Part shown: positions 1 to 64,000 of the stretch, piece after piece
Layout: the number at the start of each line of letters is the position of its first letter
Numbering within the stretch: the stretch's first letter is position 1
Assembly: GCA_036004585.1 (NCBI GenBank)
Contig: DASYRH010000030.1
Span: 2,982 to 66,981, forward strand
Source: Nitrososphaera sp.
GTDB lineage: Archaea > Thermoproteota > Nitrososphaeria > Nitrososphaerales > Nitrososphaeraceae
Reading direction: 5' to 3'
Length of the DNA: 64,000 nucleotides
Notes under the pieces: generated by a model
What the model was told of the DNA's origin: nothing
Database searches by the model: none
The model's input: only the letters and a program-made list of their open reading frames with translations
Made by a program: the position numbers and the translations under genes

Positions 1-129
1 GAATGATCAATGTAATATTTCTATAAAATAAAAAGAATTTTTTGCGGAACTGATATACGCGCTGATCGCCGCGCCTGCCAGGCTTCATCATGATTTTGAA
101 AACAAAAGATGATGCGGCGGGAAAAGCAG

Positions 130-2241
130 CTAGGAATACACTTGCAGCTTGTGTGGCGACTTGCAAGCTTCGCACCTTTCTGAAACTGCTTTTGATTTGT
201 GTCCGCATGTTGTGCAAATGCCTAGGGCAATTCTTGGGCGGAAGAACGGAAGCTCTGTCGCTGCTTCAAGCGCACGACTCACTTCTGCTTGCGCCAAATC
301 AGTAATGTCGACTGAAGTTGCGAGGCCTCCGTTGACGAGCCTATCAATTGCGATGCACTCCTGAACCACTGTTCCGTCTGAAAGGATCGTTTTACCATTT
401 AATGTCATTCCCTGGGTATAACTGGTAGCATTCTGCGATTGAAGGAGGGAAACCTTGCCATATTTTTCCGAATCCAGGCTAGCGAAGCGCAATCCACTTC
501 CGTCTGCGATCATGGAAATTCCTGCGCTAGAATCTTCGCCAAGTTGCCTGCCTTGCATCGCAACTACGTCGGCAGAAGTCTTTAGCACCTTTTGCATTAT
601 TTCTGCGCCGCTCGGCCCTTCGTGCCCAAGTATATTGTAAACTGACTCTTTGGTGCCAATTAGGTTGATAACGATATTCGAACCTCCCCTTTGCATCGAC
701 TGTGAGCCGCTAGTGATTGCCGGTGTCAGACCTCGCTTTATGTTATCGATTATTGTCTTTTTACGCATCGACATTGCCGCAAGCGACGGCTTGATCATCA
801 GCGCTAACTTTGCGCGGAAATAGGTCTCGTCCTTGTTTGATTCATACGCAAGGCGCGGAAGGTTGATCGAAAGAGCATGAAGTGCTACCGTAGCAGTTGC
901 CGAACCTTTGCCCGCAGATTCTGATTTGCAAATGCCGTTATTTGCCCGAAGCTGCCCGTTATTTATTGAAATGATGCCTCCGCCTCTAACTGCAGCTGCG
1001 ACGTGGTCTAGGCTTTCTCTTATTGCCGACTTGCCAGAATTTGTAAGAGCCAGGCCGATTCGTGGAACAGGAGTAGCATCAACATATTTTCTATACCCAT
1101 CTAGTAGCGCATTTAGATGCTTTGGATCAATTCCATCGGTCGGAACTGCAATTGTGGTTGCGGGCAATTCTAGTGTGAAAGATGGCGCAGCGGACGACGC
1201 AACAAGTGCTCGCGCAAACCGCGATGTAAGTTCTTCAGGATCCTTTGCGTTCTTTAAAAGTGCAGGAATGATTCCTTCAAGTACTATTTCGGATGAAGCT
1301 TCCCTGCTGAGCAGAGAGATTATCAGCGGTAGTGCGGATGTTGCATCGTCGACTGTCTTTATAGCCGGCAGCCTTGCTACGTTCAAAAATTGTCCTCGAA
1401 GATCAAGTCCCTGCTCAAGCTCTGCTAGATCAAGAAACACCGTATCCGGCACAAGTCCCCAAACTGGGGTTGAAACAATGTTAATCTCGCCCGCCAGGTG
1501 CATGTCAGCAATGTCTTTTGGCATGGTATTGAAGACGAGATATTCAGAGAATACAGAGCCGGCGGTCCTGGACATGACGCCCTCAATGCCATTTCTCAAG
1601 GCTTCTTCACTTGAGAGGAGCTCCACGATGTCGGAGGAAGGAAGCCCGAGCCGTGCAAGCTTGTTCCTGTATTCCTCGTGGCCATGCTCTATGAGGACGG
1701 AATTGACAGTCTCTCGGATAAGCGACGACGTGAGATAGGATGTCTGGAACTTGTAGATCTTGTTCTCAACCTCCTCTGTAATCTTGGTGGCCTGCTCAAG
1801 AGGAAGATTTGCCTCCCTGACAAGGGACTGGATAATCTTGTGAGAGTTGAATTCTTCGATGGTGTGCCTGCTTGTACGCACATACATCTTGCCGCTCTCA
1901 ATAATCGAGCGCTCTTCAATCTGGCGGGCAAGGCTCAGCACCAGCTTGCCGAGATTGGTGATGGTATAACGCCGCTCCGCCTTGTTTAGAGCGACTAGCA
2001 GCTGGCGCAAGAGCTTTCTCAGGTGGTATGCGAACTTGCCCGACTCTTTCTTGGACTTGAACCCAGCAAGGGCCTTGAGCTCAGAATAAGTGAGCGGCCC
2101 CTTGGTATTGAGTATTCGCAAGATGTCGATCCTATTAGGGCTGGCCATAACGGAAAAAATCATTCTTACGCGCTTTGACGCGGATTCCAGAACTCCGCCC
2201 TTTCTGGGATCCTTTTGATAATCAAGACTCACCTGTTCCAT
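130..2241 (-). CDS. ArsR-type HTH + ATP-cone + degenerate class III ribonucleotide reductase (NrdD-like) fusion protein
   Basis: N-terminal wHTH (ASPNRIDILRIL...GKFAYHLRKL), ATP-cone (VRTSRHTIEEFNSHKIIQSL), NrdD-like SINLPRLA motif and C-terminal CxxC...CxxC ribbon. No glycyl-radical loop. ATG 2241 preferred over GTG 2295. Confidence 0.8.
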   Translation of the reverse strand: MEQVSLDYQKDPRKGGVLESASKRVRMIFSVMASPNRIDILRILNTKGPLTYSELKALAGFKSKKESGKFAYHLRKLLRQLLVALNKAERRYTITNLGKLVLSLARQIEERSIIESGKMYVRTSRHTIEEFNSHKIIQSLVREANLPLEQATKITEEVENKIYKFQTSYLTSSLIRETVNSVLIEHGHEEYRNKLARLGLPSSDIVELLSSEEALRNGIEGVMSRTAGSVFSEYLVFNTMPKDIADMHLAGEINIVSTPVWGLVPDTVFLDLAELEQGLDLRGQFLNVARLPAIKTVDDATSALPLIISLLSREASSEIVLEGIIPALLKNAKDPEELTSRFARALVASSAAPSFTLELPATTIAVPTDGIDPKHLNALLDGYRKYVDATPVPRIGLALTNSGKSAIRESLDHVAAAVRGGGIISINNGQLRANNGICKSESAGKGSATATVALHALSINLPRLAYESNKDETYFRAKLALMIKPSLAAMSMRKKTIIDNIKRGLTPAITSGSQSMQRGGSNIVINLIGTKESVYNILGHEGPSGAEIMQKVLKTSADVVAMQGRQLGEDSSAGISMIADGSGLRFASLDSEKYGKVSLLQSQNATSYTQGMTLNGKTILSDGTVVQECIAIDRLVNGGLATSVDITDLAQAEVSRALEAATELPFFRPRIALGICTTCGHKSKAVSERCEACKSPHKLQVYS

Positions 2242-2352
2242 CGCCCCCCGATAATAAGGTAAATGATTAAAACTACTTTGTAAAATATCTTTCACTAAAA
2301 GTACGATGTACCCTACTCGGGCGCTGACCTTTTAGTCAACTATTTCTTAACT

Positions 2353-2958
2353 TTAGACGAGCACGCCCTGTTCTTGTTCCTGCCTCGCCGCCGGAGAGGC
2401 AGAGGGGACTTCCGCTGGAACTTCCGGTAGTTTCGCCTTGGCCTCGCTCTCAAGAGCCCCTTCGATCTCGTTGAGGATAAGGAGTGCGTCTGCATCCATT
2501 GGAGTTGAAATCCTGGCCTCCGACCTGATGTTTGCATTCAAGAGTACGTCAGTCGTCATGCTGGAAACATCAGAGAAGACCTGATTTGCGGCTGGGATGG
2601 CCTTTGCAATCTCGGACTGGATGCCCCTTATCATCTCGATCGTCGGGTCAATTGTGTCGAGTATTGTGGCAAACTCATTTATCGTGCTGAACCGTATCAC
2701 GATCGCCTCAAGCGCGAGGCTCGTGTGCTGCGTTGTCCTGCGGATCCGCTTCACGTTTGAGAGTTCTGATGCAATTATCTTGGCGCGGGTGTTGTTTCCT
2801 GTTTTTATGTTGCTTACAATCTGCTCGAGAAAGAGTGCCTCCATATTGGCAAACCTCCTGTCAATTACTTTGAGTCGTCCGAGCTGGCCGTGAACTACGG
2901 TAGTTGCGTTGCTTATCTGGCTTACGAACTGCTGACGCTTCTCCGCTACCCCTGCCAT
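2353..2958 (-). CDS. cdvB: ESCRT-III/Snf7 family protein (CdvB paralog)
   Basis: Helical Snf7 core pattern (AKIIASELSNVKRIRR...LALEAIVIRFSTI...IDPTIEMIRGI) with an acidic LPEVP-containing tail. Confidence 0.75.
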   Translation of the reverse strand: MAGVAEKRQQFVSQISNATTVVHGQLGRLKVIDRRFANMEALFLEQIVSNIKTGNNTRAKIIASELSNVKRIRRTTQHTSLALEAIVIRFSTINEFATILDTIDPTIEMIRGIQSEIAKAIPAANQVFSDVSSMTTDVLLNANIRSEARISTPMDADALLILNEIEGALESEAKAKLPEVPAEVPSASPAARQEQEQGVLV

Positions 2959-3095
2959 CTTCTTACACTACTTCGGGCAATGAAAGTTGAAAAAAACCCG
3001 GTGTTGAATACTGTGTACCAAAAGCTGCCATAAAGCTAAGCTACTCTAGAATTTGTATCGCTTTAATAGCATGAGATTGTAACACATCAATTGAG

Positions 3096-3710
3096 ATGGG
3101 CAAGGTCGGCCACGAGGACCATAGCGGCCTTTCAAAGCGTGACCATATCAAGGAACACCTGGGCGCCCGCAAGATAGAGTTTATCTCAACTGCAATAGTC
3201 TGCGTCGTCTTTGCCGCTTGCTTTGCGCACCTTGAGTACTACTACATCAAGGACCCTGCGCTCCAGATTTCAAATGGCGAGGTTGTAGTCATGGACGACA
3301 ATTTTGACAGGAGCAGAGAGACTGAGCCGATAATTGGCAACATGTACCAGTACCACCTGTTCCCGATGCTGTTTATTTTCGTGCTGATTAGTTTTGCCGC
3401 CCTATGGGACGACATACTGTTCATGCTGCTCGGCCGGCACAATAGGGTAAAGGCTGGCCTCCTCGGCGTAGCCAACCTCATCGCCGCCATTCTGATTGAG
3501 GACTTTGCCTGGTTTGCAAACAGGTTTGCGGTGCCTCTTGAAAGTGACCCCAAAGGCGGCCAGCTGATGCAGGCCACGGACTGGACGTCGATGCACCTAG
3601 GCTACATAGACTTTGGGCCCTTTGTGCTACCAGGATGGTATCTTGTCGCGCTGGCCTTTGCAACTATTGCTTACTATAGTGCGTTCAGAAAGCATGACCA
3701 ACTTGGCTAG
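3096..3710 (+). CDS. hypothetical integral membrane protein
   Basis: 204-aa ORF with about 4 hydrophobic segments and an ATG start. Confidence 0.7.
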   Translation: MGKVGHEDHSGLSKRDHIKEHLGARKIEFISTAIVCVVFAACFAHLEYYYIKDPALQISNGEVVVMDDNFDRSRETEPIIGNMYQYHLFPMLFIFVLISFAALWDDILFMLLGRHNRVKAGLLGVANLIAAILIEDFAWFANRFAVPLESDPKGGQLMQATDWTSMHLGYIDFGPFVLPGWYLVALAFATIAYYSAFRKHDQLG

Positions 3711-3871
3711 CGCTTTGTAACTGAAACTGCAAAGTCAGAAGGGTTTAGAGCAGTGCCGCAGACCGGGCAGCGGAAGTTAGTTCCGCGCAGCGCGTCTTTG
3801 ACTGACTTGAGCATTCGCATCTGGTAGATGACAGAACCGCATTTTCCACAATTGACATCGGCTGACAGCAT
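3707..3871 (-). CDS. small zinc-ribbon protein (54 aa; not in ORF track)
   Basis: Hand translation MLSADVNCGKCGSVIYQMRMLKSVKDALRGTNFRCPVCGTALNPSDFAVSVTKR*; two CxxC motifs. Confidence 0.7.
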   Translation of the reverse strand: MLSADVNCGKCGSVIYQMRMLKSVKDALRGTNFRCPVCGTALNPSDFAVSVTKR

Positions 3872-3959
3872 TGTATGCTAACAGCCTGTAACAACTGAAA
3901 TAAGAAAACTATTCTTGACAGTTATTCACAAAATGCGCAGCTGCTGCTATGCAAGACGT

Positions 3960-4127
3960 CTAGCCAGTTTTGGGCCGATTTATCCTCGGACTAGGCTGCT
4001 CGCGCGATTGCCAGTCAGTGACCTTAAAGTCGGAATGGCCGGTCTTTTTTGTATGGTCCTGGGCATCGAGCTCGAAGAAAAAGAACTCGCTGCATGATTG
4101 GCAATTGTAAACCTTGGATTCGAACAT
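3960..4127 (-). CDS. small C2H2-type zinc-finger protein (55 aa; not in ORF track)
   Basis: Hand translation MFESKVYNCQSCSEFFFFELDAQDHTKKTGHSDFKV...; pattern CxxC-x12-H-x5-H. Confidence 0.7.
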   Translation of the reverse strand: MFESKVYNCQSCSEFFFFELDAQDHTKKTGHSDFKVTDWQSREQPSPRINRPKTG

Positions 4128-4194
4128 TGCGCAAAAATTACTATGGGCAGCGGCGATATAAGAAAAAGGCTGTGTGCGCCACTACATACAGAGG

Positions 4195-4584
4195 CTACTT
4201 TTGCAGCACGAGGCCGTGCTTTGGATCAAAGCCCTTGACTTTCACCTTAGAGCCTATAGGAAGATCATTAGGGCTCTCAATACCAGGCAGAAATCCAGAG
4301 GCTCTCAACGAGGTGTTGTCTACTTTGAACACGACCCACGCGTACGAGCCCGCGTCCTCAAAACCTTCAGGCGCAACGGCCTGAATGGTGAATGTAACAA
4401 CTGTTCCTGTCCCCTCGAGCTCTGCATCTTCAAACTTGGAAGCCGAGCATTTCTCGCAGTAAAGAACCGTCTCAAGCATTAGGTGGCCGCACTTTACGCA
4501 CTTGTGTGCCAGAATCTTTTGCTTCTCTGCTGTGGCTATGAACTTCTCACGAGTGCCGTGTTGTTGTGCCGACATTTCACTCAA
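4195..4584 (-). CDS. DUF35 family Zn-ribbon/OB-fold protein (thiolase partner)
   Basis: CVKCG...YCEKC ribbon followed by an OB fold (GTGTVVTFTI); directly downstream of the thiolase. Confidence 0.9.
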   Translation of the reverse strand: MSEMSAQQHGTREKFIATAEKQKILAHKCVKCGHLMLETVLYCEKCSASKFEDAELEGTGTVVTFTIQAVAPEGFEDAGSYAWVVFKVDNTSLRASGFLPGIESPNDLPIGSKVKVKGFDPKHGLVLQK

Positions 4585-4590
4585 CTCGAG

Positions 4591-5757
4591 TTACTTTCTT
4601 TCTACCTTTCTAAACAGGTGGACTGCAGCGCTTGCCCCGGTAGCCCCAAAGTTGTGAGTGAGGGCAATCTCTGCATTAGGCACCGTTCTCTCGCCTGCCT
4701 TGCCCATGAACTGTTCAAACACCTCGACGACCTGGCCTACTCCCGTTGCGCCTATCGGGTGCCCCTTTGACTTCAGGCCGCCTGATGGGTTAATCGGGAT
4801 TTCGCCTTTGAGGCGGGTCGCTCCGTCCCTGACCGCATGAACCGCTTTGCCCTTTGGAAAGAATCCGAGATCTTCGATGTCGATAATCTCTGCAATAGTA
4901 AAGCAATCGTGGACCTCGGCAAAGTCTACGTCCTTGGCCTCAAGCCCTGCCATCTTGTATGCCGCCCTTGCAGCAGCCACTGTGCTTGGGATAGTTGTAA
5001 TGTCTTCGCGGGCCTGAACCGCGGCTGGCGATGCGCCTCTGCCAGAGCCGATGACCTCCATGTATGGCCTTCCACTTTTTTTGGCAAACTCTTCGCTGCA
5101 AAGTATCGTCGCAGATGCGCCGTCTGAGAACGGGCAGCAGTCAAGCAATTTGAGCGGAGAAGCAACGACTGCTGATTTCAGGACGTCGTCGACCGTGATT
5201 TTTTTTCTGACGTGCGCCTTTGGATTGAGGAAGCCGTTATCATGGTTCTTTACCGCCACGTTGGCAAGGTCTTCCTCGGTAGCCTTGTGAGTCGTCATGT
5301 AGGCGCGGGCGATTGATGCAAACAGGCCTGGAAAAGATGCGCCGTTGCCACCTTCATAGAAATAGTCAGAGCAATAAGAAAACAGGGTGGTGCTGCGCGC
5401 AGTTCCAGTGTGCGTCACCTTTTCCACGCCAAGCCCAAGCACACAGTCGTAAAACCCAGCTGCAACATTTGCAAATGCCTCACGGAACATCACAGAGCCC
5501 GAGCCGCAGGCAGACTCTATGGTAAGGCCTGGCACATGCGATATGCCAAGGTTGCTCATGATAACGGGTGCCATGTGCACCTGCTTGTCAGCGACGCCAA
5601 AAACGTTTGATATGTATCCAGCCTCAATATCCTTCGGGGTAATTCCCGCAGAATCAATGGCGTCTTTGGCGGCATTTAGGGCGATCTCTATGATGCTTTC
5701 ATTCAATTTTCCGTATTTTGTGCTGCCAGCGCCAAGAACGCAAACCTTACTTGTCAT
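4591..5757 (-). CDS. archaeal thiolase (acetyl-CoA C-acetyltransferase family)
   Basis: IESACGSG, AEVHDCFT and NPSGGLKSKGHPIGATG motifs. Confidence 0.93.
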   Translation of the reverse strand: MTSKVCVLGAGSTKYGKLNESIIEIALNAAKDAIDSAGITPKDIEAGYISNVFGVADKQVHMAPVIMSNLGISHVPGLTIESACGSGSVMFREAFANVAAGFYDCVLGLGVEKVTHTGTARSTTLFSYCSDYFYEGGNGASFPGLFASIARAYMTTHKATEEDLANVAVKNHDNGFLNPKAHVRKKITVDDVLKSAVVASPLKLLDCCPFSDGASATILCSEEFAKKSGRPYMEVIGSGRGASPAAVQAREDITTIPSTVAAARAAYKMAGLEAKDVDFAEVHDCFTIAEIIDIEDLGFFPKGKAVHAVRDGATRLKGEIPINPSGGLKSKGHPIGATGVGQVVEVFEQFMGKAGERTVPNAEIALTHNFGATGASAAVHLFRKVERK

Positions 5758-5912
5758 CTCAATCAAAAAGGGCCTTCCGGATTATAAATAGCTTCGATCC
5801 AGTTGATGCATAAGAATCATGGCGGATGTTTAGCGCGTGATGGCAAGATCAAGTAATCGAAACCAGCAATGGGATCGCATTAATATGCTAAAATTGGAAC
5901 AGTATCCAGAGC

Positions 5913-7958
5913 GTGTATACGCTTGTAGTCTGCGAAAAGCCTGACGCTGCCAGAAGGATAGCACATGCTCTGGGTAGTCCCAAGGAGTTTTCTGCAGGAA
6001 TTTCTGTTTTTGACGTAACTTTTGAAGGTTGTCGGTATATGATCACCTCGGCGATAGGGCATCTGTATGGAGTTTCTGATACCACCGCGAGCAGAAGTGT
6101 CTACCCAGTTCTTGATCTGGAGTGGGCGCCGTTGCAAAAGAACTCGCGAGCTGCCAGAGCAATCAAGTCGATTGCTGATCTTGCAGAAGACGCGACATCC
6201 TTTGTTCATGCCTGCGACTATGATCAGGAAGGTGAAGTGATTGGTCACAGCATTCTAGAATATGCATGCAACGGCGCGTACCAAAAATCAAAGCGCGCAA
6301 AATTTTCCACCCTCACTGACGAGGAGATAAGAAACTCGTTTGCAAATCTGGCAGCTCCGAGTGCCGGCTTGGCGGAAGCGGGGAGGTCGCGGCACATACT
6401 TGACTTTCTGTACGGAGTGAACCTCTCGAGGGCACTTTCAAAATCGTTCAAGGTTACTAGAGGAGGTTATCGCAATCTCTCGATTGGAAGGGTCCAGGGC
6501 CCTACTTTGGCATTTGTGGTGGATAGAGAATTTGAGATCCGGCTACATGTCCCGGATCCCTACTGGACTGTATCGGCAAGCCTGGCCAAAGATGGTGGAA
6601 AATTTTCTGCAGATTACGCGGAGGCAAGGATCGACACGCTTGCAGAGGCAGGCAAGATACATCAAAATTGCTCGGGCAAGGATGGAACCGTCGCAGATGT
6701 TGGTAGCAGAAAAGTGGCGCTCCGTCCACCTACGCCATTTAACATTGGAGACCTCCAGCGCGAAGCGTACAGGGTACTCAGAATCTCGCCGGGCTACACG
6801 CTCGCAATCGCCGAAAAGCTGTACCTGCAGGCTCTGATTTCTTATCCTCGCACTTCGAGTCAAAAACTCCCGCCGTCGATCGGATACGCCAAGATAATCT
6901 CGAGTCTGTCGAAAACTGGGAGCTACAGTGGGCTTGCTTCGATGCTTCTTTCTAGACGCAACCTCGCTCCGAATGAGGGAAAGATGTCAGATCCCGCTCA
7001 CCCTGCAATCTATCCAACTGGAATGACACCTCGCAGCAAACTCGGCGGCCTAGAGTTCAAGGTCTATGATTTGATTGTGAAAAGGTTTCTTGCGACTTTT
7101 GGCGACTCTGCGGCTACTATGCGATCCGACGTTTCAATTGACATTTCCGGCTATGAATTTACTGCATATGGCGTTGAGGTTCTTTATGACGGCTGGATGG
7201 TCCTATACAGGCCGTATGTCAATCTCGAGCAACATGTTCTGCCACATATGCAGAAGGGTGATAGGCTTGACAACCTCGGAGTGGAGATGCAGGAAAAGTT
7301 CACACAGCCGGCAAGGCGTTACAATCAGGCTAGCTTGCTAGCAAAGATGGAGCAGGAGAAGATAGGGACAAAGGCAACTAGGGCTGATACCATAGCCACG
7401 CTGTTCAAGCGGAACTATGTCGCTTCCTCGCGTGAAGGGATTGAAGTTAATGATCTTGGCGTTGCCGTTATAGAGTCGATGAAACAGTATGTGCCGTCGA
7501 TTATCTCCACCGATCTCACAAGAGAGATTGAAGAGCAGCTTGAAAAAATAGAGCGTGGGAGCAAAGACAACGTATCTGCGATCGAGACAGCCGTTGACAG
7601 GCTCATTGAATCGCTATCTTCTTTTATGGAGCAAGAAACCGAGATCGGAGGCAGGATAGGAGACGCTGCGGCGTTTGACAGCAAGAAGGTTGCGACTATT
7701 GGGAGCTGCCCGGTTTGCAAAAAAGGCCAGCTTCGCATGATTACCTCTCGAAAGTCAAAGAAGCGTTTTGTTGGTTGCTCAAACTATACGGAGGGTGGCT
7801 GCAAGGCATCGGCACCGCTGCCGCAAAGGGGAGGGATAAGAACGACGAACAAGACCTGCGTCGAGTGTGGCTGGCCTATTGTCGGAGTCGTTTTTGCGCG
7901 CAGGTCAAGGCAGTGGCGAATCTGCGTAAATATGCTGTGCCCTGCCAAAAAAAAGTAG
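5913..7958 (+). CDS. topA: DNA topoisomerase type IA
   Basis: TOPRIM (VVCEKP, ACDYDQEGE), SIGRVQGPTL, active-site LISYPRT and C-terminal C4 zinc fingers. Confidence 0.95.
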   Translation: MYTLVVCEKPDAARRIAHALGSPKEFSAGISVFDVTFEGCRYMITSAIGHLYGVSDTTASRSVYPVLDLEWAPLQKNSRAARAIKSIADLAEDATSFVHACDYDQEGEVIGHSILEYACNGAYQKSKRAKFSTLTDEEIRNSFANLAAPSAGLAEAGRSRHILDFLYGVNLSRALSKSFKVTRGGYRNLSIGRVQGPTLAFVVDREFEIRLHVPDPYWTVSASLAKDGGKFSADYAEARIDTLAEAGKIHQNCSGKDGTVADVGSRKVALRPPTPFNIGDLQREAYRVLRISPGYTLAIAEKLYLQALISYPRTSSQKLPPSIGYAKIISSLSKTGSYSGLASMLLSRRNLAPNEGKMSDPAHPAIYPTGMTPRSKLGGLEFKVYDLIVKRFLATFGDSAATMRSDVSIDISGYEFTAYGVEVLYDGWMVLYRPYVNLEQHVLPHMQKGDRLDNLGVEMQEKFTQPARRYNQASLLAKMEQEKIGTKATRADTIATLFKRNYVASSREGIEVNDLGVAVIESMKQYVPSIISTDLTREIEEQLEKIERGSKDNVSAIETAVDRLIESLSSFMEQETEIGGRIGDAAAFDSKKVATIGSCPVCKKGQLRMITSRKSKKRFVGCSNYTEGGCKASAPLPQRGGIRTTNKTCVECGWPIVGVVFARRSRQWRICVNMLCPAKKK

Positions 7959-8039
7959 ATCGTGTTTGTTCTCTAGAGCGAACTTCGCTAATACGATTGC
8001 ACTAGCTTGATAAGAAATGAACAGGAATTATGTTTGAAG

Positions 8040-8168
8040 ATGGCAAGCGACCATTCGCATCTCTGCGAATATTGCAGCGAAAGATTTTCTTGTCCCCTTG
8101 AAAAGAACGAGTGCAGGATCGAATGGAAGACAAGCCATAACGACCACTTTCTCGCACTTACGTGCTGA
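8040..8168 (+). CDS. possible small Cys/His-rich protein (42 aa)
   Basis: Hand translation MASDHSHLCEYCSERFSCPLEKNECRIEWKTSHNDHFLALTC*; fills an intergenic gap but may be spurious. Confidence 0.35.
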   Translation: MASDHSHLCEYCSERFSCPLEKNECRIEWKTSHNDHFLALTC

Positions 8169-8967
8169 GATTGTAGACATCCGATCGCCGGTTCTTGAGT
8201 AGCGGCAGAGATTTTCTTACCTCTCGGATCCTCTGCCTGTCGACCTCTACTATTTCAATGCCTTCTCGCTTTTCCATGTCTGCAAGCACAACACCGAACG
8301 GATCCACTACCATGCTCCTTCCGCAGTAGATGTTCCCTACTTGGTCAGGCGCCACAACATAAGCGCCATTTTCTATTGCGCGGGCCTTTACCATGGTCTG
8401 CCAATGCTCTTCTTTCATCTCACCTTGCACCCAGGCAGAAGGGGCAACAAGGACGTCTGCGCCCTTGAGCGTGAGTATGCGAGAAAGCTCTGGAAAGCGG
8501 AGGTCGTAGCAGATCATCAGCCCCACGCTTCCGGCTTTTGTCCTCACTGGCCCTTTGATATCCTTGCCCTTTGATAGCTTGGCTGACTCTTTGAACCCCA
8601 GCGCGTCATAGAGATGGAGCTTGCGGTAGATGGATGAGACCATGCCAGCAGGATTTAAGACCAATGCCGTGTCGTAGACCTTATTCGAGCCGGCCTTCTC
8701 GTATATGGTGGCGACGATTCCTACACGGTTTTTCCTGGCAGCTTTTGAAAGCGCAGTCACGAATCCGCCGGCAACAGGCTCTGCAATCGCAGCTAGCTCT
8801 TTGGCTGGCTGACTTGCAGGCGAAAACGCCATCTGAAATTCAGGAAAACATACGAGCTCGGCCTTGCCGGCAGCTGCGTCTGCGATAAAATCAATTGACC
8901 GGAGCAGGTTATCCTGCTTGTCTTGCGAGGACTGCATTTGGACCAGGGCAATTTTCTTCTTCTTCAA
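8158..8967 (-). CDS. carbon-nitrogen hydrolase (nitrilase/Nit1-like amidase)
   Basis: Catalytic E-K-C triad in FPEF, YRKLHLYD and ICYDLRFPE. Confidence 0.92.
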   Translation of the reverse strand: MKKKKIALVQMQSSQDKQDNLLRSIDFIADAAAGKAELVCFPEFQMAFSPASQPAKELAAIAEPVAGGFVTALSKAARKNRVGIVATIYEKAGSNKVYDTALVLNPAGMVSSIYRKLHLYDALGFKESAKLSKGKDIKGPVRTKAGSVGLMICYDLRFPELSRILTLKGADVLVAPSAWVQGEMKEEHWQTMVKARAIENGAYVVAPDQVGNIYCGRSMVVDPFGVVLADMEKREGIEIVEVDRQRIREVRKSLPLLKNRRSDVYNLST

Positions 8968-9011
8968 GTGTTGAAGAGCAGTCGGTCAAAATAAAAATAG
9001 TTTTGCCCCAT

Positions 9012-9188
9012 CTAGAGCGGCTTGCCAGTCTGGAACCAGTTTTCCTTTGTATTTTCTTCAAATACCACGATAACATGCTCGGCCTTGGTCTTTAGGATCT
9101 GAACGGCGGCTTCAGTCACCGCCTTGGCAAAATCGCCTTTTTGCGCAGCTGTTCTCCCGGGATACATTGCCACGGTAATGAGAGGCAT
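9012..9188 (-). CDS. 4-oxalocrotonate tautomerase family protein (58 aa; not in ORF track)
   Basis: Hand translation MPLITVAMYPGRTAAQKGDFAKAVTEAAVQILKTKAEHVIVVFEENTKENWFQTGKPL*; catalytic Pro-1 and the GRT motif. Confidence 0.88.
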   Translation of the reverse strand: MPLITVAMYPGRTAAQKGDFAKAVTEAAVQILKTKAEHVIVVFEENTKENWFQTGKPL

Positions 9189-9200
9189 GAACCGTTCTGG

Positions 9201-9539
9201 CTAACTCTGACTTATATGTGCATCAGCGACGGGCGCTGGAGCTACTTCTGGGGTCGTCGCGTCTTCAGGCCCAGCGCCTTTCTTTCCGAGCTCGGAAAGT
9301 GCCAGCAGGTAACGCTTGATAAAGTTAACACCGGGCGAAGGCCTGCGCCCTTTTTCATAATCGCTCAGGACAGAAGGAGTGATGTTCATTTTCCTTGCAA
9401 GGTCTGCCTGCTTGATCCCAAAACTTTTTCTCCAGTACTTTAGTTGATGAGCTGGGCTTTCGCTCAACACTACAGAGCCGGCGATAATTGTCAATTCGTC
9501 GCTGGCAGAAATGCTGCTAGAATTTTCAATATCGGACAA
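9201..9539 (-). CDS. XRE-family HTH transcriptional regulator (COG1709-like N-terminal part)
   Basis: IAGSVVLSESP...WRKSFGIKQADLARKMNITPSVLSDYEKGRR pattern. Confidence 0.8.
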   Translation of the reverse strand: MSDIENSSSISASDELTIIAGSVVLSESPAHQLKYWRKSFGIKQADLARKMNITPSVLSDYEKGRRPSPGVNFIKRYLLALSELGKKGAGPEDATTPEVAPAPVADAHISQS

Positions 9540-9693
9540 ACGTTAGCCGGACTCCATCACGGTGATAAAAAGATTAGCCTAGAATTGGATGCGGCCTCTG
9601 AATCCAAAATAAATTTCTCCACGCCTTATAAAACGCTCATAAGAAAATCTTGTCAGCGGAAGCGAATAATATCGGGTTGCCGTCGCTTGAGGT

Positions 9694-10359
9694 ATGCGCG
9701 ATTCAAGTCTTGGCAAACTCAACTCGCAAATCATTCGGTGCTCTCTATGCCCAAGGCTGTCGTCCTATATTAGAAAAGTCGGAGAAGAAAAAGTGAAGAG
9801 GCATGCGCAAGAAGAGTATTGGGCACGTCCGCTTCCAAGCTGGGGCGATCCCAATGCAAGATTGCTAATAGTCGGACTAGCACCCGCTGCACACGGAGGG
9901 AACAGGACGGGAAGAATGTTCACCGGCGACAGTTCCGGTGACTGGCTGATGCGAGCGATGTACATGGCCGGATTTGCGAGCATGCCAACCAGCAGCTCGA
10001 AAGATGACGGCTTGGTGTTGAATGACGCATACATTACCGCAGCTCTAAAGTGTGCCCCTCCAGAGAACAGGCCGACTACTCTAGAGCTTGGAAATTGCTC
10101 GCAATATCTCGTAGCAGAGCTGCGAGCACTGCAAAATGTGAGGGTTGTTCTAGCACTGGGCAGAATAGCCTTTGACGCATTTTGCAAGGCGGAAAATATC
10201 AAGGGAACTTTTGGTCATGGGCAGCAAATAACATTGCTCGATGGCAAGACTCTGATTGCATCTTATCATCCAAGCAGGCAAAATACAAACACTGGGAGAT
10301 TGACTTGGAATATGTGGCTCAGTGTTTTCCGGAAAGTGCGGTCGCATTTGAGCAGTTAG
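9694..10359 (+). CDS. uracil-DNA glycosylase, family 5 (UdgB-like)
   Basis: GLAPAAHGGNRTGRMFTGD motif, Fe-S cysteines and SYHPS. Confidence 0.9.
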   Translation: MRDSSLGKLNSQIIRCSLCPRLSSYIRKVGEEKVKRHAQEEYWARPLPSWGDPNARLLIVGLAPAAHGGNRTGRMFTGDSSGDWLMRAMYMAGFASMPTSSSKDDGLVLNDAYITAALKCAPPENRPTTLELGNCSQYLVAELRALQNVRVVLALGRIAFDAFCKAENIKGTFGHGQQITLLDGKTLIASYHPSRQNTNTGRLTWNMWLSVFRKVRSHLSS

Positions 10360-10550
10360 CTCGCGTCGCAGCAGGACTTGCACATGTATTCCACTTTAAT
10401 CACGTCGCCCAGATCATACATGACCTTGCAATATGCAAGGTTGTTGCAGTGGACACACTGGACCGGCCGGGGCAACGAGGTATACGTTTGCTTCCTAGTA
10501 ATTGGAGAATCAAACATCTCGATAGAACGCTGCTTGCGTGCTACTGTCAT
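10356..10550 (-). CDS. small Cys-rich zinc-binding protein
   Basis: 64 aa with CVHC...YC...CKSCC; 4-bp overlap with the UDG stop. Confidence 0.55.
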   Translation of the reverse strand: MTVARKQRSIEMFDSPITRKQTYTSLPRPVQCVHCNNLAYCKVMYDLGDVIKVEYMCKSCCDAS

Positions 10551-10624
10551 GGAATAAGTAGATTTTCAAAGTAAATAAGGGATATTATTGAATAGTTTTC
10601 GTCCTGCCACTACCCGTCGGATCT

Positions 10625-11119
10625 CTATTTCGGTGCCAATAATTCTAGTGTATAGTATCGGCCGCTCACTTCGATCTCCTGGACAAGGATTTCATAGCTT
10701 GGATCTTGTTGTGGGGTTTGTAATTCTAGATCGATTTCCTTTAGAATCGTCTGCGTTTCGCTTTTCGATATTATAACTTCGATGTATGCCGGCTGCAGTT
10801 CTGTATTTTCGGCGACGCGCAATTTGTGTGCCTTGTCCACTGCGGATAGATACTTGTATATTGCAGGGTTTGAGGTGGCAAGTGAATAGTCATCCAGACG
10901 TTGAGGTTCACTATCGCTATCGTCTTGCCGGGTGATTTTCAACAGCGAAGAATCGGAACGCGTCAAAAACGTAGGCAGATCGGAATCAAAGCCTGCCTGC
11001 TGGCCCGGATTCTGCGAGCCATAAGCAGCAGCGGCAAAGATTCCGGCGGCTGCAAGAGTAGACAATGCAATGATCCAAGTGCCGCGCCTCAAACGAATCA
11101 TAAAGAATCTGCTAGTCAT
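10625..11119 (-). CDS. hypothetical exported/membrane-anchored protein
   Basis: Basic N-terminus followed by a hydrophobic helix (WIIALSTLAAAGIFAAAA). Confidence 0.6.
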   Translation of the reverse strand: MTSRFFMIRLRRGTWIIALSTLAAAGIFAAAAYGSQNPGQQAGFDSDLPTFLTRSDSSLLKITRQDDSDSEPQRLDDYSLATSNPAIYKYLSAVDKAHKLRVAENTELQPAYIEVIISKSETQTILKEIDLELQTPQQDPSYEILVQEIEVSGRYYTLELLAPK

Positions 11120-11136
11120 ATAATTCTGTGTCAGTC

Positions 11137-11652
11137 CTACTTTCTTGAAATATCAGTTGTTAGCTGGTCTATCTTGTACCGCAGGGCTTCCTTGACCTTG
11201 CTGTTGTCCACCATGTTGAGCGGCCCCTTGCAGTTAGGGCATTTGAAGAACAACTCGACTGCCGAGTCGAATTTGACGCGCGGACAATCGTGGTTGCCGC
11301 AGTGGTAGAACTCGGTAGAGTCTTCATATTCTAGGCGCTTGTGGAGCCTGTCTAGAATTTTCTTTTTCTGGTTCTCTATAAAATTGTCAACCTGGTCTTG
11401 CTTGGCGCGCCAGCGATACACAAACCAGCCTTTCTTTTCGTCCTTTACTCGAATGCCTGTGATCAGGGCTTTTCCAAACATATCATAGAGCACCTTTCGG
11501 ACAATGTTTATCTTAAGCCCAGTTGCGCTTGCAATCTCCTCATCAGTCACGTCCTCGGTATTCAAGAGAGACTTGGCGACCTTGACATATTCTTCTCCTC
11601 CTATAAGGCCGGCAATTTTGACAAAAGAATCCTTGTACTCTACCGCGCGCAT
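11137..11652 (-). CDS. tfe: transcription factor E (TFE alpha)
   Basis: wHTH (TDEEIASATGLKINIVRKVLY), GWFVYRW and Zn ribbon FYHC...C...FKCPNC. Confidence 0.93.
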   Translation of the reverse strand: MRAVEYKDSFVKIAGLIGGEEYVKVAKSLLNTEDVTDEEIASATGLKINIVRKVLYDMFGKALITGIRVKDEKKGWFVYRWRAKQDQVDNFIENQKKKILDRLHKRLEYEDSTEFYHCGNHDCPRVKFDSAVELFFKCPNCKGPLNMVDNSKVKEALRYKIDQLTTDISRK

Positions 11653-11694
11653 GTAACGTTACTATCGTCGCGTTTTTCAAATATATAGTTGCTG

Positions 11695-12648
11695 TTAGGC
11701 CGTGCCGTAGAGCCTGTAGATCCCACCTGTCTGGTCGCTCACATAGCTCCAGACCTCAGGGTTTATCTGCAGCAGCCTGAATGTAGATCTCTGCCGCTCG
11801 TCAAGCAGCTCATGGACCATCTGCCCTATCACTATCTGGTCTGGCTTGGCAAGGGTCGTCATTTTTGCGGCAACATTGATGGTGTATCCTAGTATGTCGT
11901 AGTGGGGCCACCTGAACTGCCTTCCCTCAATTGTTTGCGTATTCCAGCCATACTGGACTACAACGTTTTCGCCGATGTCGATTCCGACTCGGACGCTCAT
12001 CTCTGGGTAATCGTATTGGTTGAGGATCGGATTGATTCCTTCCCTGATTATCCTTATCATTGACCGCGCGCAGTTGACTGCATTGATGCTGGGCAGGTAC
12101 TGGTCACCTTCTGCGACAAAGAACGCGAGGATCGCGTCGCCGACATACTTGAGCACATGGCCTCCGTATGCGGCTATGGTCAGGGACATTTCCTGAGTAA
12201 AGGCCTGAACCAGAGTGGCGAGCCTGTCAACTGGCAGCATCATCGACATCTTTGTCGAGCCGACGAGATCTATGTTGAGTATGACCAGCCTGACCTTGGA
12301 TCTTGCCAGCTTTGCAAGGATGTTGTGCGCTTCCTCAGTGGACAAGTCAAATTTGGTCCCCACCTTGAGCGCCTTCCACATCCTTTGCTGCGCCATGCTG
12401 ATTGCCTTATCCAGGTCGACCACCGCATCAAGGTAAAATGACGCAAGCGAGGACATCTCCGATTCCTGCCGGGCGGCCTTGCTTTCCTGCTCTTCCCTTG
12501 CTGCCTGTTGAATAACTTGATCGATCTCTTTTTGGTCTAAATCCATCTGAACCGCGATTATCTCGGGCGGGATACCAGAGTAATGCAGGTTGAGGATGGT
12601 CTGCCTTTGGTAATCGGTAGGACCTGGGGCTCCCCCTGCTTCAGACAT
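11695..12648 (-). CDS. class III adenylate/guanylate cyclase with N-terminal HTH-like region
   Basis: IDLVGST, LKYVGDAILAFF, RVGIDIG and DILGYTINVAAK motifs. Confidence 0.88.
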   Translation of the reverse strand: MSEAGGAPGPTDYQRQTILNLHYSGIPPEIIAVQMDLDQKEIDQVIQQAAREEQESKAARQESEMSSLASFYLDAVVDLDKAISMAQQRMWKALKVGTKFDLSTEEAHNILAKLARSKVRLVILNIDLVGSTKMSMMLPVDRLATLVQAFTQEMSLTIAAYGGHVLKYVGDAILAFFVAEGDQYLPSINAVNCARSMIRIIREGINPILNQYDYPEMSVRVGIDIGENVVVQYGWNTQTIEGRQFRWPHYDILGYTINVAAKMTTLAKPDQIVIGQMVHELLDERQRSTFRLLQINPEVWSYVSDQTGGIYRLYGTA

Positions 12649-12761
12649 GCCTTGACAGATCACTATCAGGTGACTATTTCTGCTTTAAGGTAAGCACAAC
12701 AAGTGGAGGCAGCCTGCCACTGCGGTTAATAACAAGCGCAGCCATATTAGATGTGGGAACT

Positions 12762-12944
12762 ATGGCTAGCAAGAATCAAGAAGAGGGGAAAGTGCTGCTG
12801 ACGCTTCCAAACATCAAGTACTTGGCGGAGGGTCTTGATGCTTTGTTAATGACTGACCTTGACGGCGAAAAGAGAGCAAAGGTGATCCAATTGCGAAATG
12901 ACCTGTTGTCACATATCAACAGCATCTTTACTGACTATTCGTAA
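12762..12944 (+). CDS. small hypothetical protein
   Basis: 60-aa helical ORF with protein-like composition filling the gap between two minus-strand genes. Confidence 0.45.
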   Translation: MASKNQEEGKVLLTLPNIKYLAEGLDALLMTDLDGEKRAKVIQLRNDLLSHINSIFTDYS

Positions 12945-13308
12945 TCGCCGCACGTACTTTTGTGATAACTTCGTTTATCGAGAGTGGCTCTTTCTTTATC
13001 ACGTCTTTTCTGTCAAGCGATCCCATCAGTCGCAGTTCTTGGGTTGATGGCCGAAGTAAGAACATGAAGGTGATCTGTCTATCGCATGTGTATCTGATCT
13101 CACGGTAAAGGTCGATGCCTGTCATGCCCCTCATCACAAGGTCAGTGATTACCAAGGAATAATCTGTATGTGTAGCGTAGACCAAGGCTTCCTTAGGGTC
13201 CGTAGTATGGTCCACCGTATAGCCGTCTGCTCGTAGGTACGTCTTCATCAGGCTGGCCGTGCTATACTTCTGGTCAACAAGAAGGATCGAGTCGCTCAAC
13301 TCTCTCAT
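12928..13308 (-). CDS. single-domain response regulator receiver (atypical)
   Basis: ILLVD, ITDLVMRGMTG and IKKEP; the usual conserved Thr/Ser position is replaced. Confidence 0.85.
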   Translation of the reverse strand: MRELSDSILLVDQKYSTASLMKTYLRADGYTVDHTTDPKEALVYATHTDYSLVITDLVMRGMTGIDLYREIRYTCDRQITFMFLLRPSTQELRLMGSLDRKDVIKKEPLSINEVITKVRAAITNSQ

Positions 13309-13570
13309 CCATTATTGCACGTTTTTTGTTTTAAGACTGATAGTCAATTGTTATAGATAGACGATCGGCAGCTTTTTCATACTTTGCATGTTGGAAAGGC
13401 TACAGAATCAGACACCTACAAATATGTTTTGAATTTTATTCAGCATTTTATAATGAAAAGTCAATGAATTAGTGTGGAATGCTGGCTCGCTGCGTCTCCG
13501 CTTGCAATATGGATTCTTCCTCAGGACTTCCGTCTCCTGGCGACTTGGACACAGGAAGGGCCGAATCGGC

Positions 13571-13708
13571 CTAATAGTGTACGCGTGAATTTTCGTAAAA
13601 CTCTCTGTCTTCTTCGGCCATAATGGTGCGCTTGTGACATTCCTTGCATAAAAGATACTTTGAATCCGCAGGCAGCTCTTTCTTGCACCGGCCGCAGAAT
13701 TTGAGCAT
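13571..13708 (-). CDS. small zinc-finger protein (45 aa; not in ORF track)
   Basis: Hand translation MLKFCGRCKKELPADSKYLLCKECHKRTIMAEEDREFYENSRVHY*; two CxxC motifs. Confidence 0.7.
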   Translation of the reverse strand: MLKFCGRCKKELPADSKYLLCKECHKRTIMAEEDREFYENSRVHY

Positions 13709-13766
13709 AGACTATTTTGTTCGTTGTAGAATAAAATCGTGTTGATGTAGAGAAATCTAATTAAGC

Positions 13767-15293
13767 ATGATGTCCGGATCAAAACCGGCTCTGTCAGCGT
13801 TGGCTCTACAGAATGAACTCTTTAATGCACTGTCCTATGCGACTAGCAACAGGTTTCAGATTCATCCCGACGCATTCGCAATGCTCAGAGGCCTCGACGA
13901 TGACATTCTGAGGATTGTGCAGGAAATAGTCAAGCTGAAAAAAACAGGCAAAAATTCGGTAATCATGATCGAAGATATCAAGAGCTTTCTCAATCCAGGG
14001 AGGGCCCATGAGCAAGAAGCATCTACTGAGCAAAGCTGCAATGTCATCATGGATCCAACCCCAAATGTCGCGACAGGTGAGGGTGTGGAGGGCTATGCTG
14101 CGCTATTTCACAGCAGATTTGAAAAGACAATGAAAATACTCTCCCAGCGGCCCGATAGCAAGCGAATCTCCAAGGTTGCATCAGTCAAGCAAAACTCTAG
14201 GAACGGCTCAAGGACACAATCGGAAAGAGGTGAGCGCAGCCAAAACGGTGGTTCTACTACGATCGTTGCCGGGCTATTGATGTCAAAGCGATCAAAGAAG
14301 AATGGTGTAGAACTTGCAGTCGATGACTACACCGGCACGCTGTCGGTGATGGCAACTACGGAAGATGCGAAAAAACAAGCCGCGTCTCTTGCGCTTGATC
14401 AGATGGTCATGCTAGAGCTTGAGAGTGGCAAGGGTGCTCCCGGCTTGACCGTCAAGAGCATAATAGCGCCAGACATTCCAGACCACTTACCAGGCAGGAG
14501 CAGGTCAGAATCCTACGCGGTACTGATCTCTGACTTGCACGTCGGAAGCAAATTTTTTATGCAGACCGAGTTTATGCGCTTTCTTGAATGGCTTTCTTCC
14601 ACTGAAGACGAAATTGTGTGCAAGATAAAGTTCCTTTGTTTTGGAGGCGACTTGATCGACGGGATCGGAATATTTCCAAACCAAGATAAGGAGTTGGTCG
14701 AGCTGAACGCTGTAAAGCAGATGAGCCGGGCTACAGATCTGCTTGCAATGGTCCCAAAACACATCAAGATGTTTGTGATACCGGGGAACCACGACCCTGG
14801 CAGGCGCGCCCTTCCACAACCGTCTATCCCGAGAAGAGATCTTGCGGACAAACTCTATTCGCTAGAGAACTGTGCCATGCTGGGAAATCCAGCTTTTGTA
14901 GAGCTAAACGGCGTCAAAGTTTTGATGTACCATGGGCAGAGCCTTGACGATGTCATTGCATCTACTCCAGGTTTGAGCTATTCCAAGCCGGCAGAGGCGA
15001 TGAAAGTGCTTCTAAAAGCGCGGCACTTGTCTCCAACCTATGGGGAGCGCACGCCCATCGCGCCAGAGCAGGAAGATATGATGGTGATTTCTGAGGTCCC
15101 TGACATTCTTCATTCTGGCCATGTTCATGTAGTCGACATCCAAAATTACCGGGGCACGCTTATTGTTAATTCAGGCGCTTGGCAGGCGCAAACGAAATTC
15201 CAGCAGACAATGGGTGTTACTCCGACGCCAGGCATCGCCGTCGTCGTTAACCTGGCGACTCTCCAGCCATTCCTTCAGGATTTCAATCAATGA
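13767..15293 (+). CDS. polB: DNA polymerase D small subunit DP1 (proofreading exonuclease)
   Basis: OB fold plus calcineurin-like phosphoesterase motifs ISDLHVGS, GGDLIDG, PGNHD, YHG and HSGHVH. Confidence 0.95.
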   Translation: MMSGSKPALSALALQNELFNALSYATSNRFQIHPDAFAMLRGLDDDILRIVQEIVKLKKTGKNSVIMIEDIKSFLNPGRAHEQEASTEQSCNVIMDPTPNVATGEGVEGYAALFHSRFEKTMKILSQRPDSKRISKVASVKQNSRNGSRTQSERGERSQNGGSTTIVAGLLMSKRSKKNGVELAVDDYTGTLSVMATTEDAKKQAASLALDQMVMLELESGKGAPGLTVKSIIAPDIPDHLPGRSRSESYAVLISDLHVGSKFFMQTEFMRFLEWLSSTEDEIVCKIKFLCFGGDLIDGIGIFPNQDKELVELNAVKQMSRATDLLAMVPKHIKMFVIPGNHDPGRRALPQPSIPRRDLADKLYSLENCAMLGNPAFVELNGVKVLMYHGQSLDDVIASTPGLSYSKPAEAMKVLLKARHLSPTYGERTPIAPEQEDMMVISEVPDILHSGHVHVVDIQNYRGTLIVNSGAWQAQTKFQQTMGVTPTPGIAVVVNLATLQPFLQDFNQ

Positions 15294-16500
15294 GTGTAGA
15301 GAATGTGGGATCTTCCTTGAGGGCCTCTCTCAAAGTTGTGAGTGGGATCTTTATTCTGATTTTCTGTGATCTTCCGTAGCGCCCTTGGTTCACCACGTCG
15401 GTTGTGACCAGGCCCAGCAGGTCTAGTTTGCTTATCATCTGGGTGACTCGGCGCTGTGTAAGCGGATCTTGTTCGGCCTGCTTGCAAAATGAAGAATATG
15501 CGTTGTAGACGTCTCCGGTAAAGCCGTCCTTTGATTTTGCAATCGCAATTATTACCAGCTTCATGTGCGCTGGTGCGTTTTTCAAAAGCACATAGGGCGC
15601 ATCTCGTTCTATTTTTTCCTGCGCTGCTCTTACATGTTTTTCATCAACTTTCGGCGCGCTTTCTCTTTCAGCAATCTCTGCTCCGACTCTCAGCAGGTCT
15701 ATTGCTTTTCTTGCGTCGCCATGTTCCCTTCCAGCCATCGCAGAACACAGATTGATAGCAGCCTCGGTGATGGCCCCGTCGGTGAAAGCGATTCTGGATC
15801 TTTCATGCAGTATCTGGCGCAGTTGCTCTATAGTATATGGGTTGAAAACCATTTCCTCCTCGCTAAGGCTGCTGCGAACCCGCGGGTCCAGCTTGTCTTT
15901 GAAGTCTAGGCTGTTTGATATTCCGATAAGTGAGATGAATCCTCCCTTGGCCATCTGCTGGTTTGCTCTTGTGAAACTATAGAGAACGTCGTCGCCGCTC
16001 TTGTCCACCAACGAATCTATTTCGTCGATGACGAGGATAAGGCCAAGTTTTTTCTTTTGAATATATTGTAGAATTCTGCTCATTGCTTCGCCGATTGAAA
16101 GACCGGTGAATGGCACTTGCTTTGTATTGTCTTGTTCTTGGTTTAGTCCAAGTTCCTCAGCGATCTCAAAAAGCACTTTGTACGCAGTGCTTGCACCCTT
16201 TGCATTGACATTAACTGCTTGAACTCCGGATTTCATTTCCTTGGCTTTCTTTGCAAGCCTTTCTACAACTTTCCTTACTACGGCAGTTTTGCCAGTCCCA
16301 GGTTCGCCAAATAGTAACAGGTTTGACGGCCTTGAACTCCTAAACACCGTCGACAGTACTTGGGCAACGGCGTTTTCTTCCTGCTCTCTGAAAGGCAATC
16401 TTTCTGGGACATAATCTATTGTTAAGGCCTGCCGGTTTCTGATGAGCGACTTCCCACTTGCGGCGTTGTTGAAAATGTTGTCGATATCAGAAGAGCTCAA
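15283..16500 (-). CDS. cdc6: Orc1/Cdc6 replication initiator
   Basis: Walker A GEPGTGKT, Walker B IDEID, GDARKAIDLLR and C-terminal wH (GRYGRS). Confidence 0.96.
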   Translation of the reverse strand: MSSSDIDNIFNNAASGKSLIRNRQALTIDYVPERLPFREQEENAVAQVLSTVFRSSRPSNLLLFGEPGTGKTAVVRKVVERLAKKAKEMKSGVQAVNVNAKGASTAYKVLFEIAEELGLNQEQDNTKQVPFTGLSIGEAMSRILQYIQKKKLGLILVIDEIDSLVDKSGDDVLYSFTRANQQMAKGGFISLIGISNSLDFKDKLDPRVRSSLSEEEMVFNPYTIEQLRQILHERSRIAFTDGAITEAAINLCSAMAGREHGDARKAIDLLRVGAEIAERESAPKVDEKHVRAAQEKIERDAPYVLLKNAPAHMKLVIIAIAKSKDGFTGDVYNAYSSFCKQAEQDPLTQRRVTQMISKLDLLGLVTTDVVNQGRYGRSQKIRIKIPLTTLREALKEDPTFSTLID

Positions 16501-16538
16501 GTGCCATATACACCACTAGTTGTAATTTTAACCCGCCG

Positions 16539-16710
16539 CCACCCCTACCTTTCTTATCCAAGAAACAAATTTCTTAACTTTACCTTAACAGGCATGTTAA
16601 CACGTCGCTTTTAACAAGCCAAATCAATTTGTACTCATTATCATATCAAGATAATGATCTTTTGATTTTCAAGCTTAGAGACAGGTCCTGCATAGGAAAG
16701 GTAGGGGTGG
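16539..16710. repeat. perfect 15-bp inverted repeat flanking the AT-rich region
   Basis: CCACCCCTACCTTTC (16539-16553) and GAAAGGTAGGGGTGG (16696-16710); resembles the GAAAC...GGGGT half of the ORB. Confidence 0.8.
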
Positions 16711-16788
16711 GCCCGGATCCAAATAATGCAAGTCGATTGTCTACTGTTAACTATCTAGATCAATTCAATGAAAAACGGCTCAAAAATG

Positions 16789-16809
16789 ACCCCTCTGTTT
16801 CCACTGGAG
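16789..16809 (-). promoter_or_regulatory. origin recognition box (ORB) 1
   Basis: Minus strand reads CTCCAGTGGAAACAGAGGGGT, matching the archaeal ORB consensus TCCAGTGGAAAC plus G-string. Confidence 0.9.
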
Positions 16810-16850
16810 CGTTAAGGTCGATCGTTAACAGTGTTAAGACCCCGATCTAC

Positions 16851-16871
16851 ACCCCTTCGTTTCCACTGGAG
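16851..16871 (-). promoter_or_regulatory. origin recognition box (ORB) 2
   Basis: Minus strand reads CTCCAGTGGAAACGAAGGGGT; direct repeat of ORB1, 62 bp away. Confidence 0.9.
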
Positions 16872-17040
16872 CACCAAAACGGGTGTTTTTTACTAGAAAT
16901 GTGGTTAACAGGAACGGCGAGTTAACGAAAAAAGCTATCGTCTCATGCAGTGTTAACATTAGCTAAGCTGGTTGTTATCACCCTTGACAGAGCTGTTGTT
17001 AAGTGTTAAGCAGTTAACAGGTCAAGCTACCTTTACTAAA

Positions 17041-17490
17041 ATGAGCTCGGGGAAGAAAAAGTTCAAGATAGAGTTAGAGGACGCCGAGGGGAGTAAGTAT
17101 AACATGTCCCTCGAAGGCAACATATCTAAAGACAAGATCCTGAGGATAGTCGAGTTCATGGATCTCCTCAACATAGAGTCCCCGAATGGCCATACAGAGG
17201 CCATCAGACCTGTCTCTGGTTCGGTCGGCGACAGGATATGGAGCCTTGTCGACTCGAAATTCCCTTACGGCAGCTTTACTTCAAGCGATATCCTGGAGCT
17301 ATATGAGGACCAGTATAATGAGCCCATAAAACTGAGCATTGTCTCGACCTATCTCTCCAGGTATTCCGAGCGGGGACGACTGGCAAGAGTCCGCCAAGGA
17401 AAGGAATGGGTATACCATGCCTCTAGAGATTCCGCAGCTCGGATGCCACCTCAGTCTTTTCCCTCAACCTCTCCCGACCAAGGTCAGTGA
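17041..17490 (+). CDS. uncharacterised protein with C-terminal winged-helix domain, divergent from cdc6
   Basis: ATG 17041 (MSSGKKKFKIEL); wHTH-like FTSSDILELYEDQY...LSIVSTYLSRYSERGRLARVRQGKEWVY. Confidence 0.75.
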   Translation: MSSGKKKFKIELEDAEGSKYNMSLEGNISKDKILRIVEFMDLLNIESPNGHTEAIRPVSGSVGDRIWSLVDSKFPYGSFTSSDILELYEDQYNEPIKLSIVSTYLSRYSERGRLARVRQGKEWVYHASRDSAARMPPQSFPSTSPDQGQ

Positions 17491-18052
17491 GGGTATAGTG
17501 AAATGGCTTTTTTGTGCTATCTCTGGCTACAAACTGGGACTCTGTCAGCCTTTTCATCAACCTGGCAGTGTGCTCCCTGGTCCTTCCGATTGCCTGCTGG
17601 ACCTCTCTTGAAGTCCTCGGCCTTTCTGCGAGCATCTTTAGGATATAATCGGTAGTCCCGTTCTGGCCATCCTGCTTCTCTGCATCGGTTGCTGATGTGA
17701 TACGCTCTGTGACAACGGGGGGTTCTGTGATTCGCGCTACGTGATGTTGCGGCGCATGTGATGTCACATCCTGTGATATCACATTGATTCTTGGCGTTTC
17801 TGCCCTCAATTCGATGATATCCAGCTTTGTGCGGAGCTCGGCAATTGCCTTATCGTAGTCATGAAGGCGGCGAGAGTATTCCATTACAACGGCCTCTGTG
17901 ATCGACTCATCAGAGTTGTGACGCTTTCGAGTCAAACCGGCAAACCTGTGATACAACATCACACCGGCCATGCCTGCAAAAAAGGCAAGGCCCGCATACA
18001 TCACATCCTGTGATGTGATAAATGTCACAGCGCCCGATAAATCGAAGGCCAT
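17423..18052 (-). CDS. membrane-anchored coiled-coil + winged-helix protein
   Basis: TM helix VMYAGLAFFAGMAGVMLY followed by RKRH, heptad region (YSRRLHDYDKAIAELRTKLDII), and C-terminal wHTH RTSREVQQAIGRTREHTARLMKRL...PFHYTLTDLG. ATG 18052. Confidence 0.8.
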   Translation of the reverse strand: MAFDLSGAVTFITSQDVMYAGLAFFAGMAGVMLYHRFAGLTRKRHNSDESITEAVVMEYSRRLHDYDKAIAELRTKLDIIELRAETPRINVISQDVTSHAPQHHVARITEPPVVTERITSATDAEKQDGQNGTTDYILKMLAERPRTSREVQQAIGRTREHTARLMKRLTESQFVARDSTKKPFHYTLTDLGRERLREKTEVASELRNL

Positions 18053-18207
18053 ATCACGCGAGTACGTGACATTGCTGTGATATATCACTATAGCATCACA
18101 TTATTTTACAATCTGGACACTCTTTTTATCACTTGTGACATCACAGACATCACGCTTTCTGTGATGTCCGGACGCAAAATATCACGCGTTTCAGGGGCAA
18201 ATATCAC
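17697..18207. repeat. dense array of GTGAY/RTCAC half-sites embedded in coding DNA
   Basis: 28 hand-counted copies of GTGAT/GTGAC/ATCAC/GTCAC in about 510 bp (about 2 expected at uniform base composition), including TGTGATATCACA and TGTGATGTCACA. Confidence 0.8.
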
Positions 18208-18477
18208 GCGCAACTGTTCTCCAAGTTGTCCCAATGCTGCCAGGCTTTGCGGTTCCAGGACGTCCGTTGATTGTAGAAGCACCACGCTGTAAAGGACAGC
18301 CTGAACCTTGTCCTGACACTGCTTCACCTGCCTGAAATACGCGCCCGAAGTCATGTTTGGCAGCCGGCTTGCACCTTGAAGCCTGTTATAGATTATTGAA
18401 ATCTGTTTTGCCGTAAATAAAGAATTTGCAACAAGTTGTGAAAATAGTTGACTAGAATTGAATTGCTTTCCGTCCAT
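18106..18477 (-). CDS. hypothetical protein, weak HTH-like signature
   Basis: ATG 18477 (MDGKQFNS); FTAKQISIIY...TSGAYFRQVKQ resembles a degenerate HTH. Co-oriented with the membrane wHTH gene. Confidence 0.65.
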   Translation of the reverse strand: MDGKQFNSSQLFSQLVANSLFTAKQISIIYNRLQGASRLPNMTSGAYFRQVKQCQDKVQAVLYSVVLLQSTDVLEPQSLAALGQLGEQLRVIFAPETRDILRPDITESVMSVMSQVIKRVSRL

Positions 18478-18567
18478 ACGACTATACAGATTTGTATAGC
18501 GCTTGCTTGCTATTAAGATTGGCGTATCATCAAACTTTAAAATGACACGCCATAATGAACAAAAGGC

Positions 18568-19317
18568 GTGCGGGATCTGGGAAAGGTCGAACAATACCTC
18601 AATAAAGAGATAAAGAAATGGGGCACGATCTGTCTTCCACTTATCGACTCGGAAAATTCGGCAAATGTAGCATTGGTGGCCAAGAAAGTGGAGGGGTTGG
18701 GTGCATCAGCGATTCTGGTAGGTGGGTCGTCTGCCATCGATCAGATAGAGCTCGCCAAGGTTGTGACGGAGATAAAATCACATGTCACAGTCCCTGTGAT
18801 ATTATTCCCAGGCAATGTCACAGGCGTATCACCAAAGGCAGACGCAATTCTTTTTAGCTCGCTTTTGAATTCCGAGAACCCATACTTTATCACCGAAGCG
18901 CAAGCGCTTGGCGCCGTGGCCGTCAAAAAGTATGGAATCGAACCGCTGCCGACGGCCTACATTATTGTGGGAGAAGGAACAGCTGCCTGGTTTGTAGGAA
19001 GAGCAAGGGGCATACCTTTTCACAAACCAAACATCGCTGTGATGTATTCCCTGGCTGCACAGTACATGGGGATGAGATTTGTGTACCTGGAAGCAGGGTC
19101 GGGCGCTACTCAAAATGTTCCCGCAGAGATGGTAGCGGCCGTGAGAAAGCACTACGAGGGCACGCTAATCGTCGGGGGCGGGATACGGACTGCAGAAACT
19201 GCCGGCAACATAGCAACCGCAGGGGCCGACATCATAGTCATCGGAACAATGATCGAGAAGGACGGCAACTGGCAGGAAAACTTTTCTTCAGTAGTCAAAG
19301 CTATTCGGTCGCGATGA
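18568..19317 (+). CDS. geranylgeranylglyceryl phosphate synthase
   Basis: LIDSE, ILVGGS, ILFPG, YLEAGSGA and IVGGGIR motifs. Confidence 0.93.
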   Translation: MRDLGKVEQYLNKEIKKWGTICLPLIDSENSANVALVAKKVEGLGASAILVGGSSAIDQIELAKVVTEIKSHVTVPVILFPGNVTGVSPKADAILFSSLLNSENPYFITEAQALGAVAVKKYGIEPLPTAYIIVGEGTAAWFVGRARGIPFHKPNIAVMYSLAAQYMGMRFVYLEAGSGATQNVPAEMVAAVRKHYEGTLIVGGGIRTAETAGNIATAGADIIVIGTMIEKDGNWQENFSSVVKAIRSR

Positions 19318-19321
19318 ATCT

Positions 19322-22300
19322 ATGATGCTCGACGAAGCCGAGGTCCGACTCAAAGACATCCGGATGCCGGCTTATTACAAGAGTTATCATCATCAGATCC
19401 TAGCCAGCGTCTATCAATATTACCAGCACGCACTAAAAGCGCGCCGCCGCGGAATCGATGCAGCTGACATTGTCGAGCCAAAGATAGCGTATGACTTGGC
19501 AGACAGAGTTGCAAAGATGCACGAGATCGACATTGCTGAAAGATTGAGGGGATTGCTATCACAGACTACCAAGGAAAAGGCCGCCTTGAAAATAGCCGAA
19601 GAGATTGCCGCGGGCGATTACGGTTCGGGGGACCTCAGAACGCGCCTGGACAACGCTGTGAGAGTATCGCTTGCTGTTGTCACAGAGGGAGTGACTGTGG
19701 CTCCTCTACAGGGGATCTCTGACGTCACGATAAAAAACAACAGCGACGGGAGCCAGTACCTATCTGTTTCCTTTGCCGGCCCAATTCGGTCTGCAGGAGG
19801 AACAGAGGCGGCATTGACCATGTTGATAGCTGATCACGCGAGAAAAGTCGCCGGCCTTGCAAGCTACAAAGCAAATTCGTTTGACGACGAAACGGGAAGG
19901 TTTGTCGAAGAGTTGAGGATATACGAAAGAGAAGTGATGGGCTTTCAGTTCAAGGTACTTGACGAAGATGTTGTAAGGTGCATAGCCAGCCTCCCAGTCG
20001 AACTTGATGGCGTAGACACAGACCCGGTCGAAGTCGTTGGTCACAAGGGGATGAGAAGAATTGCGACTGACAGGGTCAGGGGAGGCGCTCTGAGAGTGAT
20101 GAATGACGGTTTGATCGGCCGCAGCCGCAAGTTGTTGAAACTGGTTGAGACGCTAAAGCTCGATGGGTGGGAGTGGCTCAAAGAACTCAAGGGCGCAATC
20201 CAAACAGGCGACGATGACGCCGCCCATCACAGGATGTCCGAAGTTATCACCGGGAGGCCAGTCCTTTCGATGGCCAAAAAGACAGGAGGTTTTAGGCTTC
20301 GATATGGACGGTGCTGCAATACCGGATTTGCAACAGTTGGAATTCATCCAGCAGTACCGGCTTTGCTCAACTACGCAATTGTCGCAGGCACACAAATCAA
20401 GATGGATATCCCCGGAAAGGCATCTACCATCGCACTAGTTGACACAATAGAGCCTCCTGTTGTCAGGTTAGACGACGGCAGGGTATTGTGCATCAAGACT
20501 GTGCAAGAGGCAGAAAAAATCCGGAAACACGTCAGCAAGATCCTGTACCTTGGCGACATGCTCATCAGCTATGGAGATTTCCTTGAGAATAATGCCCAGT
20601 TGCCTCCGGCAAGCTACGTCGAAGAGATATGGGCGCTCCAGCTGCGCTCGAAATTGGTTTTGGCCACTGACCTCACGAATAGAGACAGGCTGGCCGAGCT
20701 GACAGAAAATCCCATCACCGCTACTCCGACACTTGAAGAGGCATTTGAAATATCCAGAAACTTTGGTATTCCACTTCATCCCCGGTACTCGTTTTATTGG
20801 GATGCAATCACACTTTCTGATGCGTTTTATCTGAAGGAAAAATTTTCGACGGGACTTGCGTTGGACTCCCGACTCAAAGACATCCTAGAGAAACTTGGCG
20901 TAGAGCATTCCATTGCTGGATCAGAGATCAAAATTGAAGGCAGTGCTCACGCAATTTTGCATAGAATGCTGGTCGGGCCGGCTCCGTTGGAATGCAAGGA
21001 TCCTTTGGACCTAGTTGCAAAGATTTGCGGTGTTGCAATTGCGCCGAAATTCATGTCAACTATAGCCGTGCGGGTCGGCAGACCGGAAAAAGCAGCTGAG
21101 CGCAAGATGAAGCCGCCGGTGCACTCGCTCTTTCCCGTTGGGGCCAAAGGGGGCGCGACGCGCGACATTCTGAAGGCAAGCAAAGAGCCTTCATTTTATG
21201 CAGAAATCGCGAATAGGTATTGCGTCGCGTGCAAGATGCCATCTGTTGGAACACACTGTGGCATTTGCTCCTCTCCAACATTGCTGCGGAACCTGTGCGT
21301 CGTTTGCCGGGACGAGTTAGAGGAAGACCAGAAATGTCCGCGCTGCGGCAAGGACGGTCGGACGTGGTCTTCTGTCAACTATCCGCTCAAAATGGCCCTT
21401 GAAAGAGCAAAGAAAAAACTCGGCTACGGGCCTGTGGAGCCCTTCAAAGGCGTCAAATATCTCATGAGCAGGCATAGGTCAGCCGAACCACTTGAAAAAG
21501 GGATACTCAGGCAGAGGCATGGCCTGTACACTTTCAAGGATGGCACCATCAGGTTCGATGCCACAAATGAGCCGCTCACTCACTTCAAGCCATCATGGCT
21601 GGATATTTCAATAGCCAAGTTGAAGGAGCTGGGGTACGGCCGGGACTACCAGGGAAAAGAGCTCTTATCGTCGGATCAATTGGTCGAACTGATGATGCAG
21701 GACGTAATCATTCCAAGAGATTCTGCAAAACATCTTTTGAATGCAGCAAAATTTATCGACGAAGAACTCGAAAAGCTCTACGGGCTTGAGCCGTTCTATA
21801 ATGTAAATTCGATTGGCGACCTTGTCGGGCATCTGGTAGTCGGCCTTGCGCCCCACACATCAGTCGGCATCATGGGAAGGATAATCGGATTTACCGATTC
21901 ACAGGTGTGTCTTGCTTCGCCGGTTTGGCATTCGGCCAAGCGCAGGGACTGCGACGGCGACGCGGATTCCATAATGCTCCTGATGGACGCATTTCTCAAC
22001 TTTTCCTCCGATTTCCTCCCTGACAAAATTGGAGGGCTCATGGATGCGCCGCTGCTGATACAGCCAATCGTGCTTCCACACGAGGTCCAGCGGCAGGCTC
22101 ACAACGTAGACATTGCAAGCTCATACCCGCTTGAATTCTATGAAGCGACATGGAAGCAGGCAAAGGCCGGTGATGTAGCAGGATTGATAGAGACAATCAA
22201 GAATAGGATTGGCGAGCAGAACCAGTTCTTTGGCTACGGATTTACACACATGACCGACTCGCTTACTACGAAGGAGCAGCGGAGTGCCTATTCGACGCTC

Positions 22301-22708
22301 AATACAATGGAGGAGAAACTAAAGATGCAGTTCGACACTGCAAAATTGATAAACGCAGTAGACGCCGACGAGGTCGCTGCAATGGTACTCACTACCCACA
22401 TCCTTCCGGATATCATGGGGAACATGCGATCCTACTCGTCACAGACACTTCGCTGCACTTCATGCGGCGCCAAGTTCCGCAGGATGCCTCTCGTTGGCAA
22501 GTGTTCTGAATGCGGAAGCGAGTTGATACAAACCGTGACCCGAGGCGCAGTAGAAAAATATCTTGGAATCGCAACTGGAATGTGCGCAGAATACAGGATA
22601 AACGAATATCTCAAGAGCAGGGTGGACTCGCTATCGATGGAATTGAAGCTAATTTTCAAGGAAGAGAAAAAGACCCAGTCCAGCATGATGGAATTCATGG
22701 AAAAGTAA
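19322..22708 (+). CDS. polC: DNA polymerase D large subunit DP2
   Basis: FAGPIRSAGGT, GFRLRYGR, DGTIRFDATN, catalytic RRDCDGDADS and C-terminal Zn finger; no intein. Confidence 0.97.
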   Translation: MMLDEAEVRLKDIRMPAYYKSYHHQILASVYQYYQHALKARRRGIDAADIVEPKIAYDLADRVAKMHEIDIAERLRGLLSQTTKEKAALKIAEEIAAGDYGSGDLRTRLDNAVRVSLAVVTEGVTVAPLQGISDVTIKNNSDGSQYLSVSFAGPIRSAGGTEAALTMLIADHARKVAGLASYKANSFDDETGRFVEELRIYEREVMGFQFKVLDEDVVRCIASLPVELDGVDTDPVEVVGHKGMRRIATDRVRGGALRVMNDGLIGRSRKLLKLVETLKLDGWEWLKELKGAIQTGDDDAAHHRMSEVITGRPVLSMAKKTGGFRLRYGRCCNTGFATVGIHPAVPALLNYAIVAGTQIKMDIPGKASTIALVDTIEPPVVRLDDGRVLCIKTVQEAEKIRKHVSKILYLGDMLISYGDFLENNAQLPPASYVEEIWALQLRSKLVLATDLTNRDRLAELTENPITATPTLEEAFEISRNFGIPLHPRYSFYWDAITLSDAFYLKEKFSTGLALDSRLKDILEKLGVEHSIAGSEIKIEGSAHAILHRMLVGPAPLECKDPLDLVAKICGVAIAPKFMSTIAVRVGRPEKAAERKMKPPVHSLFPVGAKGGATRDILKASKEPSFYAEIANRYCVACKMPSVGTHCGICSSPTLLRNLCVVCRDELEEDQKCPRCGKDGRTWSSVNYPLKMALERAKKKLGYGPVEPFKGVKYLMSRHRSAEPLEKGILRQRHGLYTFKDGTIRFDATNEPLTHFKPSWLDISIAKLKELGYGRDYQGKELLSSDQLVELMMQDVIIPRDSAKHLLNAAKFIDEELEKLYGLEPFYNVNSIGDLVGHLVVGLAPHTSVGIMGRIIGFTDSQVCLASPVWHSAKRRDCDGDADSIMLLMDAFLNFSSDFLPDKIGGLMDAPLLIQPIVLPHEVQRQAHNVDIASSYPLEFYEATWKQAKAGDVAGLIETIKNRIGEQNQFFGYGFTHMTDSLTTKEQRSAYSTLNTMEEKLKMQFDTAKLINAVDADEVAAMVLTTHILPDIMGNMRSYSSQTLRCTSCGAKFRRMPLVGKCSECGSELIQTVTRGAVEKYLGIATGMCAEYRINEYLKSRVDSLSMELKLIFKEEKKTQSSMMEFMEK

Positions 22709-22768
22709 ATACTGGCTAATTGCTGTGTGGTCGTGTGACTTGAGCAATTGGTATCGACAGCAAAATTA

Positions 22769-24136
22769 CTACGCTTGGTTTGAAGCAGGAGAAACAGTAG
22801 TTGAGACCGGGCTTTCACCGTCTACAAAGGTTTTGTATATGCTGATGGCGTCTTCTTCGTCTTTTGCACCGACAATAGTCGCTGCTCCACTTGACAGGAA
22901 ACTTACAGACATTCTTCCAGTGTTTACGGCAGTGATTCCCAGATTGCCCCTTGTCTTGACTTGGTAGCCCAGCGACTCGGCGTTTTTGACAATTCCACCA
23001 AGGTTCACCGGAACAGGCTCTGATGGCGTAACGGTCCAGGTTCTCTTGCCTCTGTCTCTTCCACAAAGCTCTTCAATAATGAGCTTCGAAACTGAAAGGC
23101 TGACCTCCTTCCTTGTCGTACCGCATGAAGGGCATTCGTCCTGCTTGAACATCTGAACCCTATCAAATGAAAGCTCGTTGAGGTCGACGTAGAGGAGCTT
23201 GTTGGCAAGCGTAGGCTCTTTGCCCATGATCAGCTTTACTGCCTCTGACACCTGGATGCCGGCTACAAGGTACAGAATTGACGGGTGTACTCCTTCTGTG
23301 CTACACGCCGGCATTTCCTCTTCATTTAACTCGGGGAACATGCAGCGCAGGCACGCAGATTTGTTTGGCAAGATTGTAGACACCGAACCTGTTACTCCAA
23401 GGGCGCCGGCATAGATCAACGGAATATTGTGCTTTATGCACGCATCGTTTAGCGCATACCTCGCGTCAACGCTGTCAAGTGCGTCAATCACAATGTCAAA
23501 GCCCTTGACGATGCTCTCTGCGGTAAACTTTGTTACCGACGTAGGCACAGGCTCGACCTGGACTCCAGGGTTAATTCTGCGCAGCCGCTCTGCCGCCGCT
23601 TCGACCTTTACCTTGCCAATGTCGTCGTCCGTGTAAAGATGCTGCCTGTGCAGGTTGGTAACTTCAATGACATCTCTGTCAACTATGCGCAGGCTTCCTA
23701 TTCCCATTGCTACCAGCTGTGTAATCACGGGGTTGCCGATGCCTCCGGCGCCAACGACGCAGACCTTTGCGTTTCTGATCTTCTCCATGCCCTCAAAGCC
23801 TATTTCCTCAAGCATAAGCTGCCTAGAGTAGCGCTGGATTTCATCACTCGTCAGCTCTGCGCCGCCGGCGACTGCTGGTAGCACGTAAACAGAGTCGCCG
23901 TCCTTCAGCGGAGCTGACAAGCCGCCGCTAAAGCGCATGTTCTTGCCGTTAATGTAGATATTGATAAGCGAACGGGGCTTGCCGTTGTGATCAAAGACCC
24001 TGCGCTTAAAGTCGTCGCCTAACTGATCCGAAATTCTATTAAATGCATCCTGCAAATCGGCAGCTTCGAGTGGGATCTTTTTCTCTCCCTGACCTCTGTT
24101 CAACACTGACGGGATTACAAATTCTACCTTCGCCAA
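22769..24136 (-). CDS. ubiquitin-like (MoaD/ThiS/SAMP) + E1-like (ThiF/MoeB/UbaA) fusion
   Basis: Beta-grasp domain ending PAVAGG (aa 92), then RYSRQ, GAGGIG, CLRC, PACSTEG and CPSC. Confidence 0.9.
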   Translation of the reverse strand: MAKVEFVIPSVLNRGQGEKKIPLEAADLQDAFNRISDQLGDDFKRRVFDHNGKPRSLINIYINGKNMRFSGGLSAPLKDGDSVYVLPAVAGGAELTSDEIQRYSRQLMLEEIGFEGMEKIRNAKVCVVGAGGIGNPVITQLVAMGIGSLRIVDRDVIEVTNLHRQHLYTDDDIGKVKVEAAAERLRRINPGVQVEPVPTSVTKFTAESIVKGFDIVIDALDSVDARYALNDACIKHNIPLIYAGALGVTGSVSTILPNKSACLRCMFPELNEEEMPACSTEGVHPSILYLVAGIQVSEAVKLIMGKEPTLANKLLYVDLNELSFDRVQMFKQDECPSCGTTRKEVSLSVSKLIIEELCGRDRGKRTWTVTPSEPVPVNLGGIVKNAESLGYQVKTRGNLGITAVNTGRMSVSFLSSGAATIVGAKDEEDAISIYKTFVDGESPVSTTVSPASNQA

Positions 24137-24142
24137 ATCATG

Positions 24143-25360
24143 TCACCTTATCATCGCCGCGACCAGTGCGGCGTCCGGCTTGACAGCAGTAAGTTTTGGC
24201 AAGAGTCCTATAATCGCTTCTGTAGTTTTCAGCCCGTTGCCCGTCACATAGCAGACGGTACTCTCGTCCTTGTCTATCTTGCCCTCCTCAACTAATTTCC
24301 TGAGGACTGCGACCGCCACGCCGCCTGCAGGCTCTGTGAATATGCCTTCGGTCCGCGCGAGCAGCAATATGCTGTCGCAGATTTCGGCGTCATTTGCTTC
24401 CTCTGCTATTCCGTTGTACTGCTTTAGCCGCTTTAGAACGTACATGCCGTCTCCGGGATCTCCTATGGCAAGGCTCTTTGCGATTGTCTCTGGGTGCTCG
24501 ATTGGAATTATTTCGTCGCTGTTGCGTTTGAACGCATCCACAACAGGCGCACAGCCGTGCGGCTGGGCCGCGATTATCCTCATCTCTTTGGGGCTGTCAA
24601 TGAGACCAAGTGAATGAAGCTCTTCAAAGCCTTTGCAAATTGCGTTGAGCATCGCTCCGCTGCCAACAGGGATTATCAGGTTGTCCGGAATCTTCCAGTC
24701 GAGCTGCTCGGCCACTTCATACGCAAGGGTTTTGGAGCCTTCCACATAGTAGGGCCTCATGTTGATGTTGACTACTCCAATGCCTTTAGAGTCGCCTATT
24801 ATTGACGCCACCCTGTTTGCGTCGTCATACGTTCCTTCGACTGCGACAAACTGTGCACCGTACGAAAGCGCCTGGGCTATCTTTACGTGCTCTAGGTCAG
24901 ATGGCGCAAAAATGTAGCAGGGAAGCCCGGCCTTTGCCGCGTGAGCGGCAGTAGCAGAAGCCAGGTTGCCAGTTGATGCGCAGCCCACCGCCTTTAGACC
25001 TGTCTCCTTGGCCCTTGAAACCGCAACGCCGGCCGGCCTGTCCTTGAATGAAAAAGTTGGATTAACCGAATCGTTCTTGACATACAGGGATTTCAAACCC
25101 AGACTTGTACCCAGCTTGTCTGCAAGCTGGAGCGGAGTCAGACCTGCATTAAGACTAACGATATTCTTCTTGTCGGCTATGGGCAAGAGCTCAAAATAGC
25201 GCCAATAGGTTTTCTCTCTCAGCTCAAAAGTCTTTCTGTCCACCTTGACGTCCTTGTAGAGGACGTCGAGGGGACCGAAACATTCTTCACACACATAACG
25301 AAATTGCGGATCGTATTCCTTTCCGCATTCCCTGCACTTTAGTGACCTGATATTTCCCAT
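24143..25360 (-). CDS. thrC: threonine synthase-like PLP enzyme
   Basis: N-terminal CRECG...CEEC ribbon, PLP lysine in NPTFSFKDR, ASTGN, PVGSG, EPAGG and TGNGLK. Confidence 0.9.
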   Translation of the reverse strand: MGNIRSLKCRECGKEYDPQFRYVCEECFGPLDVLYKDVKVDRKTFELREKTYWRYFELLPIADKKNIVSLNAGLTPLQLADKLGTSLGLKSLYVKNDSVNPTFSFKDRPAGVAVSRAKETGLKAVGCASTGNLASATAAHAAKAGLPCYIFAPSDLEHVKIAQALSYGAQFVAVEGTYDDANRVASIIGDSKGIGVVNINMRPYYVEGSKTLAYEVAEQLDWKIPDNLIIPVGSGAMLNAICKGFEELHSLGLIDSPKEMRIIAAQPHGCAPVVDAFKRNSDEIIPIEHPETIAKSLAIGDPGDGMYVLKRLKQYNGIAEEANDAEICDSILLLARTEGIFTEPAGGVAVAVLRKLVEEGKIDKDESTVCYVTGNGLKTTEAIIGLLPKLTAVKPDAALVAAMIR

Positions 25361-25385
25361 GACTTTCTATCCTCGATCAAAATGG

Positions 25386-25412
25386 ATGTGATTAAAACTT
25401 CGCTAATCACAT
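25386..25412. promoter_or_regulatory. candidate operator palindrome upstream of thrC
   Basis: ATGTGATTA-N9-TAATCACAT perfect 9-bp arms, 26-52 bp upstream of the thrC ATG. Confidence 0.45.
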
Positions 25413-25524
25413 TTTAGTATTACTAAATTTTTTAGCGGATATATGTTGTGCCACTTAACTTCCGATGCTTCACATTTATTGGAAAATTAGCAAATTAGCA
25501 GAGAATTTACCTAAACCTAGCCAC

Positions 25525-25866
25525 CTATTTCAAAATATTATGGAAACAAGACCTGTTCCCAGTGTGGCAGGCAGGCTTGTCTGAATCAACCATGTATAGA
25601 ATAGCATCTGAGTCACAGTCTATCAATATCTCGTACACAGGTTGGACGTTGCCTGATTCCTCGCCCTTCATCCAGAGCTTGTTTCGAGAAGTGCTCCAGA
25701 ACCAGGCCTTTCCTGTCTTGACGGTGTTCCCCAAGGCCTCTTTGTTGGCATAGGCCATCATGAGAATATCCTTGGTCTTTCTATCCTGCACTATCACAGG
25801 CAAGAGCCCGTTTCTCTTCTCAAAGTCAATGTCCTTGAGACTCTTTGCGTTCATGTGGGTATGCAC
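25525..25866 (-). CDS. hisI: phosphoribosyl-AMP cyclohydrolase
   Basis: WSTSRNKLWMKGEESGN, IDCDSDA and ACHTGNRSCF motifs. Confidence 0.95.
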   Translation of the reverse strand: MHTHMNAKSLKDIDFEKRNGLLPVIVQDRKTKDILMMAYANKEALGNTVKTGKAWFWSTSRNKLWMKGEESGNVQPVYEILIDCDSDAILYMVDSDKPACHTGNRSCFHNILK

Positions 25867-25981
25867 ATATTTGCAGCGAGGGCTGAAATAAATCTATAGA
25901 GTCAGTTCAAGTGTTTTAAACAGGATAAGCAAGAAAAAGCTACACACTAGCACTTTTCGGCATTTGCGGCAAGGTACCCAA

Positions 25982-26599
25982 ATGCGTACACCCAACAAGG
26001 TTCAACTAGCGTCAATCTCAGCGGCATTTATCCTTGCGGGCTATATCGCAGCTACGGCGGGAATGCAGTCCAGTTCTCCACAATCGCTGGACCTCCCTCC
26101 GGTATTGGTTGCAGATGCAGCGGCAGTGGACTATTTTCTAAAGATTGAAGGAATCGACGGAGAGTCAACGAGCGATACTCACAAAGACCAACTTGAAATA
26201 GATTCGTTCTCCTGGGGCATGTCAAATTCTGGTTCAATGGCTGCAGGAGGTGGTGGTGGAGCCGGAAAGGTGAGCTTTTCATCTTTAAAGTTGACGACCG
26301 CGATCAGCAAGGCATCGCCAAAGCTGTTTGAGGCGTGCGCCACAGGAAAGCACTTTCCAACAGCTACACTGACTCTTGTGAATTCAGAACAACGTGACCT
26401 AGAATTCATGAAGGTAACGCTGAGCGATGTGATCATCAGCTCGTACCAGACAACCGGCACGTCAGGAGAATCTCCCGCCGAGAGTTTCAGACTGAATTTC
26501 GCGAAAATTGAATACGAGTACACACCGCAAAAAGCTGACGGAAGCATGGACGCACCTGTCAAGGCAGGGTACGACCTGGCGTTAAACAAGAAGGTCTAA
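25982..26599 (+). CDS. hcp: Hcp1-family (T6SS tube-like) protein with N-terminal signal/anchor
   Basis: YFLKIEGIDGES, HKDQLEIDSFSWG, SKASPKLFEACATGKH, VTLSDVIISSY, ESFRLNFAKIEYEY and GYDLALNK, preceded by a hydrophobic helix and polar linker. Confidence 0.88.
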   Translation: MRTPNKVQLASISAAFILAGYIAATAGMQSSSPQSLDLPPVLVADAAAVDYFLKIEGIDGESTSDTHKDQLEIDSFSWGMSNSGSMAAGGGGGAGKVSFSSLKLTTAISKASPKLFEACATGKHFPTATLTLVNSEQRDLEFMKVTLSDVIISSYQTTGTSGESPAESFRLNFAKIEYEYTPQKADGSMDAPVKAGYDLALNKKV

Positions 26600-26702
26600 T
26601 CGACCTCCGTCATTTTATTTTCCAACAAACTCGTCCTCTTTGTTTTTGTCAATCCCAACTTCTTCAACAGACATATATTCCCCCTTTGCAACACATGATG
26701 TC

Positions 26703-26825
26703 AGCGGGGTGGGGAAGCCAGATCCTGACCCTAACGGAGGAGGCTAGGTTATCCCGGCGGGCTCATAACCCGCAGAGCGGTGGTTCAACAGAATTTAGAA
26801 AATTCGGAAAGTCCACCCCCCGCTA
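26703..26825 (+). tRNA. initiator tRNA-Met(CAT) with two non-canonical introns (26722-26747 in D-loop; 26790-26811 in T-loop)
   Basis: A1:U72 acceptor AGCGGGG/CCCCGCT, anticodon arm GCGGG-CTCATAA-CCCGC. Removing the 26-nt and 22-nt BHB-bounded inserts gives a 75-nt cloverleaf. Confidence 0.9.
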
Positions 26826-28133
26826 CGTTTTCACATTCTGAAAATTATTCTTTTCACGCCCATATCTCTGCAAGGGCTTTGTGAGGTGGCGGTGGGCTTT
26901 CGGAGTAGGGATGTACAATCCCGGCCTTAGGTCGCGCATTTTGGGAATGAGGATTTTTGACGCTGTGATATCCTTAAACTTGCATCTGTCGCACTGGTAC
27001 CCCTTGCCTTTCCCTTCCGACTTCATTCGCTTGCCGCATACCTTGCAGAGGGGATTTTGCGTTTCAAATGTCTCTGCAACTTTCAAGACGTGAAGGTATT
27101 CAACGTTGAGGATCTTTGGATGCTTTGTCGTCCCCTTTCTTACCCCGCAACCGATTTCAATAAAGTCGGCGGGTTCTAACTTTGCAGCGACATTTGCAAG
27201 TCCTGTGGGTTCGTAGATGGCGGCTGGCATCTGCGCGCTCCCTTGTTCAACAGTGAAAATGACGTGACCTCCTTCAATTGCAAGGGGGGTTGAAGCTACT
27301 TTGCAGCGGACATAACCTGCGGTGTAAGCCTTGACCCCTGCTATCTTTAGCTCATCTTGCAGGTGGATGTTCGTCCCCTGGTTCGATCTAAATACCATCC
27401 AGCCGTCAAGCTCTTCTTCTGGTTGAAGTGAAGTTATCGCCGAAGATACCACATCGAAAGTTTCACCTCTGATGCCAAAATAGACTGGGTCCGGCCCATG
27501 AGGTGCGATTAGTATCCGCCCGTGCTTGCTATCATAATTGTTGAATGTATTTGGATAGGTTTCTTCGCTAAACTTGATGACCTTTTGCTTGTCCACAATT
27601 CGCGGCTTGCCGCAATTATCTTGTTTTCTGTACGCAATTAGCTCGTAGGTAAAATCTGTATCGAGCATCAGGCTGCCCATTGCTCCAAGCGAACCCACAA
27701 GGCCCTGCCCGTTTCCATAGGTGTAGTAGGTAATCCCATTATCGTCGGCGACTTTTTCGGCCATTTGCCTGCTCATCACGTCGCACATGACTGCAGCGCT
27801 AAATCGCTGCAAAGCTGGAGGGATGTTTTCGCCAGAAAGGAACGCAACGCCAGGATTTGCTCCGCAGCCGATTGCAGATCCCGACTCCACGGCCTGCCTG
27901 ACATAATCCATGACTCTGCCCGCGTCGCGCACTCCTGCTCGCAGGCAGACGGCCCCATTGCCCCTTGTCTTCCAGGGAATGTTTGGGTTAAGCCTAATCA
28001 AAAGCGGGTTATCGACAAGTTCAGCATCCATCTTTTTCAGGTGCTCCACTACCTTGAAGGCAAGATGTGTTGTACAGCGACCTGTCCGCGAGTCAGTATC
28101 GTCAAATGCAATGTGGAGCATCTCACGCGACAT
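26823..28133 (-). CDS. tiaS: tRNA(Ile2) agmatinylcytidine synthetase
   Basis: FDDTDSRTGRCTT, NPNIPWKTRGNGA, PHGPDPVYFGIRG, SNQGT, OB fold and Zn ribbon. Confidence 0.95.
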   Translation of the reverse strand: MSREMLHIAFDDTDSRTGRCTTHLAFKVVEHLKKMDAELVDNPLLIRLNPNIPWKTRGNGAVCLRAGVRDAGRVMDYVRQAVESGSAIGCGANPGVAFLSGENIPPALQRFSAAVMCDVMSRQMAEKVADDNGITYYTYGNGQGLVGSLGAMGSLMLDTDFTYELIAYRKQDNCGKPRIVDKQKVIKFSEETYPNTFNNYDSKHGRILIAPHGPDPVYFGIRGETFDVVSSAITSLQPEEELDGWMVFRSNQGTNIHLQDELKIAGVKAYTAGYVRCKVASTPLAIEGGHVIFTVEQGSAQMPAAIYEPTGLANVAAKLEPADFIEIGCGVRKGTTKHPKILNVEYLHVLKVAETFETQNPLCKVCGKRMKSEGKGKGYQCDRCKFKDITASKILIPKMRDLRPGLYIPTPKAHRHLTKPLQRYGREKNNFQNVKT

Positions 28134-28572
28134 ACTTTGTTGCTGCTACAGCTCCAACATAATATAGTTGATTGCGGATGATTCTGCGGGTAGTTGAGCT
28201 CGGCAGGCTCCGACAATCCTATCATACTTGAAAGCGACAACTCAAGCCACGTGCTAAGGACAATTAATATCGCACAACTGTCGTTGTGAATGTTGTCAAT
28301 CTGCCCAGATTAGACTGGCTGAAAGACAACGGGCGCCTTGGCGTTGTACGATGGAAAAGCCACGACCACCACTAGCGGTCCACCGCCGCTAGTATCCCTC
28401 TGTCTGCATGCTGACCGCCCTGTCCTTTCAGTCATTCCTGTTTCGCTACTTATGAAATTCAATAACGGAACATTGTGCAGTTTGGATCGTGCGTCGTTGA
28501 TTATATCACTGTTATAAAATTGCCATAGGGTTTAAATAGTTTCAGCATGGATCGTTTTGTTAAGTGAATTAG

Positions 28573-28866
28573 ATGCCAGTCGCAATACTTCCTGATATTA
28601 GCGAACAACACTGCATCGGCTGTGCCCTCTGTGTAGAGATCTGCACTGCTCTTGGTCCGGATGTGCTGAGAGTGAAGCCGGTCGAAGGATGGAAGAGAGG
28701 TAAGGCATTCGTGTTTTATCCAGAGAGATGCATCTCAGACGGAGCATGCATTGGTGTTTGCCCAACAAAGGCAATATTCTGGATGAGGCCAATGGATTAC
28801 ACTCCAGGACAGCCAATCCCGCTGAAGAAGCACGGCCTGTTTACAAAGGGCTGGGAAGAAGGCTAA
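28573..28866 (+). CDS. 4Fe-4S dicluster ferredoxin
   Basis: CIGCALCVEIC and CISDGACIGVCP (Asp replaces one Cys ligand). Confidence 0.92.
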   Translation: MPVAILPDISEQHCIGCALCVEICTALGPDVLRVKPVEGWKRGKAFVFYPERCISDGACIGVCPTKAIFWMRPMDYTPGQPIPLKKHGLFTKGWEEG

Positions 28867-28943
28867 GTCCTTCAGCTACTTTTCCTTTTTTTCATTTTCC
28901 TTCAATAAATTTTTAATAACACACGGTATACGTTTCATCTAGA

Positions 28944-29429
28944 TTGGTTGAATGGGACGAACAGATCAAGGCCCATCTATTCTGGGTCTGGGGCGAGCCA
29001 GACGGTTTTTTCAAGCGTGGCAAAGAGGGGATGCTTGTAATAACAGACAGGCGCCTTGCGTTTATCATCAAGACAGAGATGACCTACAGAATGCATGATA
29101 CGCATACGACTCGGCAATTCAATAGGTTCAAGAATAAAGAGAATGTTTTTCGTCCGGCCGAAGGCTACAAGCTGGAACATCTCGAGAAGGACCTTGACAA
29201 GAGCGGCGACAATCTCGAAATACCATACAACCAGATACTTGACATCACCTCAGAGGAGAAGCGCTGGGGAACTCTATTGAAGGTAAACGTAAACCTCGGG
29301 GACACCTCAAAGCTCCACAAGTTCTCAATCGTGAAGGGCTGGGTAAAATACCCCGCAAAGGACCCACTTGAATTTCAGCGGATGGACTGGAGCCCCCTCA
29401 TAAACCTCTTCAAAACGGCATCTGCTTAG
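28944..29429 (+). CDS. hypothetical protein, possible PH-like fold
   Basis: GMLVITDRRLAF and IPYNQILDI motifs typical of bacterial/archaeal PH-like domains. Confidence 0.6.
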   Translation: MVEWDEQIKAHLFWVWGEPDGFFKRGKEGMLVITDRRLAFIIKTEMTYRMHDTHTTRQFNRFKNKENVFRPAEGYKLEHLEKDLDKSGDNLEIPYNQILDITSEEKRWGTLLKVNVNLGDTSKLHKFSIVKGWVKYPAKDPLEFQRMDWSPLINLFKTASA

Positions 29430-29471
29430 CTTATATTGGAATGCCTATCCAGCTTCCTTAACTAGACCTTT

Positions 29472-29708
29472 ATGGCAAAAACAAAGGCATTCGTGTTTAT
29501 CAATACGGATGCAGGAGTTGAAAAGCTTTTGCACGAGGAGATAAGAAAGCTGCAGGGAGTGAAGGAAGTCTACCCGCTCTACGGAGAGTACGACCTTATG
29601 GCAATAGTCGAAGACGAGAATGACATGGATGTCGCAAAGATAATCTCCTGGGAGCTCCGCAAAATAAAGGGAATCCGCAGCACTAACACGATGGTCGTTG
29701 CAAAATAG
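29472..29708 (+). CDS. Lrp/AsnC ligand-binding (RAM) domain protein
   Basis: AFVFINT...GVKEVYPLYGEYDLMAIV...IKGIRSTNT pattern. Confidence 0.9.
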   Translation: MAKTKAFVFINTDAGVEKLLHEEIRKLQGVKEVYPLYGEYDLMAIVEDENDMDVAKIISWELRKIKGIRSTNTMVVAK

Positions 29709-29709
29709 C

Positions 29710-30102
29710 CTAGATAAGTGTGACTCGGACTCTTTTTCCCAGCCAGCTCCGGGGTACCGTGATCTGACCTTTCTTCCCAGCAACCTCTACCGTCCGTTCC
29801 AGATCATTTACCGTCGATATCTGTGCGCGTACGACAGCGTGTTGGCTCTCCGCGATTGGCTGTTCCTTTGGCTGTAAATGCTGCTGACAATACTTGCATG
29901 AGTTGTCTGCCTGCCGGACTCTTAGCCCTTCCATATGCTCTGTTCTGTGCTGCTCGATAAGGGAAATTTCTTCGCGGATTGCGACGATTTCCTTGGGAAT
30001 TAATGCACTTTTTTCCGGAGAAAAAGTTGGAGACATCATGACAGATCTTGTGGATGCTAATCGACGATCGTTAATTGGGCAATAGTCAAACAAAATTAAC
30101 AT
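29710..30102 (-). CDS. hypothetical protein with C-terminal DUF2080/AbrB-like domain
   Basis: C-terminal GKKGQITVPRSWLGKRVRV; start uncertain. Confidence 0.55.
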   Translation of the reverse strand: MLILFDYCPINDRRLASTRSVMMSPTFSPEKSALIPKEIVAIREEISLIEQHRTEHMEGLRVRQADNSCKYCQQHLQPKEQPIAESQHAVVRAQISTVNDLERTVEVAGKKGQITVPRSWLGKRVRVTLI

Positions 30103-30194
30103 ATAGATACATTTCTGATGGTGTAAGTGCCGGTGAATATTATCATTGAATATAAATAATACCCTCTCGGGAAAAAGGGAGGGAAGAATTCGGG

Positions 30195-32132
30195 ATGCCA
30201 GCAGCAGCTATCTCAAAATTTGTGAATCAAAGCGAAATTGATGAATCTTACAAGAGTCTGTCGCCAAACCTGGGCGGAAAAAAGGACAACTATTTCGGAG
30301 TCCTTTATCTGTCCAAGAAATTCAACATTGCTCCAGGTGAAGCCGCCTCTTTTGTAGCGGTAGATGGAACGACGGACGCAGGAATAGACGCGTATTACCA
30401 TGACATCGACAAGAAGACACTGTACCTGTACGTCTTTCGTTGGTCTGAGGACCATATCCAGTTCAGGGAGCCGCTCGAAAGGCTGGGAATGAACGGGATA
30501 AGCAAGATCTTTTTCGATCTGACAAAATCAGAAAATGATCATCCGCTTATTGTTTCGCTCAAGACCAGCCTGTTCGAAAATTGGAAGTCCATCGACCGCG
30601 TAGTGATCGACTTTGTTTTTAACGGCGACCCTGTTGACGCCGAGCAGAGCAAGGTGCTAAGTTTTCTCAGGGAGACGGTAGAAGACAAGCGCAGCTTTAT
30701 CGAAAGCTACCTTAGCAGGATAGGCGAGTCGCCAGGACTGCACGACCTCATATTCCACTACGTGTCAAACGTAAACGCCCTTGGAAACATCACTTCATCA
30801 CGTCAGACTGCTGAATACATCATAAACTTTGACGGTTCACTTGCTATTCCACCAACCCGCGCTGACAGCACTGAAGCTGGGATAGGCGGGAACCAGATGA
30901 CCGTGACGTTCCTCTCATTGGCGGATCTCCACAGAATGTATAGCGACCTTGGAGAGCGCTTTTTTGAAAAGAACCTCCGCTCCGGCCTTGACGAAGGCGA
31001 GATGACAAACATCCATATCAAAAACTCCCTACGGACGATACTTGAACAGCAAGAGGATCCGCAGAATTTCACTCTATATCACAACGGCATAACGCTGACT
31101 GCGCAGATACTCGAAATCAACGGTCCTTCAAGCGTGAGGATGGTCGAGCCAAGGATACTCAATGGCGCGCAGACCGTCAAGATAATCAAGCAGTTCGTAG
31201 ACGAGGAAACCCACAGGCAGCAGCGGGTGGCCCAGAAAGGCAAGAAGCGTCAGGCAACATCAAAGCACGCTGGAAAGGGAGAGGCCACCATAGACGACAA
31301 CAACAGGTTGCTGGCTACTGCGACAGATGCGCCGTCTGGTCTTCAAAGGATGCTTGAAGAGACAAAGGTGATGGCAAGGATTATCCAGTCAAAGGACGAC
31401 GAGTTTCTGCAGAGGGTCACCATAAACAACAACAGGCAGAACCCTATAATGCCATGGAACCTCCGGGCCAACGACCTAGTACAGATAACCTTTGAAGAAA
31501 TTTTTGCAAAACACGGCATCTACTACGAACGAAGGGAAAATGCCTACAAGAACATCATGGAAGAGGACATTGAAGGCAGCCTTGACGCCGAAAAAGGAGT
31601 TGTAGAGATCCGCAAGTTTGCACAGACGCTGCTCGCAGCTCGAGGGCAGGTGGACAGGATTTCAGAAATGAAAGAAGTCTTTGAGAGCGAAGCCTGGTAC
31701 AAGGACGCCTTCAAGGAAGGATCCGTCGACATTGAGCCGAGAAAACTGGTGCTGCTCTACAAAGTCCAGTACAGGTTGCAGAGCGTTATCAGAGAAATTA
31801 GAAGCCAGGGTGCAGACAAGTATGGATACGCGCCAAAGGCCAAGAACCTGATCTGGTGTCTTACGATTCAGGGATTGCTGAACGACAGCAAATTCGACAA
31901 GCTAGTGGAGACGTACGGCAACTCCACAGGAGTCGAAGCCGGCTTTACAGAGCTGCTAAAGAAACTTGCCAGCACAAAGATCCGGTTCATACTGAGCGAC
32001 ACGTTTGACACCAAGAAATATCGCGACCAGATGGCTGAAGGCAAGTTCTCGTTCCTGAAATCAAAGACAGCACTTGCGGACTGCATGAAGGTCGCGCGCA
32101 CGCGCTTTGACTGGGAAAAGCGCTCCCTATAA
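30195..32132 (+). CDS. AIPR family protein (abortive-infection/phage-resistance associated)
   Basis: DAGIDAYY, FFEKNLRSGL, FTLYHNGITL, ILNGAQT and NNNRQNPI motifs. Confidence 0.85.
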   Translation: MPAAAISKFVNQSEIDESYKSLSPNLGGKKDNYFGVLYLSKKFNIAPGEAASFVAVDGTTDAGIDAYYHDIDKKTLYLYVFRWSEDHIQFREPLERLGMNGISKIFFDLTKSENDHPLIVSLKTSLFENWKSIDRVVIDFVFNGDPVDAEQSKVLSFLRETVEDKRSFIESYLSRIGESPGLHDLIFHYVSNVNALGNITSSRQTAEYIINFDGSLAIPPTRADSTEAGIGGNQMTVTFLSLADLHRMYSDLGERFFEKNLRSGLDEGEMTNIHIKNSLRTILEQQEDPQNFTLYHNGITLTAQILEINGPSSVRMVEPRILNGAQTVKIIKQFVDEETHRQQRVAQKGKKRQATSKHAGKGEATIDDNNRLLATATDAPSGLQRMLEETKVMARIIQSKDDEFLQRVTINNNRQNPIMPWNLRANDLVQITFEEIFAKHGIYYERRENAYKNIMEEDIEGSLDAEKGVVEIRKFAQTLLAARGQVDRISEMKEVFESEAWYKDAFKEGSVDIEPRKLVLLYKVQYRLQSVIREIRSQGADKYGYAPKAKNLIWCLTIQGLLNDSKFDKLVETYGNSTGVEAGFTELLKKLASTKIRFILSDTFDTKKYRDQMAEGKFSFLKSKTALADCMKVARTRFDWEKRSL

Positions 32133-32160
32133 TTTTCTAGCCACCGCCGCGCTTCAGGTC

Positions 32161-33693
32161 CTATTGAAGGGGCGTTTCTACGCCCTCAACTTTTGCTGAA
32201 GTCCACTTCAGATTCTTTCTCCTGAATGCTACATCAAGTACTCCCTTTATGATTATCAGGTCCACCAGGTGCTTGTAGCCTATTACCATCAGAGGTGAAT
32301 ACAGCACCAGCTTCCAGTCGTCTTCTTGATCGATCAATAGCGCCATCGAAGATAGGACAAACTGGAGCGACGTGAAGAGCACAAATGAAAAGAGCATGAA
32401 CATCCACATCCCCTGAAGGATTGCAACTATTCCCGCTGCGCCAATAACGATTCCAAGAATCGGGAGCATCAACATCGTCAATACCGTTATCGGGTACCCG
32501 TATTTGCGGAGCATGCCGTACCTGGCGTTGGTCGCGATGTCCTTGTGCTTGATAAAAGTCTGCATGTTGCCTCGATACCAGCGGATGCGCTGCTTGTAAA
32601 AGTCGCCCAATTTTTCAGGGGCCTCCGTGTAAGCCATCGCGCCAGAGCTTGCCTGTACAACTTTTCCGCACTTTAACGCCTTTACCGTGATATCGAAATC
32701 CTCAGTCAGCGTATCCTTGTCATAGTTGCCGGTCTGCTGGAGCACCCGCTTGTTAAACGCGCCTAGCGCGCCGGGCACAACCATTACAACGCCGAAAACG
32801 TCAAAGGCCCTCCGCCACAGGTTTATTCCCACTAGGTAGTCCAGAGCCTGGCAGTTTGTCAGAAGGCCAACTCGGTTTAGCACTTTAACGTTGCCACCGA
32901 CCCCTGCGACGCTCGGATTTTGGAAATAGCTGACTATGATCTTGAGGGCATCCCTTGCTACCACCGAGTCAGCATCCACCGTTACAACATACTCGCCTTT
33001 GGCAAAGAGCAGCCCGTGGTTAATTGCTGACGACTTGCCGCCATTTTCGGGTTTTCTTATGACAGAGTAAAGAATACTTTCGTCAAACCTTTCATGGAAT
33101 TTTGAAGCTTCTGCAAAAGTCTTGTCAGTGGAACCGTCGTCAACCACTATTACTTCCTTCTTTGGATAGTCCGCTTCCGCAAGCGAGTTGAGAGCTTTTC
33201 CCACTGTCCGCTCTTCGTTGTATGCCGGGATAATGATGGTAATCAGCGGAAAGGATGCAGGCGGCCTGACCCTACTTTCAAGCCTCTTGTGGTAAATGGT
33301 CAGCGGGACATTAAGAAACGTGTACATGAAAGTCAGAGCAAGGCTAAAGGAAACAACACCCATGTAGATAGAAAATTCAGAGCCGAAATAGCTGCCAACC
33401 TCAAACGAGTAAACGGCTGCAATGGCAAGCGGCACTAAAAACACGCATAGATAAACGGCGGCTATTGAAACGCGCTTCTGCCCGCCGGTTCGATCGCCCC
33501 TTTTCCACGATGCGAGGAGGTAGGCGCAAAAGATCATGACTGCAACCATTGAGGCCAGAAAAACAAATGTCCCCATGACAACGGTGATTATCACCGCGAC
33601 CAGAAACGGAATTACGGCAAGCGCGACGAGTTTGGCTAGAAGCGATCTCGTTGCCCCTGCCACACTATCATCTTCCTTGTTGACCCTCGTCAT
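32161..33693 (-). CDS. processive GT2 glycosyltransferase (PgaC/IcaA-like)
   Basis: IIPAYNEE, VVDDGSTD, GKSSAIN, DAD, TLTEDFD, QRIRW and multiple TM helices. Confidence 0.9.
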   Translation of the reverse strand: MTRVNKEDDSVAGATRSLLAKLVALAVIPFLVAVIITVVMGTFVFLASMVAVMIFCAYLLASWKRGDRTGGQKRVSIAAVYLCVFLVPLAIAAVYSFEVGSYFGSEFSIYMGVVSFSLALTFMYTFLNVPLTIYHKRLESRVRPPASFPLITIIIPAYNEERTVGKALNSLAEADYPKKEVIVVDDGSTDKTFAEASKFHERFDESILYSVIRKPENGGKSSAINHGLLFAKGEYVVTVDADSVVARDALKIIVSYFQNPSVAGVGGNVKVLNRVGLLTNCQALDYLVGINLWRRAFDVFGVVMVVPGALGAFNKRVLQQTGNYDKDTLTEDFDITVKALKCGKVVQASSGAMAYTEAPEKLGDFYKQRIRWYRGNMQTFIKHKDIATNARYGMLRKYGYPITVLTMLMLPILGIVIGAAGIVAILQGMWMFMLFSFVLFTSLQFVLSSMALLIDQEDDWKLVLYSPLMVIGYKHLVDLIIIKGVLDVAFRRKNLKWTSAKVEGVETPLQ

Positions 33694-34816
33694 CCTTTGG
33701 CCGGCTAATAATGGTCCTTAGCATCTTTTCTAGGCTCATGCTTTCAGTGTCGGGCTGCTCCGGCTTTGGTGCATCTTCCTCCCTCATCGAATCGATCATC
33801 TCTTCTAGCTGCCCGTCTGAAACCAGTCCCTGCGGCATGCCTGTCGAAATTTTGTCCGCAATTTCCTGCACGTCGCTACCACTTGATTCAATTATTTCGA
33901 TTCCGTGTGCCCCGGCAAGTTTCCTTGCTTCTTCAGAAAATCCGGGAATTCCGATGAACACCTTCCTCCCCACCTTGGCGTCGAGGCACCTTGCTAGAAA
34001 ATTCAAGAGCAATTCGGGATCCACTGGATCGCTGGACTTTTCGATGTCGACCGCAACTGCCGGCTCGGGCTCATCGCCCACATAGGCAACGATGTCAAAA
34101 GTATGCTGCACCTGGGAGGAGCCTATAACTGCCGCCCTTGGCGCAGCGTTCACACCACGGGAGCGCAGAGCATCCACTACTGAGAGATGAAATTGAAAGC
34201 CGGTCTTGTCCAAGTATTTCGCCACAGCCTCTTGGTCAACTGTGTATGCTGCAAGCGGCTCGAGTTTCATCTCTTCTTTTGCCAGCGAACTTCCGCAATT
34301 GAGGCAGATAAACTGCATCTTGCCTTCGGGGGAAAGCGTCTTGCATGAAAGGCACGAGCAATAAGACCCGGGCTTAACATAGTCGACTCCTATGGCCTTT
34401 AGCTTTTTCTTGCATTTTGGGCAGACCAGCCCGCCTTCAGCCGTCTGAAACCTCGATTCAAGATCGATATTTCCGCAAGGCAGGTGTTCAATTACCTTGC
34501 CTTGGTCAGTGTTTGTAGAACCGCATGCGGGGCAGGCCACTTTTACCACCATCCCATGGTGATCGCATCTGCTGCATTTGCGAATATAGTCAAACGGCTC
34601 CTCCTTTACTATCCCAAGTACCTGAAGCGTCTTTAGGATGTCAACCTGCCTGGCAAAGTCGTGGTCGGAAAACCCCGTGTAGGTTAACCCTCCTTCGGGC
34701 TTGACTAGGGGCTCGTATCTCGAGATCTTGTTTTCCCTTATCTCCGCTATCTTGGATGTTATGGCACTGCTATCAGATCTGCCTGGAGGGGACGTAGCAA
34801 TCACTCGAGAACGCAC
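33668..34816 (-). CDS. TackOD1-like Zn-binding domain + restriction-endonuclease-like fold
   Basis: CPACGS...VIEHLPCG...CPKCKKKLKAIGVDY...CLSC, followed by GSSQVQHTFDIV...AVDI and EEARKLAGAHGIEII. Confidence 0.75.
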   Translation of the reverse strand: MRSRVIATSPPGRSDSSAITSKIAEIRENKISRYEPLVKPEGGLTYTGFSDHDFARQVDILKTLQVLGIVKEEPFDYIRKCSRCDHHGMVVKVACPACGSTNTDQGKVIEHLPCGNIDLESRFQTAEGGLVCPKCKKKLKAIGVDYVKPGSYCSCLSCKTLSPEGKMQFICLNCGSSLAKEEMKLEPLAAYTVDQEAVAKYLDKTGFQFHLSVVDALRSRGVNAAPRAAVIGSSQVQHTFDIVAYVGDEPEPAVAVDIEKSSDPVDPELLLNFLARCLDAKVGRKVFIGIPGFSEEARKLAGAHGIEIIESSGSDVQEIADKISTGMPQGLVSDGQLEEMIDSMREEDAPKPEQPDTESMSLEKMLRTIISRPKDDEGQQGR

Positions 34817-34928
34817 CTCTTATCTATTAAGTTATAGTGACGCGTGCTTTATGAGATATTGTGGAATCGTCTGTAACTTAGCTTACGGTATAAACTAACC
34901 ATTTAATTAAAGTCCGGTTTACGAAGAC

Positions 34929-35648
34929 GTGTTGGCAAAAAGGCTGTTTGCAGTAGGCGTAGGGCCTGGATCACCCAGATACCTGACAGACGCTGCCAAA
35001 GAGGCAATCAGAAAGTCAATGTACATCGTGGGCTACAAGTACACTATTGCTACCATCGAAGGCGTCATTGACAGGAAAAAGCAGCAAGTCTTTGAAGTCA
35101 CGATGAAAAGCCAGGAACAAGTTTACCAGGAGGTTTTCGGCAAGATGCGCGACGGCGAGTACTGCACCGTCCCATTCACAGGCGATGTCAACTTTTCCGA
35201 GTCCGAGGTCGTCGAACGGCTGCTGCAGATCTGGGGCGACGAGAACACAGAGATAGTTCCCGGCATCAGCTCAATCCAGGTGGCAGCCGCAAAGGCTCGC
35301 GTTCCAACCGACAAGGCTCTTATCGTAACCTTGCATGTTTCTGGAGACATTGAGCGCAAGAAGGCAGCGCTTTTGGAAGCCGTGAGGGATGGAAGAAGCG
35401 TTATCCTCCTTCCAAGGCCGTGGCCAAAGGAACCAGCAAAGCACTTCATGCAGTCCGACGTTGCAAAATTCCTCCGTCAAAACGGGATCGATACCACTTT
35501 GCTCAGAGTTCACGTCTTTGAACATCTTACGACGGCAAAGGAGACAAGCTATGAAGGCAGAGTCTCCGATCTAGAAGGAAAAGAGTTTAGTGATCTGTCA
35601 GCTATGGTGATAGATCAGACAAAGCGCGAAACGTATCTTGACTTTTAG
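34929..35648 (+). CDS. cbiE: precorrin-6Y/cobalt-precorrin-7 C5-methyltransferase
   Basis: AVGVGPGS, TGDVNFS and IVPGISSIQVAAA tetrapyrrole methylase motifs. Confidence 0.8.
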   Translation: MLAKRLFAVGVGPGSPRYLTDAAKEAIRKSMYIVGYKYTIATIEGVIDRKKQQVFEVTMKSQEQVYQEVFGKMRDGEYCTVPFTGDVNFSESEVVERLLQIWGDENTEIVPGISSIQVAAAKARVPTDKALIVTLHVSGDIERKKAALLEAVRDGRSVILLPRPWPKEPAKHFMQSDVAKFLRQNGIDTTLLRVHVFEHLTTAKETSYEGRVSDLEGKEFSDLSAMVIDQTKRETYLDF

Positions 35649-35712
35649 ATTGCAACCTGTATGGCCAGATTACCAGAACTACTTTAAATATCAAGATATG
35701 TTTTTCTTAACC

Positions 35713-35841
35713 ATGTCAATGGATAACAAATCTGTTGGCATCGCAGAGGGCAAAGTCTCGATAAGGTATTGCGCGGAATGTGGCGCAAAAATGCTCCGGT
35801 CTGTGCGAGTCTGCCCCTCATGCGGTGAGAGCCAGGCGTAA
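35713..35841 (+). CDS. small zinc-ribbon protein (42 aa)
   Basis: YCAECGAKM...VCPSCGESQ; ATG 35713. Confidence 0.7.
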   Translation: MSMDNKSVGIAEGKVSIRYCAECGAKMLRSVRVCPSCGESQA

Positions 35842-35894
35842 TCCTCTCCCCTTTTTATTGCAATCCTTAAAATCATGCGCGTAAATATCACGCC

Positions 35895-36170
35895 ATGAAC
35901 GAGGCTAGATACCCCGTTTCTTCTACGTACAGGGTCCTTGACGGGCACGACATTTACAGAAGCAACAACCTGATAGTGGCGCTAGTCGTAGTCGAAAGCC
36001 AGTTCGGCCGCGACCTGAGGCTATATCGGTGGATGAAGAGGAAGGACCAGTGGAAGGTTGACCTCTGTCGCATGGGAGTAGGAAGATGGAAGTGGGATGA
36101 GATATCGGCAAAGGCAAATGAGTTCATCGCAAAGTATGGTCTAGGAATTAGCACGAAACCTGAGAACTAG
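35895..36170 (+). CDS. hypothetical protein
   Basis: 91-aa ORF with protein-like composition (LRLYRW...WKVDL), ATG start, fills the gap. Confidence 0.7.
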   Translation: MNEARYPVSSTYRVLDGHDIYRSNNLIVALVVVESQFGRDLRLYRWMKRKDQWKVDLCRMGVGRWKWDEISAKANEFIAKYGLGISTKPEN

Positions 36171-36188
36171 GAGTCAAATCCAGACTAG

Positions 36189-36761
36189 TCAGCTAGGCTG
36201 GATCAGAGTATTGTCCAGGCCGCCGAGGAACTCTATGATTTCCCATTCTATTATTGCAGCCGCAAAGAGCACTGCCGCCGCGATCCCAAGCTCGATAAAC
36301 GTCGGCTTGAGAGTATTCTGATAGAATGGGCGCCTCTGATCGCCCCGCCAGGGCTTGTCCTTTACTATCCGCACGATGAGAATGCCACTTCTCGAGATCG
36401 CCATCGCGTAGACAAACAGTTCCATTATGCCAAAAGGAGTGACAAAGATGAAAACAGGGGGAATGTTGGCCAGGCCAGGCGTCTGTTCGGCAATGGCGCT
36501 ATAGACAGTTCCGGTGGCAAATCCAACAAAGGCACCAGTCCCTGCCCCTGCGGCCGGGATAAACATTGCCATGGAGATCCTCAAGTTATTGAAAAAGATG
36601 CCATACTGGTCGATTCCCTCGATCTGGTCAGCGAACTGATCCCTAACCATTGCCGCCTCCTCCTCACTAAGGGGAAAGGCCGCGCCCACGGAATATGCAC
36701 CGAGAAATACTGCTGCGCCGATGCCAAGATAAAGAAGCCGGCGCTTGAAGTTAAAACGCAA
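36189..36761 (-). CDS. SpoIIM-like membrane protein
   Basis: IFFNNLRI...FIP...PFGIMEL...AAIIE motif set. Confidence 0.8.
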   Translation of the reverse strand: MRFNFKRRLLYLGIGAAVFLGAYSVGAAFPLSEEEAAMVRDQFADQIEGIDQYGIFFNNLRISMAMFIPAAGAGTGAFVGFATGTVYSAIAEQTPGLANIPPVFIFVTPFGIMELFVYAMAISRSGILIVRIVKDKPWRGDQRRPFYQNTLKPTFIELGIAAAVLFAAAIIEWEIIEFLGGLDNTLIQPS

Positions 36762-36858
36762 GACGGCATGAATTGGCAGAATTGTTATAATTAGTTTTGT
36801 CAGTACGCGTTTGTCAAGCTCTTGTTTTTATTCATGTTATTCCTTTAGAAAGGAAGTA

Positions 36859-38121
36859 GTGAGCAATACCGGGACAACAGATTCAATCTTTCCACAGTTC
36901 TTTACCACCGGTACTGAGTCGATAGATTTTGTCGTGCAGGACATTGCCGTAATCATGGTGGTTGCGGCCATCATGCTCGCAATTACGTACAAGCTAAAGC
37001 AGCCAATGGTCATAGGCTACATCATTGCAGGCATGGTCATAGGTCCTTATACACCGCCGTTTAGCCTCGTTCGCAGCCCCGAAACGCTGAACCTGTTTGC
37101 AGAGCTTGGAATTATCATGCTCCTCTTTGTGACGGGGACCGAGTTTCCGGTGGCAAAGTTGCGATCGGTGGGCAGAATATCGATAGTCACTGCTCTAGCA
37201 GAGTCGCTGGGCACGCTTGTAATCGTATTCTTCATCGCGCAAAACCTCGGGTTTTCGTTCAACGACTCTATTTTTTTGGCACTTGCGATGTCCGTTACGA
37301 GTACCGTCATTACTATCAGGATCCTTGAGGATGTCGGGCTTATCAGGGACAAGTCATCAACTCTCATCCTCGGGATGCTGATTGTAGAAGACATTATTGT
37401 GATCTCTGCACTTGGGGTCATGCAGTCAGTCATCACTGTTGGAACGGTGTCATACTTTGACATCCTCATAAGTCTAGCCATAGTGGCCAGTTTTATTGGA
37501 GGGATCATAATTATCGGCAGCAAGTTTGTGCCACGGATCATTGACAGGGCAGGACGAACGAATGACTATGCCCTGCTGCTGATAACTATACTTGGGCTTG
37601 CGTTTGGCCTATCGTTTATCGCCAATGGGCTTGGCATGTCCGTGGTAATTGGCGCGTTTCTTGCCGGCGTTCTTGTTGCCGAATCCAAAAGTGCGGCGGT
37701 CGCGAGGATCATCACCATACCGCTGCGGGACATGTTTGCCGCCCTATTCTTCATCTCGATTGGCGCGCTCATGAACGTGGCCTTACTCCCGGTGTTCATT
37801 ATCCCGGCCATCATTCTCATCCTGACATCATTTGCATCAAAGCTGCTGATAGTGACCGGGATGCTGGTCAAAGGGGGATTTGACAACACGACGTCGCTTC
37901 GCGCTGGACTTGGAATATCTGCAACAAAAGGAGAGATGTCTCTTGTGGTAGCCAAGGGAGGCCAGGATGTGGGAGCCATTTCCTCTTCCATATTGCCGAT
38001 ACTTGGTGTAGTGACAATTGTCACCACGTTTATCGGGCCATTCGTCATCAGGGTTGGAAGTCGGTTCAAGATTTCCGAGCCTACTGAGGCGGACTCACAG
38101 GGTAGCAACAAGCAAAGCTAG
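36859..38121 (+). CDS. cation:proton antiporter (CPA2 family)
   Basis: KQPMVIGYIIAG, ELGIIMLLFVTG, EDII, GAFLAGVLVAES and RDMFAALFFISIG. GTG 36859 follows a purine-rich stretch. Confidence 0.9.
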   Translation: MSNTGTTDSIFPQFFTTGTESIDFVVQDIAVIMVVAAIMLAITYKLKQPMVIGYIIAGMVIGPYTPPFSLVRSPETLNLFAELGIIMLLFVTGTEFPVAKLRSVGRISIVTALAESLGTLVIVFFIAQNLGFSFNDSIFLALAMSVTSTVITIRILEDVGLIRDKSSTLILGMLIVEDIIVISALGVMQSVITVGTVSYFDILISLAIVASFIGGIIIIGSKFVPRIIDRAGRTNDYALLLITILGLAFGLSFIANGLGMSVVIGAFLAGVLVAESKSAAVARIITIPLRDMFAALFFISIGALMNVALLPVFIIPAIILILTSFASKLLIVTGMLVKGGFDNTTSLRAGLGISATKGEMSLVVAKGGQDVGAISSSILPILGVVTIVTTFIGPFVIRVGSRFKISEPTEADSQGSNKQS

Positions 38122-38801
38122 CGATTCCGAAATTTCTTCTTGGCAATGACGGCTACAATTGCAGTCCCTAGAAAAGTCGCTGTCAGGTACAGCCACAGGT
38201 CACCTAGCGTTCCAGACATGACAGCAGGCGCAAGGGATCTTGCAGGGTTCATCGATGCACCAGAGATAAACGCCAAAAAGAATATGTCGAGGCCCACTAT
38301 GCCGCCGATTGCTAATGGACCAAAGCCCTTCATGCCCTTTGTGTATACTGTGAAAAATATTACTGCCATCAAGAGAGCCGAGGCGAGTACCTCGACTCCA
38401 AAGATTAGCGGGAGAGGATAAGAGTAATTTAGCGCATTGGCGCCAAGGTTGGCGTCCGTACCAATCGCAGCCAATACAAACGCGCCGGCTGCAAACGCGC
38501 CTCCCAGCTGTGCAGCAATGTAGTGACCAGCGTAGCTCTTTTTGATGTGGCCCGTGATCAAGTATCCTACGAGCACAGCAGGATTAAAGACAGCCAATGA
38601 AACCTTGCTAAAAAAGAAAACCCCGAGTGCGACCCCGACAAAAGGTGCAAACGCAACGAATGGAAGGCCCAGCACTCCGCCAAGCCTTGCATCTATGACG
38701 ACTGATCCAGTGGCTAGTGCCACCACTACAAACGTGCCGACGAGCTCTGCCAAAAACACTTGCTGCCGGTGGCTCAGCTTGCTAACTGAGGTTTTCAGCA
38801 A
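38118..38801 (-). CDS. aquaporin/MIP channel (putative arsenite channel)
   Basis: Two NPA motifs (FNPAV, MNPARS); in an operon with arsC and arsM. Confidence 0.88.
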   Translation of the reverse strand: MLKTSVSKLSHRQQVFLAELVGTFVVVALATGSVVIDARLGGVLGLPFVAFAPFVGVALGVFFFSKVSLAVFNPAVLVGYLITGHIKKSYAGHYIAAQLGGAFAAGAFVLAAIGTDANLGANALNYSYPLPLIFGVEVLASALLMAVIFFTVYTKGMKGFGPLAIGGIVGLDIFFLAFISGASMNPARSLAPAVMSGTLGDLWLYLTATFLGTAIVAVIAKKKFRNR

Positions 38802-39186
38802 GATCCTTTACTCTTCTCTCTATGTCATCCCTTATCATGCGCACGCGCTCTATTGATTTTCCCTTTGGATCCTCAATGGCCCAGTCAATCGGGTTGTTGA
38901 GGTATAGCATCGGGCATTCTTCCTGATCCATGCACCCCATGTTGACTGCCCTGACTGAATCTCTTATCATGTCGTCCGTTATAATTTTCGATTTTTGTCT
39001 GCTGATGTCAATCCCGACTTCCTTCATTGCCTGAATCGCGATAGGATTTATTTCGCCGGCTGGTCGGATGCCCGCGCTGGCAGCCTTGTAGCCTTTTGGC
39101 GCATACCTGATGAAAAAACCTTCGGCCATTTGGCTTCTGCCGGCATTTTCTACGCAGACAAAGAGAATGGTTTTCTCTTGCCTCAT
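38782..39186 (-). CDS. arsC: arsenate reductase (thioredoxin-type, LMW-PTP fold)
   Basis: CVENAGRSQMAE P-loop, GC...ECP resolving cysteines and DWAIEDP. Confidence 0.88.
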   Translation of the reverse strand: MRQEKTILFVCVENAGRSQMAEGFFIRYAPKGYKAASAGIRPAGEINPIAIQAMKEVGIDISRQKSKIITDDMIRDSVRAVNMGCMDQEECPMLYLNNPIDWAIEDPKGKSIERVRMIRDDIERRVKDLAENLS

Positions 39187-39950
39187 GATTTGACGGCCCT
39201 GATTACGATGGTCGTAATTTTTCTGCCGCCAACCAACTCCCCGCCTGCGAATTCGCGCTCTTCCAAGACGGTGGCATCCCTAAACCCTGCCTTCTTGATG
39301 CTTGCAAGGTAATCCTGTTTTGACATTGCACCGTCGATGCAGGCGCTCCATTGATCAACATCAATCTTGCCCGCCTTTCTGTCGGCAACAAGGTCGGAAA
39401 TCACCATCCTGCCTTTGCTCTTCAAGATTCTGAGAACTTCTTTGAAAGCCTTCACTTTGTCGGTAGTAAGGTTGATGACGCAATTGCTTATGACGGCATC
39501 TACTGAATCGCTGCTAACCGGGATTCTTTTTTCGATATCGCCCTTCTTGAATTCTACGTTGGAATAGTTGTTATTTTTCGCGTTTCTTCTGGCGCGCTCG
39601 AGCATTTCATCTGTCATGTCAATACCGATCACATTGCCAGTAGCGCCGACATCATTCGCGGATAGGAATACATCTATGCCTGCACCCGAACCAAGATCTA
39701 CTACCGTCTCGCCTTTCTGCAAACTCGCAAATTTGACGGGAGCTCCGCAGCCTACTCCAAGAACCGATGCCTCCGGGATGGTTTGAAGTTCTTTAGAGTC
39801 ATATCCCACGTCGGTTGCGGCCACGGACGGGGAAGGGCTGGAGCAGCAGCCAGGACCGCAACACGCGTCCTTGCTGCTTTCCTCCAGCGCTATCTTGCCA
39901 TAGTTCCTGCGTATTGTCTGCTTGATGTTTTGCTGCCGCTTTTTTTCCAT
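39183..39950 (-). CDS. arsM: arsenite S-adenosylmethionine methyltransferase
   Basis: N-terminal CC pairs, LGVGCGAP, DLGSGAG, ISNCVINL and WSACIDGA. Confidence 0.9.
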   Translation of the reverse strand: MEKKRQQNIKQTIRRNYGKIALEESSKDACCGPGCCSSPSPSVAATDVGYDSKELQTIPEASVLGVGCGAPVKFASLQKGETVVDLGSGAGIDVFLSANDVGATGNVIGIDMTDEMLERARRNAKNNNYSNVEFKKGDIEKRIPVSSDSVDAVISNCVINLTTDKVKAFKEVLRILKSKGRMVISDLVADRKAGKIDVDQWSACIDGAMSKQDYLASIKKAGFRDATVLEEREFAGGELVGGRKITTIVIRAVKS

Positions 39951-40014
39951 GCTAATACTTTACTTGGGAAACTATTTAAGTTAAGAAGTTGCACGAGTTA
40001 CAGTTGGTGTAACC

Positions 40015-40380
40015 ATGGAAACCAAGATCCCTGTTATTCAAGAGTGCGATTTCAGCGGGTATGATGCTTCTTCGCTCATGGCTGAGACTGCCAAGCTACG
40101 GAAGATAATCACAAAAAGGGGAACACTTGAGATTCTTATTCCGTTGTGCTGTACTACAAACCCAGTTAGACATCGACAGTTTCGCCAAACTTTGAAGGGC
40201 ATCAGCAGCAAAACGCTGGCCAGTCGTCTCAAAGAGCTGGAGAAATCTGGCATATTGGAAAGACGGGCGTATAACGAGATCCCGCCACGCGTAGAATATA
40301 CGATGACAGCCAAAGGCCAGGAATTGGTCGAGTCTGTAATGAGCCTGTTCCAGTGGATGCGCAAGTGGTCAAGCAATTAG
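40015..40380 (+). CDS. HxlR-family winged-helix transcriptional regulator
   Basis: GISSKTLASRLKELEKSGILER...PPRVEYTMTAKG; divergent from arsM. Confidence 0.9.
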   Translation: METKIPVIQECDFSGYDASSLMAETAKLRKIITKRGTLEILIPLCCTTNPVRHRQFRQTLKGISSKTLASRLKELEKSGILERRAYNEIPPRVEYTMTAKGQELVESVMSLFQWMRKWSSN

Positions 40381-40881
40381 GGGTGGCATAATGGTAGCCA
40401 TATTCGGAATTCCGTACAGATCGTTCTTTTCCAAAACCATCTGACTCTCCCTTTCCTTTCTTCGTTTCTGCTCGATCAAGAGGCCTGCCATGTTATTTGA
40501 CCTGCCAAGATGATCAAACCTTATCGTACATCTTATTTTGGCAAGCAACTTTGCAATCGCACGGAATATCTTTTGCATAAGCAGGTCCCTTATCGCGCAC
40601 AGCCCCAGCAACTGATCCACGGTAGATTTTGAATCGCTCCTTACACAAAGAGTCACGCGCCTACTTTTTCTGCCGCGTCTAATTGCCTTTTTTATCTCGA
40701 CTAGATTGTCGGCAAGTGCAAAATATACTGCAAGCATTTCCATCCGCTGCACACCATATCTTTCATTTTTGATAGCGGGCTTTAGCAGCATTATTCCTTT
40801 CTTTCCGCTAGAATGGTTGTACCATGCAACGTACCCAGAAGGCGAAGCGTCAGCATCTATCTCAATGCTGTAAGGTCGCAC
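40369..40881 (-). CDS. RNase H-like fold protein
   Basis: IDADAS, MEMLAVYFAL, VRSDSKSTVDQL and HLGRSNNMAG resemble RNase HI motifs; last acidic residue missing. Confidence 0.6.
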   Translation of the reverse strand: MRPYSIEIDADASPSGYVAWYNHSSGKKGIMLLKPAIKNERYGVQRMEMLAVYFALADNLVEIKKAIRRGRKSRRVTLCVRSDSKSTVDQLLGLCAIRDLLMQKIFRAIAKLLAKIRCTIRFDHLGRSNNMAGLLIEQKRRKERESQMVLEKNDLYGIPNMATIMPPLIA

Positions 40882-41151
40882 CGTTAATTATATGAGAGAA
40901 CAAGTATTTGAGCATATCATACGTGATTTCTATTACATCTATAGCATTACGGTAGACTAGGTTGATGGTGTGGCCCCGAAGCGTCATCCTGTACTTGGCC
41001 GCAATTCTGCCACCGGGGTTTCCAGTCAACCTAAATTGTGGCGCCAATTCTGCTTCGCCATGATTAGGAAAAAAACCTATCCTAATGAGAATAATTGCAA
41101 TACATAGTCAACTATAGTTCAGGGTGGCCCACCAAATGAATTTCGACTGCA

Positions 41152-41349
41152 GTGATTAGGCAATACGTAATAGATCGCAGGACGCCGGACACAAGTTGTA
41201 GAGTTTGTGGGCGAGAGCTGAAGGAGATGGCTATTTGCGTTGCGTGTGGACGAGCGATACTATACTGCTGTACGCGTTGTTCAGTCTTTTCAGAGACCAG
41301 AATGCATTTAGATTGCCTTGAGCGAATCGCCGTCAGCTGCGAGAGTTGA
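41152..41349 (+). CDS. small Cys-rich zinc-finger protein
   Basis: CRVC...CVAC...CTRC...H..C in 65 aa; GTG start. Confidence 0.55.
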   Translation: MIRQYVIDRRTPDTSCRVCGRELKEMAICVACGRAILYCCTRCSVFSETRMHLDCLERIAVSCES

Positions 41350-42129
41350 TTTCATGTAACCTACGAAATCGCTGTAGAGTGACTCACGAATGCTCACTTC
41401 ACGCGCATGCAATTCTCCTGCCAATTTTGACTTTGATGATCTCAGAAATTCTAAAGTAATATCGCTGTCATGCAGGTCTCCGAGCATGTCCTGCACCTTT
41501 TCAAGTTGAGGGATGGTTAGCGCCAACCCGGTAGTTGTACTTATCATTTCCTGATATTTCTTTTCCGAGCTACTATCCAACGACTCCAGGATATACCTAA
41601 TCTTTTTGATGTCCTTCCTTAAGGAATGGAGCTGCTCTATGTTTTTGCTGTCAGAAAGAGTAGGGGCGAGATTCATCTTGATTTTTTTGCAGAGCTTGCT
41701 CATGACCTTGTCTAATCTCGCTTCAATCTCCTCGGAATTTATGCTCTGAGCAGTAATCTTGCCCATTTTTCTGAGAGCCTTGGCTTTTCTGACGATAGCC
41801 TTGAGTTCATTGTCCTTCCTTCTTTGCAGTGCCAATACGAGCGCCCCGGAATCAGGCGACAGACTGGTGAGCCGGGCTATGATAATATCGTAATCACGCA
41901 AGCGGCTGTTGGCTTTGAAGAAGCTTTCGTATTCTGTGATTCGCTTCTTGTTAGCCTTGCGGTTCTTCTTGCTTAGGAGAGGAAACAGGCTGTCCAGCCG
42001 GCGCAAGGAAGTGCGTATGTCATGCACCTTCTTTTCCTCTTTTGGGTTTTTGATGTAGCTGTCGAGACGTTTCTCCAGCTGAGCAACAAGTTTTCGAAAC
42101 TTGGTTTCAAAGAATGAAGACAATTCCAT
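41308..42129 (-). CDS. CHAD domain protein (polyphosphate-binding)
   Basis: VHDIRTSLRRL, LRDYDI, LHSLRKDIKKIRYILE and QDMLGDLHD motifs. Confidence 0.9.
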   Translation of the reverse strand: MELSSFFETKFRKLVAQLEKRLDSYIKNPKEEKKVHDIRTSLRRLDSLFPLLSKKNRKANKKRITEYESFFKANSRLRDYDIIIARLTSLSPDSGALVLALQRRKDNELKAIVRKAKALRKMGKITAQSINSEEIEARLDKVMSKLCKKIKMNLAPTLSDSKNIEQLHSLRKDIKKIRYILESLDSSSEKKYQEMISTTTGLALTIPQLEKVQDMLGDLHDSDITLEFLRSSKSKLAGELHAREVSIRESLYSDFVGYMKSTLAADGDSLKAI

Positions 42130-42138
42130 AGTCTAATC

Positions 42139-42867
42139 CTATTCGCCTTGGATTGAGCTTAGGTAGTGTTGGATTTTGACTTGCAGGTCGGAATTGATTT
42201 CCTGAACTGGCCTGTTGCCGTTGATGATCAGAAGATTATAGCGACGCTGCATTCGCTGGAACTCCTTTGCTATCAAGCGTTGATAGATGATAAATGATTC
42301 GTACATGTCTTCCGAGAGCCCCAGATCCGCGCCAGATTCGTAATAGTCTAGGAATGTGTTCTTTTGGAACACCCGGTGCACGAGCTCATTCGGATCCACG
42401 TCAAGGTAGAATACAAGGTCGGGTACTATGGCAAAGCCAAATACCTGATGCAGCCATCTCCTGCTTTCTTTTCTGACGGCGGCTCTGGCCATCAGGGTAT
42501 AGATGTACCTGTCAGCGAGAACTATGTACCCTGCGCGGAGTGCAGGAATTATCTTGTTTTCAAGCTGATCCGCAAAGTCGGCTGCGTAAAACAAGCTCAT
42601 GGTCCTTCTGCCAAGCATATGCTCTCTTTTGGCCTCCATTATGCCCTCGCTGGCCAGCTCTGAGCGTTTGAGACCTGTGTTGAGAACGGCGTGGCCGTCG
42701 GCTTCCAGCCAAGAAGTAATAAGTCCTATTTGCGTGCTCCTGCCCGACGCGTCAGGACCCTCTATTACGATGAGCCTTCCCTTGACTTCAGTATCCTGCA
42801 CATATGGAATTCCTTTGCCGTAGTACCTTAATGGGCGAGGTGCGATTCTGATTTGCTTTTGTGTCAT
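42139..42867 (-). CDS. thymidylate kinase-like protein (copy 2, degenerate P-loop)
   Basis: IEGPDASGRSTQ (Lys to Arg), LADRYIYT and PDLVFYLDV. Confidence 0.85.
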   Translation of the reverse strand: MTQKQIRIAPRPLRYYGKGIPYVQDTEVKGRLIVIEGPDASGRSTQIGLITSWLEADGHAVLNTGLKRSELASEGIMEAKREHMLGRRTMSLFYAADFADQLENKIIPALRAGYIVLADRYIYTLMARAAVRKESRRWLHQVFGFAIVPDLVFYLDVDPNELVHRVFQKNTFLDYYESGADLGLSEDMYESFIIYQRLIAKEFQRMQRRYNLLIINGNRPVQEINSDLQVKIQHYLSSIQGE

Positions 42868-43577
42868 GGCATGTCACCATCAATTCGTTTGCCTGCCCTG
42901 ATCCTCGCCAACTGCTGGCGCGGCAGTATCTCCATGATTTTTTCCCGTACTTTCTTTTGTTGCTCTTCAATGTCGGTGGTTCCGTCTACCACGGTAAAAC
43001 CCTCTGGCTCGACCATCGTTTCGTACTGTTCTACAATCCTTCCCTGGAAAATGCGATAGCTCTCATATGGATCGTTGCTAAGATTCAGATCCATCCCGGC
43101 TTCGTAGAACTTTAGCTTGGGCCTGTTCTTTACTATCCTGTCAAACGAAGTCTCTACCGGCACTCTAAAGTAAAATGCAATATCCGGCTTGACGGCGAAC
43201 CCATACACGTGTCGGACCCATTCTGGGCTGCAGCCTCTCACTACATCACGTGCAAACGCTGTATACATGTACCTGTCAGCAAGAACGATGTAGCCGGCTC
43301 TCAGGAGTGGGAAGATGTTGCGCTCGTACCTTGCCGCAAAATCAGTGGCATGCAGTAGGCTAAAAGTTGTCGGAGTTAGCAGGTTCTTTTTCTTGCCTCT
43401 TGATATTATCTCTTTGACCTGCTCTGAAGAATTCCACTCGGTAAAGAATACAGGAATGCCGATGTAGCGCAGCCACTTTTCTAGGAGCCTTATCTGGGTC
43501 GACTTGCCAGAGCCGTCAACGCCTTCGACTATGACGAGCTTGCCCTGCACTGGGTGCTTGGATTCCTTCCTTTTCAC
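42864..43577 (-). CDS. thymidylate kinase-like protein (copy 1)
   Basis: VEGVDGSGKSTQ, LADRYMYT and PDIAFYF. Confidence 0.87.
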   Translation of the reverse strand: MKRKESKHPVQGKLVIVEGVDGSGKSTQIRLLEKWLRYIGIPVFFTEWNSSEQVKEIISRGKKKNLLTPTTFSLLHATDFAARYERNIFPLLRAGYIVLADRYMYTAFARDVVRGCSPEWVRHVYGFAVKPDIAFYFRVPVETSFDRIVKNRPKLKFYEAGMDLNLSNDPYESYRIFQGRIVEQYETMVEPEGFTVVDGTTDIEEQQKKVREKIMEILPRQQLARIRAGKRIDGDMP

Positions 43578-45115
43578 GCTGCCCCCACCCTTTGCTTTGA
43601 TTTTCCGACAACGACGATCCTTTCTTTCTCGGTGACGACAGAGCAGTTCACGGAAACGTCAAATGCATCCTCGAATTTCTTTACTGCTTCTGCGAGAAGA
43701 GTAGAAGGAACAAACTGCCTTGTAGAGAAAGGTACAAGCCGCATGTCTATCTTATCCCCGTGTATGATGAGCCTGACGTTTATCCTGCCCCGTTCTAGAA
43801 TAGCCGACATTTCAAGGCATGCCGATATCTTTTGTATCGAGTTTCTGTTCTGTGGTTCAAGTATTGATCGATAACGGGTAATGAGAAGATTGGCTGTCTT
43901 TGCCTTTCTTGCATGTATAATTGAAAGAGCAAGTATGAGTTGTTCCCTGTGGCTAAGGAATGAGTTATCCTCGTCGATCATTAGGTAAAACAGATTATTT
44001 AGATTCGTCATGATTGGAAGGTCCGCAACCTGCTTGATGGCATGGGTCAGGATCATTTTTTCCTTCTCACGCAGCAGACCAGAATTGACCAGCTGGCGGA
44101 CCATGCTTACTGTGTACTCTGGAAGAATTTCCACTTGGCATGCAAAAGTCACGTGAGCCTTTGCCTTTTCATTATTGATGGCACCTTTGTAGAAAGTCTT
44201 CGGATCGCGGATAAACACCGAAAGTATACCCTCGCGCAAGCCCTGCGCACTCACTACGACTTTTTCAAAATCAAACTGTTTCATAAGTGTATGAATTATT
44301 GTCGACCCTGCTATCGCAGTTTCGACTCTATTGCTTCCAATGGCCTCCGTTTCCGAGAGCTCATCCGCATCCAATCTGACGAAGTCGCTTGTAGCGGATG
44401 ACACTGCGGAATAGTTCATCTGGTAATTATGGATCTTGTCAAGGGCGTATTCGTGAATTTCTTGGTTGTATCTAGCCATTGCTCTGAGTGTCCCTCCAAC
44501 CCCTACGAGCGTGGTGTCAGGGCTCATCGCAAATTCCTTTGTGGCAGGCAGATTCTGGCGAATGTGCTTAACTAGCCTTGTATAGTTCTTGTCCGAAAAT
44601 GTGCCGTCGCCTCTTCCAAACAGCTGTGATACCCTGAGCGCGCCAAGCGGATATGACTTTATCCTCTTGATGTTAAAGTTCTCTGTATAGACTAGCTCAA
44701 GGCTTCCCCCTCCCAGGTCAAAGAAGAGAGTGGTTGGAACGCAGGTTGCACGCAACGCTCCTATGTATGAGTACAAGCCTTCCTCCTGCCCGGACAGGAC
44801 CTTGAATACAAATCCAGTCTCAGAGCGAACTTGCTTTAGAAATTCTTCTCTGTTGCCGGCCTCTCTGACGGCGCTTGTGGCAACCGGAAGAACATGTCGA
44901 ATAGAGTCAAAGTTAATGATGTCGCGAAATATTCGCAGGGCCTTTATGGTTCGGTATACCTGCTCTTTGCCCAGGTACCCCGTCTTGTGCAAGCCCTCGC
45001 CAAGCCTGACTTTGATTCCCTCTTGTTGATAGGTTCTGAATGTGCCGTCCTTTGCAACGTTATAGTTGACCAGCTTCACTGAGTTGAAACCTAGATCGAT
45101 TACTGCAACTCTCAT
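43574..45115 (-). CDS. ppx: exopolyphosphatase Ppx/GppA family
   Basis: IDLGFNSVKL, VATSAVREA, EEG, FDLGGGSLEL, GVGGTLR and GLREG. Confidence 0.93.
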   Translation of the reverse strand: MRVAVIDLGFNSVKLVNYNVAKDGTFRTYQQEGIKVRLGEGLHKTGYLGKEQVYRTIKALRIFRDIINFDSIRHVLPVATSAVREAGNREEFLKQVRSETGFVFKVLSGQEEGLYSYIGALRATCVPTTLFFDLGGGSLELVYTENFNIKRIKSYPLGALRVSQLFGRGDGTFSDKNYTRLVKHIRQNLPATKEFAMSPDTTLVGVGGTLRAMARYNQEIHEYALDKIHNYQMNYSAVSSATSDFVRLDADELSETEAIGSNRVETAIAGSTIIHTLMKQFDFEKVVVSAQGLREGILSVFIRDPKTFYKGAINNEKAKAHVTFACQVEILPEYTVSMVRQLVNSGLLREKEKMILTHAIKQVADLPIMTNLNNLFYLMIDEDNSFLSHREQLILALSIIHARKAKTANLLITRYRSILEPQNRNSIQKISACLEMSAILERGRINVRLIIHGDKIDMRLVPFSTRQFVPSTLLAEAVKKFEDAFDVSVNCSVVTEKERIVVVGKSKQRVGAA

Positions 45116-45175
45116 TTTCGAAACAGAAACGAGTTCAGCTTATGAAAGCTACGATAATAACATTACCTATATTGT

Positions 45176-45679
45176 TCATTTAGCCAGCTTTCTCAGATGC
45201 CCCGGAGTCAGTAGCCATTTTAGCTCGCCCTTGGCCTTTGGCTGGACTGTTGTTAATCGTATCTTTACCATTCCAGCCTTTTTCAGCACGATCCCTTTCG
45301 TTCCGTTTCCGAAAACGATCTCGCTTATCATATTACTCAGGTACGGCTCGTGCCCAACAACTAGGATTGAAGATTCTTGTTTGAATTGACTCAGCTTGCG
45401 GTACAGGTCTAGTCTGCTCCCCTCGGGCTTGAGCTGACCCCATTCTTCGATCTTTGCTTTCTTGATTCTCAGTATTTTGGCTATTATCTGAGCGGTCTGA
45501 AATGACCGCTTGAGTGGACTTGTAGCGACAAAGTCAAACTTTACACCAAGCCTGTAGAGGCCTTGTGCCACTTGCTCGACTTCTTCGACGCCCGTCACGG
45601 TAAGAGCGCGCTCTGAATCCTTTCCTCCCGCTGGGAGCCTCTTGCCTGCTTCACCATGACGAAGAACGTAAAGATCCAT
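45176..45679 (-). CDS. sixA: phosphohistidine phosphatase SixA
   Basis: LRHGEA, SPLKRSFQTA and LVVGHEP; ATG 45679. Confidence 0.9.
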   Translation of the reverse strand: MDLYVLRHGEAGKRLPAGGKDSERALTVTGVEEVEQVAQGLYRLGVKFDFVATSPLKRSFQTAQIIAKILRIKKAKIEEWGQLKPEGSRLDLYRKLSQFKQESSILVVGHEPYLSNMISEIVFGNGTKGIVLKKAGMVKIRLTTVQPKAKGELKWLLTPGHLRKLAK

Positions 45680-45872
45680 GACCGAAAAGGGGTGCATTTG
45701 TTGATATATCAATTTATCATCATAAACAAATCATTGGCATGAAATGGACTTGAAACTTTTCATGGCAAAAGCGCGACGGAGATCCTTAGGATAGTCGAGA
45801 TCAAGAATGCAGCAGCAGATCCCTGTGTGTTGTCAAGTGCCGATATTTTTCGTGGCTTCAGCGAATCTATGG

Positions 45873-46112
45873 TCACTTGGAAATCAAGAATGAAACTTCA
45901 AGCCCAGATCTCGGATCATGACTTATGTGATATGACTCATTTTTTGTCAAGGGGATTAGCGAGATCCGCTTGCTCGTAGCACAAACGGGACATTCGATGT
46001 ACATATTTCTCAATAGTGACGAGCACCAAAAGCAGGATTCGCATAGGACAAAGTATCTATCCAATCCTCCCTTCTTGAAGGCAGTTTCCAAGACATTTGC
46101 GCACATTATCAT
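45873..46112 (-). CDS. small zinc-finger protein
   Basis: LCESCFWC...CPVC followed by ISLIPL...Y...GLEVSF. Confidence 0.65.
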   Translation of the reverse strand: MIMCANVLETAFKKGGLDRYFVLCESCFWCSSLLRNMYIECPVCATSKRISLIPLTKNESYHISHDPRSGLEVSFLISK

Positions 46113-46578
46113 TCAATATCAAGCTAACCTGATAATCCTTGTCGAATGTAAAGTATTAGAGCTATTGCAACTATATTTTTTATTTAGGATATCTTTTTGT
46201 TCTGATACTGCATATGACTTCTTACATGAGTTGTCGAGCGTGTGGCACCTGTAGGCATCCTGCCAACCCCCATCCCTGATGCCGCCTGGCCACACCTCTT
46301 CGACTTTTGCGTTCGACGCAACTTTTCGATTGGCAGTATAAAAGTCTGTCAATTTACACTATGATCTCGCTAGAGGATAGTAGAAATACCGACCACATTC
46401 TCGGTTGTCATTCCTACCACTCTTAAATCTTCTAACGCTCGTAGAATATTTCTACGTCAACAGGCCTCAACGTGATCTCACAGAATCTATATACTTCATT
46501 GACATCATCATAGACCTATTGAGACATATGGGAATTATGGGCGCTAATGTTTAATCCATATGACCTTGCTCCTTAGAC

Positions 46579-48126
46579 ATGCACACTTACGGAAAACTAG
46601 CTTTTACGTGGCTTGTCGCAGGCATGCTCTTGGCTGCGATAGTACCATTAACATTGTCGACGGTGGCCTTTGCACAGAGCAGCACATCCCTCAATGGAGC
46701 GGGCGCTACATTTCCTTACCCGTTGATTGACACTTGGAGAGTAGAATACATGAAGGTAAAGCCAGAAGTGAACTTGAATTACCAATCGATCGGCAGTGGA
46801 GGCGGAATTCGCCAATTCACTGAAAAGACAGTTGACTTTGGAGCTACAGATGCACCGTTAACCTCTTCCCAGAGGTCTGCACTCTCTGGCGCCTCTGTTC
46901 ACATACCTGAAACAATCGGATCAGTAGTTGCTGCGTATAATGTAGTTGGAATTCCTGACAAGGGGCTCAAACTTACGGGTCCTGTTCTTGCAGACATTTT
47001 CTTGGGCAAGATAACAAAGTGGGATGACCCGAAGTTAACAGAGCTTAATCCAGGAATGCCTCTTCCAAGCAGCGACATTGTTGTAGTTCACAGGTCGGAT
47101 GGATCAGGCACGACTTTTGTCTGGACCGACTATCTTTCAAAAGTAAGCTCAGAGTGGAGGGACGGTGTCGGCAAGGGCACGGCTGTATCATGGCCCACAG
47201 GCATCGGTGGTCCGGGAAATGAAGGTGTTGCAAACGGAATCCGCGGGACATCAAATACGATAGGCTATGTCGAACTTGCCTATGCCCTTACAACAGGAAT
47301 GGACTATGCGTTTATCCAGAATCAAGCTGGCAACTTTATCGAGCCTTCTCTTGAATCAACAAAGGCTGCGGTAGCAGCATCTGCTGCAACGTTGCCAAGA
47401 GGAGAGGATTCATGGGAGACAGTTTCATTGACCGACGCCCCAGGAGCCGACTCGTATCCTGTGGCAAGTTTTTCCTACTTGCTTCTATACAAGGAGCTTA
47501 GCACTAATCCCAAGATAGACAGCATGGAGAAGGCTAAAGTGCTGCTAGAGTTTGTGGACTGGGCGATCACCGACGGCCAAGAGCTGGCTGATGAACTGCA
47601 CTATGTTCCACTTCCTGAAGAAGTAGTAGTTCTCGACAAGCAGACGTTGAGCTCAATAACTTTTAACGGTCAGGCTGTGTTAGAGACAGAGCCAGAGCCT
47701 ACTCCCGATGAAAAGCCATTTACTATTTCGTCATCACTCGACGGCAATAGCTACCAGATAAGCGGAAAATCAGAAAATGTTCAGGCGACTAGCTTTACCA
47801 TTCTTCCCGAGAAATCTGTCCAGGTCGTCTTTAGCGGTGCTGGAGATGTTGAAATCACGCTGCCCAAGAACATGATTAGCGGTGTAACCGCTGTGATGGC
47901 CGGCAAAGACTCGGTAGAATACACAAAATCGGAAGCCACGGATTCCACAACGCTAAGATTCACGCTCCCCGAGGGAGAAGATACAGTGGATATCCTGGCG
48001 ACAATGGTTGTTCCAGAGTTCGAAATGGTTGCGCTTTTGATTCTGGCTGCCTCTATCGTGGGAGTAGTGGTATTCACCAGGTTCAAAGACAACGCAATGG
48101 GGATTAAATTCGGAACCGGGATCTAA
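46579..48126 (+). CDS. pstS: phosphate-binding protein PstS with C-terminal extension and PEFG-CTERM-like anchor
   Basis: GAGATFPYP, YQSIGSGGG, RSDGSGTT and YPVASFSY; C-terminal VVPEF + TM helix + basic tail. Confidence 0.93.
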   Translation: MHTYGKLAFTWLVAGMLLAAIVPLTLSTVAFAQSSTSLNGAGATFPYPLIDTWRVEYMKVKPEVNLNYQSIGSGGGIRQFTEKTVDFGATDAPLTSSQRSALSGASVHIPETIGSVVAAYNVVGIPDKGLKLTGPVLADIFLGKITKWDDPKLTELNPGMPLPSSDIVVVHRSDGSGTTFVWTDYLSKVSSEWRDGVGKGTAVSWPTGIGGPGNEGVANGIRGTSNTIGYVELAYALTTGMDYAFIQNQAGNFIEPSLESTKAAVAASAATLPRGEDSWETVSLTDAPGADSYPVASFSYLLLYKELSTNPKIDSMEKAKVLLEFVDWAITDGQELADELHYVPLPEEVVVLDKQTLSSITFNGQAVLETEPEPTPDEKPFTISSSLDGNSYQISGKSENVQATSFTILPEKSVQVVFSGAGDVEITLPKNMISGVTAVMAGKDSVEYTKSEATDSTTLRFTLPEGEDTVDILATMVVPEFEMVALLILAASIVGVVVFTRFKDNAMGIKFGTGI

Positions 48127-48234
48127 GCTCCTCTCTTTTTTTCACTACTATATAGATCACTTTGATCTATATGGTCATCGTTGAGAATAATAAAATACTA
48201 ATGACGTATTCCGAAATCAGGCAAGCATTTCTTC

Positions 48235-49230
48235 ATGTCTGTAGAGTCTAGGTCCAATCCAAAACGTCTGCTCTCAAGCTTTTTCTTGAGCGGTAAGAGA
48301 AGAGGTGACCGCTGGTTCAAGTGGCTCGTGATAGGCGCTGCCGGCTATACACTTCTCATGCTTGCACTTATTGCGTTTTCAGTGGCTGAGGGTTCTGGAC
48401 CAGTGTTTGGGTTGGAAGGCTTTGGCTTTCTTTCAGGTACCGACTGGAATCCTGTAGAAGGTAGAGAATCGTACGGGGCTTTGCCATACGTGATAGGCAC
48501 ATTAATCAGCGCCGGCATTGCAATGGTCATAGGCGTGCCAATTAGCCTTGGCATAGCCATATTTATCTCAGAAATTGCCCCGCCAAGGATTGGAACTCCC
48601 GTTGCATTCGTAGTGGAAATTCTTGCGGCTATTCCCAGTATCATTTATGGGCTTTGGGCGCTATTCGTCTTTAGATTTTGGATTGTGGACTTTATCGAAA
48701 GACCACTCCACGAGGCGTTTGGGGGATCGTTACCCTTCTTTGCTCGCAACCCCTTTGGGCTTGACGTATTCACGGCCGGAATAGTTCTCGGGATCATGAT
48801 AATTCCGATTATATCATCAATATCACGAGAGATTTTCAAGGCAATACCCAACACCCAACGAGAAGCCGCTTATAGCCTGGGGGCGACAAGGTGGGAGACT
48901 GTCTGGAGAGTGCTATTCCCTTACGCCAAAGCAGGACTCTTGGGCGCTGCAATAATCGGTCTCGGAAGAGCCGTAGGTGAAACAATCCTTGTAACCATGG
49001 TCATAGGTAACACAGTCGGCGCAGCTGCGATTCCAGACTCGCTGTTTAGCCCTAGTCAGACTCTGTCAAGTGTCGTAGCCAATGAATTCAACGAAGCCGT
49101 CACTGAATTTCATTCATCAGCATTGATAGCACTCGGGGCGGTCTTGTTTCTTGTGACCATGGGAATAAACATCGGCGCCCATCTGCTGGTGGCAAGAATG
49201 GTCAAGGTTAGTCCGGGGGCAAAGGAATAG
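48235..49230 (+). CDS. pstC: phosphate ABC transporter permease PstC
   Basis: EILAAIPSIIYGLW, REAAYSLGATRWET and GRAVGET. Confidence 0.95.
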   Translation: MSVESRSNPKRLLSSFFLSGKRRGDRWFKWLVIGAAGYTLLMLALIAFSVAEGSGPVFGLEGFGFLSGTDWNPVEGRESYGALPYVIGTLISAGIAMVIGVPISLGIAIFISEIAPPRIGTPVAFVVEILAAIPSIIYGLWALFVFRFWIVDFIERPLHEAFGGSLPFFARNPFGLDVFTAGIVLGIMIIPIISSISREIFKAIPNTQREAAYSLGATRWETVWRVLFPYAKAGLLGAAIIGLGRAVGETILVTMVIGNTVGAAAIPDSLFSPSQTLSSVVANEFNEAVTEFHSSALIALGAVLFLVTMGINIGAHLLVARMVKVSPGAKE

Positions 49231-50142
49231 TTGGATTCAAGCTTGAAGAACGATAAGCGAAAGATGGTCCAAGATGCAGTCGTGCGCGGGAAGGCAAGAC
49301 GCAGGGTCATCGACAAGGCTTTCACCTGGGGGACTGTGGCCTGCATTGCTCTTGCGATGATACCCCTCGGCAGCATCTTGCTTGAAGTCGTCAAGAACGG
49401 GGTATCTGCAATAAGTGTTGAATTCTTTACACAACCACAGGGTTCAATCGTGACTGGGGGCGGAGGAATCGGGCCGGCAATTCAAGGAACAATTATCGTT
49501 GTTGCATATGCCTCTGTTATTGGCATACCCGTGGGCGTGCTGACGGGGATTTACCTCTCTGAGTACGGAGGCAATAGCAGGTTCGCGAATGCTGTACGCT
49601 TTTTTAACAACGTCATGACGGGTCTCCCTTCTATCGTAATCGGTATTGTAGGTTATATCTTGCTTGTCTTAACGATAGGCTCGTTCAACATTACTGCTGG
49701 GGCGTTCGCTCTTTCAATCATAATGATACCTATCATAGTGGGAGTCACTGAGGAAACCCTCAAGCTTGTGCCGAACTCGATCAGAGAGGCTGGGCATTCC
49801 CTCGGAATTCCAAAGTGGAGAGTGACAGTCTCGATCACCTTGATGAGTGCAAAGAACGGAGTACTCACTGGGATTGTCCTTGCGCTCTCAAGGATCGCTG
49901 GAGAAACCGCTCCTCTAATAATGACAATCTTGGGAACCAGTCTGTTCTTCGAAGGATTCGCGAGCCCTGTCGATGCTATGCCGCTGAGAATATGGAGGCT
50001 TGCATCACAACCCTATCTTCACGCACATTCATTTGGCTGGGGAGCTGCACTCGTTTTGATCCTGATGGTTCTCAGTCTCAGCGTAGCCCTTAGGGTTCTG
50101 GTTCTCGAGAGAAAGGGAAAATTCGGCATTAGAAGTAAGTAG
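49231..50142 (+). CDS. pstA: phosphate ABC transporter permease PstA
   Basis: GLPSIVIG, VPNSIREAG and SRIAGETAPL. Confidence 0.95.
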   Translation: MDSSLKNDKRKMVQDAVVRGKARRRVIDKAFTWGTVACIALAMIPLGSILLEVVKNGVSAISVEFFTQPQGSIVTGGGGIGPAIQGTIIVVAYASVIGIPVGVLTGIYLSEYGGNSRFANAVRFFNNVMTGLPSIVIGIVGYILLVLTIGSFNITAGAFALSIIMIPIIVGVTEETLKLVPNSIREAGHSLGIPKWRVTVSITLMSAKNGVLTGIVLALSRIAGETAPLIMTILGTSLFFEGFASPVDAMPLRIWRLASQPYLHAHSFGWGAALVLILMVLSLSVALRVLVLERKGKFGIRSK

Positions 50143-50215
50143 ATTCCGGTTCTACGGATACTATGTAGTCTATATAGGCAATCATTAATTATGCGACTGC
50201 GATATCTCTTTTCGT

Positions 50216-51040
50216 ATGACCAGTGAAGAGTATGCCCATAGTGTTGATTATGGGTCGTCCCTCCCGCGAGAAGGAGCGCGTCAGACTTACAAAGTTTCAG
50301 TTAAGAACCTTAATTCGTGGTTTGGCACCAAGCAAGCTCTGAAGAACGTAAGTTTTGATGTGAAGGAGAATACGATTACATCGCTTATCGGGCCTTCAGG
50401 ATGTGGCAAGACCACGGTTATCCGTTCTCTTAACAGAATGAATGAGATGACCCCTGGTGCAAGCGTAAAGGGAAGCGTATATCTCGATGACGTCGATATT
50501 TATGATAGCAGCGTTGATCCCGTGACAATAAAGAGACGCATCGGCATGGTCTTCCAAAAGCCAAACCCCTTCCCGACCATGAGCATCTTTGACAACGTTG
50601 CCGCAGGGCTAAAGCTCAACGGCGTCAGGGACAAGAAGTTGATACACGAAATCGTGGAAGACAGCTTGAAAGCAGCGGCACTATGGGACGAGGTCAAGAA
50701 TGAGCTGGGCAAGCCAGGCTCGAGCCTTTCTGGTGGTCAGCAACAACGCCTTTGTATAGCAAGAGCGCTGGCCATGCAGCCTGAAGTGCTACTGATGGAC
50801 GAGCCTACATCTGCCCTCGACCCGATTGCTTCATCAAAGATAGAGGAACTCATCAATGAGCTCAAGAGAGACTTGACGATAATCATTGTAACCCATAATA
50901 TGCAGCAAGCAGCCCGAGTCTCTGACTATACGGCATTCATGTATCTAGGCGAAGTTATTGAATACGGGCCGACAAAGCAGATCTTTGAGAATCCCGAAAG
51001 AGAGCTCACAGAACGGTACATCTCTGGCAAGTTCGGATAA
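50216..51040 (+). CDS. pstB: phosphate ABC transporter ATPase PstB
   Basis: [28 protein letters not shown] and [10 protein letters not shown]. Confidence 0.96.
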
Positions 51041-51078
51041 CTACAAAGTAGATAAGACAGCCTGAGAATCTTTTCGCC

Positions 51079-51738
51079 TTGACTCGTCTCCTGGACCTTG
51101 GCATTAGCCGGATAACCAACATAATTATGGATATGGCTAATCTGTCGGTCAAATCAGTCGATACAGCGATAGAATCATATGAAAAGGGGAGTGGTTCAAA
51201 GGAACAAATCTTTGAGTGGTCAGAACAGCTCCGGATTCTCCAGGATGAAGCCACAGAACTTGCGATGGAGCTTATTGCCCGCTACCAGCCTGTGGCAACA
51301 GATCTACGGTTCATACGCTCATGCATGGAAATATCGTACGGCTTTTCCCGGTTCGGCCGATACGCCTATGATATCATGGATATTATTGGCACGATGGGGC
51401 CACTGTCCCATTGTGACAAGTCACCAGTTCTTGAGATGGCAAACAGCGCAAGGGAAATGATCCACCTAAGCGTCAAGGCGCTCCAGAGTCAGGATAAAAA
51501 CGCAGCAGAAAAGCTCTACGCCATGGACGACACTGTTGACGCGCTATATCGCAAATATTTGCGCGAAATCATTACTCCCACCAACAAGAAGGAGATGAAA
51601 GACATGCTTAACGACCCGCGATGTTATATTTCGACTTTGCTAATACTACGTTATCTTGAACGAATTTCAGACCATGCATGTTATATCGGCGATTCTGTCC
51701 ACTATATCGTAACGGGGATGTCGAGTCCAAGGAGATAA
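51079..51738 (+). CDS. phoU: phosphate transport regulator PhoU
   Basis: IARYQPVATDLR, DDTVD and LERISDHA. Confidence 0.92.
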   Translation: MTRLLDLGISRITNIIMDMANLSVKSVDTAIESYEKGSGSKEQIFEWSEQLRILQDEATELAMELIARYQPVATDLRFIRSCMEISYGFSRFGRYAYDIMDIIGTMGPLSHCDKSPVLEMANSAREMIHLSVKALQSQDKNAAEKLYAMDDTVDALYRKYLREIITPTNKKEMKDMLNDPRCYISTLLILRYLERISDHACYIGDSVHYIVTGMSSPRR

Positions 51739-51824
51739 GAATCATATAGATAACATAGAAGTATATAGTTCACTATAGTCTATTCACGGAAGCTGTTTAT
51801 TCACTTCATCTCTAGTGCAACAAG

Positions 51825-52889
51825 TTGAGAACAGGCTCGGATACGAAAGAAGTGCGAAAGGTCCAGTTTACAGGCAGGTCTACTTACGTCCTTTCACTCC
51901 CGAAAAGATGGGTTGAAGAGATGCGGGTCAAAGCGGGCGATCAGGTGACATTGATACGGGAACTGGACAACTCACTATCAGTAGTTCCAGTTTCCGCTGC
52001 CGCTTCTGGGTCTCCTAATGAAGCCACTGCAATCATCACGCCGGCGGAAGGGAGCAATACGCTCAAGCGCAAGGTAGTATCGATGTACCTTGCAGGGTAC
52101 AATATTATTCATCTGCGGATCAAGTCAGGAAGGATTAACCCTTCACTTCGCGATGCCGTCAGAGAAGTTGTGAGGCGAAACCTGGTCGGAACTGAAATGA
52201 TTGCCGACGCATCTGATAACATAACTCTCCAGGTTCTCCTTTCTGTTCCAGAGCTATCAATCAACACGGCTATCAGGAGGATGTATCTGATTGCGTCGTC
52301 CATGCACAAGGATGCAATTTCTTCCCTTGCAGAGCAAAACTACGACCTAGGTCAGGAAGTTATCAAATCAGACGATGAGGTAGATCGGTTCAGCCTCTAC
52401 ATCCTGCGCAATCTTGTGATCGCAACGCAGAATGGAAGGACACTTAGAGAAATGGGCCTAAAGGATCCGTCCGATTGTCTGAGCTACCGCGTTGCTGTCA
52501 AAAGCATTGAAAGGGTAGCAGATCATGCGTGTGGGATTGCGGAAAGAGCGTTAAAGTTCAAGGAAAAGCTACCAAAAGACTCGCTTCAAAAAATAGAAAA
52601 AATGAGCCAGCTGTCCCTGACCGTTCTAACCGACTCTGTCGAAGCGCTGCTACGTCGCGATTATCGTCTAGCAGACAAGACGGTCGAAACTGTAGAGGGT
52701 GTCCACTCACTCGAAGTCGATGCTCTCGCCGCCATAGAGAAGGAAAAGATTCACGATTCGGCGAGCATCAAATTGATCCTCGAAAATATCAGAAGGACTG
52801 CTGAATACGCAAGCGATGTCGCTGAAGCTGCAATGAACCAGACCATTGACGAGGTTATCGAAAAGCACGTGCCTGCGAAGAACAAATAA
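51825..52889 (+). CDS. AbrB/MazE-domain + PhoU-domain phosphate uptake regulator
   Basis: RKVQFTGRSTYVLSLPKRWV N-terminal AbrB fold; DDEVDRF, ERVADHA and RRTAEYASDVAE. Confidence 0.9.
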   Translation: MRTGSDTKEVRKVQFTGRSTYVLSLPKRWVEEMRVKAGDQVTLIRELDNSLSVVPVSAAASGSPNEATAIITPAEGSNTLKRKVVSMYLAGYNIIHLRIKSGRINPSLRDAVREVVRRNLVGTEMIADASDNITLQVLLSVPELSINTAIRRMYLIASSMHKDAISSLAEQNYDLGQEVIKSDDEVDRFSLYILRNLVIATQNGRTLREMGLKDPSDCLSYRVAVKSIERVADHACGIAERALKFKEKLPKDSLQKIEKMSQLSLTVLTDSVEALLRRDYRLADKTVETVEGVHSLEVDALAAIEKEKIHDSASIKLILENIRRTAEYASDVAEAAMNQTIDEVIEKHVPAKNK

Positions 52890-52897
52890 AAAACAGG

Positions 52898-54220
52898 CTA
52901 GGGAGCCTTTATTTCCCTAACGCTAAAGTACTTAAAGTCCCATGTCAGCCCGTCGGACCTCCACGCCGCCAGGTTCTGCGAGCTGGTTCCTCCTGCCATG
53001 TTGATTATTTCGGCTCGTTGCCTGTGGAGCTGGTCGCTGTCCTTGTTCAGCGGGGAACATGTGGAATCAAAGTCGCTGTTTGTTGTGCCCCATCCACCTC
53101 TATCCACAACTACTGATGCGAGCTTCCAGTTGTTCTTGACGACCAAGTTGCCATTCCAACCCGTCACATCGTCGTCGATGTATGACTCCATTTTGACAAA
53201 TGTCTTGCCATTTTCTACAATGTTGTAAATGATAGCCTTGAAGCCGACCCATTTGTTTTGGATCTGCCTATCCGTTGCGTCAACAGTTCCTCTGCTGCCG
53301 GTGTAAGCGGGATGGTTGACCTCTTTTACCCATGCTGCATTGCCATTGCCGTAGAGCCTGGCCTTGTATGCTGAACCTTCGCAAGCGCCGGCAGGATCTG
53401 CATAGTGATGGCCTCCCCGGGAATACGCCTGAATCAGCTGAGTCCCGCTGACCATCTTTGCATATCCAGTTATTTCGACGTTGAGCCATTTGTCGTACGA
53501 GGGGGACCAGGCTTCCATCCTGACCTGGCTTGCAGAAACCCTCCACGAGCCATCCAATTGCTTTGTCATTAGAGGCAGATTCCGGAATAGCGGATCGCTT
53601 TTCGGGTTTGTCATGTCGACGTACCATTCGTTTCCGCCAAAAGCGGTGGGGAAGATCTTTTTTACCCCAAACTTGTCAAGTCCTGTCCAAGTTGATGTAG
53701 ACGTTGAGTAGCCGTTGACGTCAATCTCCTTTATACTCGCCCAGTCATTCTCGCTATTGCCGTTGACAGTTATTCTTACATGTTTTGCAGCAGTTCCCGA
53801 GAATGTATACCTCTCTTCCCACGTGCTAGTCCCGCTGCTCTTGCCGCTGTAAACGTTCTTCCAAGTGATCCCGTCGATGGAAATTGCAACTACAAAATAG
53901 CTTATCCTTGTGTTTCCCTGGTACCATGCGATATTGACACTGCATAAAGTTTGCTTCTGCTCAAGATTCGTCCTGATCCAGCTACCTTTGCCGTTGGCAG
54001 ACCATCTGGTTGACATATCATTATCTATTGCCCTCGCAGGCGGATTACCGGATTCATACGCTGATGCGCGCACGCTATCAACGGGCATTTCCGAGCATGT
54101 TGCGGCACTTGCAGGAGCTGTCAAAACATCCAAGCTCACTGCTAGACTCGAAGTCAATACAAGCGCTGCTGCCGCCAATGCCTTTGCGGCGTTTCCAAAA
54201 ATCCAATGTTTTTCTAGCAT
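52898..54220 (-). CDS. secreted F5/8 type C (discoidin) domain protein with uncharacterised C-terminal domain
   Basis: Signal peptide; AIDNDMSTRWSA...WIR...AKHVRITV; C-terminal LDKFG...RSDG..DFK..SVREI domain. Confidence 0.8.
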   Translation of the reverse strand: MLEKHWIFGNAAKALAAAALVLTSSLAVSLDVLTAPASAATCSEMPVDSVRASAYESGNPPARAIDNDMSTRWSANGKGSWIRTNLEQKQTLCSVNIAWYQGNTRISYFVVAISIDGITWKNVYSGKSSGTSTWEERYTFSGTAAKHVRITVNGNSENDWASIKEIDVNGYSTSTSTWTGLDKFGVKKIFPTAFGGNEWYVDMTNPKSDPLFRNLPLMTKQLDGSWRVSASQVRMEAWSPSYDKWLNVEITGYAKMVSGTQLIQAYSRGGHHYADPAGACEGSAYKARLYGNGNAAWVKEVNHPAYTGSRGTVDATDRQIQNKWVGFKAIIYNIVENGKTFVKMESYIDDDVTGWNGNLVVKNNWKLASVVVDRGGWGTTNSDFDSTCSPLNKDSDQLHRQRAEIINMAGGTSSQNLAAWRSDGLTWDFKYFSVREIKAP

Positions 54221-54397
54221 TTTCTCCCGAAAAAAGTTTAGGAAGATTGTATTTATTTCGGTCGAACTTTTTTCAAAATCCTGCAGCTTGAGACAGATTG
54301 ATCAGTATGCGCCCTACTGGCTGCTTATAGAGGCAGATTCTTTAAGGATCAAAAAAGGAGAAAGGGGGATGCTTTTCTAGGTGACTGTCAAGCGAAA

Positions 54398-56590
54398 CTA
54401 GTCTTCGTGTTCGTGCTCCAGTTCCACGTATGCTTTTTCAAGCGGCGCAAGCATTGTAGCAGTATTTGTTAGAAATTGCGAATTTGGAGTGCTGCCAGCA
54501 ATTATTTCCCTGACGCTGACATTTTTGAAATCATAGTCGGCACCATCACTCCTAAAGCTCACCCAATCGCCCATCCAAGTGACGACCTCGCCCCTGCTCA
54601 GCTGCTGGCCACTATTTCTGTTCTCCGGTACGTACGATGGATAGTTCTGGTTCATGTATGACATAAAATTCTCGAATCGGGTTGAAGCAGACCACCCGCC
54701 GCTGTCAAGGTACTCGGCCACTTTGATGAATTTATTGTTGTTATTCGGGCTGATATATGCTTCTAGCTTTCGCTGTGAGTTGTCGTTCATGTTGTAACCG
54801 ACATATTTTACAGTCACCCACCTGCCGGTTATAGAGTCTCCATTATCTCTGGTAGCTATTTCGTTAGTATATCCGCTGTTGCCAGTCTCATGATATAGTT
54901 CTTTGATAAATCCCATTCTGCCGTCTGCATATACTCTCATCTTGTTCGCAGAGCCGTGCCACGCTCCAGTTAAGTCGTTTGTATGCTGCTCGCCGTTGGA
55001 ATATAGCTGTACAAGAGCGCCTGAGTTTATTCTAATTTGCATGGTCATTTCCACGTTTCTCCAGCCGCCGTTAATTACCCAGCGAGGAGTGCTTCCTTCC
55101 GGTATGTTCCACGAGCCATCAGCGTTTTTTGAAAAGCCTGATGGCAACCTGTCTATTCTTCCATTGTCCCTAAATTCAGTAACGGTACTGGCATCAGTTT
55201 TAGTATAGTATTCATTGTCTGTGCCAGTAGCCGTCGGGTAGAGCTTTGCTATTCCGAATTGATCCAGTTCTGCAAAACTGGGCTCGGGAGCAGGTTCCGG
55301 CTCGGGTGCTGGTTGAGATTCAGGCATCACAGTCACATTGATTGAATTCCATGCCTGGTTGCCGGCATTATCTGTTGCCCTCGGCACAAGTCTGCGCTCT
55401 CCGGTGTAAACTGGCATCGAAACGCTCCAAGACGACCAGTCGCCTGGCGCCTTTGGAGTTGCAGCCTTGTATGAGCCGTCGTCTACACGCAATTCCACGA
55501 TTCTAATTCCATCGTCGCTGTCCGACGCAATGCCTTTGACGGTTATCGTGCCGCCATTAGTAATCACCTCAGAATCGCTTGCAGGATTAGTTATGGCGAT
55601 GCTCGGATTGGCACTAGAAGATATCGTGTAGACCTGTATTGCCACGCTTCCGATATTCCCTGCAACATCCTTTGCAAAATACTTTAGAGTACTGGTCGAA
55701 TTGATAGCCATTGGGCTGACGTATGCACTGCTTGAGGTAGATGGGTTCGATCCATCTGTGGTGTAATAGATTGTAGCCGGTTCACTTGCAGCAAGCGAAA
55801 CTGACAATGCACCAGTGAAGGTCCCGCCTAGAGGTGACGCGGATACTGTCGGGGCAGTTCTGTCTAGAGTACTATTCTTCGCTTTAGCAATCACATTAAC
55901 TGTGCTCTGCTTGCTGTTTCCTGCCCTATCTTTTGCGGTGGCATAGATGGTGTGCTTACCTTCTGCAAAAGAGCTGAATGATACAGTCCACGAAGACCAG
56001 TCGCCCTTAGCCTTTGGTGTGGCGTATACATATGCCCCTCCATCGACTTTTGCGCGCACCATTCGGATGCCAGTCTCACTGTCATGGGCAGCTCCTTTCA
56101 CTGTCAAGAACTCTGCAGGCACCGTAGCATCGCCTTGCGGGCTTGATATCGAAATGGATGGAGGCGTAGAATCGATAATGACTTTAACATAGATTGAATT
56201 CCATGCCTGGTTGCCTGCATTATCCGTTGCACGCGCCGTTATCCTATAGATTCCTGATGTCTGGACGTTTATGATGACGCTCCACGACGACCAGTCGTTT
56301 GGCCCAACCGGGCTTGCTGTAGTATACCTGCTTCCGTTCACCTTAACCTGAACAATTTTGACTCCGCTTCCAGCTTGATTATCGCTTGCGACACCAACCA
56401 CTTTGATTGCTCCAGTTGAAGTAGCCACAATAGTGTGAGCCGACGGAGAAATAATCCTGACCCACGGACGGGTGCTGTCATCAGTAGAACCGTAGACGTA
56501 CGTTGTACCGACGGCGCTTGTAGCCGCCGATATTAGTAGAAACATCGCTGCAAACGCAACAATCGTTTTTCTTTTTCTAAACTCTCTCAT
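54398..56590 (-). CDS. secreted Ig-like repeat protein with chitobiase-type Fn3 domain and uncharacterised C-terminal domain
   Basis: Signal peptide; three DWSSW/ATDNAGN Ig repeats, TIYYTTDGSNP, a PEPEP linker, and a C-terminal domain shared with 52898-54220. Confidence 0.8.
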   Translation of the reverse strand: MREFRKRKTIVAFAAMFLLISAATSAVGTTYVYGSTDDSTRPWVRIISPSAHTIVATSTGAIKVVGVASDNQAGSGVKIVQVKVNGSRYTTASPVGPNDWSSWSVIINVQTSGIYRITARATDNAGNQAWNSIYVKVIIDSTPPSISISSPQGDATVPAEFLTVKGAAHDSETGIRMVRAKVDGGAYVYATPKAKGDWSSWTVSFSSFAEGKHTIYATAKDRAGNSKQSTVNVIAKAKNSTLDRTAPTVSASPLGGTFTGALSVSLAASEPATIYYTTDGSNPSTSSSAYVSPMAINSTSTLKYFAKDVAGNIGSVAIQVYTISSSANPSIAITNPASDSEVITNGGTITVKGIASDSDDGIRIVELRVDDGSYKAATPKAPGDWSSWSVSMPVYTGERRLVPRATDNAGNQAWNSINVTVMPESQPAPEPEPAPEPSFAELDQFGIAKLYPTATGTDNEYYTKTDASTVTEFRDNGRIDRLPSGFSKNADGSWNIPEGSTPRWVINGGWRNVEMTMQIRINSGALVQLYSNGEQHTNDLTGAWHGSANKMRVYADGRMGFIKELYHETGNSGYTNEIATRDNGDSITGRWVTVKYVGYNMNDNSQRKLEAYISPNNNNKFIKVAEYLDSGGWSASTRFENFMSYMNQNYPSYVPENRNSGQQLSRGEVVTWMGDWVSFRSDGADYDFKNVSVREIIAGSTPNSQFLTNTATMLAPLEKAYVELEHEHED

Positions 56591-56928
56591 ACACCGAGAG
56601 AAATCTTTGGCTGGATTTCATTTAGTAGCTTGTACGTTTGCAATCAAACGTACCTCGCAATCGTAAATTCAGGAGTCAACAGTTTTTTGCTGCAAGCTTG
56701 CTGCAGAAAAAAAGCTGCGAAAATACATTTCGATGGTGCGGAATAGAGGCAGCCTCTCTATGTAAACTATTATCGTCGATCATAATCAGAAGATTTCATA
56801 TCAAAAGATACTATCCCATGTGAATGCGTGCCAAGTTCGCATGAACTCCAGTAAGACTGCGTCGACAAGGATTGCGATAATTGCAAGCGCGAAAACGCAC
56901 AAAGGATGCTTGGCAATCCAGCTGATAA

Positions 56929-58071
56929 CTAGCGCTTGTAATGGGTCCAGCTAACTTTTCTTTTTCTATGCTCAACTTCTGTCGCGACAGGCTTTCTCAT
57001 TATGAACAGATATTTGAAGCCCCGCAGGTAGAAGTTAAATCGCAAAGCGCGATTGTGCCAGATCCCGGTGTTTGACGCCTGGCTTCTCCTTACGACAGAG
57101 ATAATGTCGACAGTCTCAAATCGCGTAGATAGCTGGTCGTAGATGCGAAAACCTACAGGCGTGAACTTCTTTTTGACCCACTGATCGCCTATGAGCCATC
57201 CTATGACCTTGCCTGGCCTTAAGACGCGATGACACTCCTCGATCACTTTATCAAGTGCTTGATAGAATTCTTCAGACTCTGCGGAAAGCTTGCCTATGTT
57301 GTCAGGTTGATTGTTGTAATCAATATTGTCACCATATGGTGAATCGATAAAAATCATGTCAATGGTGTTGTCATCAAGGGGCAACCTGCGCGCGTCATTT
57401 CGCTTGATGTCAGCGCGTGTAGGCGATACGTCAAAAGCAATCACCTTTCTTCCCTCCTCATTGCACACGTCTATTGTGGTGCCGCTTCCAGCCATAGGGT
57501 CAAGAACAGTGTCTCCCGGGTCGGTATATCGCCAGACCATGTTGTATATGACAAAGGCAGGCGTGACACCAGCATACTTGTTGCTTCCCTTTGGCGTCTT
57601 GCCGTAGCTCTGTCGAGGGAAATCCCAGAGCGTGGTGGATGCAAGCTTTGGCTTTTCGATTTCACTATGCTTCTTGACATGAGCAAGCAAACTATCGTCG
57701 CGATTCTCAAGATACTTTGATAGTGCCAGAGCTATCTCTGAATCGAGTGGATCATGCCAGCTTGGCCCCAATGTAGAAATGATCTTTTTCGCGCCATTGA
57801 CCGAAACGACCTTGCCATTTCTCTGAACCCGCACTTGGTAGGGATACTTGCCTTTCCAGGCATCAGGGACCAAGTCTTTTCTACCATCCGTTTTTGCCTT
57901 AAATGTGCCATAGAGGGTGTCGGTGTCAATGTTGAGAAGGAATAGCACATCACCTTTCTTTATCTTCAAAACATTTTCGCCGTAGAGTTTGTTCGTTGCA
58001 AATAGCAGGCGGTCAAAGCACTCTTGTTCGCTCTTGGAGGTGCAAGCAAGGATGAATCCGCGCTCTGCCAT
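56929..58071 (-). CDS. DCD domain + amino-(N4C/N6A) DNA methyltransferase fusion
   Basis: N-terminal GFILAC...QECFDRLLF...LFLLN...LYGTFKA...PDAW...YPYQVRV (DCD-like); MTase motif I DPMAGSGTT and motif IV IDSPY. Confidence 0.8.
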   Translation of the reverse strand: MAERGFILACTSKSEQECFDRLLFATNKLYGENVLKIKKGDVLFLLNIDTDTLYGTFKAKTDGRKDLVPDAWKGKYPYQVRVQRNGKVVSVNGAKKIISTLGPSWHDPLDSEIALALSKYLENRDDSLLAHVKKHSEIEKPKLASTTLWDFPRQSYGKTPKGSNKYAGVTPAFVIYNMVWRYTDPGDTVLDPMAGSGTTIDVCNEEGRKVIAFDVSPTRADIKRNDARRLPLDDNTIDMIFIDSPYGDNIDYNNQPDNIGKLSAESEEFYQALDKVIEECHRVLRPGKVIGWLIGDQWVKKKFTPVGFRIYDQLSTRFETVDIISVVRRSQASNTGIWHNRALRFNFYLRGFKYLFIMRKPVATEVEHRKRKVSWTHYKR

Positions 58072-58153
58072 TTGCAGCAGTGATTTCGGCTTGCAGATTT
58101 ATTGATATCGGATTAGGAATAAGCTTTTACGCCAGATAATGCACTATTTTGCC

Positions 58154-58333
58154 ATGACCCTTTGTTACATCTGCAATATACGAACAGCCACAATGAACTG
58201 TTCTGAGTGCAACAGGCCTGTATGCAAAAAGGACACAAAGGATTTTCCATTTTCAAAGAGCGCGTGCTTGGAATGCGCGGCGACTATCAAGACAGGCCTT
58301 GGCGGGACCAGGAAGGACGAAGAGATCTTTTAG
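58154..58333 (+). CDS. small zinc-finger protein
   Basis: CYIC...CSECNRPVC...CLEC in 59 aa. Confidence 0.6.
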   Translation: MTLCYICNIRTATMNCSECNRPVCKKDTKDFPFSKSACLECAATIKTGLGGTRKDEEIF

Positions 58334-58624
58334 AGGGTCGGATGGTCTACAAGATATTTCCTGTTAGGAATTACGGCACCGTAATGAACTGGCGGCTCTA
58401 GGTTAAGAAGACAAGATTTCGAGAGCCTCATATTCTGTGAAATCGGATGCGGCAAAGAAGCTATGTTGAAATCAACATTTCATTTTTCTGAGAACATCGA
58501 AATCAAGCACGATAAAATAGTGCGAATGCTCTCTCTTCAGCAAATACTGCCGTCAGATCATGCCGACCCGTGCGAAAGAGAGCGAACGAAATTGTTAAAT
58601 AAATCCTATAGATAATACTAGAAG

Positions 58625-60349
58625 ATGCCTCCTGCTGCGACTATCCATGACAAGCTTAATAACATCGACCGGAATTACGAGCTGGATACAGAAGAATTCA
58701 CTTTTACATTTAAAGGTAGTATGAGATCGGTAACCGACACAATTCTCGATCTTCTCACTCTTTCCTGGCCTGATCCAGGTCAGGTCATTGACGAGGTAAG
58801 AGCGGACAAGAGACTCGTCCTCACGGGAAAAAACACGCGGAGGGGCTTTGGCCGAATCCACATAAGCGAAGTCGAACCATACAAGTCGGATGCTGCCACG
58901 GTCGAAGGCATATTGGGTGGCATGAAGAGTAATCATCGGATCGCTGATTTTGCCCGGGCTCTGGTAGCGGAGGACGCCATGGAGTTTGAAGATTACGACG
59001 GGCAAAAACATTACATGAAGACATACTATTTGCCCGGTACATTCACATTGCGGCTGACTAAGGAATACTTGGAAGCCGCTGATCCCCAATTATTCATCGC
59101 CGATCAGGAAACCAGATTTCTCGCCAATCATGGGTTGGGACCTGCAATATTCAAACATTCTATGCCAGGATTGATGGTATTGGCTCTTCCTCAGGGAAAG
59201 ACTGGTCTGGAGGGTTTGGTCGAAACTATCAACATGTTTAACGCGATGGATGAAGTAAGATTTGCTACACTTACGCGGGTAGGGGTAAACGAGCAAAGAG
59301 TATACCCGTCAGAAACTCAGTACTCTAATGACTATTCAGCGATGAAGGCATGTAAAGTAGTTCTGACAAGCGGATATGACGCGTGGAATCATGCCTCTTT
59401 GGGAGGCGTCCCAGGAATTTCACAGGTAAAGGTCGTTGTAATCGACACCGGCGTTTGGAATACGCACACTGACTTGGGTACTACTGAGGGTGGAACTCTT
59501 GCCCTTGAAAATCGAGGAACAAAAGACTGGGATTTTGCAAATGATGGTGACGGTGTGCCGCTTGACGAGTCTGCAGATAGTCACGGCACAGCCATATGCG
59601 GTGTGATCGGTGCCCAATCTCAAGGATGGGGAGCTGTCGGTGTCGCACCCAAGTGCAAGATCATACCGCTTCGAGTGGATATGGCGGTGGACGACATGGG
59701 CACCTATGTCGAGCGAGCCGATGCAATTCATTATATCACCAGCAATGTATCTTTCACAGACAAGTGGGGCAAGACTCGCGGAATTGGACAAGCTAGGCTG
59801 GCGGCAAATGCCGGTTACAGATATATCATCAACCTGAGCTGGCAAATGACGGGACCGAGTCCTGATATTCAAGATGCCATAGCCGACGCAGCAGGGGCTG
59901 GGAATGACGGTGTGCTTGTTATCGCCTCCGCGGGAAATAATCCATCTGGTGGAGCGGGTGTCGATATTACCCAATCACCAGTGTATCCCGCATGCTATGC
60001 CAATGTTATTCCGGTGGGATCCGTGGATACCGGAGGGCTCAAACCATTTACTTGCAACTTTGGAAATACGGTGTTATTTGCTCCTGAAGCCCACTTCACT
60101 ACTTTGAAAAACGATGAAACCTTATCGGTTGCTGGAAGTTCGATATCGACAGCATTTGTTTCAGGAGTGGCGGCGCTGACCTGGTCAGCTAACTATAAGA
60201 AAAACGCCAATACATTCACCAAGGATTCGTTAGACATTAGGGGTATTCTGATACTTGAAGGTAACACCACCCCAGCACTTCCTTCTAACCTCACCCTTGC
60301 TCAAAAGATCGGGCGAGTAGATGCTTACAAGTGCGTTGCAGGCGCCTAG
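58625..60349 (+). CDS. S8 (subtilisin-like) serine protease with long N-terminal region
   Basis: Triad VIDTG, SHGTAICG and GSSISTAFVSG, oxyanion SAGN; no obvious signal peptide. Confidence 0.88.
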   Translation: MPPAATIHDKLNNIDRNYELDTEEFTFTFKGSMRSVTDTILDLLTLSWPDPGQVIDEVRADKRLVLTGKNTRRGFGRIHISEVEPYKSDAATVEGILGGMKSNHRIADFARALVAEDAMEFEDYDGQKHYMKTYYLPGTFTLRLTKEYLEAADPQLFIADQETRFLANHGLGPAIFKHSMPGLMVLALPQGKTGLEGLVETINMFNAMDEVRFATLTRVGVNEQRVYPSETQYSNDYSAMKACKVVLTSGYDAWNHASLGGVPGISQVKVVVIDTGVWNTHTDLGTTEGGTLALENRGTKDWDFANDGDGVPLDESADSHGTAICGVIGAQSQGWGAVGVAPKCKIIPLRVDMAVDDMGTYVERADAIHYITSNVSFTDKWGKTRGIGQARLAANAGYRYIINLSWQMTGPSPDIQDAIADAAGAGNDGVLVIASAGNNPSGGAGVDITQSPVYPACYANVIPVGSVDTGGLKPFTCNFGNTVLFAPEAHFTTLKNDETLSVAGSSISTAFVSGVAALTWSANYKKNANTFTKDSLDIRGILILEGNTTPALPSNLTLAQKIGRVDAYKCVAGA

Positions 60350-60443
60350 ATCATACACGGTGTAATTCATGGCAGAATTTGTGCCTAGACTTGGCAATTC
60401 TTGAGATATTTTATATAAAACCCATAGCCATATTAGCTCCCTA

Positions 60444-63155
60444 ATGAAGTACTCCTCCAGAGCGCTACTGATGTTGTTCTTAATGGCGCTCTCTGCTGTA
60501 AATACACCACATGCTTTCGCATCACATTCCGTCTCAGCAGATCCTCCTGGTGGAGTATTCAACTCGACCCCGTTTGTAACCCTGACGAGCAGCGAGAATT
60601 CCACAATTTATTACACTGTCGATGGCTCAGAACCAAGTAACTCAAGTTCAGTTTATACCACGCCCATTGAAATCGCGGTCGACACCGACCTCAACTTCTT
60701 TGCACAGGCAACTTCTGACAACCATACGACCGGAGTCGTAACTGAAAGCTACACAATCGATGTCATCCCGCCAGTTGTGATTTCGACCAATCCTGCAGAT
60801 GGAGAATTGGCTGACATATCTGCAGTGATCAATGTGACGTTTAGTAGGCAAATGAATGAGTCTTCAATCAATTTCGACACATTCAAAGTTGAGAACACGG
60901 AAGGCCTTCAGTATTTCGGATTCACCACATACGACCCTGCAGCTAACACCACCACCTTCTTTCCAGATTTTCTTGATGAGTCTTTCGTTTATGTTGTGAC
61001 CCTAACGAGTGATATCAAAGATGCTGAGGGAAACAACTTGCAAGAAGATTATGTATTTACTTTTACCACTGGACCGGATATGGATATAAAGCTCTTTGAA
61101 CACAAGCCGGACGGCACCGTCAGCCTTTTAGGCGGCGGAACATTTACAATTACACCCGATCCGTTCACTCAAATTGGATCGTTGACGGTTGAAGACAATC
61201 AATTTCCTGATTCATCTCCAAATGATGGCGACATATTTCTCAATAATATCGAGTTCGGAAGCTATGTCGTTTCACAGACAGGAGCACCTTCGGGTTTCGG
61301 AAATATTTTTGACAATTTAACACTCACTGCCCATGAAACACAGCTCAATCCTAGCGCTGAGTTTAGAAATAGGAACGTTTCGATTCCTATCACCGACTTT
61401 AGTTCTGCAATTTTCTCGGTCGTACCTCCTCCTGATCTTACAAGCGATCAGTTCGATCTCTATAGCCAGCATGCTCAAGTGGGTGTATTCCTTGGATTTG
61501 AAGGAGGGTTCTTTGACGCCGATACAGTCGACGCCGTCGGTCCGCATGAGATTCCTGCAGGTACTCTTGAAACCCTTACGACTCTTAATAGTCCTGAGGA
61601 TACTCTGAGATCCGTTCGTTTTGACATAAGTGCCCCGCCGGGGACTGTGGCAGAGGATCTCTTCAACTCATTTTTGATTCCAAGATACCCAGACATCGAT
61701 CCAAGCCTTAACAATGTTACATTTTACTTTGTGCCTGCGTACGTGATACCATATGGCGACACTGGCAATAATTTCATGCTTACTCCTTCAATCGGGCATA
61801 TACGACCGGGGATGACGCTCGTGCTGGAACAGCCTTCCTACATAGAATCCGCGGAAGCCAAAATCGAGCGCGTAAACATGACCTTAGCCTCCACAGGAAA
61901 CGATGTTGGGTTCAGCTTTGCAGTGACAAATGAGCGTCCCCCTGGAACACCAGAGCCGGAACTGGATGTGAAAGCCCTTTTTCTTGAGATTGACTTTGTG
62001 GGAAACGTTGACTTTTCAGATCCTGCTGCATTTGAATCCTCTCCGATAATAGACATACTTGTGAATAAGACGCTTGCAGGATTCGACGAACTCCCAGATG
62101 GTTGTGTTGATTTTAGGCTACTCTTATTCAATGAAGGAACAGGCGAGTGGGATGAGATAAGCCAGCTCCGCGATCCTACTCGAGATACTGAGATTCAATG
62201 CGGATTCACGTTATCCCCAGAACATTTCTCCAAGTTCGCTGTTGGCGGGGTAAAAGGACAAACCATATCGACAGAGAGTGATACAGATAGAAATCGCGGT
62301 GGCGGAGGAGGCGGGGGTTCACGCTCAACCGCAGTCACATCCACAATTGCGGGAGATGACATCGAAACTACAGTCAACACGCAATCAGGAGATGTCCTGG
62401 TGCGTTTCGAGAGTGTCATAGATGGAGGCGGACAGCTAAAGATTAACTCTAATGAATTATCAGCCTTTGAGGAGTTCTTTGATGAAGTCGCATTTCTCTC
62501 CCAGGACAATGACGAGCACGGAATGGTACGTATCAATGGTGTAAACTATGCAACCACAGGTGATGTCTTTGATATCGATGCATCGTCTGTGAAATTTGAT
62601 GGTACAGTATATGTCACCATCCCATACGATGAAGGCGCTGTCACCGCATTCGGCGCGGAAAGTGACGTCCGATTCCTTCATTACAATAAAGACTTGGGCA
62701 TCTGGGAAGACAAAACAGCTAGCGTAGACGAGGATGCAAATACTGTGACTGGCGAACTCGACTCACTTTCTCCAGTTACCTCGGCGATCAATCTCGGCGG
62801 CAATCCACAGATTAGAAATGACAACCCCGAAGATAATATGATGTTGCGAGTAATGACAACCCGGCCCTCCTTTTCGCTTGCTGATGCGGGCACGGTAACA
62901 CTAACCATTGACCTAAACAATGAACGATCGGTTGAACAAGAATACGTTCTCCTGGTGCAGTTTGTCGATCAGAACAATGTTGCTCAATACATTGACTGGC
63001 GGCATGGATCGCTGGCGGGTACCTCAAATGTAGAAGTCTCCATCAGCTGGGATGACATGGAAAAAGGCCAATATCGAGCTCAGGTGCTCGTGCTCACTGA
63101 TCTAGACAGTCCGTATCTACTTTCAGAACCCGTATACTCTGATCTTTCCATTTAG
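60444..63155 (+). CDS. large secreted acidic multi-Ig-domain surface protein
   Basis: Signal peptide, TIYYTVDGSEP Fn3-like domain, PPVVISTNP...VTFS Ig domain, HFSKFAVG and a Gly-rich linker. Confidence 0.8.
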   Translation: MKYSSRALLMLFLMALSAVNTPHAFASHSVSADPPGGVFNSTPFVTLTSSENSTIYYTVDGSEPSNSSSVYTTPIEIAVDTDLNFFAQATSDNHTTGVVTESYTIDVIPPVVISTNPADGELADISAVINVTFSRQMNESSINFDTFKVENTEGLQYFGFTTYDPAANTTTFFPDFLDESFVYVVTLTSDIKDAEGNNLQEDYVFTFTTGPDMDIKLFEHKPDGTVSLLGGGTFTITPDPFTQIGSLTVEDNQFPDSSPNDGDIFLNNIEFGSYVVSQTGAPSGFGNIFDNLTLTAHETQLNPSAEFRNRNVSIPITDFSSAIFSVVPPPDLTSDQFDLYSQHAQVGVFLGFEGGFFDADTVDAVGPHEIPAGTLETLTTLNSPEDTLRSVRFDISAPPGTVAEDLFNSFLIPRYPDIDPSLNNVTFYFVPAYVIPYGDTGNNFMLTPSIGHIRPGMTLVLEQPSYIESAEAKIERVNMTLASTGNDVGFSFAVTNERPPGTPEPELDVKALFLEIDFVGNVDFSDPAAFESSPIIDILVNKTLAGFDELPDGCVDFRLLLFNEGTGEWDEISQLRDPTRDTEIQCGFTLSPEHFSKFAVGGVKGQTISTESDTDRNRGGGGGGGSRSTAVTSTIAGDDIETTVNTQSGDVLVRFESVIDGGGQLKINSNELSAFEEFFDEVAFLSQDNDEHGMVRINGVNYATTGDVFDIDASSVKFDGTVYVTIPYDEGAVTAFGAESDVRFLHYNKDLGIWEDKTASVDEDANTVTGELDSLSPVTSAINLGGNPQIRNDNPEDNMMLRVMTTRPSFSLADAGTVTLTIDLNNERSVEQEYVLLVQFVDQNNVAQYIDWRHGSLAGTSNVEVSISWDDMEKGQYRAQVLVLTDLDSPYLLSEPVYSDLSI

Positions 63156-63160
63156 ACTTT

Positions 63161-64000
63161 TTACCATTCGAACCTAAATGACTGCTGCTGCGAACAATTC
63201 AGTACTGACCATTCTGCGACGTACCTGTTTCTCCCCCGCGCCCGGACCATCGGCTGGACGGGGAATCTTTCTTTGGAATCATCTTCAGAGTTGACCTCAT
63301 AGACAGTCGGTGTCTTCACCTTACCCCCTTCCGGGTAGTCCAGCTTTACCACAAACTTGCCGCACTTCACCAGGAAAAGATTTTCAAAACTGCGATCTGG
63401 CTCTTGCACGTCATATTCAAGGGTGTACCGCCTCTTGTCTCCAAAGCCAAGGGGTTTGGTGAATGTCGTGGCAAATTTCTTGCTCGTAGGCTTGTCAACC
63501 GTCACTTCACTTATTACCAAGTCGGAGCCGGTATCATCATAGACTCTGATATTCAGGTCATTCCACGTCACAGGCACGTCGGTGGCAATTTGGTGCATCA
63601 CCGTCCTTACAGGCTCTTCAGTGCCGTTCTCGATCTCGTTGATGCGTTCATAGTGTACGAGCATGGACTCTGGATCTTTGATTGTGATGTTTACCTGTAT
63701 TGAAGGGTAAAGCAGTACTGGGCTGCTAGGATCCATTTTGGCAGGCCATTTCTCACTCCCAAAGATCCTCTTCCCCGAATTCAAGTAAGCAGAATAAACG
63801 ACTTTCTTTAGGTTATGCTTGAAGACATGCTGGCCGAGCTCGTGGAGGCATTCCCTATATTGTCTGGAGAGGGGCAACAGCATCCTCGCTACATCCTCGC
63901 TGAGGAGAATGTGATCCGACCCTCCTAGGTCCATGACCCTCCTTGCAATAATTATCCCGGGACCCCAGATATTGCTATTGCCCTTCATGTCTTTGATAAC
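63161..64000 (-). CDS. class III nucleotide cyclase-like protein, 5' truncated by window edge
   Basis: Frame is open to base 64000; GNSNIWGPGIIIARRVMDLG..HILLS is the C-terminal cyclase motif, followed by a beta-rich domain. Confidence 0.7.
   Translation of the reverse strand, partial: VIKDMKGNSNIWGPGIIIARRVMDLGGSDHILLSEDVARMLLPLSRQYRECLHELGQHVFKHNLKKVVYSAYLNSGKRIFGSEKWPAKMDPSSPVLLYPSIQVNITIKDPESMLVHYERINEIENGTEEPVRTVMHQIATDVPVTWNDLNIRVYDDTGSDLVISEVTVDKPTSKKFATTFTKPLGFGDKRRYTLEYDVQEPDRSFENLFLVKCGKFVVKLDYPEGGKVKTPTVYEVNSEDDSKERFPVQPMVRARGRNRYVAEWSVLNCSQQQSFRFEW

What the first reader, a model, noticed from the sequence alone, without database searches (positions are those of the whole stretch)
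16527..17018. Second origin motif: 13-15 GTTAA(C/G) sites interleaved with the ORBs
Seen: 7 perfect GTTAAC palindromes and 6 GTTAAG/CTTAAC variants (plus TTTAAC at 16527 and 16610) within about 490 bp. Well under one GTTAAC is expected by chance. The sites cluster on both sides of the ORBs and up to the start of the divergent wHTH gene. Inference: these are binding sites for an auxiliary origin factor (best candidate is the adjacent 17041-17490 wHTH), or methylation targets that time initiation, analogous to GATC sites in E. coli oriC.
Basis: partly seen in the sequence, partly recalled or inferred. Interest (0 to 1): 0.65.

Follow-up and report, generated by a model that had tools for sequence, protein, structure and literature searches.

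The report
Conserved TGTTAA repeats at archaeal origin
The predicted chromosome replication origin of a soil ammonia-oxidising archaeon (Nitrososphaera) carries 13 copies of a short DNA word (GTTAAC/GTTAAG) that is conserved across the whole family as tightly as the initiator's own binding sites, which marks it as the docking array of a still unidentified origin-binding protein rather than a methylation signal.

Summary
There are 7 GTTAAC and 6 GTTAAG/CTTAAC in window 16573-17018, against 0.2 expected (P about 8e-20). They lie in the orc1/cdc6-adjacent origin, among the ORBs and on both sides of the AT-rich stretch.

The two "TTTAAC" extras are other conserved boxes.

The cluster is conserved in about 45 Nitrososphaeraceae origins, with GC from 33 to 56%. 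GTTAAC is the most enriched hexamer there (72x). The family-wide unit is the half-site TGTTAA, with 9-20 copies per origin. Across six Nitrososphaera origins the site columns are 77% invariant, against 80% for the ORBs and 25% for the rest.

More distant thaumarchaeal origins with the same gene order carry TGTGAA(C) instead. The palindrome is therefore incidental, and methylation is unlikely.

The best reading is an array of sites for a sequence-specific accessory origin protein. The closest functional analogue is Sulfolobus ucm/UBP.

The adjacent winged-helix gene (17041-17490) is a weak candidate. It is frameshifted or absent in about 19 related loci whose arrays are intact. Two other conserved neighbours, a membrane-anchored wHTH protein and a helical 123-aa protein, are equally possible binders.

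A second conserved array of 28 x GTGAT lies 700 bp away. I found no description of either array in the searchable literature.

The parts
16573..16601 (.). cdc6-proximal cluster of array A: CTTAAC (16573), CTTAAC (16584), GTTAAC (16596, full 8-mer TGTTAACA). It lies between the AT-rich stretch and the cdc6-proximal partial ORB.
   Evidence: All three positions are invariant in six Nitrososphaera origins, as TGTTAACATG / CTGTTAAGG / AAGTTAAG.
16746..16751 (.). Single GTTAAC between the inverted partial ORB and ORB-b.
   Evidence: Conserved as GTTAACAG in 4 of 6 Nitrososphaera origins.
16811..16838 (.). Inter-ORB cluster: GTTAAG (16811, directly abutting ORB-b), GTTAAC (16824), GTTAAG (16833).
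   Evidence: The TTAAC-ORB junction (C)TTAACGCTCCAGTGGAAA is conserved through low-GC relatives.
16904..16957 (.). Three GTTAAC sites (16904, 16921, 16952) distal to ORB-a.
16973..16980 (.).
   Evidence: GATAACAA is invariant in 6 of 6 Nitrososphaera origins. Also present in low-GC relatives.
16998..17018 (.). Distal tandem GTTAAGtGTTAAGcaGTTAAC (7-8 bp period), 23-43 bp upstream of the p149 start codon.
   Evidence: CTTAACACTTAACA is invariant in 6 of 6 origins. The tandem is retained in lineages that lack p149 and is expanded to 16 copies in L024.
16788..16810 (-). ORB-b (origin recognition box): GCTCCAGTGGAAACAGAGGGGTC on the minus strand.
   Evidence: ORB words CCAGTGGA/TCCAGTGGAA are present in 42-43 of the related origins. 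ORB columns are 80% invariant.
16850..16872 (-). ORB-a: GCTCCAGTGGAAACGAAGGGGTG on the minus strand.
16539..16562 (.). cdc6-proximal partial ORB / G-string element (CCACCCCTACCTTTC...). It forms an inverted pair with 16683-16711.
   Evidence: conserved GAAAG..AGGGGTGG.
16683..16711 (.). Inverted partial ORB / G-string element (..GGAAAGGTAGGGGTGG).
16612..16680 (.). AT-rich stretch (GC 22-35%) between the inverted partial ORBs. It is the candidate duplex unwinding element.
   Evidence: The sequence is not conserved but the AT-richness is.
15283..16500 (-). orc1/cdc6 initiator gene.
   Evidence: Pfam Cdc6_lid, Cdc6_C and AAA. NCBIfam ORC1-type.
17041..17490 (+). p149: two-domain protein of 149 aa (N-terminal beta-beta-alpha domain, C-terminal winged helix).
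   Evidence: No Pfam family. AlphaFold2 gives pLDDT about 90 for residues 60-130, with an H-H-H-beta-beta winged helix. Foldseek gives weak ArsR/SmtB-like matches. There are 329 representative clusters. The gene is lost or frameshifted in several clades.
17423..18052 (-). p221: transmembrane helix + coiled coil + C-terminal wHTH. Its likely start is the ATG at 18052. It is present at the origin in every locus whose flank is available.
   Evidence: The recognition helix GRTREHTARLMKKL is nearly invariant.
18106..18477 (-). p162 (true length 123 aa): helical protein with an HTH-like SGAYYRQVKQCR segment, encoded upstream of p221. Divergent homologues occupy the same position in distant lineages.
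   Evidence: The AlphaFold2 model is all-helical with pLDDT 62.
17697..18210 (.). Array B: 28 copies of (Y)GTGA(T/C)(R)T, a second and distinct conserved motif array next to the origin. It lies over the 5' half of p221, the p162/p221 junction and the 3' end of p162.

Best explanation
Array A (13 x (T)GTTAA(C/G), 16573-17018) is a set of recognition sites for a sequence-specific DNA-binding protein. This protein decorates the Orc1/Cdc6-dependent origin of Nitrososphaeraceae alongside the initiator.

What is shown:
- The sites are conserved in position and sequence as strongly as the ORBs.
- The recognised unit is a 6-7 bp asymmetric word, TGTKAA(S), not a palindrome.
- The word has switched one base (T versus G at position 4) between deep thaumarchaeal lineages while the architecture stayed the same (tandem pairs, sites flanking the ORBs and the AT-rich stretch).

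What is inferred:
- A protein, as monomers or loosely coupled dimers, binds 13-20 sites. Adjacent sites are often 7-9 or 11-12 bp apart.
- It builds a nucleoprotein scaffold over the roughly 450 bp around the ORBs.
- It modulates Orc1 binding, MCM loading or MCM exit. Because sites sit 40-70 bp upstream of the cdc6 TATA-like box and over the p149 promoter, it may also modulate transcription of the flanking genes.

The binder is not identified. Candidates are the three conserved origin-linked small DNA-binding proteins (p149, p221, p162) or a factor encoded elsewhere.
For: Local enrichment has P about 8e-20. GTTAAC is the most enriched hexamer (72x) and TGTTAA occurs 607 times in 45 cdc6-upstream regions, against 268 in 331 kb of flanks. 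TGTTAA is the top hexamer in every origin inspected, including those with only one GTTAAC.

Positional conservation is visible in the origin maps. In the six-genome alignment, 64 of 83 site columns are invariant, against 35 of 44 ORB columns and 94 of 383 other columns (Fisher P = 4e-19). Non-palindromic variants are invariant at fixed positions.

Orientation is biased: distal sites are mostly in the TTAAC orientation and cdc6-proximal sites mostly in the GTTAA orientation.

Origins with Cdc6 41-49% identical and the same cdc6-ori-p149-p221 synteny carry TGTGAA(C) instead (13.5x enriched).

Within 64 kb the motif clusters only at the origin. There is published precedent for an essential non-initiator origin motif in archaea, ucm/UBP (PMC12141716).
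Against: There is no binding data of any kind. The organism is an uncultured soil MAG and no RNA runs hold the region.

The binder is unknown. The only gene whose promoter the sites overlap (p149) is dispensable for keeping the array.

The covariation between motif and lineage rests on essentially one evolutionary switch. One locus (L128) mixes both words.

A role in replication, as opposed to transcription or segregation, is inferred from position only. That the locus fires as an origin is itself a prediction from ORBs and synteny.
Confidence: 0.62

Rival explanations
1. One reading: the divergently transcribed winged-helix protein p149 (17041-17490) is the protein that binds the array.
For: p149 models as a confident winged helix. 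It is a stand-alone family linked to the origin in both the TGTTAA and the TGTGAA lineages. The tandem sites lie 23-43 bp upstream of its start codon. Two positions of its putative recognition helix differ between the groups: LS(I/V)(I/V)STYLSR(Y/F) versus LST(V/I)STYL(S/A)RL.
Against: p149 is split over reading frames or fragmented in L014, L021 and L023. Its helix is garbled in L018. It is undetectable even at E<1 in about 15 loci where p221 abuts the origin. Yet TGTTAA counts are 13.5 (absent) and 17-18 (frameshifted or garbled: L014, L018, L023), against 12.3 where it is intact.

The helix difference is confounded with phylogeny, being one event. L128 has G-type residues but a GTTAA-rich origin.
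Confidence: 0.2
2. GTTAAC sites are methylation targets that time initiation, by analogy with GATC/Dam/SeqA at E. coli oriC.
For: Seven perfect HpaI-type palindromes lie in 420 bp. One persistent Nitrososphaera methylase group (HG21) still has an unknown specificity.
Against: The conserved unit is TGTTAA. GTTAAG, CTTAAC, GATAAC and TGTTAAT are fixed at conserved positions and could not be substrates of a GTTAAC enzyme. Origins with only one GTTAAC still hold 9-10 TGTTAA. Sister lineages use the non-palindromic TGTGAAC. REBASE-based surveys list GATC, GTAC, AGCT and CGCG, but no GTTAAC, as persistent methylation in Nitrososphaerales. No methylase gene was found among the window ORFs scanned.
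Confidence: 0.05
3. The sites are low-affinity or alternative binding sites of Orc1/Cdc6 itself (a thaumarchaeal counterpart of mini-ORBs), not of a second factor.
For: Other archaeal origins carry many short Orc1 sites besides the full ORBs (Pyrococcus mini-ORBs; abstract of PMC1904270, listed). One site directly abuts ORB-b (TTAACGCTCCAGTGG). Orc1 is the only origin protein certain to be present in all lineages.
Against: TGTTAAC has no resemblance to any part of the ORB (GCTCCAGTGGAAAC..AGGGGT). The ORB stayed constant between lineages while this word changed from T to G, which suggests a different reader.
Confidence: 0.08
4. The array is a centromere-like or membrane-tethering site rather than an initiation element. 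It would be bound by the membrane-anchored coiled-coil wHTH protein p221 (possibly with p162) to position or segregate the origin region.
For: p221 (TM helix + coiled coil + wHTH) and p162 flank the origin in every locus whose flank is available, including distant lineages. Multi-copy short sites near an origin are typical of partition sites. A second array, array B, sits on the p221 gene itself.
Against: The p221 recognition helix is nearly invariant across lineages in which array A changed its word. This fits the invariant GTGAT array B better than array A. No ParA/SegA-type ATPase was seen in the window ORFs scanned. Array A is interleaved with the ORBs and the AT-rich stretch.
Confidence: 0.1
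5. The sites are only transcriptional operators for the divergent cdc6 and p149 promoters (a cell-cycle regulator's boxes), with no direct role in replication.
For: Three sites lie 40-70 bp upstream of the cdc6 TATA-like box and three lie just upstream of p149.
Against: Seven further sites lie 150-400 bp from either start codon, between and around the ORBs. The distal tandem persists where p149 is gone. No second cluster occurs at any other promoter in 64 kb.
Confidence: 0.1

Closest known systems
ucm / UBP of Sulfolobales and Desulfurococcales (Dhanaraju et al. 2025, PMC12141716)
   Same: A short conserved non-ORB motif inside Orc1-dependent archaeal origins, recognised (in Sulfolobus) by a small non-initiator DNA-binding protein. 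The authors explicitly ask whether other archaeal lineages have analogous origin factors.
   Different: The ucm is a single 11-bp site in the middle of the DUE. Here there are 13-20 copies of a 6-7 bp word outside the AT-rich stretch, around the ORBs. UBP binds more than 300 sites genome-wide, whereas here there is no other cluster in 64 kb. The paper reports the ubp gene only from Desulfurococcales and Sulfolobales. UBP is described there as binding DNA through beta-hairpins, while the candidates here are wHTH/HTH proteins. Neither the ucm sequence nor UBP homology could be compared here.
Accessory-protein sites in bacterial origins (CtrA TTAA-N7-TTAA boxes in Caulobacter Cori; IHF/Fis in E. 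coli oriC). From general knowledge, not tested.
   Same: Multiple short A/T-cored sites for a non-initiator protein are interleaved with the initiator boxes. A direct spacing of 11 bp (TTAA-N7-TTAA) is the commonest in array A.
   Different: The domain of life and the initiator differ (Orc1/MCM rather than DnaA/DnaB). No response-regulator gene abuts the origin. Spacings of 7, 8, 9 and 12 bp are also common.
GATC/Dam/SeqA control of E. coli oriC
   Same: Over-representation of a short palindrome inside an origin.
   Different: Here the palindrome is incidental. Half-sites and non-palindromic variants are conserved, and sister lineages use TGTGAAC. No cognate methylase is known.
ORB / mini-ORB repeats bound by Orc1/Cdc6
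   Same: Location, copy number and biased orientation around the unwinding region.
   Different: There is no sequence similarity to the ORB. The word evolves independently of the ORB.
Plasmid iterons / partition-site repeats
   Same: Tandem direct repeats (7-8 bp period) at one edge of the origin, which can expand (16 copies in L024).
   Different: The units are far shorter than typical 17-22 bp iterons. No Rep or ParA/ParB genes were found next to the origin.

Membership tests
Archaeal Orc1/Cdc6-dependent origin (oriC1 type) | Lies next to an orc1/cdc6 gene | tested here: met
   The gene at 15283-16500 (-) matches Cdc6_lid, Cdc6_C and AAA, and NCBIfam ORC1-type.
Archaeal Orc1/Cdc6-dependent origin (oriC1 type) | ORB elements (TCCAGTGGAAA..GGGG) flanking an AT-rich unwinding region | tested here: met
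   There are two full ORBs (16788-16810, 16850-16872). An inverted pair of partial ORBs brackets a stretch of 22-35% GC.
Archaeal Orc1/Cdc6-dependent origin (oriC1 type) | Initiation mapped in vivo (marker frequency or RIP mapping) | not testable with these tools
   The organism is an uncultured soil MAG. Only metagenome DNA runs hold the region. GC skew in the window is uninformative.
ucm/UBP system | Single ucm site centred in the DUE between inverted ORBs | tested here: not met
   There are 13 sites, none inside 16612-16680. They are arranged around the ORBs.
ucm/UBP system | UBP homologue encoded in the genome | not tested
   No UBP sequence was available to the tools. The paper reports ubp only from Desulfurococcales and Sulfolobales.
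ucm/UBP system | Motif required for origin firing | not testable with these tools
   Needs genetics or in vitro loading assays.
Methylation-timed origin (Dam/SeqA-like) | The conserved unit equals the exact methylase target | tested here: not met
   Non-palindromic variants are invariant at fixed positions. TGTTAA, not GTTAAC, is universal. Sister lineages carry TGTGAAC.
Methylation-timed origin (Dam/SeqA-like) | Cognate methyltransferase present in the lineage | tested here: inconclusive
   REBASE surveys list GATC, GTAC, AGCT and CGCG plus one group of unknown specificity for Nitrososphaera, and none for GTTAAC. Only 64 kb of this genome was available.
CtrA-type TTAA-N7-TTAA origin boxes | Paired TTAA half-sites at fixed 11-bp spacing | tested here: inconclusive
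   A direct spacing of 11 bp is the commonest (80 pairs), but spacings of 7, 8, 9 and 12 bp are also frequent. The counts are not phylogenetically independent.
Centromere / partition site (parS, SegB sites) | Adjacent partition ATPase and centromere-binding protein genes | tested here: not met
   No ParA/SegA-like ORF was found among the 27 window ORFs scanned. The rest of the genome is unseen.

The most novel reading that the evidence does not exclude
Array A (TGTKAA), array B (GTGAT) and the three conserved small DNA-binding proteins (p149, the membrane-anchored p221, and p162) together form a previously unrecognised origin-associated module that is ancestral to Thaumarchaeota (Nitrososphaeria). 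In this reading it is an accessory layer of origin recognition, licensing or membrane tethering that works beside Orc1/Cdc6. It would have co-evolving protein-DNA specificity, so that the array-A word differs between lineages.
Probability: 0.3. Interest if true: 0.8.

Novelty: new variant of a known kind. Interest (0 to 1): 0.62.

Why it matters
Replication initiation in ammonia-oxidising archaea is known only from one marker-frequency map and from gene homology. These organisms are globally important nitrifiers and belong to the TACK archaea, whose replication machinery is orthologous to that of eukaryotes.

The only archaeal non-initiator origin factor characterised so far, UBP, is confined to Sulfolobales and Desulfurococcales. 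Its discoverers ask whether other lineages have analogues.

This finding supplies a concrete cis-element that is strongly conserved and has a lineage-specific one-base variant. It also supplies a short list of three linked candidate proteins. The question therefore becomes directly testable by EMSA, DAP-seq or footprinting with proteins from cultured Nitrososphaera or Nitrosocosmicus.

The motif could also improve origin prediction in thaumarchaeal MAGs.

Tried and rejected
- Rfam scan of 16300-18700: no RNA family.
- Tandem Repeats Finder: nothing relevant, because the sites are dispersed.
- Literature searches for GTTAAC or the motif at archaeal or thaumarchaeal origins: no description found. 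Two of these searches were uninformative.
- RNA-seq for transcription start sites: only soil-metagenome DNA runs hold the sequence.
- Pfam, NCBIfam and PDB sequence searches give no family for p149 or p162. For p221 they give only generic wHTH hits.
- The AlphaFold2 model of p162 has too low a confidence (pLDDT 62) for a fold search.
- I tried to assign the binder from recognition-helix covariation. The result is suggestive for p149 but rests on one evolutionary event and is contradicted by L128, so I did not rely on it.
- I looked for a DNA methylase or a ParA-type gene among 27 window ORFs: none.
- GATC (5 versus 2.5 expected) and AGCT (6 versus 2.4) are not significantly enriched in the origin.
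- Most single-hit loci of the metagenome ORB scan were chance matches with no cdc6 nearby and were ignored.
- The profile search for p149 relatives found 329 clusters of small stand-alone proteins, with no informative domain fusions.

Full report
**Context.** The finding lies in the 540-bp intergenic region 16501-17040. On one side is an orc1/cdc6 gene (15283-16500, minus strand; Pfam Cdc6_lid, Cdc6_C and AAA; NCBIfam ORC1-type). On the other is a divergent 149-aa ORF (17041-17490). The surrounding genes are the small subunit of DNA polymerase D (13767-15293), a GGGP-synthase-like gene and the large subunit of PolD.

The Cdc6 protein is 83% identical to that of a Nitrososphaera MAG. The region is found almost whole in soil-metagenome runs. 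The window therefore comes from an uncultured soil Nitrososphaera.

The intergenic region has the anatomy of an oriC1-type archaeal origin:
- two full ORBs (GCTCCAGTGGAAAC..AGGGGT at 16788-16810 and 16850-16872);
- an inverted pair of partial ORB/G-string elements (16539-16562 and 16683-16711);
- between that pair, a stretch of 22-35% GC (about 16612-16680).

That it fires as an origin is a prediction. It could not be tested here.

**The observation.** Exact searches confirm 7 GTTAAC (16596, 16746, 16824, 16904, 16921, 16952, 17013) and 6 GTTAAG/CTTAAC (16573, 16584, 16811, 16833, 16998, 17005). The rest of the window holds 5 GTTAAC in 63.5 kb. For the combined pattern the expectation in 540 bp is 0.20, against 13 observed (Poisson P = 8e-20). 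A scan of all hexamers for local clustering puts TGTTAA and GTTAAC at the origin among the four strongest signals in the window.

The two TTTAAC 'variants' belong to other conserved boxes. 16527 is part of GGGTTAAAATTA, about 25 bp upstream of cdc6 and probably its TATA box. 16610 is part of a conserved GTTTAAAA box at the edge of the AT-rich stretch.

**Conservation.** A genome-collection search with Cdc6 returned 51 Nitrososphaeraceae loci, with GC between 33 and 56%. In the 650 bp upstream of cdc6, 41 of 45 usable loci hold at least two GTTAAC, while their flanks hold almost none.

An unbiased hexamer comparison of these upstream regions against 331 kb of flanks ranks GTTAAC first (72-fold). 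TGTTAA follows with 607 occurrences (25-fold). The 8-mer consensus is TGTTAACA / TRTTAAYA. Lineages with only one GTTAAC still have 9-10 TGTTAA, mostly as TGTTAATA. The family-wide unit is therefore the half-site TGTTAA, and the perfect palindromes are a subset.

Maps of 16 origins show the same order of elements:
- a tandem pair at the far edge;
- sites before ORB-a;
- two or three sites between the ORBs, one of them abutting ORB-b;
- one or two sites after ORB-b;
- the AT-rich stretch;
- a cluster of two or three sites before the cdc6-proximal partial ORB.

In an alignment of six Nitrososphaera origins, 77% of site columns are invariant. The figure is 80% for ORB columns and 25% for the remaining columns (Fisher P = 4e-19). 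Non-palindromic variants (CTTAACACTTAACA, GATAACAA, CTGTTAAGG, CCTTAAC-ORB) are invariant at their positions.

Non-palindromic sites are oriented mostly as TTAAC on the distal side and as GTTAA on the cdc6 side. Adjacent same-strand sites are most often 11, 7-9 or 12 bp apart. These counts are not phylogenetically independent.

**Deeper lineages.** A metagenome scan with the ORB pattern recovered origins whose Cdc6 is only 41-49% identical but which keep the cdc6-origin-p149-p221 gene order. There the repeated word is TGTGAA(C) rather than TGTTAA(C). Examples are TGTGAACTTGTGAACT, GGTTCACACCACTTCACA and TTCACAGAGAGTTCACA.

TGTGAA is enriched 13.5-fold in these origins over their flanks and is individually significant in L088, L126, L139, L114 and L162. 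One locus (L128) is GTTAA-rich. Another (L160) may use TGTCAA, but the numbers are small.

The element is therefore older than the family Nitrososphaeraceae, and it has changed one base between lineages. In sister lineages the word is not palindromic. This makes the palindromic character of GTTAAC incidental. It is the pattern expected of a co-evolving protein-DNA pair.

**Methylation.** The conserved unit is not a methylase target (see above). REBASE-based surveys list GATC, GTAC, AGCT and CGCG as persistent methylation in Nitrososphaerales, plus one Nitrososphaera group of unknown specificity, and no GTTAAC enzyme. I rate this hypothesis at about 5%. A methylome of a cultured strain would settle it.

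**Who binds?** Three small putative DNA-binding proteins are linked to the origin.

p149 has no Pfam family. Its C-terminal 70 residues model as a confident winged helix (pLDDT about 90) with weak ArsR/SmtB-like structural matches. The family comprises 329 representative clusters of stand-alone proteins of similar size.

However, p149 is split across reading frames or fragmented in L014, L021 and L023. Its helix is garbled in L018. It is undetectable in about 15 loci where p221 directly abuts the origin. The arrays there are as rich as elsewhere: mean TGTTAA count 13.5 where p149 is absent and 17-18 where it is degraded, against 12.3 where it is intact. Unless a copy exists elsewhere in those genomes, p149 is not needed to maintain the array.

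p221 (true start probably the ATG at 18052) has a transmembrane helix, a coiled coil and a C-terminal wHTH whose recognition helix, GRTREHTARLMKKL, is almost invariant in all lineages.

p162 (true length 123 aa, start at 18477) is helical with an HTH-like segment. It has divergent homologues at the same position in the distant lineages.

The p149 helix differs at two positions between the TGTTAA and TGTGAA groups, while the p221 helix does not. This amounts to a single evolutionary contrast, and L128 does not fit. I treat it as a lead only.

**A second array.** The hexamer scan also exposed 28 copies of (Y)GTGA(T/C)(R)T in 17697-18210, against a background of 1.8 per 500 bp. This array B covers the 5' half of the p221 coding sequence, the p162/p221 junction and the 3' end of p162.

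It is conserved at the same place in all loci, including the distant ones, with 7-15 GTGAT per 500 bp against about 1. Full palindromes GTGATATCAC occur in L114.

Inside the p221 coding sequence the motif count is 16, far above what the protein sequence and codon usage would give (4.9 +/- 1.8, maximum 11 in 2000 resamplings). The word of array B is invariant across lineages, as is the p221 helix. A p221-array B pairing is therefore plausible but untested.

**Comparison with what is known.** The closest functional analogue is the ucm/UBP pair of Sulfolobus. It is a conserved non-ORB origin motif that is essential for firing and is bound by a small non-initiator protein that contacts MCM (PMC12141716).

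Array A differs from it in copy number (13-20 versus 1) and in position (around the ORBs rather than mid-DUE). It also differs in apparent origin specificity (no other cluster in 64 kb, against more than 300 UBP sites) and in lineage. It is not a member of that system.

The resemblances to CtrA boxes, iterons, parS and mini-ORBs are partial (see the membership table). I found no paper describing this motif. The searchable library does not include most subscription journals, notably the original N. maritimus origin-mapping paper.

**Verdict.**
- The interpretation 'binding sites of an auxiliary origin factor' is the best-supported reading (about 0.6).
- The named candidate protein is doubtful (about 0.2).
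- The methylation alternative is unlikely (about 0.05).
- The element appears to be an undescribed, family-wide (and in variant form phylum-deep) component of thaumarchaeal origins.

Noticed in passing
window 17697-18210: Array B: 28 copies of (Y)GTGA(T/C)(R)T against about 1.8 per 500 bp elsewhere. It spans the 5' half of the p221 coding sequence, the p162/p221 junction and the 3' end of p162. It is conserved at the same place in all related loci, including distant lineages (palindromes GTGATATCAC in L114). It exceeds what the protein sequence allows (16 observed versus 4.9 +/- 1.8 under synonymous resampling).
   Followed up: partly
L024:3270-3490: The distal tandem of the origin array is expanded to about 16 head-to-tail GTTAAxx units with a 7-bp period, in two blocks. 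This looks like slippage-type expansion of the binding-site repeat.
   Followed up: no
L014:3056-3476; L021:3056-3441; L023:2028-3180; L018:3115-3486: The p149 homologue is a pseudogene in these loci. It is split across reading frames (L014, L021), interrupted by about 0.9 kb (L023), or has a garbled recognition helix (L018). The origin array remains intact.
   Followed up: yes
window 16523-16534 and 16609-16615: Two further conserved boxes lie in the origin. GGGTTAAAATTA is about 25 bp upstream of cdc6 and is probably its TATA box. GTTTAAAA lies at the cdc6-side edge of the AT-rich stretch and is conserved down to 33%-GC relatives.
   Followed up: partly
L160:991-1509: This is a distant origin (Cdc6 41% identical) with neither TGTTAA nor TGTGAA. 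It has four TTGTCA/TGACAA words, possibly a third variant (TGTCAA) of the origin word. The numbers are too small to judge.
   Followed up: no
L114:2583-3209: In this distant locus an XRE-type HTH gene sits between the p162-like gene and p221, immediately after the GTGAT array.
   Followed up: no
window 25964-26599: An ORF with a strong match to the type VI secretion Hcp family (PF05638, E = 3e-40) in an archaeal genome.
   Followed up: no
window 30195-32132: An ORF with an AIPR (abortive-infection phage resistance) domain, a likely defence gene.
   Followed up: no
whole window: The tetranucleotide TTAA is rare: 127 in 64 kb, 15 of them in the origin. AATT occurs 291 times and TATA 157 times. 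The origin word is therefore built on a tetranucleotide that the genome otherwise avoids.
   Followed up: no

What the first reader, a model, noticed from the sequence alone, without database searches (positions are those of the whole stretch)
17041..18477. Candidate origin-tethering/segregation module: three putative DNA-binding genes beside oriC, one membrane-anchored
Seen: immediately right of oriC are (i) a wHTH protein divergent from cdc6, (ii) a bitopic protein with TM helix, positive-inside RKRH, coiled coil, linker and C-terminal wHTH, whose 3' end overlaps (i) by 68 bp, and (iii) a small HTH-like protein co-oriented with (ii). All three sit inside the DP1-cdc6-GGGPS-DP2 replication cluster. 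Known: chromosome segregation in Thaumarchaeota is unexplained, and no SegAB or ParAB genes are in this window. Inference: the membrane wHTH could anchor the origin region to the membrane through the adjacent motif array, with the other two proteins as partners. This is my best candidate for an undescribed system here.
Basis: inference. Interest (0 to 1): 0.82.

Follow-up and report, generated by a model that had tools for sequence, protein, structure and literature searches.

The report
Conserved origin-flanking DNA-binding gene trio
Beside the replication origin of a soil ammonia-oxidising archaeon sit three conserved, uncharacterised genes (two clearly DNA-binding, one of them anchored in the membrane) and two conserved arrays of 5-base motifs; they look like self-regulating regulators that would also hold origin-near DNA at the membrane, but a role in chromosome segregation is not shown.

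Summary
g1 is 17041-17490 (+). g2 is 17423-18052 (-), and its true start is the ATG at 18052. g3 is 18106-18477 (-). They lie between an ORB-bearing oriC next to cdc6 and the GGGPS and DP2 genes. The order DP2-GGGPS-g3-g2-g1-oriC-Cdc6-DP1 recurs in 79 genome loci, including deep Nitrososphaeria lineages.

g1 is a soluble protein with a beta-beta-alpha domain and a winged helix (wHTH). g2 has a short acidic N-out tail, one membrane helix, a K/R-rich flank, four coiled-coil heptads, a linker and a C-terminal wHTH. g3 is helical, and no tool supports an HTH in it.

Two pentamer arrays are conserved. TTAAC/GTTAAC fills oriC and overlaps the g1 promoter. GTGAT forms three clusters: over the g2 TATA box and start codon, inside the g2 linker coding region, and inside the GGGPS coding region. 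Codon choice is selected to keep the GTGAT sites.

The best reading is two self-regulating DNA-binding units. The membrane-bound one forms loop-type operator clusters that pin DNA 0.6-2 kb from the ORBs to the membrane. The segregation idea stays untested: there is no ATPase partner, g3-g2 track GGGPS more tightly than oriC, and one lineage has them away from cdc6. I found no published description.

The parts
15283..16500 (-). Orc1/Cdc6 initiator gene (405 aa)
   Evidence: Pfam matches Cdc6_lid (1e-24), Cdc6_C (3e-20) and AAA domains. It lies beside the ORBs in the related loci.
16501..17040 (.). oriC intergenic region. It holds ORB1 (16789-16810), ORB2 (16851-16872), inverted mini-ORBs (16540-16553 and 16694-16708) and an AT-rich candidate unwinding stretch (16564-16685).
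   Evidence: Repeat family D3 and inverted repeat I1. ORB core TTCCAsTGGA occurs 62 bp apart and is conserved in the loci. Conserved blocks appear in the alignment of nine species.
16573..17018 (.). TTAAC pentamer array: 7 GTTAAC sites plus GTTAAG, CTTAAC and TTTAAC variants, spread from the unwinding stretch through the ORBs to position -28..-23 of the g1 ATG.
   Evidence: 7 of the window's 12 GTTAAC sites lie here. There are 22 TTAAC/GTTAA sites against 2.5 expected. Density is 7-15 sites per kb against about 0.1 per kb background across the loci. At least 12 positions are invariant in nine species.
17041..17490 (+). g1: soluble 149-aa protein with an N-terminal beta-beta-alpha domain (residues 6-44), a linker and a wHTH (residues 60-127).
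   Evidence: 505 homologues, all unnamed. AlphaFold2 model. Foldseek returns only ArsR, BlaI, PadR and Fur-type wHTH proteins at E about 3e-3. Deep alignment A5.
17423..18052 (-). g2: bitopic 209-aa membrane protein with an acidic N-out tail, a membrane helix (residues 17-35), RKRH, a four-heptad coiled coil, a variable linker and a C-terminal wHTH with invariant SREHTARLMK.
   Evidence: 547 homologues. 727 representatives at 50% identity in 1.84 billion proteins, nearly all full-length. Alignment A1. Topology statistics. Sub-threshold Pfam wHTH hits.
17697..17782 (.). GTGAT cluster C: 8 GTGAY sites inside the g2 linker coding region (+270..+355 from the g2 ATG), including the palindromes TGTGATGTCACA and TGTGATATCACA.
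   Evidence: Present in 96% of Nitrososphaera loci and in the deep and AT-rich groups. In the g2 coding sequence the motif count is 1.9 times the codon-shuffle expectation.
17898..17962 (.). Four further GTGAY sites in the g2 coding region that encodes the membrane helix and coiled coil.
18000..18207 (.). GTGAT cluster B: 16 GTGAY sites over the first codons of g2, the g2 promoter and the 3' end of g3. One site abuts the ATG (18053-18057) and one overlaps the TATA-like ATATAT (18080-18085).
   Evidence: Invariant columns in 11 species. 75 of 77 loci have at least one site in -60..+5. 100% of Nitrososphaera loci have sites in the -200..-100 and -50..0 bins and 94% in -100..-50.
18053..18105 (-). 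g3-g2 spacer holding the presumed g2 core promoter (TATA-like element at -33..-28 from the ATG; probably a leaderless mRNA).
   Evidence: Read. Conserved TAWATCAC block. The promoter assignment is inferred.
18106..18477 (-). g3: conserved 123-aa all-helical protein of unknown fold, always immediately upstream of g2.
   Evidence: 54 homologues. Deep alignment A4. Homologues also in L076, L077 and L078. No family or fold match.
18568..19317 (+). GGGPS (PcrB family) gene, divergent from g3.
   Evidence: Pfam PcrB, 2e-52. Adjacent to g3-g2 in every locus that covers it.
18763..18832 (.). GTGAT cluster A: 6 GTGAY sites inside the GGGPS coding region (codons for KSHVTVPVILFPGNVTG).
   Evidence: For the same peptide, Nitrososphaera loci carry 3.3 sites per 90 nt and the deep lineages 0.43. 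GGGPS motif count is 1.76 times the codon-shuffle expectation.

Best explanation
The locus holds two self-regulating DNA-binding units that flank an Orc1/Cdc6-ORB origin. They are better treated as two units than as one three-part machine.

Unit 1 is g1, a soluble and probably dimeric wHTH protein. Its promoter TATA region carries a (G)TTAAC site, and the same pentamer is repeated about 20 times through oriC, between and beside the ORBs and in the AT-rich stretch. g1 most likely represses its own promoter. By occupying the array it would also modulate Orc1/Cdc6 binding or unwinding, as an origin accessory regulator.

Unit 2 is g3-g2. g2 is inserted N-out/C-in by a single membrane helix and dimerises through a four-heptad coiled coil just under the membrane. 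It carries two wHTH domains on flexible linkers of about 50 residues. These bind GTGAT pentamers of variable spacing and orientation, which are grouped in three clusters:
- Cluster B covers the g2 TATA box and start codon.
- Cluster C lies about 300 bp downstream in g2's own linker codons.
- Cluster A, found in Nitrososphaeraceae, lies about 700 bp upstream inside GGGPS.

Occupancy represses g2. Looping between clusters probably brackets the divergent GGGPS/g3 promoters. Because the protein has no sensor domain and stays in the membrane, occupancy necessarily holds this DNA, 0.6-2 kb from the ORBs, at the membrane. g3 is an obligate partner of unknown role.

What is shown: the genes, their architecture, the synteny, the arrays, the promoter overlap and the selection on synonymous sites.

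What is inferred: who binds what, the looping, the regulation of GGGPS, and membrane pinning as a consequence.
For: The genes are real and lineage-restricted. The synteny with ORB-cdc6 is conserved.

Both wHTH folds are supported, for g1 and for g2.

N-out/C-in topology and the lack of an extracytoplasmic domain hold in 75 orthologues.

GTGAY density peaks at -200..+400 from the g2 start in every lineage group, in three discrete clusters.

Sites overlap the g2 TATA-like element and ATG and are invariant in 11 species. They are present in 75 of 77 loci.

The motif count is 1.9 to 2.0 times the synonymous-shuffle expectation in g2 and g3 and 1.76 times in GGGPS. The controls are DP1 0.88, DP2 1.17, Cdc6 1.25 and g1 0.53.

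Cluster A depends on codon choice for an identical peptide.

TTAAC is enriched 4- to 9-fold in oriC of all ammonia-oxidiser groups. A site at -28..-23 of the g1 ATG is conserved, with 61 of 64 loci carrying TTAAC within 60 bp upstream.

In the deepest lineages g1 is inverted but still starts next to the ORB. There it carries GTTCAC-GTTCAC in place of GTTAAC, alongside changes in its recognition helix.

No Rfam family matches the region and neither g1 nor g2 has viral relatives.
Against: There is no binding data, so every protein-motif assignment rests on promoter overlap and adjacency.

g2 and g3 are found together in every locus inspected, so g3 or an unlinked factor could equally be the GTGAT binder.

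The TTAAC array persists in the AT-rich Nitrososphaeraceae clade, where no g1 exists within 8 kb on either side. Either g1 has moved elsewhere in those genomes or another protein binds TTAAC.

No GTGAT sites lie in the GGGPS-g3 intergenic promoter itself. Cluster A is missing in several lineages, so regulation of GGGPS is not universal.

g2 could be cleaved and act as a soluble factor.

The RNA evidence is only a few metatranscriptome contigs.
Confidence: 0.45

Rival explanations
1. This is the first reader's model: a dedicated origin-tethering or segregation module. The main job of g2, with g1 and g3 as partners, is to anchor the newly replicated origin region to the membrane so that membrane growth or Cdv-based division partitions sister chromosomes without a ParA-type ATPase. 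The arrays would act as centromere-like sites.
For: The trio stays next to ORB-cdc6 across orders and survives an inversion of g1.

g2 is an integral membrane protein with no sensor domain.

The window holds 28 or more sites. That is many more than a simple operator needs, and they are maintained inside coding sequence by selection.

No ParA or SegA gene is in the window. Archaeal segregation is unresolved according to the review PMC7617429.

N. maritimus has a single mapped origin (PMC4010727).
Against: The GTGAT array is centred on the g2 promoter, not on oriC. It has an operator-plus-auxiliary-operator layout.

g3-g2 and their array persist next to GGGPS in L077, and g2 does so in L074, with no g1, ORB or cdc6 within 8 kb.

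No motor or partner has been identified.

Origin-proximal gene order may simply be slow to rearrange.

Nothing in the sequence distinguishes tethering as a function from tethering as a side effect.
Confidence: 0.2
2. Membrane-lipid homeostasis regulator. g2 uses its membrane helix, which is rich in small residues, to sense a bilayer property. Together with g3 it tunes transcription of GGGPS, the first committed ether-lipid step, and of itself. On this view its position near oriC is incidental.
For: GGGPS-g3-g2 adjacency was not seen broken in any locus that covers it, including L074 and L077 where oriC is elsewhere.

Cluster A sits inside GGGPS and is kept by codon choice in Nitrososphaeraceae, L076 and L078.

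Clusters A and B bracket the divergent GGGPS/g3 promoters.

The protein has no extracytoplasmic domain, so the membrane itself is the only obvious input.
Against: No sites lie in the GGGPS promoter region itself.

Cluster A is absent in the Nitrosomirales- and Nitrosopumilales-titled loci and in L074 and L077, despite an identical peptide.

I found no precedent for such a regulator in archaea.

No other lipid genes are in the cluster.
Confidence: 0.2
3. Coincidental neighbours. The arrays are bound by other factors: TTAAC by an origin protein encoded elsewhere or by Orc1/Cdc6 itself, and GTGAT by an unlinked regulator. On this view g1, g2 and g3 are ordinary regulators with distant targets, held here only by conserved origin-proximal synteny.
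For: The TTAAC array persists without an adjacent g1. A TTAAC site directly abuts ORB1 in nine species. There is no direct binding evidence.
Against: Each motif overlaps the core promoter of one of the genes in nearly every lineage. The GTGAT array follows g2 when g2 is separated from oriC. The motif upstream of g1 changes together with the g1 recognition helix in the deepest lineages.
Confidence: 0.12

Closest known systems
ToxR / CadC / TcpP-type bitopic membrane one-component regulators (bacteria)
   Same: They are single-pass membrane proteins whose wHTH binds promoter DNA while the protein stays in the membrane. DNA binding then brings the locus and the membrane together (CadC: PMC6320335, listed).
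   Different: These bacterial proteins have an N-terminal OmpR-type wHTH and a large periplasmic sensor. g2 has the opposite polarity: an outside tail of about 11 aa, a C-terminal MarR/TrmB-like wHTH, a coiled coil and no sensor. It is archaeal. There is no sequence relationship.
lac O1/O2/O3 and gal OE/OI auxiliary operators (loop-forming repression)
   Same: A main operator over the promoter is paired with auxiliary operators hundreds of bp away, some inside coding sequence. Clusters B and C here are about 300 bp apart, and A and B about 700 bp apart.
   Different: Here each 'operator' is a cluster of 6-16 pentamers. The presumed binder is membrane-anchored. Looping is inferred, not shown.
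RacA-ram-DivIVA and Noc-NBS (Bacillus subtilis DNA-membrane tethers)
   Same: Sequence-specific DNA-binding proteins with many sites bring chromosomal DNA to the membrane. RacA's sites are enriched near the origin.
   Different: RacA and Noc are peripheral, acting through DivIVA or an amphipathic helix. Noc is a ParB-family protein. Their sites are spread over hundreds of kb. g2 is an integral membrane protein, and its known sites span about 1.2 kb.
SegAB and AspA-ParB-ParA (archaeal partition systems)
   Same: Small site-specific DNA-binding proteins act on repeated or palindromic sites. AspA is a wHTH and appears among the generic Foldseek hits for g1 (rank 39).
   Different: Those systems are defined by a Walker ATPase encoded alongside. 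None is present here. There is no sequence similarity to SegB or AspA beyond the wHTH fold.
Origin-binding transcription factors in bacteria (CtrA in Caulobacter Cori, Spo0A boxes in B. subtilis oriC, SeqA/GATC in E. coli oriC)
   Same: A short motif is repeated many times inside the origin and interleaved with initiator boxes. A second protein binds it to control initiation. This is the model for g1 and TTAAC.
   Different: The domain of life, initiator (Orc1/Cdc6) and protein families all differ. Whether TTAAC is bound by g1, or methylated, is unknown.
Omega (pSM19035) heptad iterons 5'-WATCACW-3'
   Same: Arrays of ATCAC-core repeats in both orientations upstream of promoters serve both autoregulation and centromere function. 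This comparison is from my own knowledge.
   Different: Omega is a ribbon-helix-helix protein, and its heptads are contiguous. The motif resemblance is probably coincidental.
Mga2/Spt23 and SREBP (eukaryotic membrane-tethered lipid regulators)
   Same: A transcription factor is anchored by membrane helices that read a membrane property, and it controls a lipid-synthesis gene.
   Different: Those factors act after proteolytic release and are unrelated in sequence. There is no evidence here for cleavage or for lipid sensing.

Membership tests
Archaeal Orc1/Cdc6-ORB origin (oriC1 type) | Initiator gene orc1/cdc6 immediately adjacent | tested here: met
   Cdc6_lid, Cdc6_C and AAA domains at 15283-16500.
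Archaeal Orc1/Cdc6-ORB origin (oriC1 type) | Two or more ORB repeats, each with a TCCAGTGGAAAC-type dyad plus a G-string | tested here: met
   GCTCCAGTGGAAACrrAGGGGT occurs twice, 62 bp apart, with two inverted mini-ORBs.
Archaeal Orc1/Cdc6-ORB origin (oriC1 type) | AT-rich unwinding element between inverted ORBs, and demonstrated origin firing | not testable with these tools
   An AT-rich stretch at 16564-16685 lies between the inverted mini-ORBs. GC skew is uninformative in 64 kb. Activity would need marker-frequency analysis.
ParABS / SegAB partition system | Walker-type (deviant Walker A) ATPase gene in the module | tested here: not met
   No KGGxGK[ST] motif in any frame of the 64-kb window. 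No such ORF lies between DP1 and DP2.
ParABS / SegAB partition system | Centromere-binding protein acting on adjacent repeated sites | tested here: inconclusive
   Arrays and wHTH proteins are present, but binding is untested and the layout is promoter-centred.
ToxR/CadC-type membrane one-component regulators | Single membrane helix linking a cytoplasmic DNA-binding domain to the membrane | tested here: met
   One hydrophobic 19-mer (mean Kyte-Doolittle score 2.08 over 75 orthologues) with a K/R-rich C-flank.
ToxR/CadC-type membrane one-component regulators | N-terminal OmpR/PhoB-type wHTH and an extracytoplasmic sensor domain | tested here: not met
   The wHTH is C-terminal and matches TrmB, MarR, IclR and HVO_A0261-type models only. 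The outside tail has a median length of 11 aa.
Winged helix-turn-helix superfamily (g1) | Three helices plus a beta-hairpin wing | tested here: met
   AlphaFold2 gives H62-73, H81-92, H98-110 and strands 114-127 with pLDDT above 90. The top Foldseek hits are ArsR/SmtB, BlaI/MecI, PadR and Fur.
Winged helix-turn-helix superfamily (g2 C-terminus) | Match to a curated wHTH family above its threshold | tested here: not met
   The best hit is PF25213 HVO_A0261_N at 24.9 bits against a cut-off of 35. Ten other wHTH families are sub-threshold over the same residues. The precomputed listing tags many homologues with PF25213. The superfamily assignment is likely, but no family membership is established.
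Helix-turn-helix protein (g3) | A recognisable HTH by profile or fold | tested here: not met
   There are no Pfam or NCBIfam hits for 25 orthologues beyond scattered noise. There is no PDB profile hit. The model is a helical bundle with pLDDT 63 and no fold match. My reading of S-x-GAYYRQ-x2-Q-x-R-x-K as sigma-r4-like is only a lead.
Noc/ParB-type DNA-membrane tether | ParB N-terminal domain with HTH, and an amphipathic membrane-targeting helix | tested here: not met
   No ParB-type domain in any of the three proteins. g2 is an integral membrane protein, not a peripheral one.

The most novel reading that the evidence does not exclude
g2 would be the first archaeal integral-membrane origin anchor. 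It would be inserted co-translationally next to its own gene, and its dimers would bind in cis to the roughly 30 GTGAT sites written into its own and its neighbours' coding sequences. This would physically fix the origin region of the single ammonia-oxidiser chromosome to the membrane. g1 on the TTAAC array would couple this to Orc1/Cdc6 loading. The result would be an ATPase-free way to position and partition origins in Cdv-dividing archaea.
Probability: 0.18. Interest if true: 0.85.

Novelty: new variant of a known kind. Interest (0 to 1): 0.6.

Why it matters
Ammonia-oxidising archaea are globally important nitrifiers. How they control replication initiation, position their chromosome or regulate lipid synthesis is essentially unknown.

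This locus offers three lineage-specific proteins and two precisely defined cis-arrays, all directly testable by EMSA, DAP-seq, ChIP and fractionation in cultivable Nitrososphaera or Nitrosopumilus.

It also gives a clear example of transcription-factor site arrays maintained inside coding sequence by synonymous-site selection. One of these arrays lies in the disordered linker of the presumed binder itself.

Finally, it shows a membrane-integral regulator with no sensor domain sitting next to both the origin and the first committed ether-lipid gene. Whichever reading is right (initiation control, membrane tethering or lipid homeostasis), it would be the first such regulator I am aware of in this class.

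Tried and rejected
1. Co-loss of g1 and the GTTAAC array in the AT-rich clade as evidence that g1 binds it. Searches suggested this. I rejected it because the pentamer TTAAC (TGTTAA is the top 6-mer) is still 3- to 4-fold enriched in those origins, although g1 is absent within 8 kb either side.

2. g3 absent while the GTGAT array is present, which would have assigned the array to g2. I rejected it because g3 homologues missed by tblastn exist in L076, L077 and L078.

3. An RNA element explaining the palindromes. There is no Rfam hit at E up to 1.

4. A mobile-element or viral origin for g1 and g2. Neither has relatives in IMG/VR.

5. Solved-structure relatives by profile search. None were found for g1, g2 or g3.

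6. A fold match for g3. None was found.

7. GC skew to confirm the origin. It is uninformative at this scale.

8. The sigma-70 promoter scan. It is irrelevant for an archaeon.

9. Metatranscriptome contigs. Only about 10 short contigs cover the 5' parts of g2 and g1, which is too sparse for transcription start sites or operon structure.

10. Secondary GTTAAC sites at 46857 and 47034. They lie inside a PstS-like gene and are probably chance.

11. The JGI label 'CRP-like cAMP-binding protein' for g2 homologues. No cNMP domain is present.
Full report
**What is in the window**

Between 13.7 and 22.7 kb the window encodes, in order:
- PolD small subunit DP1, 13767-15293 (+).
- Orc1/Cdc6, 15283-16500 (-).
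- A 540-bp intergenic region.
- g1, 17041-17490 (+).
- g2, on the minus strand, ending at 17423.
- g3, 18106-18477 (-).
- GGGPS of the PcrB family, 18568-19317 (+).
- PolD large subunit DP2, 19322-22708 (+).

The convergent g1/g2 overlap is 68 bp (17423-17490). The sequence is near-identical to contigs in soil metagenomes, and its relatives are titled Nitrososphaera.

**The origin**

The intergenic region carries two 22-nt direct repeats, ACCCCTyyGTTTCCACTGGAGC, at 16789 and 16851. Read on the other strand they are classical ORBs: a TCCAGTGGAAAC dyad followed by a G-string.

Two inverted mini-ORB-like elements, CACCCCTACCTTTC and GGAAAGGTAGGGGTG, lie at 16540 and 16694. They flank an AT-rich stretch next to the cdc6 promoter.

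The ORB core recurs 62-63 bp apart at the same place in the related loci. The whole region aligns in blocks across nine species.

GC skew does not help at this scale. Origin activity itself cannot be tested here. A single origin has been mapped in N. maritimus (PMC4010727).

**The three proteins**

g2 has 547 homologues in the 90%-clustered collection. In 1.84 billion 50%-identity representatives it has 727 relatives, 424 of them at E up to 1e-10. Almost all are 170-250 aa and align end to end. It is therefore a compact, lineage-restricted family with one architecture.

Homologues start at MA(F/I)DLS, so the g2 start is the ATG at 18052 (209 aa) rather than the upstream GTG.

Statistics over 75 orthologues:
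- The N-tail has a median length of 11 aa, is acidic and carries 0.16 K/R.
- A 19-residue hydrophobic segment follows, with a mean Kyte-Doolittle score of 2.08.
- The next 15 residues carry 3.8 K/R.

This gives an N-out/C-in topology with no extracytoplasmic domain.

Directly after the positive patch, hydrophobic residues fall at 3-4-3-4 spacing for about four heptads (read). A variable linker follows, then a wHTH whose recognition helix SREHTARLMK is invariant even in the deepest relatives. Pfam gives only sub-threshold wHTH matches, the best being PF25213 at 24.9 bits against a cut-off of 35.

g1 has 505 homologues, all unnamed. AlphaFold2 gives a beta-beta-alpha N-domain (residues 6-44, pLDDT about 68) and a wHTH (residues 60-127, pLDDT above 90). 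Foldseek finds only generic wHTH repressors at E about 3e-3.

g3 has 54 homologues in the word-indexed search, and I found deeper ones by reading the loci. It is all-helical with pLDDT 63 and matches no family or fold. The 'HTH-like' label is unverified.

None of the three has a solved-structure relative by sequence. Neither g1 nor g2 has a viral relative.

**Synteny**

A scan of one genome per species with the g2 alignment returned 540 relatives, of which 79 loci were kept.

The order DP2(-) GGGPS(-) g3(+) g2(+) g1(-) [ORBs] Cdc6(+) DP1(-) holds in essentially every Nitrososphaera locus. Without DP1 and DP2, it also holds in records titled Nitrosomirales, Nitrosopumilales and Nitrososphaerales. 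In those records g2 is only about 30% identical and Cdc6 about 46% identical. The order holds in a Nitrosotenuis record as well.

Three deeper loci (L076, L078, L079) have g1 inverted, so it is co-oriented with cdc6. The ORBs then lie between g2 and g1, and g1 still starts at the origin.

There are two kinds of exception:
- An AT-rich Nitrososphaeraceae clade (L059, L065-L072) has no g1 within 8 kb either side.
- L077 has GGGPS-g3-g2 followed by unrelated genes and V-ATPase subunits, with no g1, ORB or cdc6. L074 similarly has GGGPS and g2 with no g1, ORB or cdc6 detected.

The GGGPS-g3-g2 link was not seen broken in any locus that covers it. The g2-oriC link is broken in one lineage. g1, when present, is always at the origin.

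**The TTAAC array**

Seven of the window's twelve GTTAAC sites lie in 16596-17018. Counting the pentamer on both strands gives 22 sites in the 540-bp origin against 2.5 expected, with 0 of 500 shuffles reaching this count.

Across loci, GTTAAC reaches 7-15 sites per kb in the origin against about 0.1 per kb elsewhere. At least a dozen TTAAC positions are invariant in nine species while their flanks drift, and one of them abuts ORB1.

One site sits at -28..-23 of the g1 ATG in all lineage groups where g1 is divergent from cdc6, and 61 of 64 g1-bearing loci carry TTAAC within 60 bp upstream. That is where a TATA box of a leaderless gene would be.

The deepest lineages have GTTCAC-GTTCAC upstream of g1 instead, alongside a slightly different recognition helix.

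My first impression was that the array disappears together with g1 in the AT-rich clade. That was an artefact of demanding the hexamer. TTAAC is still enriched there, at 9-14 sites against 2.3-3.8 expected. g1 is therefore the candidate binder by position only.

**The GTGAT array**

Fifteen of the window's 51 TGTGAT sites lie in 17696-18165. GTGAY occurs 28 times in 17697-18207, against 1.8 per 500 bp in the rest of the window. Several sites form 12-bp palindromes.

In every lineage group the density peaks at -200..+400 from the g2 start. At 50-bp resolution the Nitrososphaera loci show three discrete clusters:
- Cluster A lies at -800..-700, inside GGGPS. It is present in 92% of loci.
- Cluster B lies at -200..+50, over the g3 3' end, the spacer and the first g2 codons. 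It has about 9 sites, and the bins upstream of the ATG are occupied in 94-100% of loci.
- Cluster C lies at +250..+350, in the g2 linker. It is present in 96% of loci.

Nothing lies in the GGGPS/g3 promoter or in the body of g3.

In cluster B, one site overlaps a TATA-like ATATAT at -33..-28 and another abuts the ATG. Both are invariant or nearly so in 11 species. 75 of 77 loci have a site in -60..+5.

Most sites lie in coding sequence, so I shuffled synonymous codons within each gene. The observed-to-expected ratios are:
- g2: 1.90
- g3: 2.03
- GGGPS: 1.76
- Cdc6: 1.25
- DP2: 1.17
- DP1: 0.88
- g1: 0.53

For the identical GGGPS peptide IPVILFPGNVTG, the count per 90 nt differs by lineage:
- Nitrososphaera loci: 3.3 sites
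- AT-rich clade: 2.9 sites
- Nitrosomirales- and Nitrosopumilales-titled loci: 0.43 sites

The motifs are therefore selected at the DNA level. The 'conserved' S-Q/S-H dipeptides of the g2 linker are simply ATCACA read in frame.

**Interpretation**

Each wHTH gene has one of the two motifs on its own core promoter in nearly all lineages. This is the signature of autoregulation and the best available basis for assigning TTAAC to g1 and GTGAT to g2 (or g3).

The GTGAT layout is a promoter cluster plus auxiliary clusters 300 and 700 bp away inside genes. It resembles loop-forming operator systems such as lac O1/O2 or gal OE/OI more than a centromere.

g2 is membrane-integral and has no sensor. If it binds, this DNA, which lies 0.6-2 kb from the ORBs, is held at the membrane, as shown for CadC in E. 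coli (PMC6320335).

Whether tethering is the purpose is open. Three observations count against a dedicated segregation module:
- The tighter linkage is to GGGPS, not to oriC.
- One lineage has g3-g2 away from oriC.
- No ATPase is present.

The GGGPS link and cluster A raise a serious alternative: a membrane-state regulator of ether-lipid synthesis. TTAAC sites interleaved with the ORBs suggest that g1, or whatever binds them, modulates initiation, like CtrA, Spo0A or SeqA in bacterial origins.

**Literature and novelty**

Searches for these features in ammonia oxidisers and archaea found no description. Reviews state that archaeal segregation is unresolved.

The proteins belong to no curated family above threshold. 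I class this as a new variant of known kinds (membrane-anchored one-component regulator; origin accessory factor). There is a modest chance (about 0.18) that it is a genuine origin-membrane anchor.

**Weak or null evidence**

- Metatranscriptome contigs cover the 5' parts of g2 and g1 and cross the g3-g2 junction, but they are too few to define transcripts.
- No Rfam family matches the region.

Noticed in passing
window 22769-24136 (-): A single 455-aa protein fuses a ThiS/MoaD-type ubiquitin-like domain (ending ...AVAGG) to a ThiF/E1-like domain (Pfam PF02597 and PF00899). It is a Ubl-E1 fusion sitting just after DP2.
   Followed up: partly
window 11695-12663 (-) and 12928-13308 (-): A class III adenylate/guanylate cyclase-domain protein and a stand-alone receiver-domain protein lie just upstream of DP1.
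   Followed up: partly
window 40348-40357: One more ORB-core match (TTCCAGTGGA) lies far from cdc6. It is about what chance allows, and I did not check it for a G-string or partner repeats.
   Followed up: no
window 18106-18351 versus 18106-18477: The window's own gene call for g3 appears to be the 82-aa internal-Met version (P0257, 100% identity over 67% of the query). The 123-aa form is the one conserved across lineages.
   Followed up: yes
L076 7029-7313 and L078 7096-7356: In the deepest lineages an Elf1-like zinc-ribbon gene (PF05129, 1.4e-15 for the L076 protein) sits between GGGPS and g3.
   Followed up: partly
L066 7368-7860: The origin of this AT-rich relative contains a tandemly duplicated unit of about 60 bp. 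Each copy holds an ORB followed by ATATCAC and TTTAACAG, so both pentamer motifs lie directly beside an ORB.
   Followed up: no
L076 8820-8850, L078 and L079 upstream of g1: The g1 promoter carries two GTTCAC direct repeats instead of GTTAAC in the lineages where g1 is inverted. This may be co-variation with the g1 recognition helix.
   Followed up: partly
window 17423-17490, and L001-L056: The convergent 3'-end overlap of g1 and g2 is about 20-70 bp in most Nitrososphaera loci, though a few show no overlap. It is about 10 bp in the deep lineages and absent in Nitrosotenuis L073, which has a 288-bp gap. The overlapping codons encode low-confidence tails, and antisense effects were not examined.
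   Followed up: partly
window 46857 and 47034: Two of the five GTTAAC sites outside the origin lie 177 bp apart inside a PstS-like phosphate-binding protein gene. This is probably chance.
   Followed up: partly

Follow-up and report, generated by a model that had tools for sequence, protein, structure and literature searches.

Arrays of short repeats that serve at once as operator and partition site are known from the type Ib and type II partition systems of plasmids, such as the parC site bound by ParR in plasmid R1, or the iteron arrays found upstream of par operons. The parS consensus is a 16-bp palindrome, which is read by ParB, an HTH protein and CTPase encoded with ParA next to the site or elsewhere in the genome. 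In Bacillus subtilis, the DNA-binding proteins Noc and RacA, which have membrane or pole attachment, recognize multiple specific sites (NBS and ram, respectively), and those of RacA are concentrated close to the origin. How archaea segregate their chromosomes and position their origins has been described as poorly understood (PMC5120986, PMC12284271). The wHTH protein AspA of the archaeal plasmid pNOB8 binds DNA ahead of the gene encoding it and covers over 200 bp (PMC5120986), the SegB sites of Sulfolobales are chromosomal, sequence-specific, about 83% intragenic, and clustered near the genes of their binder (PMC12284271), and Sulfolobus UBP is a non-initiator, sequence-specific protein with a site (ucm) at origins, needed for origin function (PMC12141716). 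For ammonia-oxidising Thaumarchaeota, no description of segregation or origin positioning was found in the literature.

In the window, i.e., the whole 64-kb stretch of DNA that was analyzed, a regex count found 28 GTGAY/RTCAC pentamers between positions 17697 and 18207, with no strand assigned to the array. This number agrees exactly with the 28 half-sites of the initial annotation, and the strings quoted there were all located, i.e., TGTGATGTCACATCCTGTGATATCACA at 17757-17783, two others at 18000-18029 and 18128-18153, and ATATCACGCG at 18051, 18179, and 18201. Sliding 510-bp windows over the 64 kb contained on average 1.84 pentamers (sd 2.3), the runner-up, located at 12651, contained 9, and the Poisson estimate for 28 against this mean is about 1e-23. 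The 12-bp palindrome TGTGAYRTCACA (with at most one mismatch) occurs three times in the window, each time inside the array, which also holds 15 of the 35 copies of the 7-mer GTGATRT (12.75 expected). Outside the array, this 7-mer is found at about chance level (20 versus ~12.6), and a large regulon is not indicated within the 64-kb window. The extended motif is approximately YGTGATRT, in which the flanking positions −1, +5, and +6 are constrained too. A comparably dense cluster was found neither elsewhere in the window nor in about 0.9 Mb of related loci, so that, in the DNA covered, the array does not belong to a common type of cluster, which the initial annotation had named as a finding that would refute its reading. 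Same-orientation spacings peak at 9/12, 22, 32, 41-42, 54, and 63 bp, about one helical repeat apart, although this statistic, like the codon statistics given below, counts related genomes as independent, and coding favors spacings in multiples of 3.

The center of the array is the promoter of a gene encoding a 209-aa protein (17423..18052, minus strand), which starts at a conserved ATG at 18052 (209 aa, not 221). Directly upstream on the same strand lies the gene of an all-helical 123-aa protein found only in Nitrososphaeraceae (18106..18477, minus strand), which starts at 18477 (123 aa, not 162). With both starts corrected, the intergenic gap is therefore 18053-18105; as had been proposed, the array extends over two ORFs and the gap between them, but neither ORF begins where it was first placed. 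In this 53-bp promoter region (18053..18105, minus strand), alignment of 35 loci revealed a TATA-like element at ~18086-18093, a conserved ATCAC immediately after that element, and a GTGAT, likewise conserved, abutting the ATG of the 209-aa gene (cGTGATATG), from which we infer a TSS with a short leader or none. Such an arrangement is that expected of an autoregulatory operator of an archaeal transcription factor, and at least some of the array sites thus look like an ordinary operator, since they bracket the TATA-to-start region.

Around this promoter, the sites fall into two blocks. The first, with mostly forward sites, occupies positions −150 to +130 or so, counted from the start codon of the 209-aa gene; within it are the 3′-terminal part of the upstream gene, the interval between TATA and start, and the sequence encoding the transmembrane segment. 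Its upstream sub-block, in the final 34 codons of the 123-aa gene (18128..18207, minus strand), comprises four family-conserved sites, all of them GTGAT on the coding strand, with spacings of 22, 32, and 9 bp and written in the codons GTG-ATx (V-I/M) and xGT-GAT (S/R-D). The sites in the 5′ part of the 209-aa gene (17948..18052, minus strand), which encodes an N-terminal stub and a transmembrane helix, are mostly GTG-ATx at conserved positions. The second block, in which reverse sites prevail, occupies roughly +270 to +400, where a disordered linker is encoded; in the window, it consists of eight sites (17697..17782, minus strand) over residues ~91-119. Across the family, the opposite orientation dominates in this block (RTCAC on the coding strand), and number and orientation are conserved but exact positions are not. 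In this linker, almost any sequence would be tolerated by the protein. The only "terminator-like" hit (17756-17784) corresponds to two adjacent palindromic sites, and an RNA element was rejected because no Rfam match was found at E ≤ 1 in 16000-19000 and the sites occur in both orientations.

The locus is thus like the type Ib/II arrays in having many short repeats in two blocks that flank and overlap the promoter of the gene of the (here proposed) binder, so that one DNA region would be both operator and assembly platform. It differs from them in that no ParM- or ParA-type motor gene is present nearby, in that 7-8-bp half-sites are irregularly spaced and mostly within coding sequence instead of forming regular iterons, in that the proposed binder is a membrane-anchored wHTH protein and not a ribbon-helix-helix protein, and in that the replicon is a chromosome.

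The cluster occupies the same position in 35 species-level loci of Nitrososphaeraceae, which are soil ammonia-oxidising archaea, with site positions kept around the promoter. Among 80 independent metagenome loci found via the 209-aa protein, nearly all of those covering the array have 10-29 sites, compared with 1-2.5 sites per 510 bp elsewhere. The top words of an unbiased k-mer scan were all variants of YGTGATRT, with GTGATAT enriched 36-fold and present in 35/35 loci, and AT-rich relatives were enriched for the same words. The orthologs therefore retain the motif, and not just the amino acids as would be expected if the initial annotation had been wrong about a DNA-level signal. The clade of the window has a higher G+C content and more sites than its AT-rich relatives, and a possible lineage-specific extension with seven additional half-sites in the GGGP synthase gene (18763..18893, no strand assigned) was observed only in this clade (the window and loci L001-L006).

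In principle, there could be no cis element at all, with peptide repeats, codon bias, or local composition giving rise to the pentamers incidentally. Amino-acid content does explain a part of the signal, since about 10 sites remain in the window's own gene after synonymous shuffling, and the greater number of sites at higher G+C, including the GGGP synthase block that AT-rich relatives lack, would fit such an origin. However, the sites occupy all five non-stop combinations of frame and orientation (99, 87, 57, 47, and 44 sites), with none in the frame that gives TGA, and synonymous shuffles in 35 genomes predict about half of what is observed in the 209-aa gene (334 observed, 170 expected) and the 123-aa gene (144 observed, 70 expected). 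Motif-forming synonymous codons are two to three times more common in the array than in control genes, and they are preferred in every context, i.e., GTG (61% versus 20% in the same contexts of control genes), TCA (61% versus 35%), CAC (65% versus 29%), ATC (39% versus 15%), and AGT before Asp (55% versus 21%); in the upstream sub-block, every Val that starts a site is encoded by GTG. Amino acids vary over fixed DNA (x-S-[QHRPL], S/R-D), as in the switch from AGT to CGT which replaces Ser by Arg and preserves GTGAT. The intergenic sites are also conserved, and the AT-rich relatives carry the same words. Finally, the GGGP synthases of distant relatives keep the same peptides and lack the motif, so the peptides do not force it. 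A peptide-repeat or compositional origin was rejected on these grounds (frames, shuffles, codon preference, k-mer scan, and GGGP synthase comparison) and is in our judgment barely conceivable. The array signal is real and is maintained by selection on the DNA itself, overlaid on coding sequence; the idea that a DNA-level signal shapes the two proteins was borne out, as was the synonymous-site constraint that had been put forward as a check of it.

The initial annotation also placed the array next to oriC, and correctly so. The gene of the Orc1/Cdc6 initiator (cdc6; 15283..16500, minus strand), identified by a domain scan, borders an oriC-like intergenic region (16501..16971, no strand assigned) with four elements resembling an origin recognition box (ORB-like; CACCCCT..TTTCCACTGGAG) at 16540, 16686-16709 (inverted), 16789, and 16851, which together span 16540-16875 and have among them an AT-rich stretch (16564-16685). 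A separate conserved cluster of the short palindrome GTTAAC was observed in the same region. The gene pair and its array lie about 0.7-1.2 kb from the ORB elements of this typical oriC, and cdc6 was found within about 1.3-2 kb in 37/37 assessable metagenome loci found via the 209-aa protein. Conversely, the module was present in 34 of the 38 loci found via cdc6; the four without it apparently form one clade, as judged solely by shared neighbor genes, and origin function in the family thus does not require the module. The array sites are not ORBs or mini-ORBs, i.e., repeats recognized by Orc1/Cdc6 on either side of an AT-rich unwinding element, since the ORB-like repeats differ in sequence and none occurs in the array. 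The case of UBP and ucm is also different, in that ucm, with its 11 bp, is a lone element within the origin and the abundant nucleoid protein UBP has over 300 sites, whereas the array described here is dense, is located outside the ORB region, and comes with no indication of genome-wide sites in the DNA examined.

Origin-proximal clustering of this kind, with cdc6 adjacent in all assessable loci, is parS-like, but the partners and the sequence are not. Pfam scans of the 17 ORFs at ~5.9-28 kb of the window detected no ParA, ParB, SegA, or SegB within about 10 kb of the array, nor any partition NTPase or other motor nearby, and the motif YGTGATRT, with its three 12-bp palindromes, is unlike parS. 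Like the array, SegB sites are archaeal, chromosomal, intragenic, and near the genes of their binding protein, but the SegAB segrosome uses the 13-bp palindrome TCTAGA-S-TCTAGA, a ribbon-helix-helix protein, the ParA-like partner SegA, and sites distributed genome-wide, none of which was seen here. Judged by its motif and its neighborhood, the array belongs to neither the ParABS nor the SegAB systems; of the initial reading of a parS or centromere, or a site of nucleoprotein spreading, "centromere-like" describes a possible function of the array, and spreading is a putative one.

The 209-aa protein is predicted to comprise an N-out transmembrane anchor, a coiled coil up to residue 84, a disordered linker (residues 86-128), and a wHTH domain (residues 130-208). 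A 19-residue hydrophobic segment (Kyte-Doolittle mean >1.6) is present in 33/35 orthologs, followed by a net positive flank in 33/35 and preceded by a net negative N-terminal stub in 31/35. In the recognition helix, R159, E160, and R164 (R-E-x-x-x-R) are invariant among orthologs and align in register with R180, E181, and R185 of E. coli CAP, the triad that sets TGTGA specificity (PMC2677863). The surrounding helix, G-x-x-R-E-x-x-x-R-[IL]-[LM]-K-x-L, lines up residue by residue with CAP 177-190, and the CAP half-site TGTGAT is identical to that of the array. The likeness is statistically weak, with E-values of 0.069 pairwise and about 0.9 in a PDB search, below significance, and HTH_Crp_2 was detected below the Pfam threshold in 27/32 members. 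The N-terminal cyclic-nucleotide/effector β-barrel that precedes HTH_Crp in CRP/FNR proteins is absent, the half-sites are not arranged as TGTGA-N6-TCACA, and the 209-aa protein, unlike CAP, is archaeal and membrane-anchored; the shared triad is thus a resemblance of mechanism and not of family membership. The wHTH domain is at least as close to PadR, MarR, ArsR, and AspA folds, and the triad match may be a coincidence. Among compact structural matches to the wHTH model, AspA chains are the tightest (target-normalized TM-score 0.70-0.79, rmsd 1.5-1.9 Å), at Foldseek E-values of only ~3e-3 and with many MarR, ArsR, and PadR proteins scoring alike, and the PadR-like TA0346 is also similar. AspA, a PadR-like wHTH dimer, however, nucleates on one 23-bp palindrome upstream of its gene and spreads, whereas the array offers many discrete sites. 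AspA also works with ParB and ParA and lacks a membrane anchor; such partners are absent near the array.

The 209-aa protein itself is the most likely reader of the array, which would agree with the earlier suggestion that a flanking wHTH protein binds it, by virtue of the invariant R-E-x-x-x-R in register with the CAP triad. Another binder, i.e., the 123-aa protein, a 172-aa wHTH protein, or an unlinked nucleoid or replication protein, with the 209-aa gene merely hosting the sites, appears distinctly unlikely to us. The array never occurs without the 123-aa protein, to which no function is assignable, but no DNA-binding fold is recognizable in that protein: no match was found in Pfam, NCBIfam, PDB sequences, or Foldseek, the fold search being uninformative at a mean model pLDDT of 65. 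The 172-aa protein (16972..17490, plus strand), encoded convergently with a 68-bp overlap with the 209-aa gene, has a weak BlaI/CopY-like wHTH, but its gene is found in many loci and not all, and many loci without it keep the array. The identification of the 209-aa protein as the reader does depend on a weak alignment; a recognition helix matching that of a known TGTGA reader, however, is seen in this protein alone, and the helix is as invariant as the motif.

We propose, with moderate confidence, that the array is a multi-copy nucleoprotein platform, read by the membrane-anchored 209-aa protein, that is autoregulatory and possibly tethers or marks the origin at the membrane. The protein would form a coiled-coil dimer, anchored by its N-terminal helix, in which flexible linkers of about 45 residues carry the two wHTH domains. 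Each domain would read one half-site via its CAP-like R-E-x-x-x-R recognition helix, so that loosely spaced half-sites of either orientation would suffice. Occupation of the two sites bracketing the TATA-to-start interval would repress the 209-aa gene. Occupation of the remaining 10-25 sites would build a membrane-attached complex of several dimers 0.7-1.2 kb from oriC. Acting as a centromere-like tether or as an organizer close to the origin, this complex could keep the origin region at the membrane or mark it there. Noc and RacA offer a parallel for such attachment, but their proteins and motifs are unrelated and their sites extend over tens to hundreds of kb, not over 0.5 kb in the gene of the binder.

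The 209-aa protein, or its pair with the 123-aa protein, might instead be a local transcription factor engaged in ordinary autoregulation only, with the extra sites serving cooperative or looping repression and the adjacency to oriC reflecting conserved gene order. The conserved sites bracketing the TATA-to-start interval, the blocks of opposite orientation up- and downstream, which fit a repression loop, the absence of a partition ATPase nearby, and the four cdc6 loci without the module all speak for this explanation. However, 12-29 sites over about 550 bp, at the cost of codon choice in two genes throughout the family, are far more than is required by known archaeal autoregulators, other targets are not apparent in the 64 kb examined and a factor acting only on itself has no evident purpose, and neither the link to cdc6 in 37/37 assessable loci nor the conserved membrane anchor is accounted for. 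We consider autoregulation alone to be a possible, if rather doubtful, explanation.

Clusters of GATC at the E. coli oriC are read by SeqA, and GTGAY could similarly be the target of a methyltransferase, hemimethylated after passage of the fork and sensed near the origin. Although a short motif clustered beside the origin, and the clustering of GTTAAC in oriC, would suit this idea, no methyltransferase gene was found among the scanned ORFs in the neighborhood of the array, the flanks at −1, +5, and +6 are constrained, and the orientation blocks around the promoter are not explained by it; we regard it as very improbable.

If the platform reading is carried to its full extent, Nitrososphaeraceae may possess a dedicated origin-to-membrane tether made of one small, membrane-anchored wHTH protein and a dense half-site array in its own gene next to oriC, i.e., a minimal centromere-like system without a ParA-type motor, which we put forward as a speculative and on balance unlikely proposal. 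Such a tether, if true, could position or segregate the origin or gate initiation, and would give the membrane attachment envisaged in Jacob's replicon model a present-day example. The locus is a testable candidate in any case, comprising a silently recodable cis element and a small protein with a purifiable soluble domain, and Nitrososphaera viennensis is a cultivated relative suited to ChIP and imaging. It is also a clean case of dual coding, with a regulatory or structural DNA code superposed on two genes that encode proteins, and with the block of highest density coinciding with the disordered part of the protein. With regard to annotation, two start codons were corrected, and origin-adjacent "hypothetical" genes can carry cis elements.

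No description of the motif, the array, or the 209-aa protein was found in the literature, and a search for distant homologs with a divergent ortholog returned matches only in Nitrososphaeraceae. A mobile-element or viral origin was rejected, as no relative of the 209-aa protein was found in viral contigs. Metatranscriptome contigs, few and short and devoid of 5′ ends, cover the 209-aa gene, indicating that it is expressed.

The initial annotation had described 28 GTGAY/RTCAC pentamers at positions 17697-18207; a regular-expression count returned exactly this number, and each of the strings that it quoted was found in place. When pentamer density was analyzed in 510-bp windows, no rival peak was observed within the 64-kb window, the runner-up containing 9 sites versus 28, over a background of 1.84 sites per 510-bp window (mean over the whole 64 kb; sd 2.3). 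The array sites follow an extended consensus close to YGTGATRT, with G at position −1 in 4% of the array sites versus 33% of the background copies, and T at position +6 in 64% versus 35%. The 7-mer GTGATRT was found 35 times in the window for 12.75 expected; 15 copies lie inside the array, and the remaining 20 occur at about chance frequency. Perfect 12-bp palindromes (TGTGAYRTCACA) are formed by three array sites; even with one mismatch allowed, the window contains no further copy. The runner-up stretch (12659-13145, 9 sites in approximately 490 bp) surrounds a response-regulator gene (12928-13308) and the end of an adenylate-cyclase-like gene; it is probably due to chance, since its sites are scattered, unpaired, and devoid of the extended RT flank.

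The window belongs to an ammonia-oxidising archaeon of the genus Nitrososphaera from soil. Its PolD small subunit gene (13767-15293, + strand) is followed by the gene encoding Orc1/Cdc6 (15283-16500, −), an oriC-like intergenic region (16501-16971), a gene for a 172-aa protein with a weak winged helix-turn-helix (wHTH) (16972-17490, +), the two array-bearing genes encoding proteins of 209 aa (17423-18052, −) and 123 aa (18106-18477, −), and the genes for GGGP synthase (18568-19317, +) and the PolD large subunit (19322-22708, +). Homologs and cross-species alignment showed that the mechanical ORFs 17423-18088 and 18106-18594 were over-extended at their 5′ ends; conserved ATG codons are found at 18052 and 18477, and the gap between the two array-bearing genes, once corrected, is 53 bp (18053-18105). 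The convergent 172-aa and 209-aa genes share 68 bp at their 3′ ends (17423-17490).

A Cdc6 scan yielded 51 species-representative Nitrososphaeraceae loci. Where the upstream sequence was long enough, GTGAY density in most of them peaked 1.4–1.9 kb upstream of cdc6, in a window with 9–21 sites versus about 1.7 elsewhere. The order GGGP synthase, 123-aa gene, 209-aa gene, (172-aa gene), oriC, cdc6 was found in 34 of the 38 loci that extend 1.9 kb or more upstream. In the four others (L028, L032, L037, and L046), neither the 123-aa and 209-aa genes nor the array were found upstream of cdc6, this region containing FEN1, a 103-aa wHTH protein, a PNPOx-like protein and, in some, a ThyX-like ORF; as judged by the FEN1/ThyX neighbourhood alone, these loci look like one clade. 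Searching with the 209-aa protein instead of cdc6 provided 80 metagenome loci, independent of the first set. Nearly all of those covering the array region contain 10–29 sites there; 37 of them extend 2 kb or more downstream, and in all 37 cdc6 lies 1.3–1.95 kb from the 209-aa gene start. In an unbiased scan of 35 species-level loci, k-mers of the 640-bp orthologous region were compared with those of the remaining sequence, and all top words were versions of YGTGATRT, such as GTGATAT (36-fold enriched, 35/35 loci) and GTGATGT (30-fold, 33/35 loci). Site number in the genome studied here is about double that of most relatives, and the palindromes are among the additional sites. So are seven sites clustered in a 130-bp stretch inside its GGGP synthase gene (18763-18893), which are common only to this genome and its closest relatives (loci L001-L006); they could represent an extension of the array confined to that clade, or result from the higher G+C there.

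The array had been proposed to be a DNA-level signal embedded in coding sequence, and several independent observations agree with this proposal. In the 209-aa gene of the 35 loci, the pentamer occurs in all five stop-free combinations of frame and orientation (99, 87, 57, 47, and 44 instances), and never in the sixth, which gives TGA. The encoded residues vary as imposed by the DNA, with fixed xxR-TCA-Cxx sites reading T/I/K/E/M/Q/A-Ser-Q/H/R/P/L, and xGT-GAT sites encoding Ser-Asp, or Arg-Asp where AGT has become CGT. After permutation of synonymous codons within each gene, 170 sites were expected for 334 observed in the 209-aa gene, and 70 for 144 in the 123-aa gene, an excess of about twofold that was present in nearly every genome. 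Motif-forming synonyms were also favored when compared with the same codon contexts in long ORFs of the same loci: GTG for Val before AT/AC (61% versus 20%), TCA for Ser (61% versus 35%), CAC for His (65% versus 29%), ATC for Ile before Thr (39% versus 15%), and AGT for Ser before Asp (55% versus 21%). Nominal P values are too small because the compared genomes are related; nevertheless, all five contexts, which are independent, and both deep clades show a preference in the same direction. Intergenic array sites are likewise conserved across loci. As a control, AT-rich, distant relatives encode the GGGP synthase peptides VILFPGNVTGVSP and YFITEAQ with no pentamer, showing that the motif is not imposed by such peptides. 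An artefact of protein sequence or base composition was thus excluded as the source of the array, which is very probably a protein-binding cis element under purifying selection. A methylation cluster is kept as a rival to this reading.

Site positions in the 35 loci were then expressed relative to the 123-aa stop codon. A left block (−125 to +150), mostly GTGAY on the coding strand, comprises four conserved sites across the final 34 codons of the 123-aa gene (spacings of 22, 32, and 9 bp), one GTGAT abutting the 209-aa start codon (cGTGATATG), two or three further sites in the transmembrane-coding part of the 209-aa gene, and a single conserved reverse site directly past a TATA-like element (ctataaRattaaATCAC). 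This element lies about 35–40 bp before the 209-aa ATG, and the leader thus appears to be short or absent, the start site being deduced from sequence. The stretch from +175 to +300 is almost site-free. The right block (+300 to +450), mostly RTCAC, falls exactly within the DNA encoding the disordered stretch of the 209-aa protein; its site number and orientation are conserved, but the exact positions are not. Same-orientation spacings peak at 9/12, 22, 32, 41–42, 54, and 63 bp, about one helical repeat apart, which would put the sites on one helix face; this pattern is only suggestive, as shared ancestry and codon periodicity contribute to it.

The AlphaFold model of the 209-aa protein (mean pLDDT 73, built from 32 sequences) consists of a single long helix (5-84), a disordered stretch (86-128, pLDDT <50), and a wHTH (130-208). 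The helix contains a 19-residue hydrophobic segment (Kyte-Doolittle mean >1.6 in 33/35 orthologs), followed by a net positive flank (33/35) and preceded by a short, net negative N-terminal stub (31/35), which predicts an N-out, C-in membrane anchor with a cytoplasmic wHTH. The wHTH gave only sub-threshold matches to many wHTH families (HTH_Crp_2 in 27/32 members). Its most compact structural matches were pNOB8 AspA chains (target-normalised TM-score 0.70–0.79, rmsd 1.5–1.9 Å), alongside MarR, ArsR, and PadR proteins. The half-site of E. coli CAP is TGTGAT. The recognition helix G156-R-T-R159-E160-H-T-A-R164-L-M-K167-R-L, in which R159, E160, and R164 are invariant, was aligned in register with CAP G177-C-S-R180-E181-T-V-G-R185-I-L-K188-M-L by BLASTP and profile search, with weak E-values (0.069 and about 0.9). 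The CAP triad R180/E181/R185 makes base contacts and sets TGTGA specificity (PMC2677863). Motif and helix thus match a known recognition code, a good lead that falls short of proof. The 209-aa gene is covered by short soil metatranscriptome contigs, in which about 36 positions vary, none of them inside a pentamer.

We consider, with moderate confidence, the 209-aa protein as the best candidate reader of the array, because it is the sole neighbour with a recognition helix matching the motif, helix and motif are both invariant, and the array is centred on its promoter. A coiled-coil dimer carrying its wHTHs on flexible linkers would also suit loosely spaced half-sites in either orientation. Recognition by a different protein is kept as an alternative. 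Among the neighbours, the 123-aa protein is all-helical and restricted to Nitrososphaeraceae, and matched nothing in Pfam, NCBIfam, PDB sequences, or Foldseek, the fold search using a low-confidence model; the 172-aa protein has a weak BlaI/CopY-like wHTH and is missing from many array-keeping loci.

Since sites bracket the TATA-to-start interval, autorepression of the 209-aa gene is predicted, and simple autoregulation is kept as a rival explanation of the whole array. Several features argue for more than a simple operator: the sites are many and burden two coding sequences, the motif occurs at close to chance frequency in the rest of the window, the predicted membrane anchor is conserved, and the link with cdc6/oriC is invariable. 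They suggest that the complex is itself the product: multiple dimers attached to the membrane would form a nucleoprotein body next to the origin, which could act as an origin tether, a centromere, or an initiation modulator.

The closest logic is that of plasmid centromere/operator arrays, in which the promoter of the operon encoding the binder is flanked by repeats. This logic is also akin to that of the archaeal AspA (wHTH) and SegB (RHH) systems, whose binder sites lie at and within their own locus and are often intragenic (PMC5120986, PMC12284271). However, no ParA, ParB, or SegA-like gene was found within about 10 kb, and the array lacks the family motifs and motor/partner genes of ParABS and SegAB; the 209-aa protein has a generic wHTH fold in common with AspA, but the AspA-ParBA partner genes are absent. 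The 209-aa protein shares the recognition-helix code of CRP/FNR but lacks a cNMP domain, and the origin recognition box (ORB) motif is absent from the array. As only the CAP helix code and the generic AspA fold are shared, we would class the array as a variant of clustered binding-site platforms, here next to an origin. What is new is the protein family of the candidate binder and the unusual embedding of sites in coding sequence.

The oriC intergenic region contains four ORB-like repeats (CACCCCT..TTTCCACTGGAG) at 16540, 16686-16709 (inverted), 16789, and 16851. Two of them, in inverted orientation, flank an AT-rich stretch (16564-16685), and the region thus has archaeal oriC anatomy, this stretch being the likely unwinding element. 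Seven of the 12 GTTAAC palindromes of the window form a separate cluster at 16596-17013, in the oriC intergenic region or among the initial codons of the 172-aa gene. Their distances from the cdc6 start are alike across most of the 35 related loci (about −75 to −110, −230 to −260, −300 to −350, and −410 to −500). A further origin factor, perhaps the 172-aa wHTH protein, may bind this cluster, which could alternatively belong to an extended ORB. Finally, the ORF at 25964-26599 strongly matches the type VI secretion Hcp family (PF05638, E 3e-40), which seems unexpected for a thaumarchaeon.
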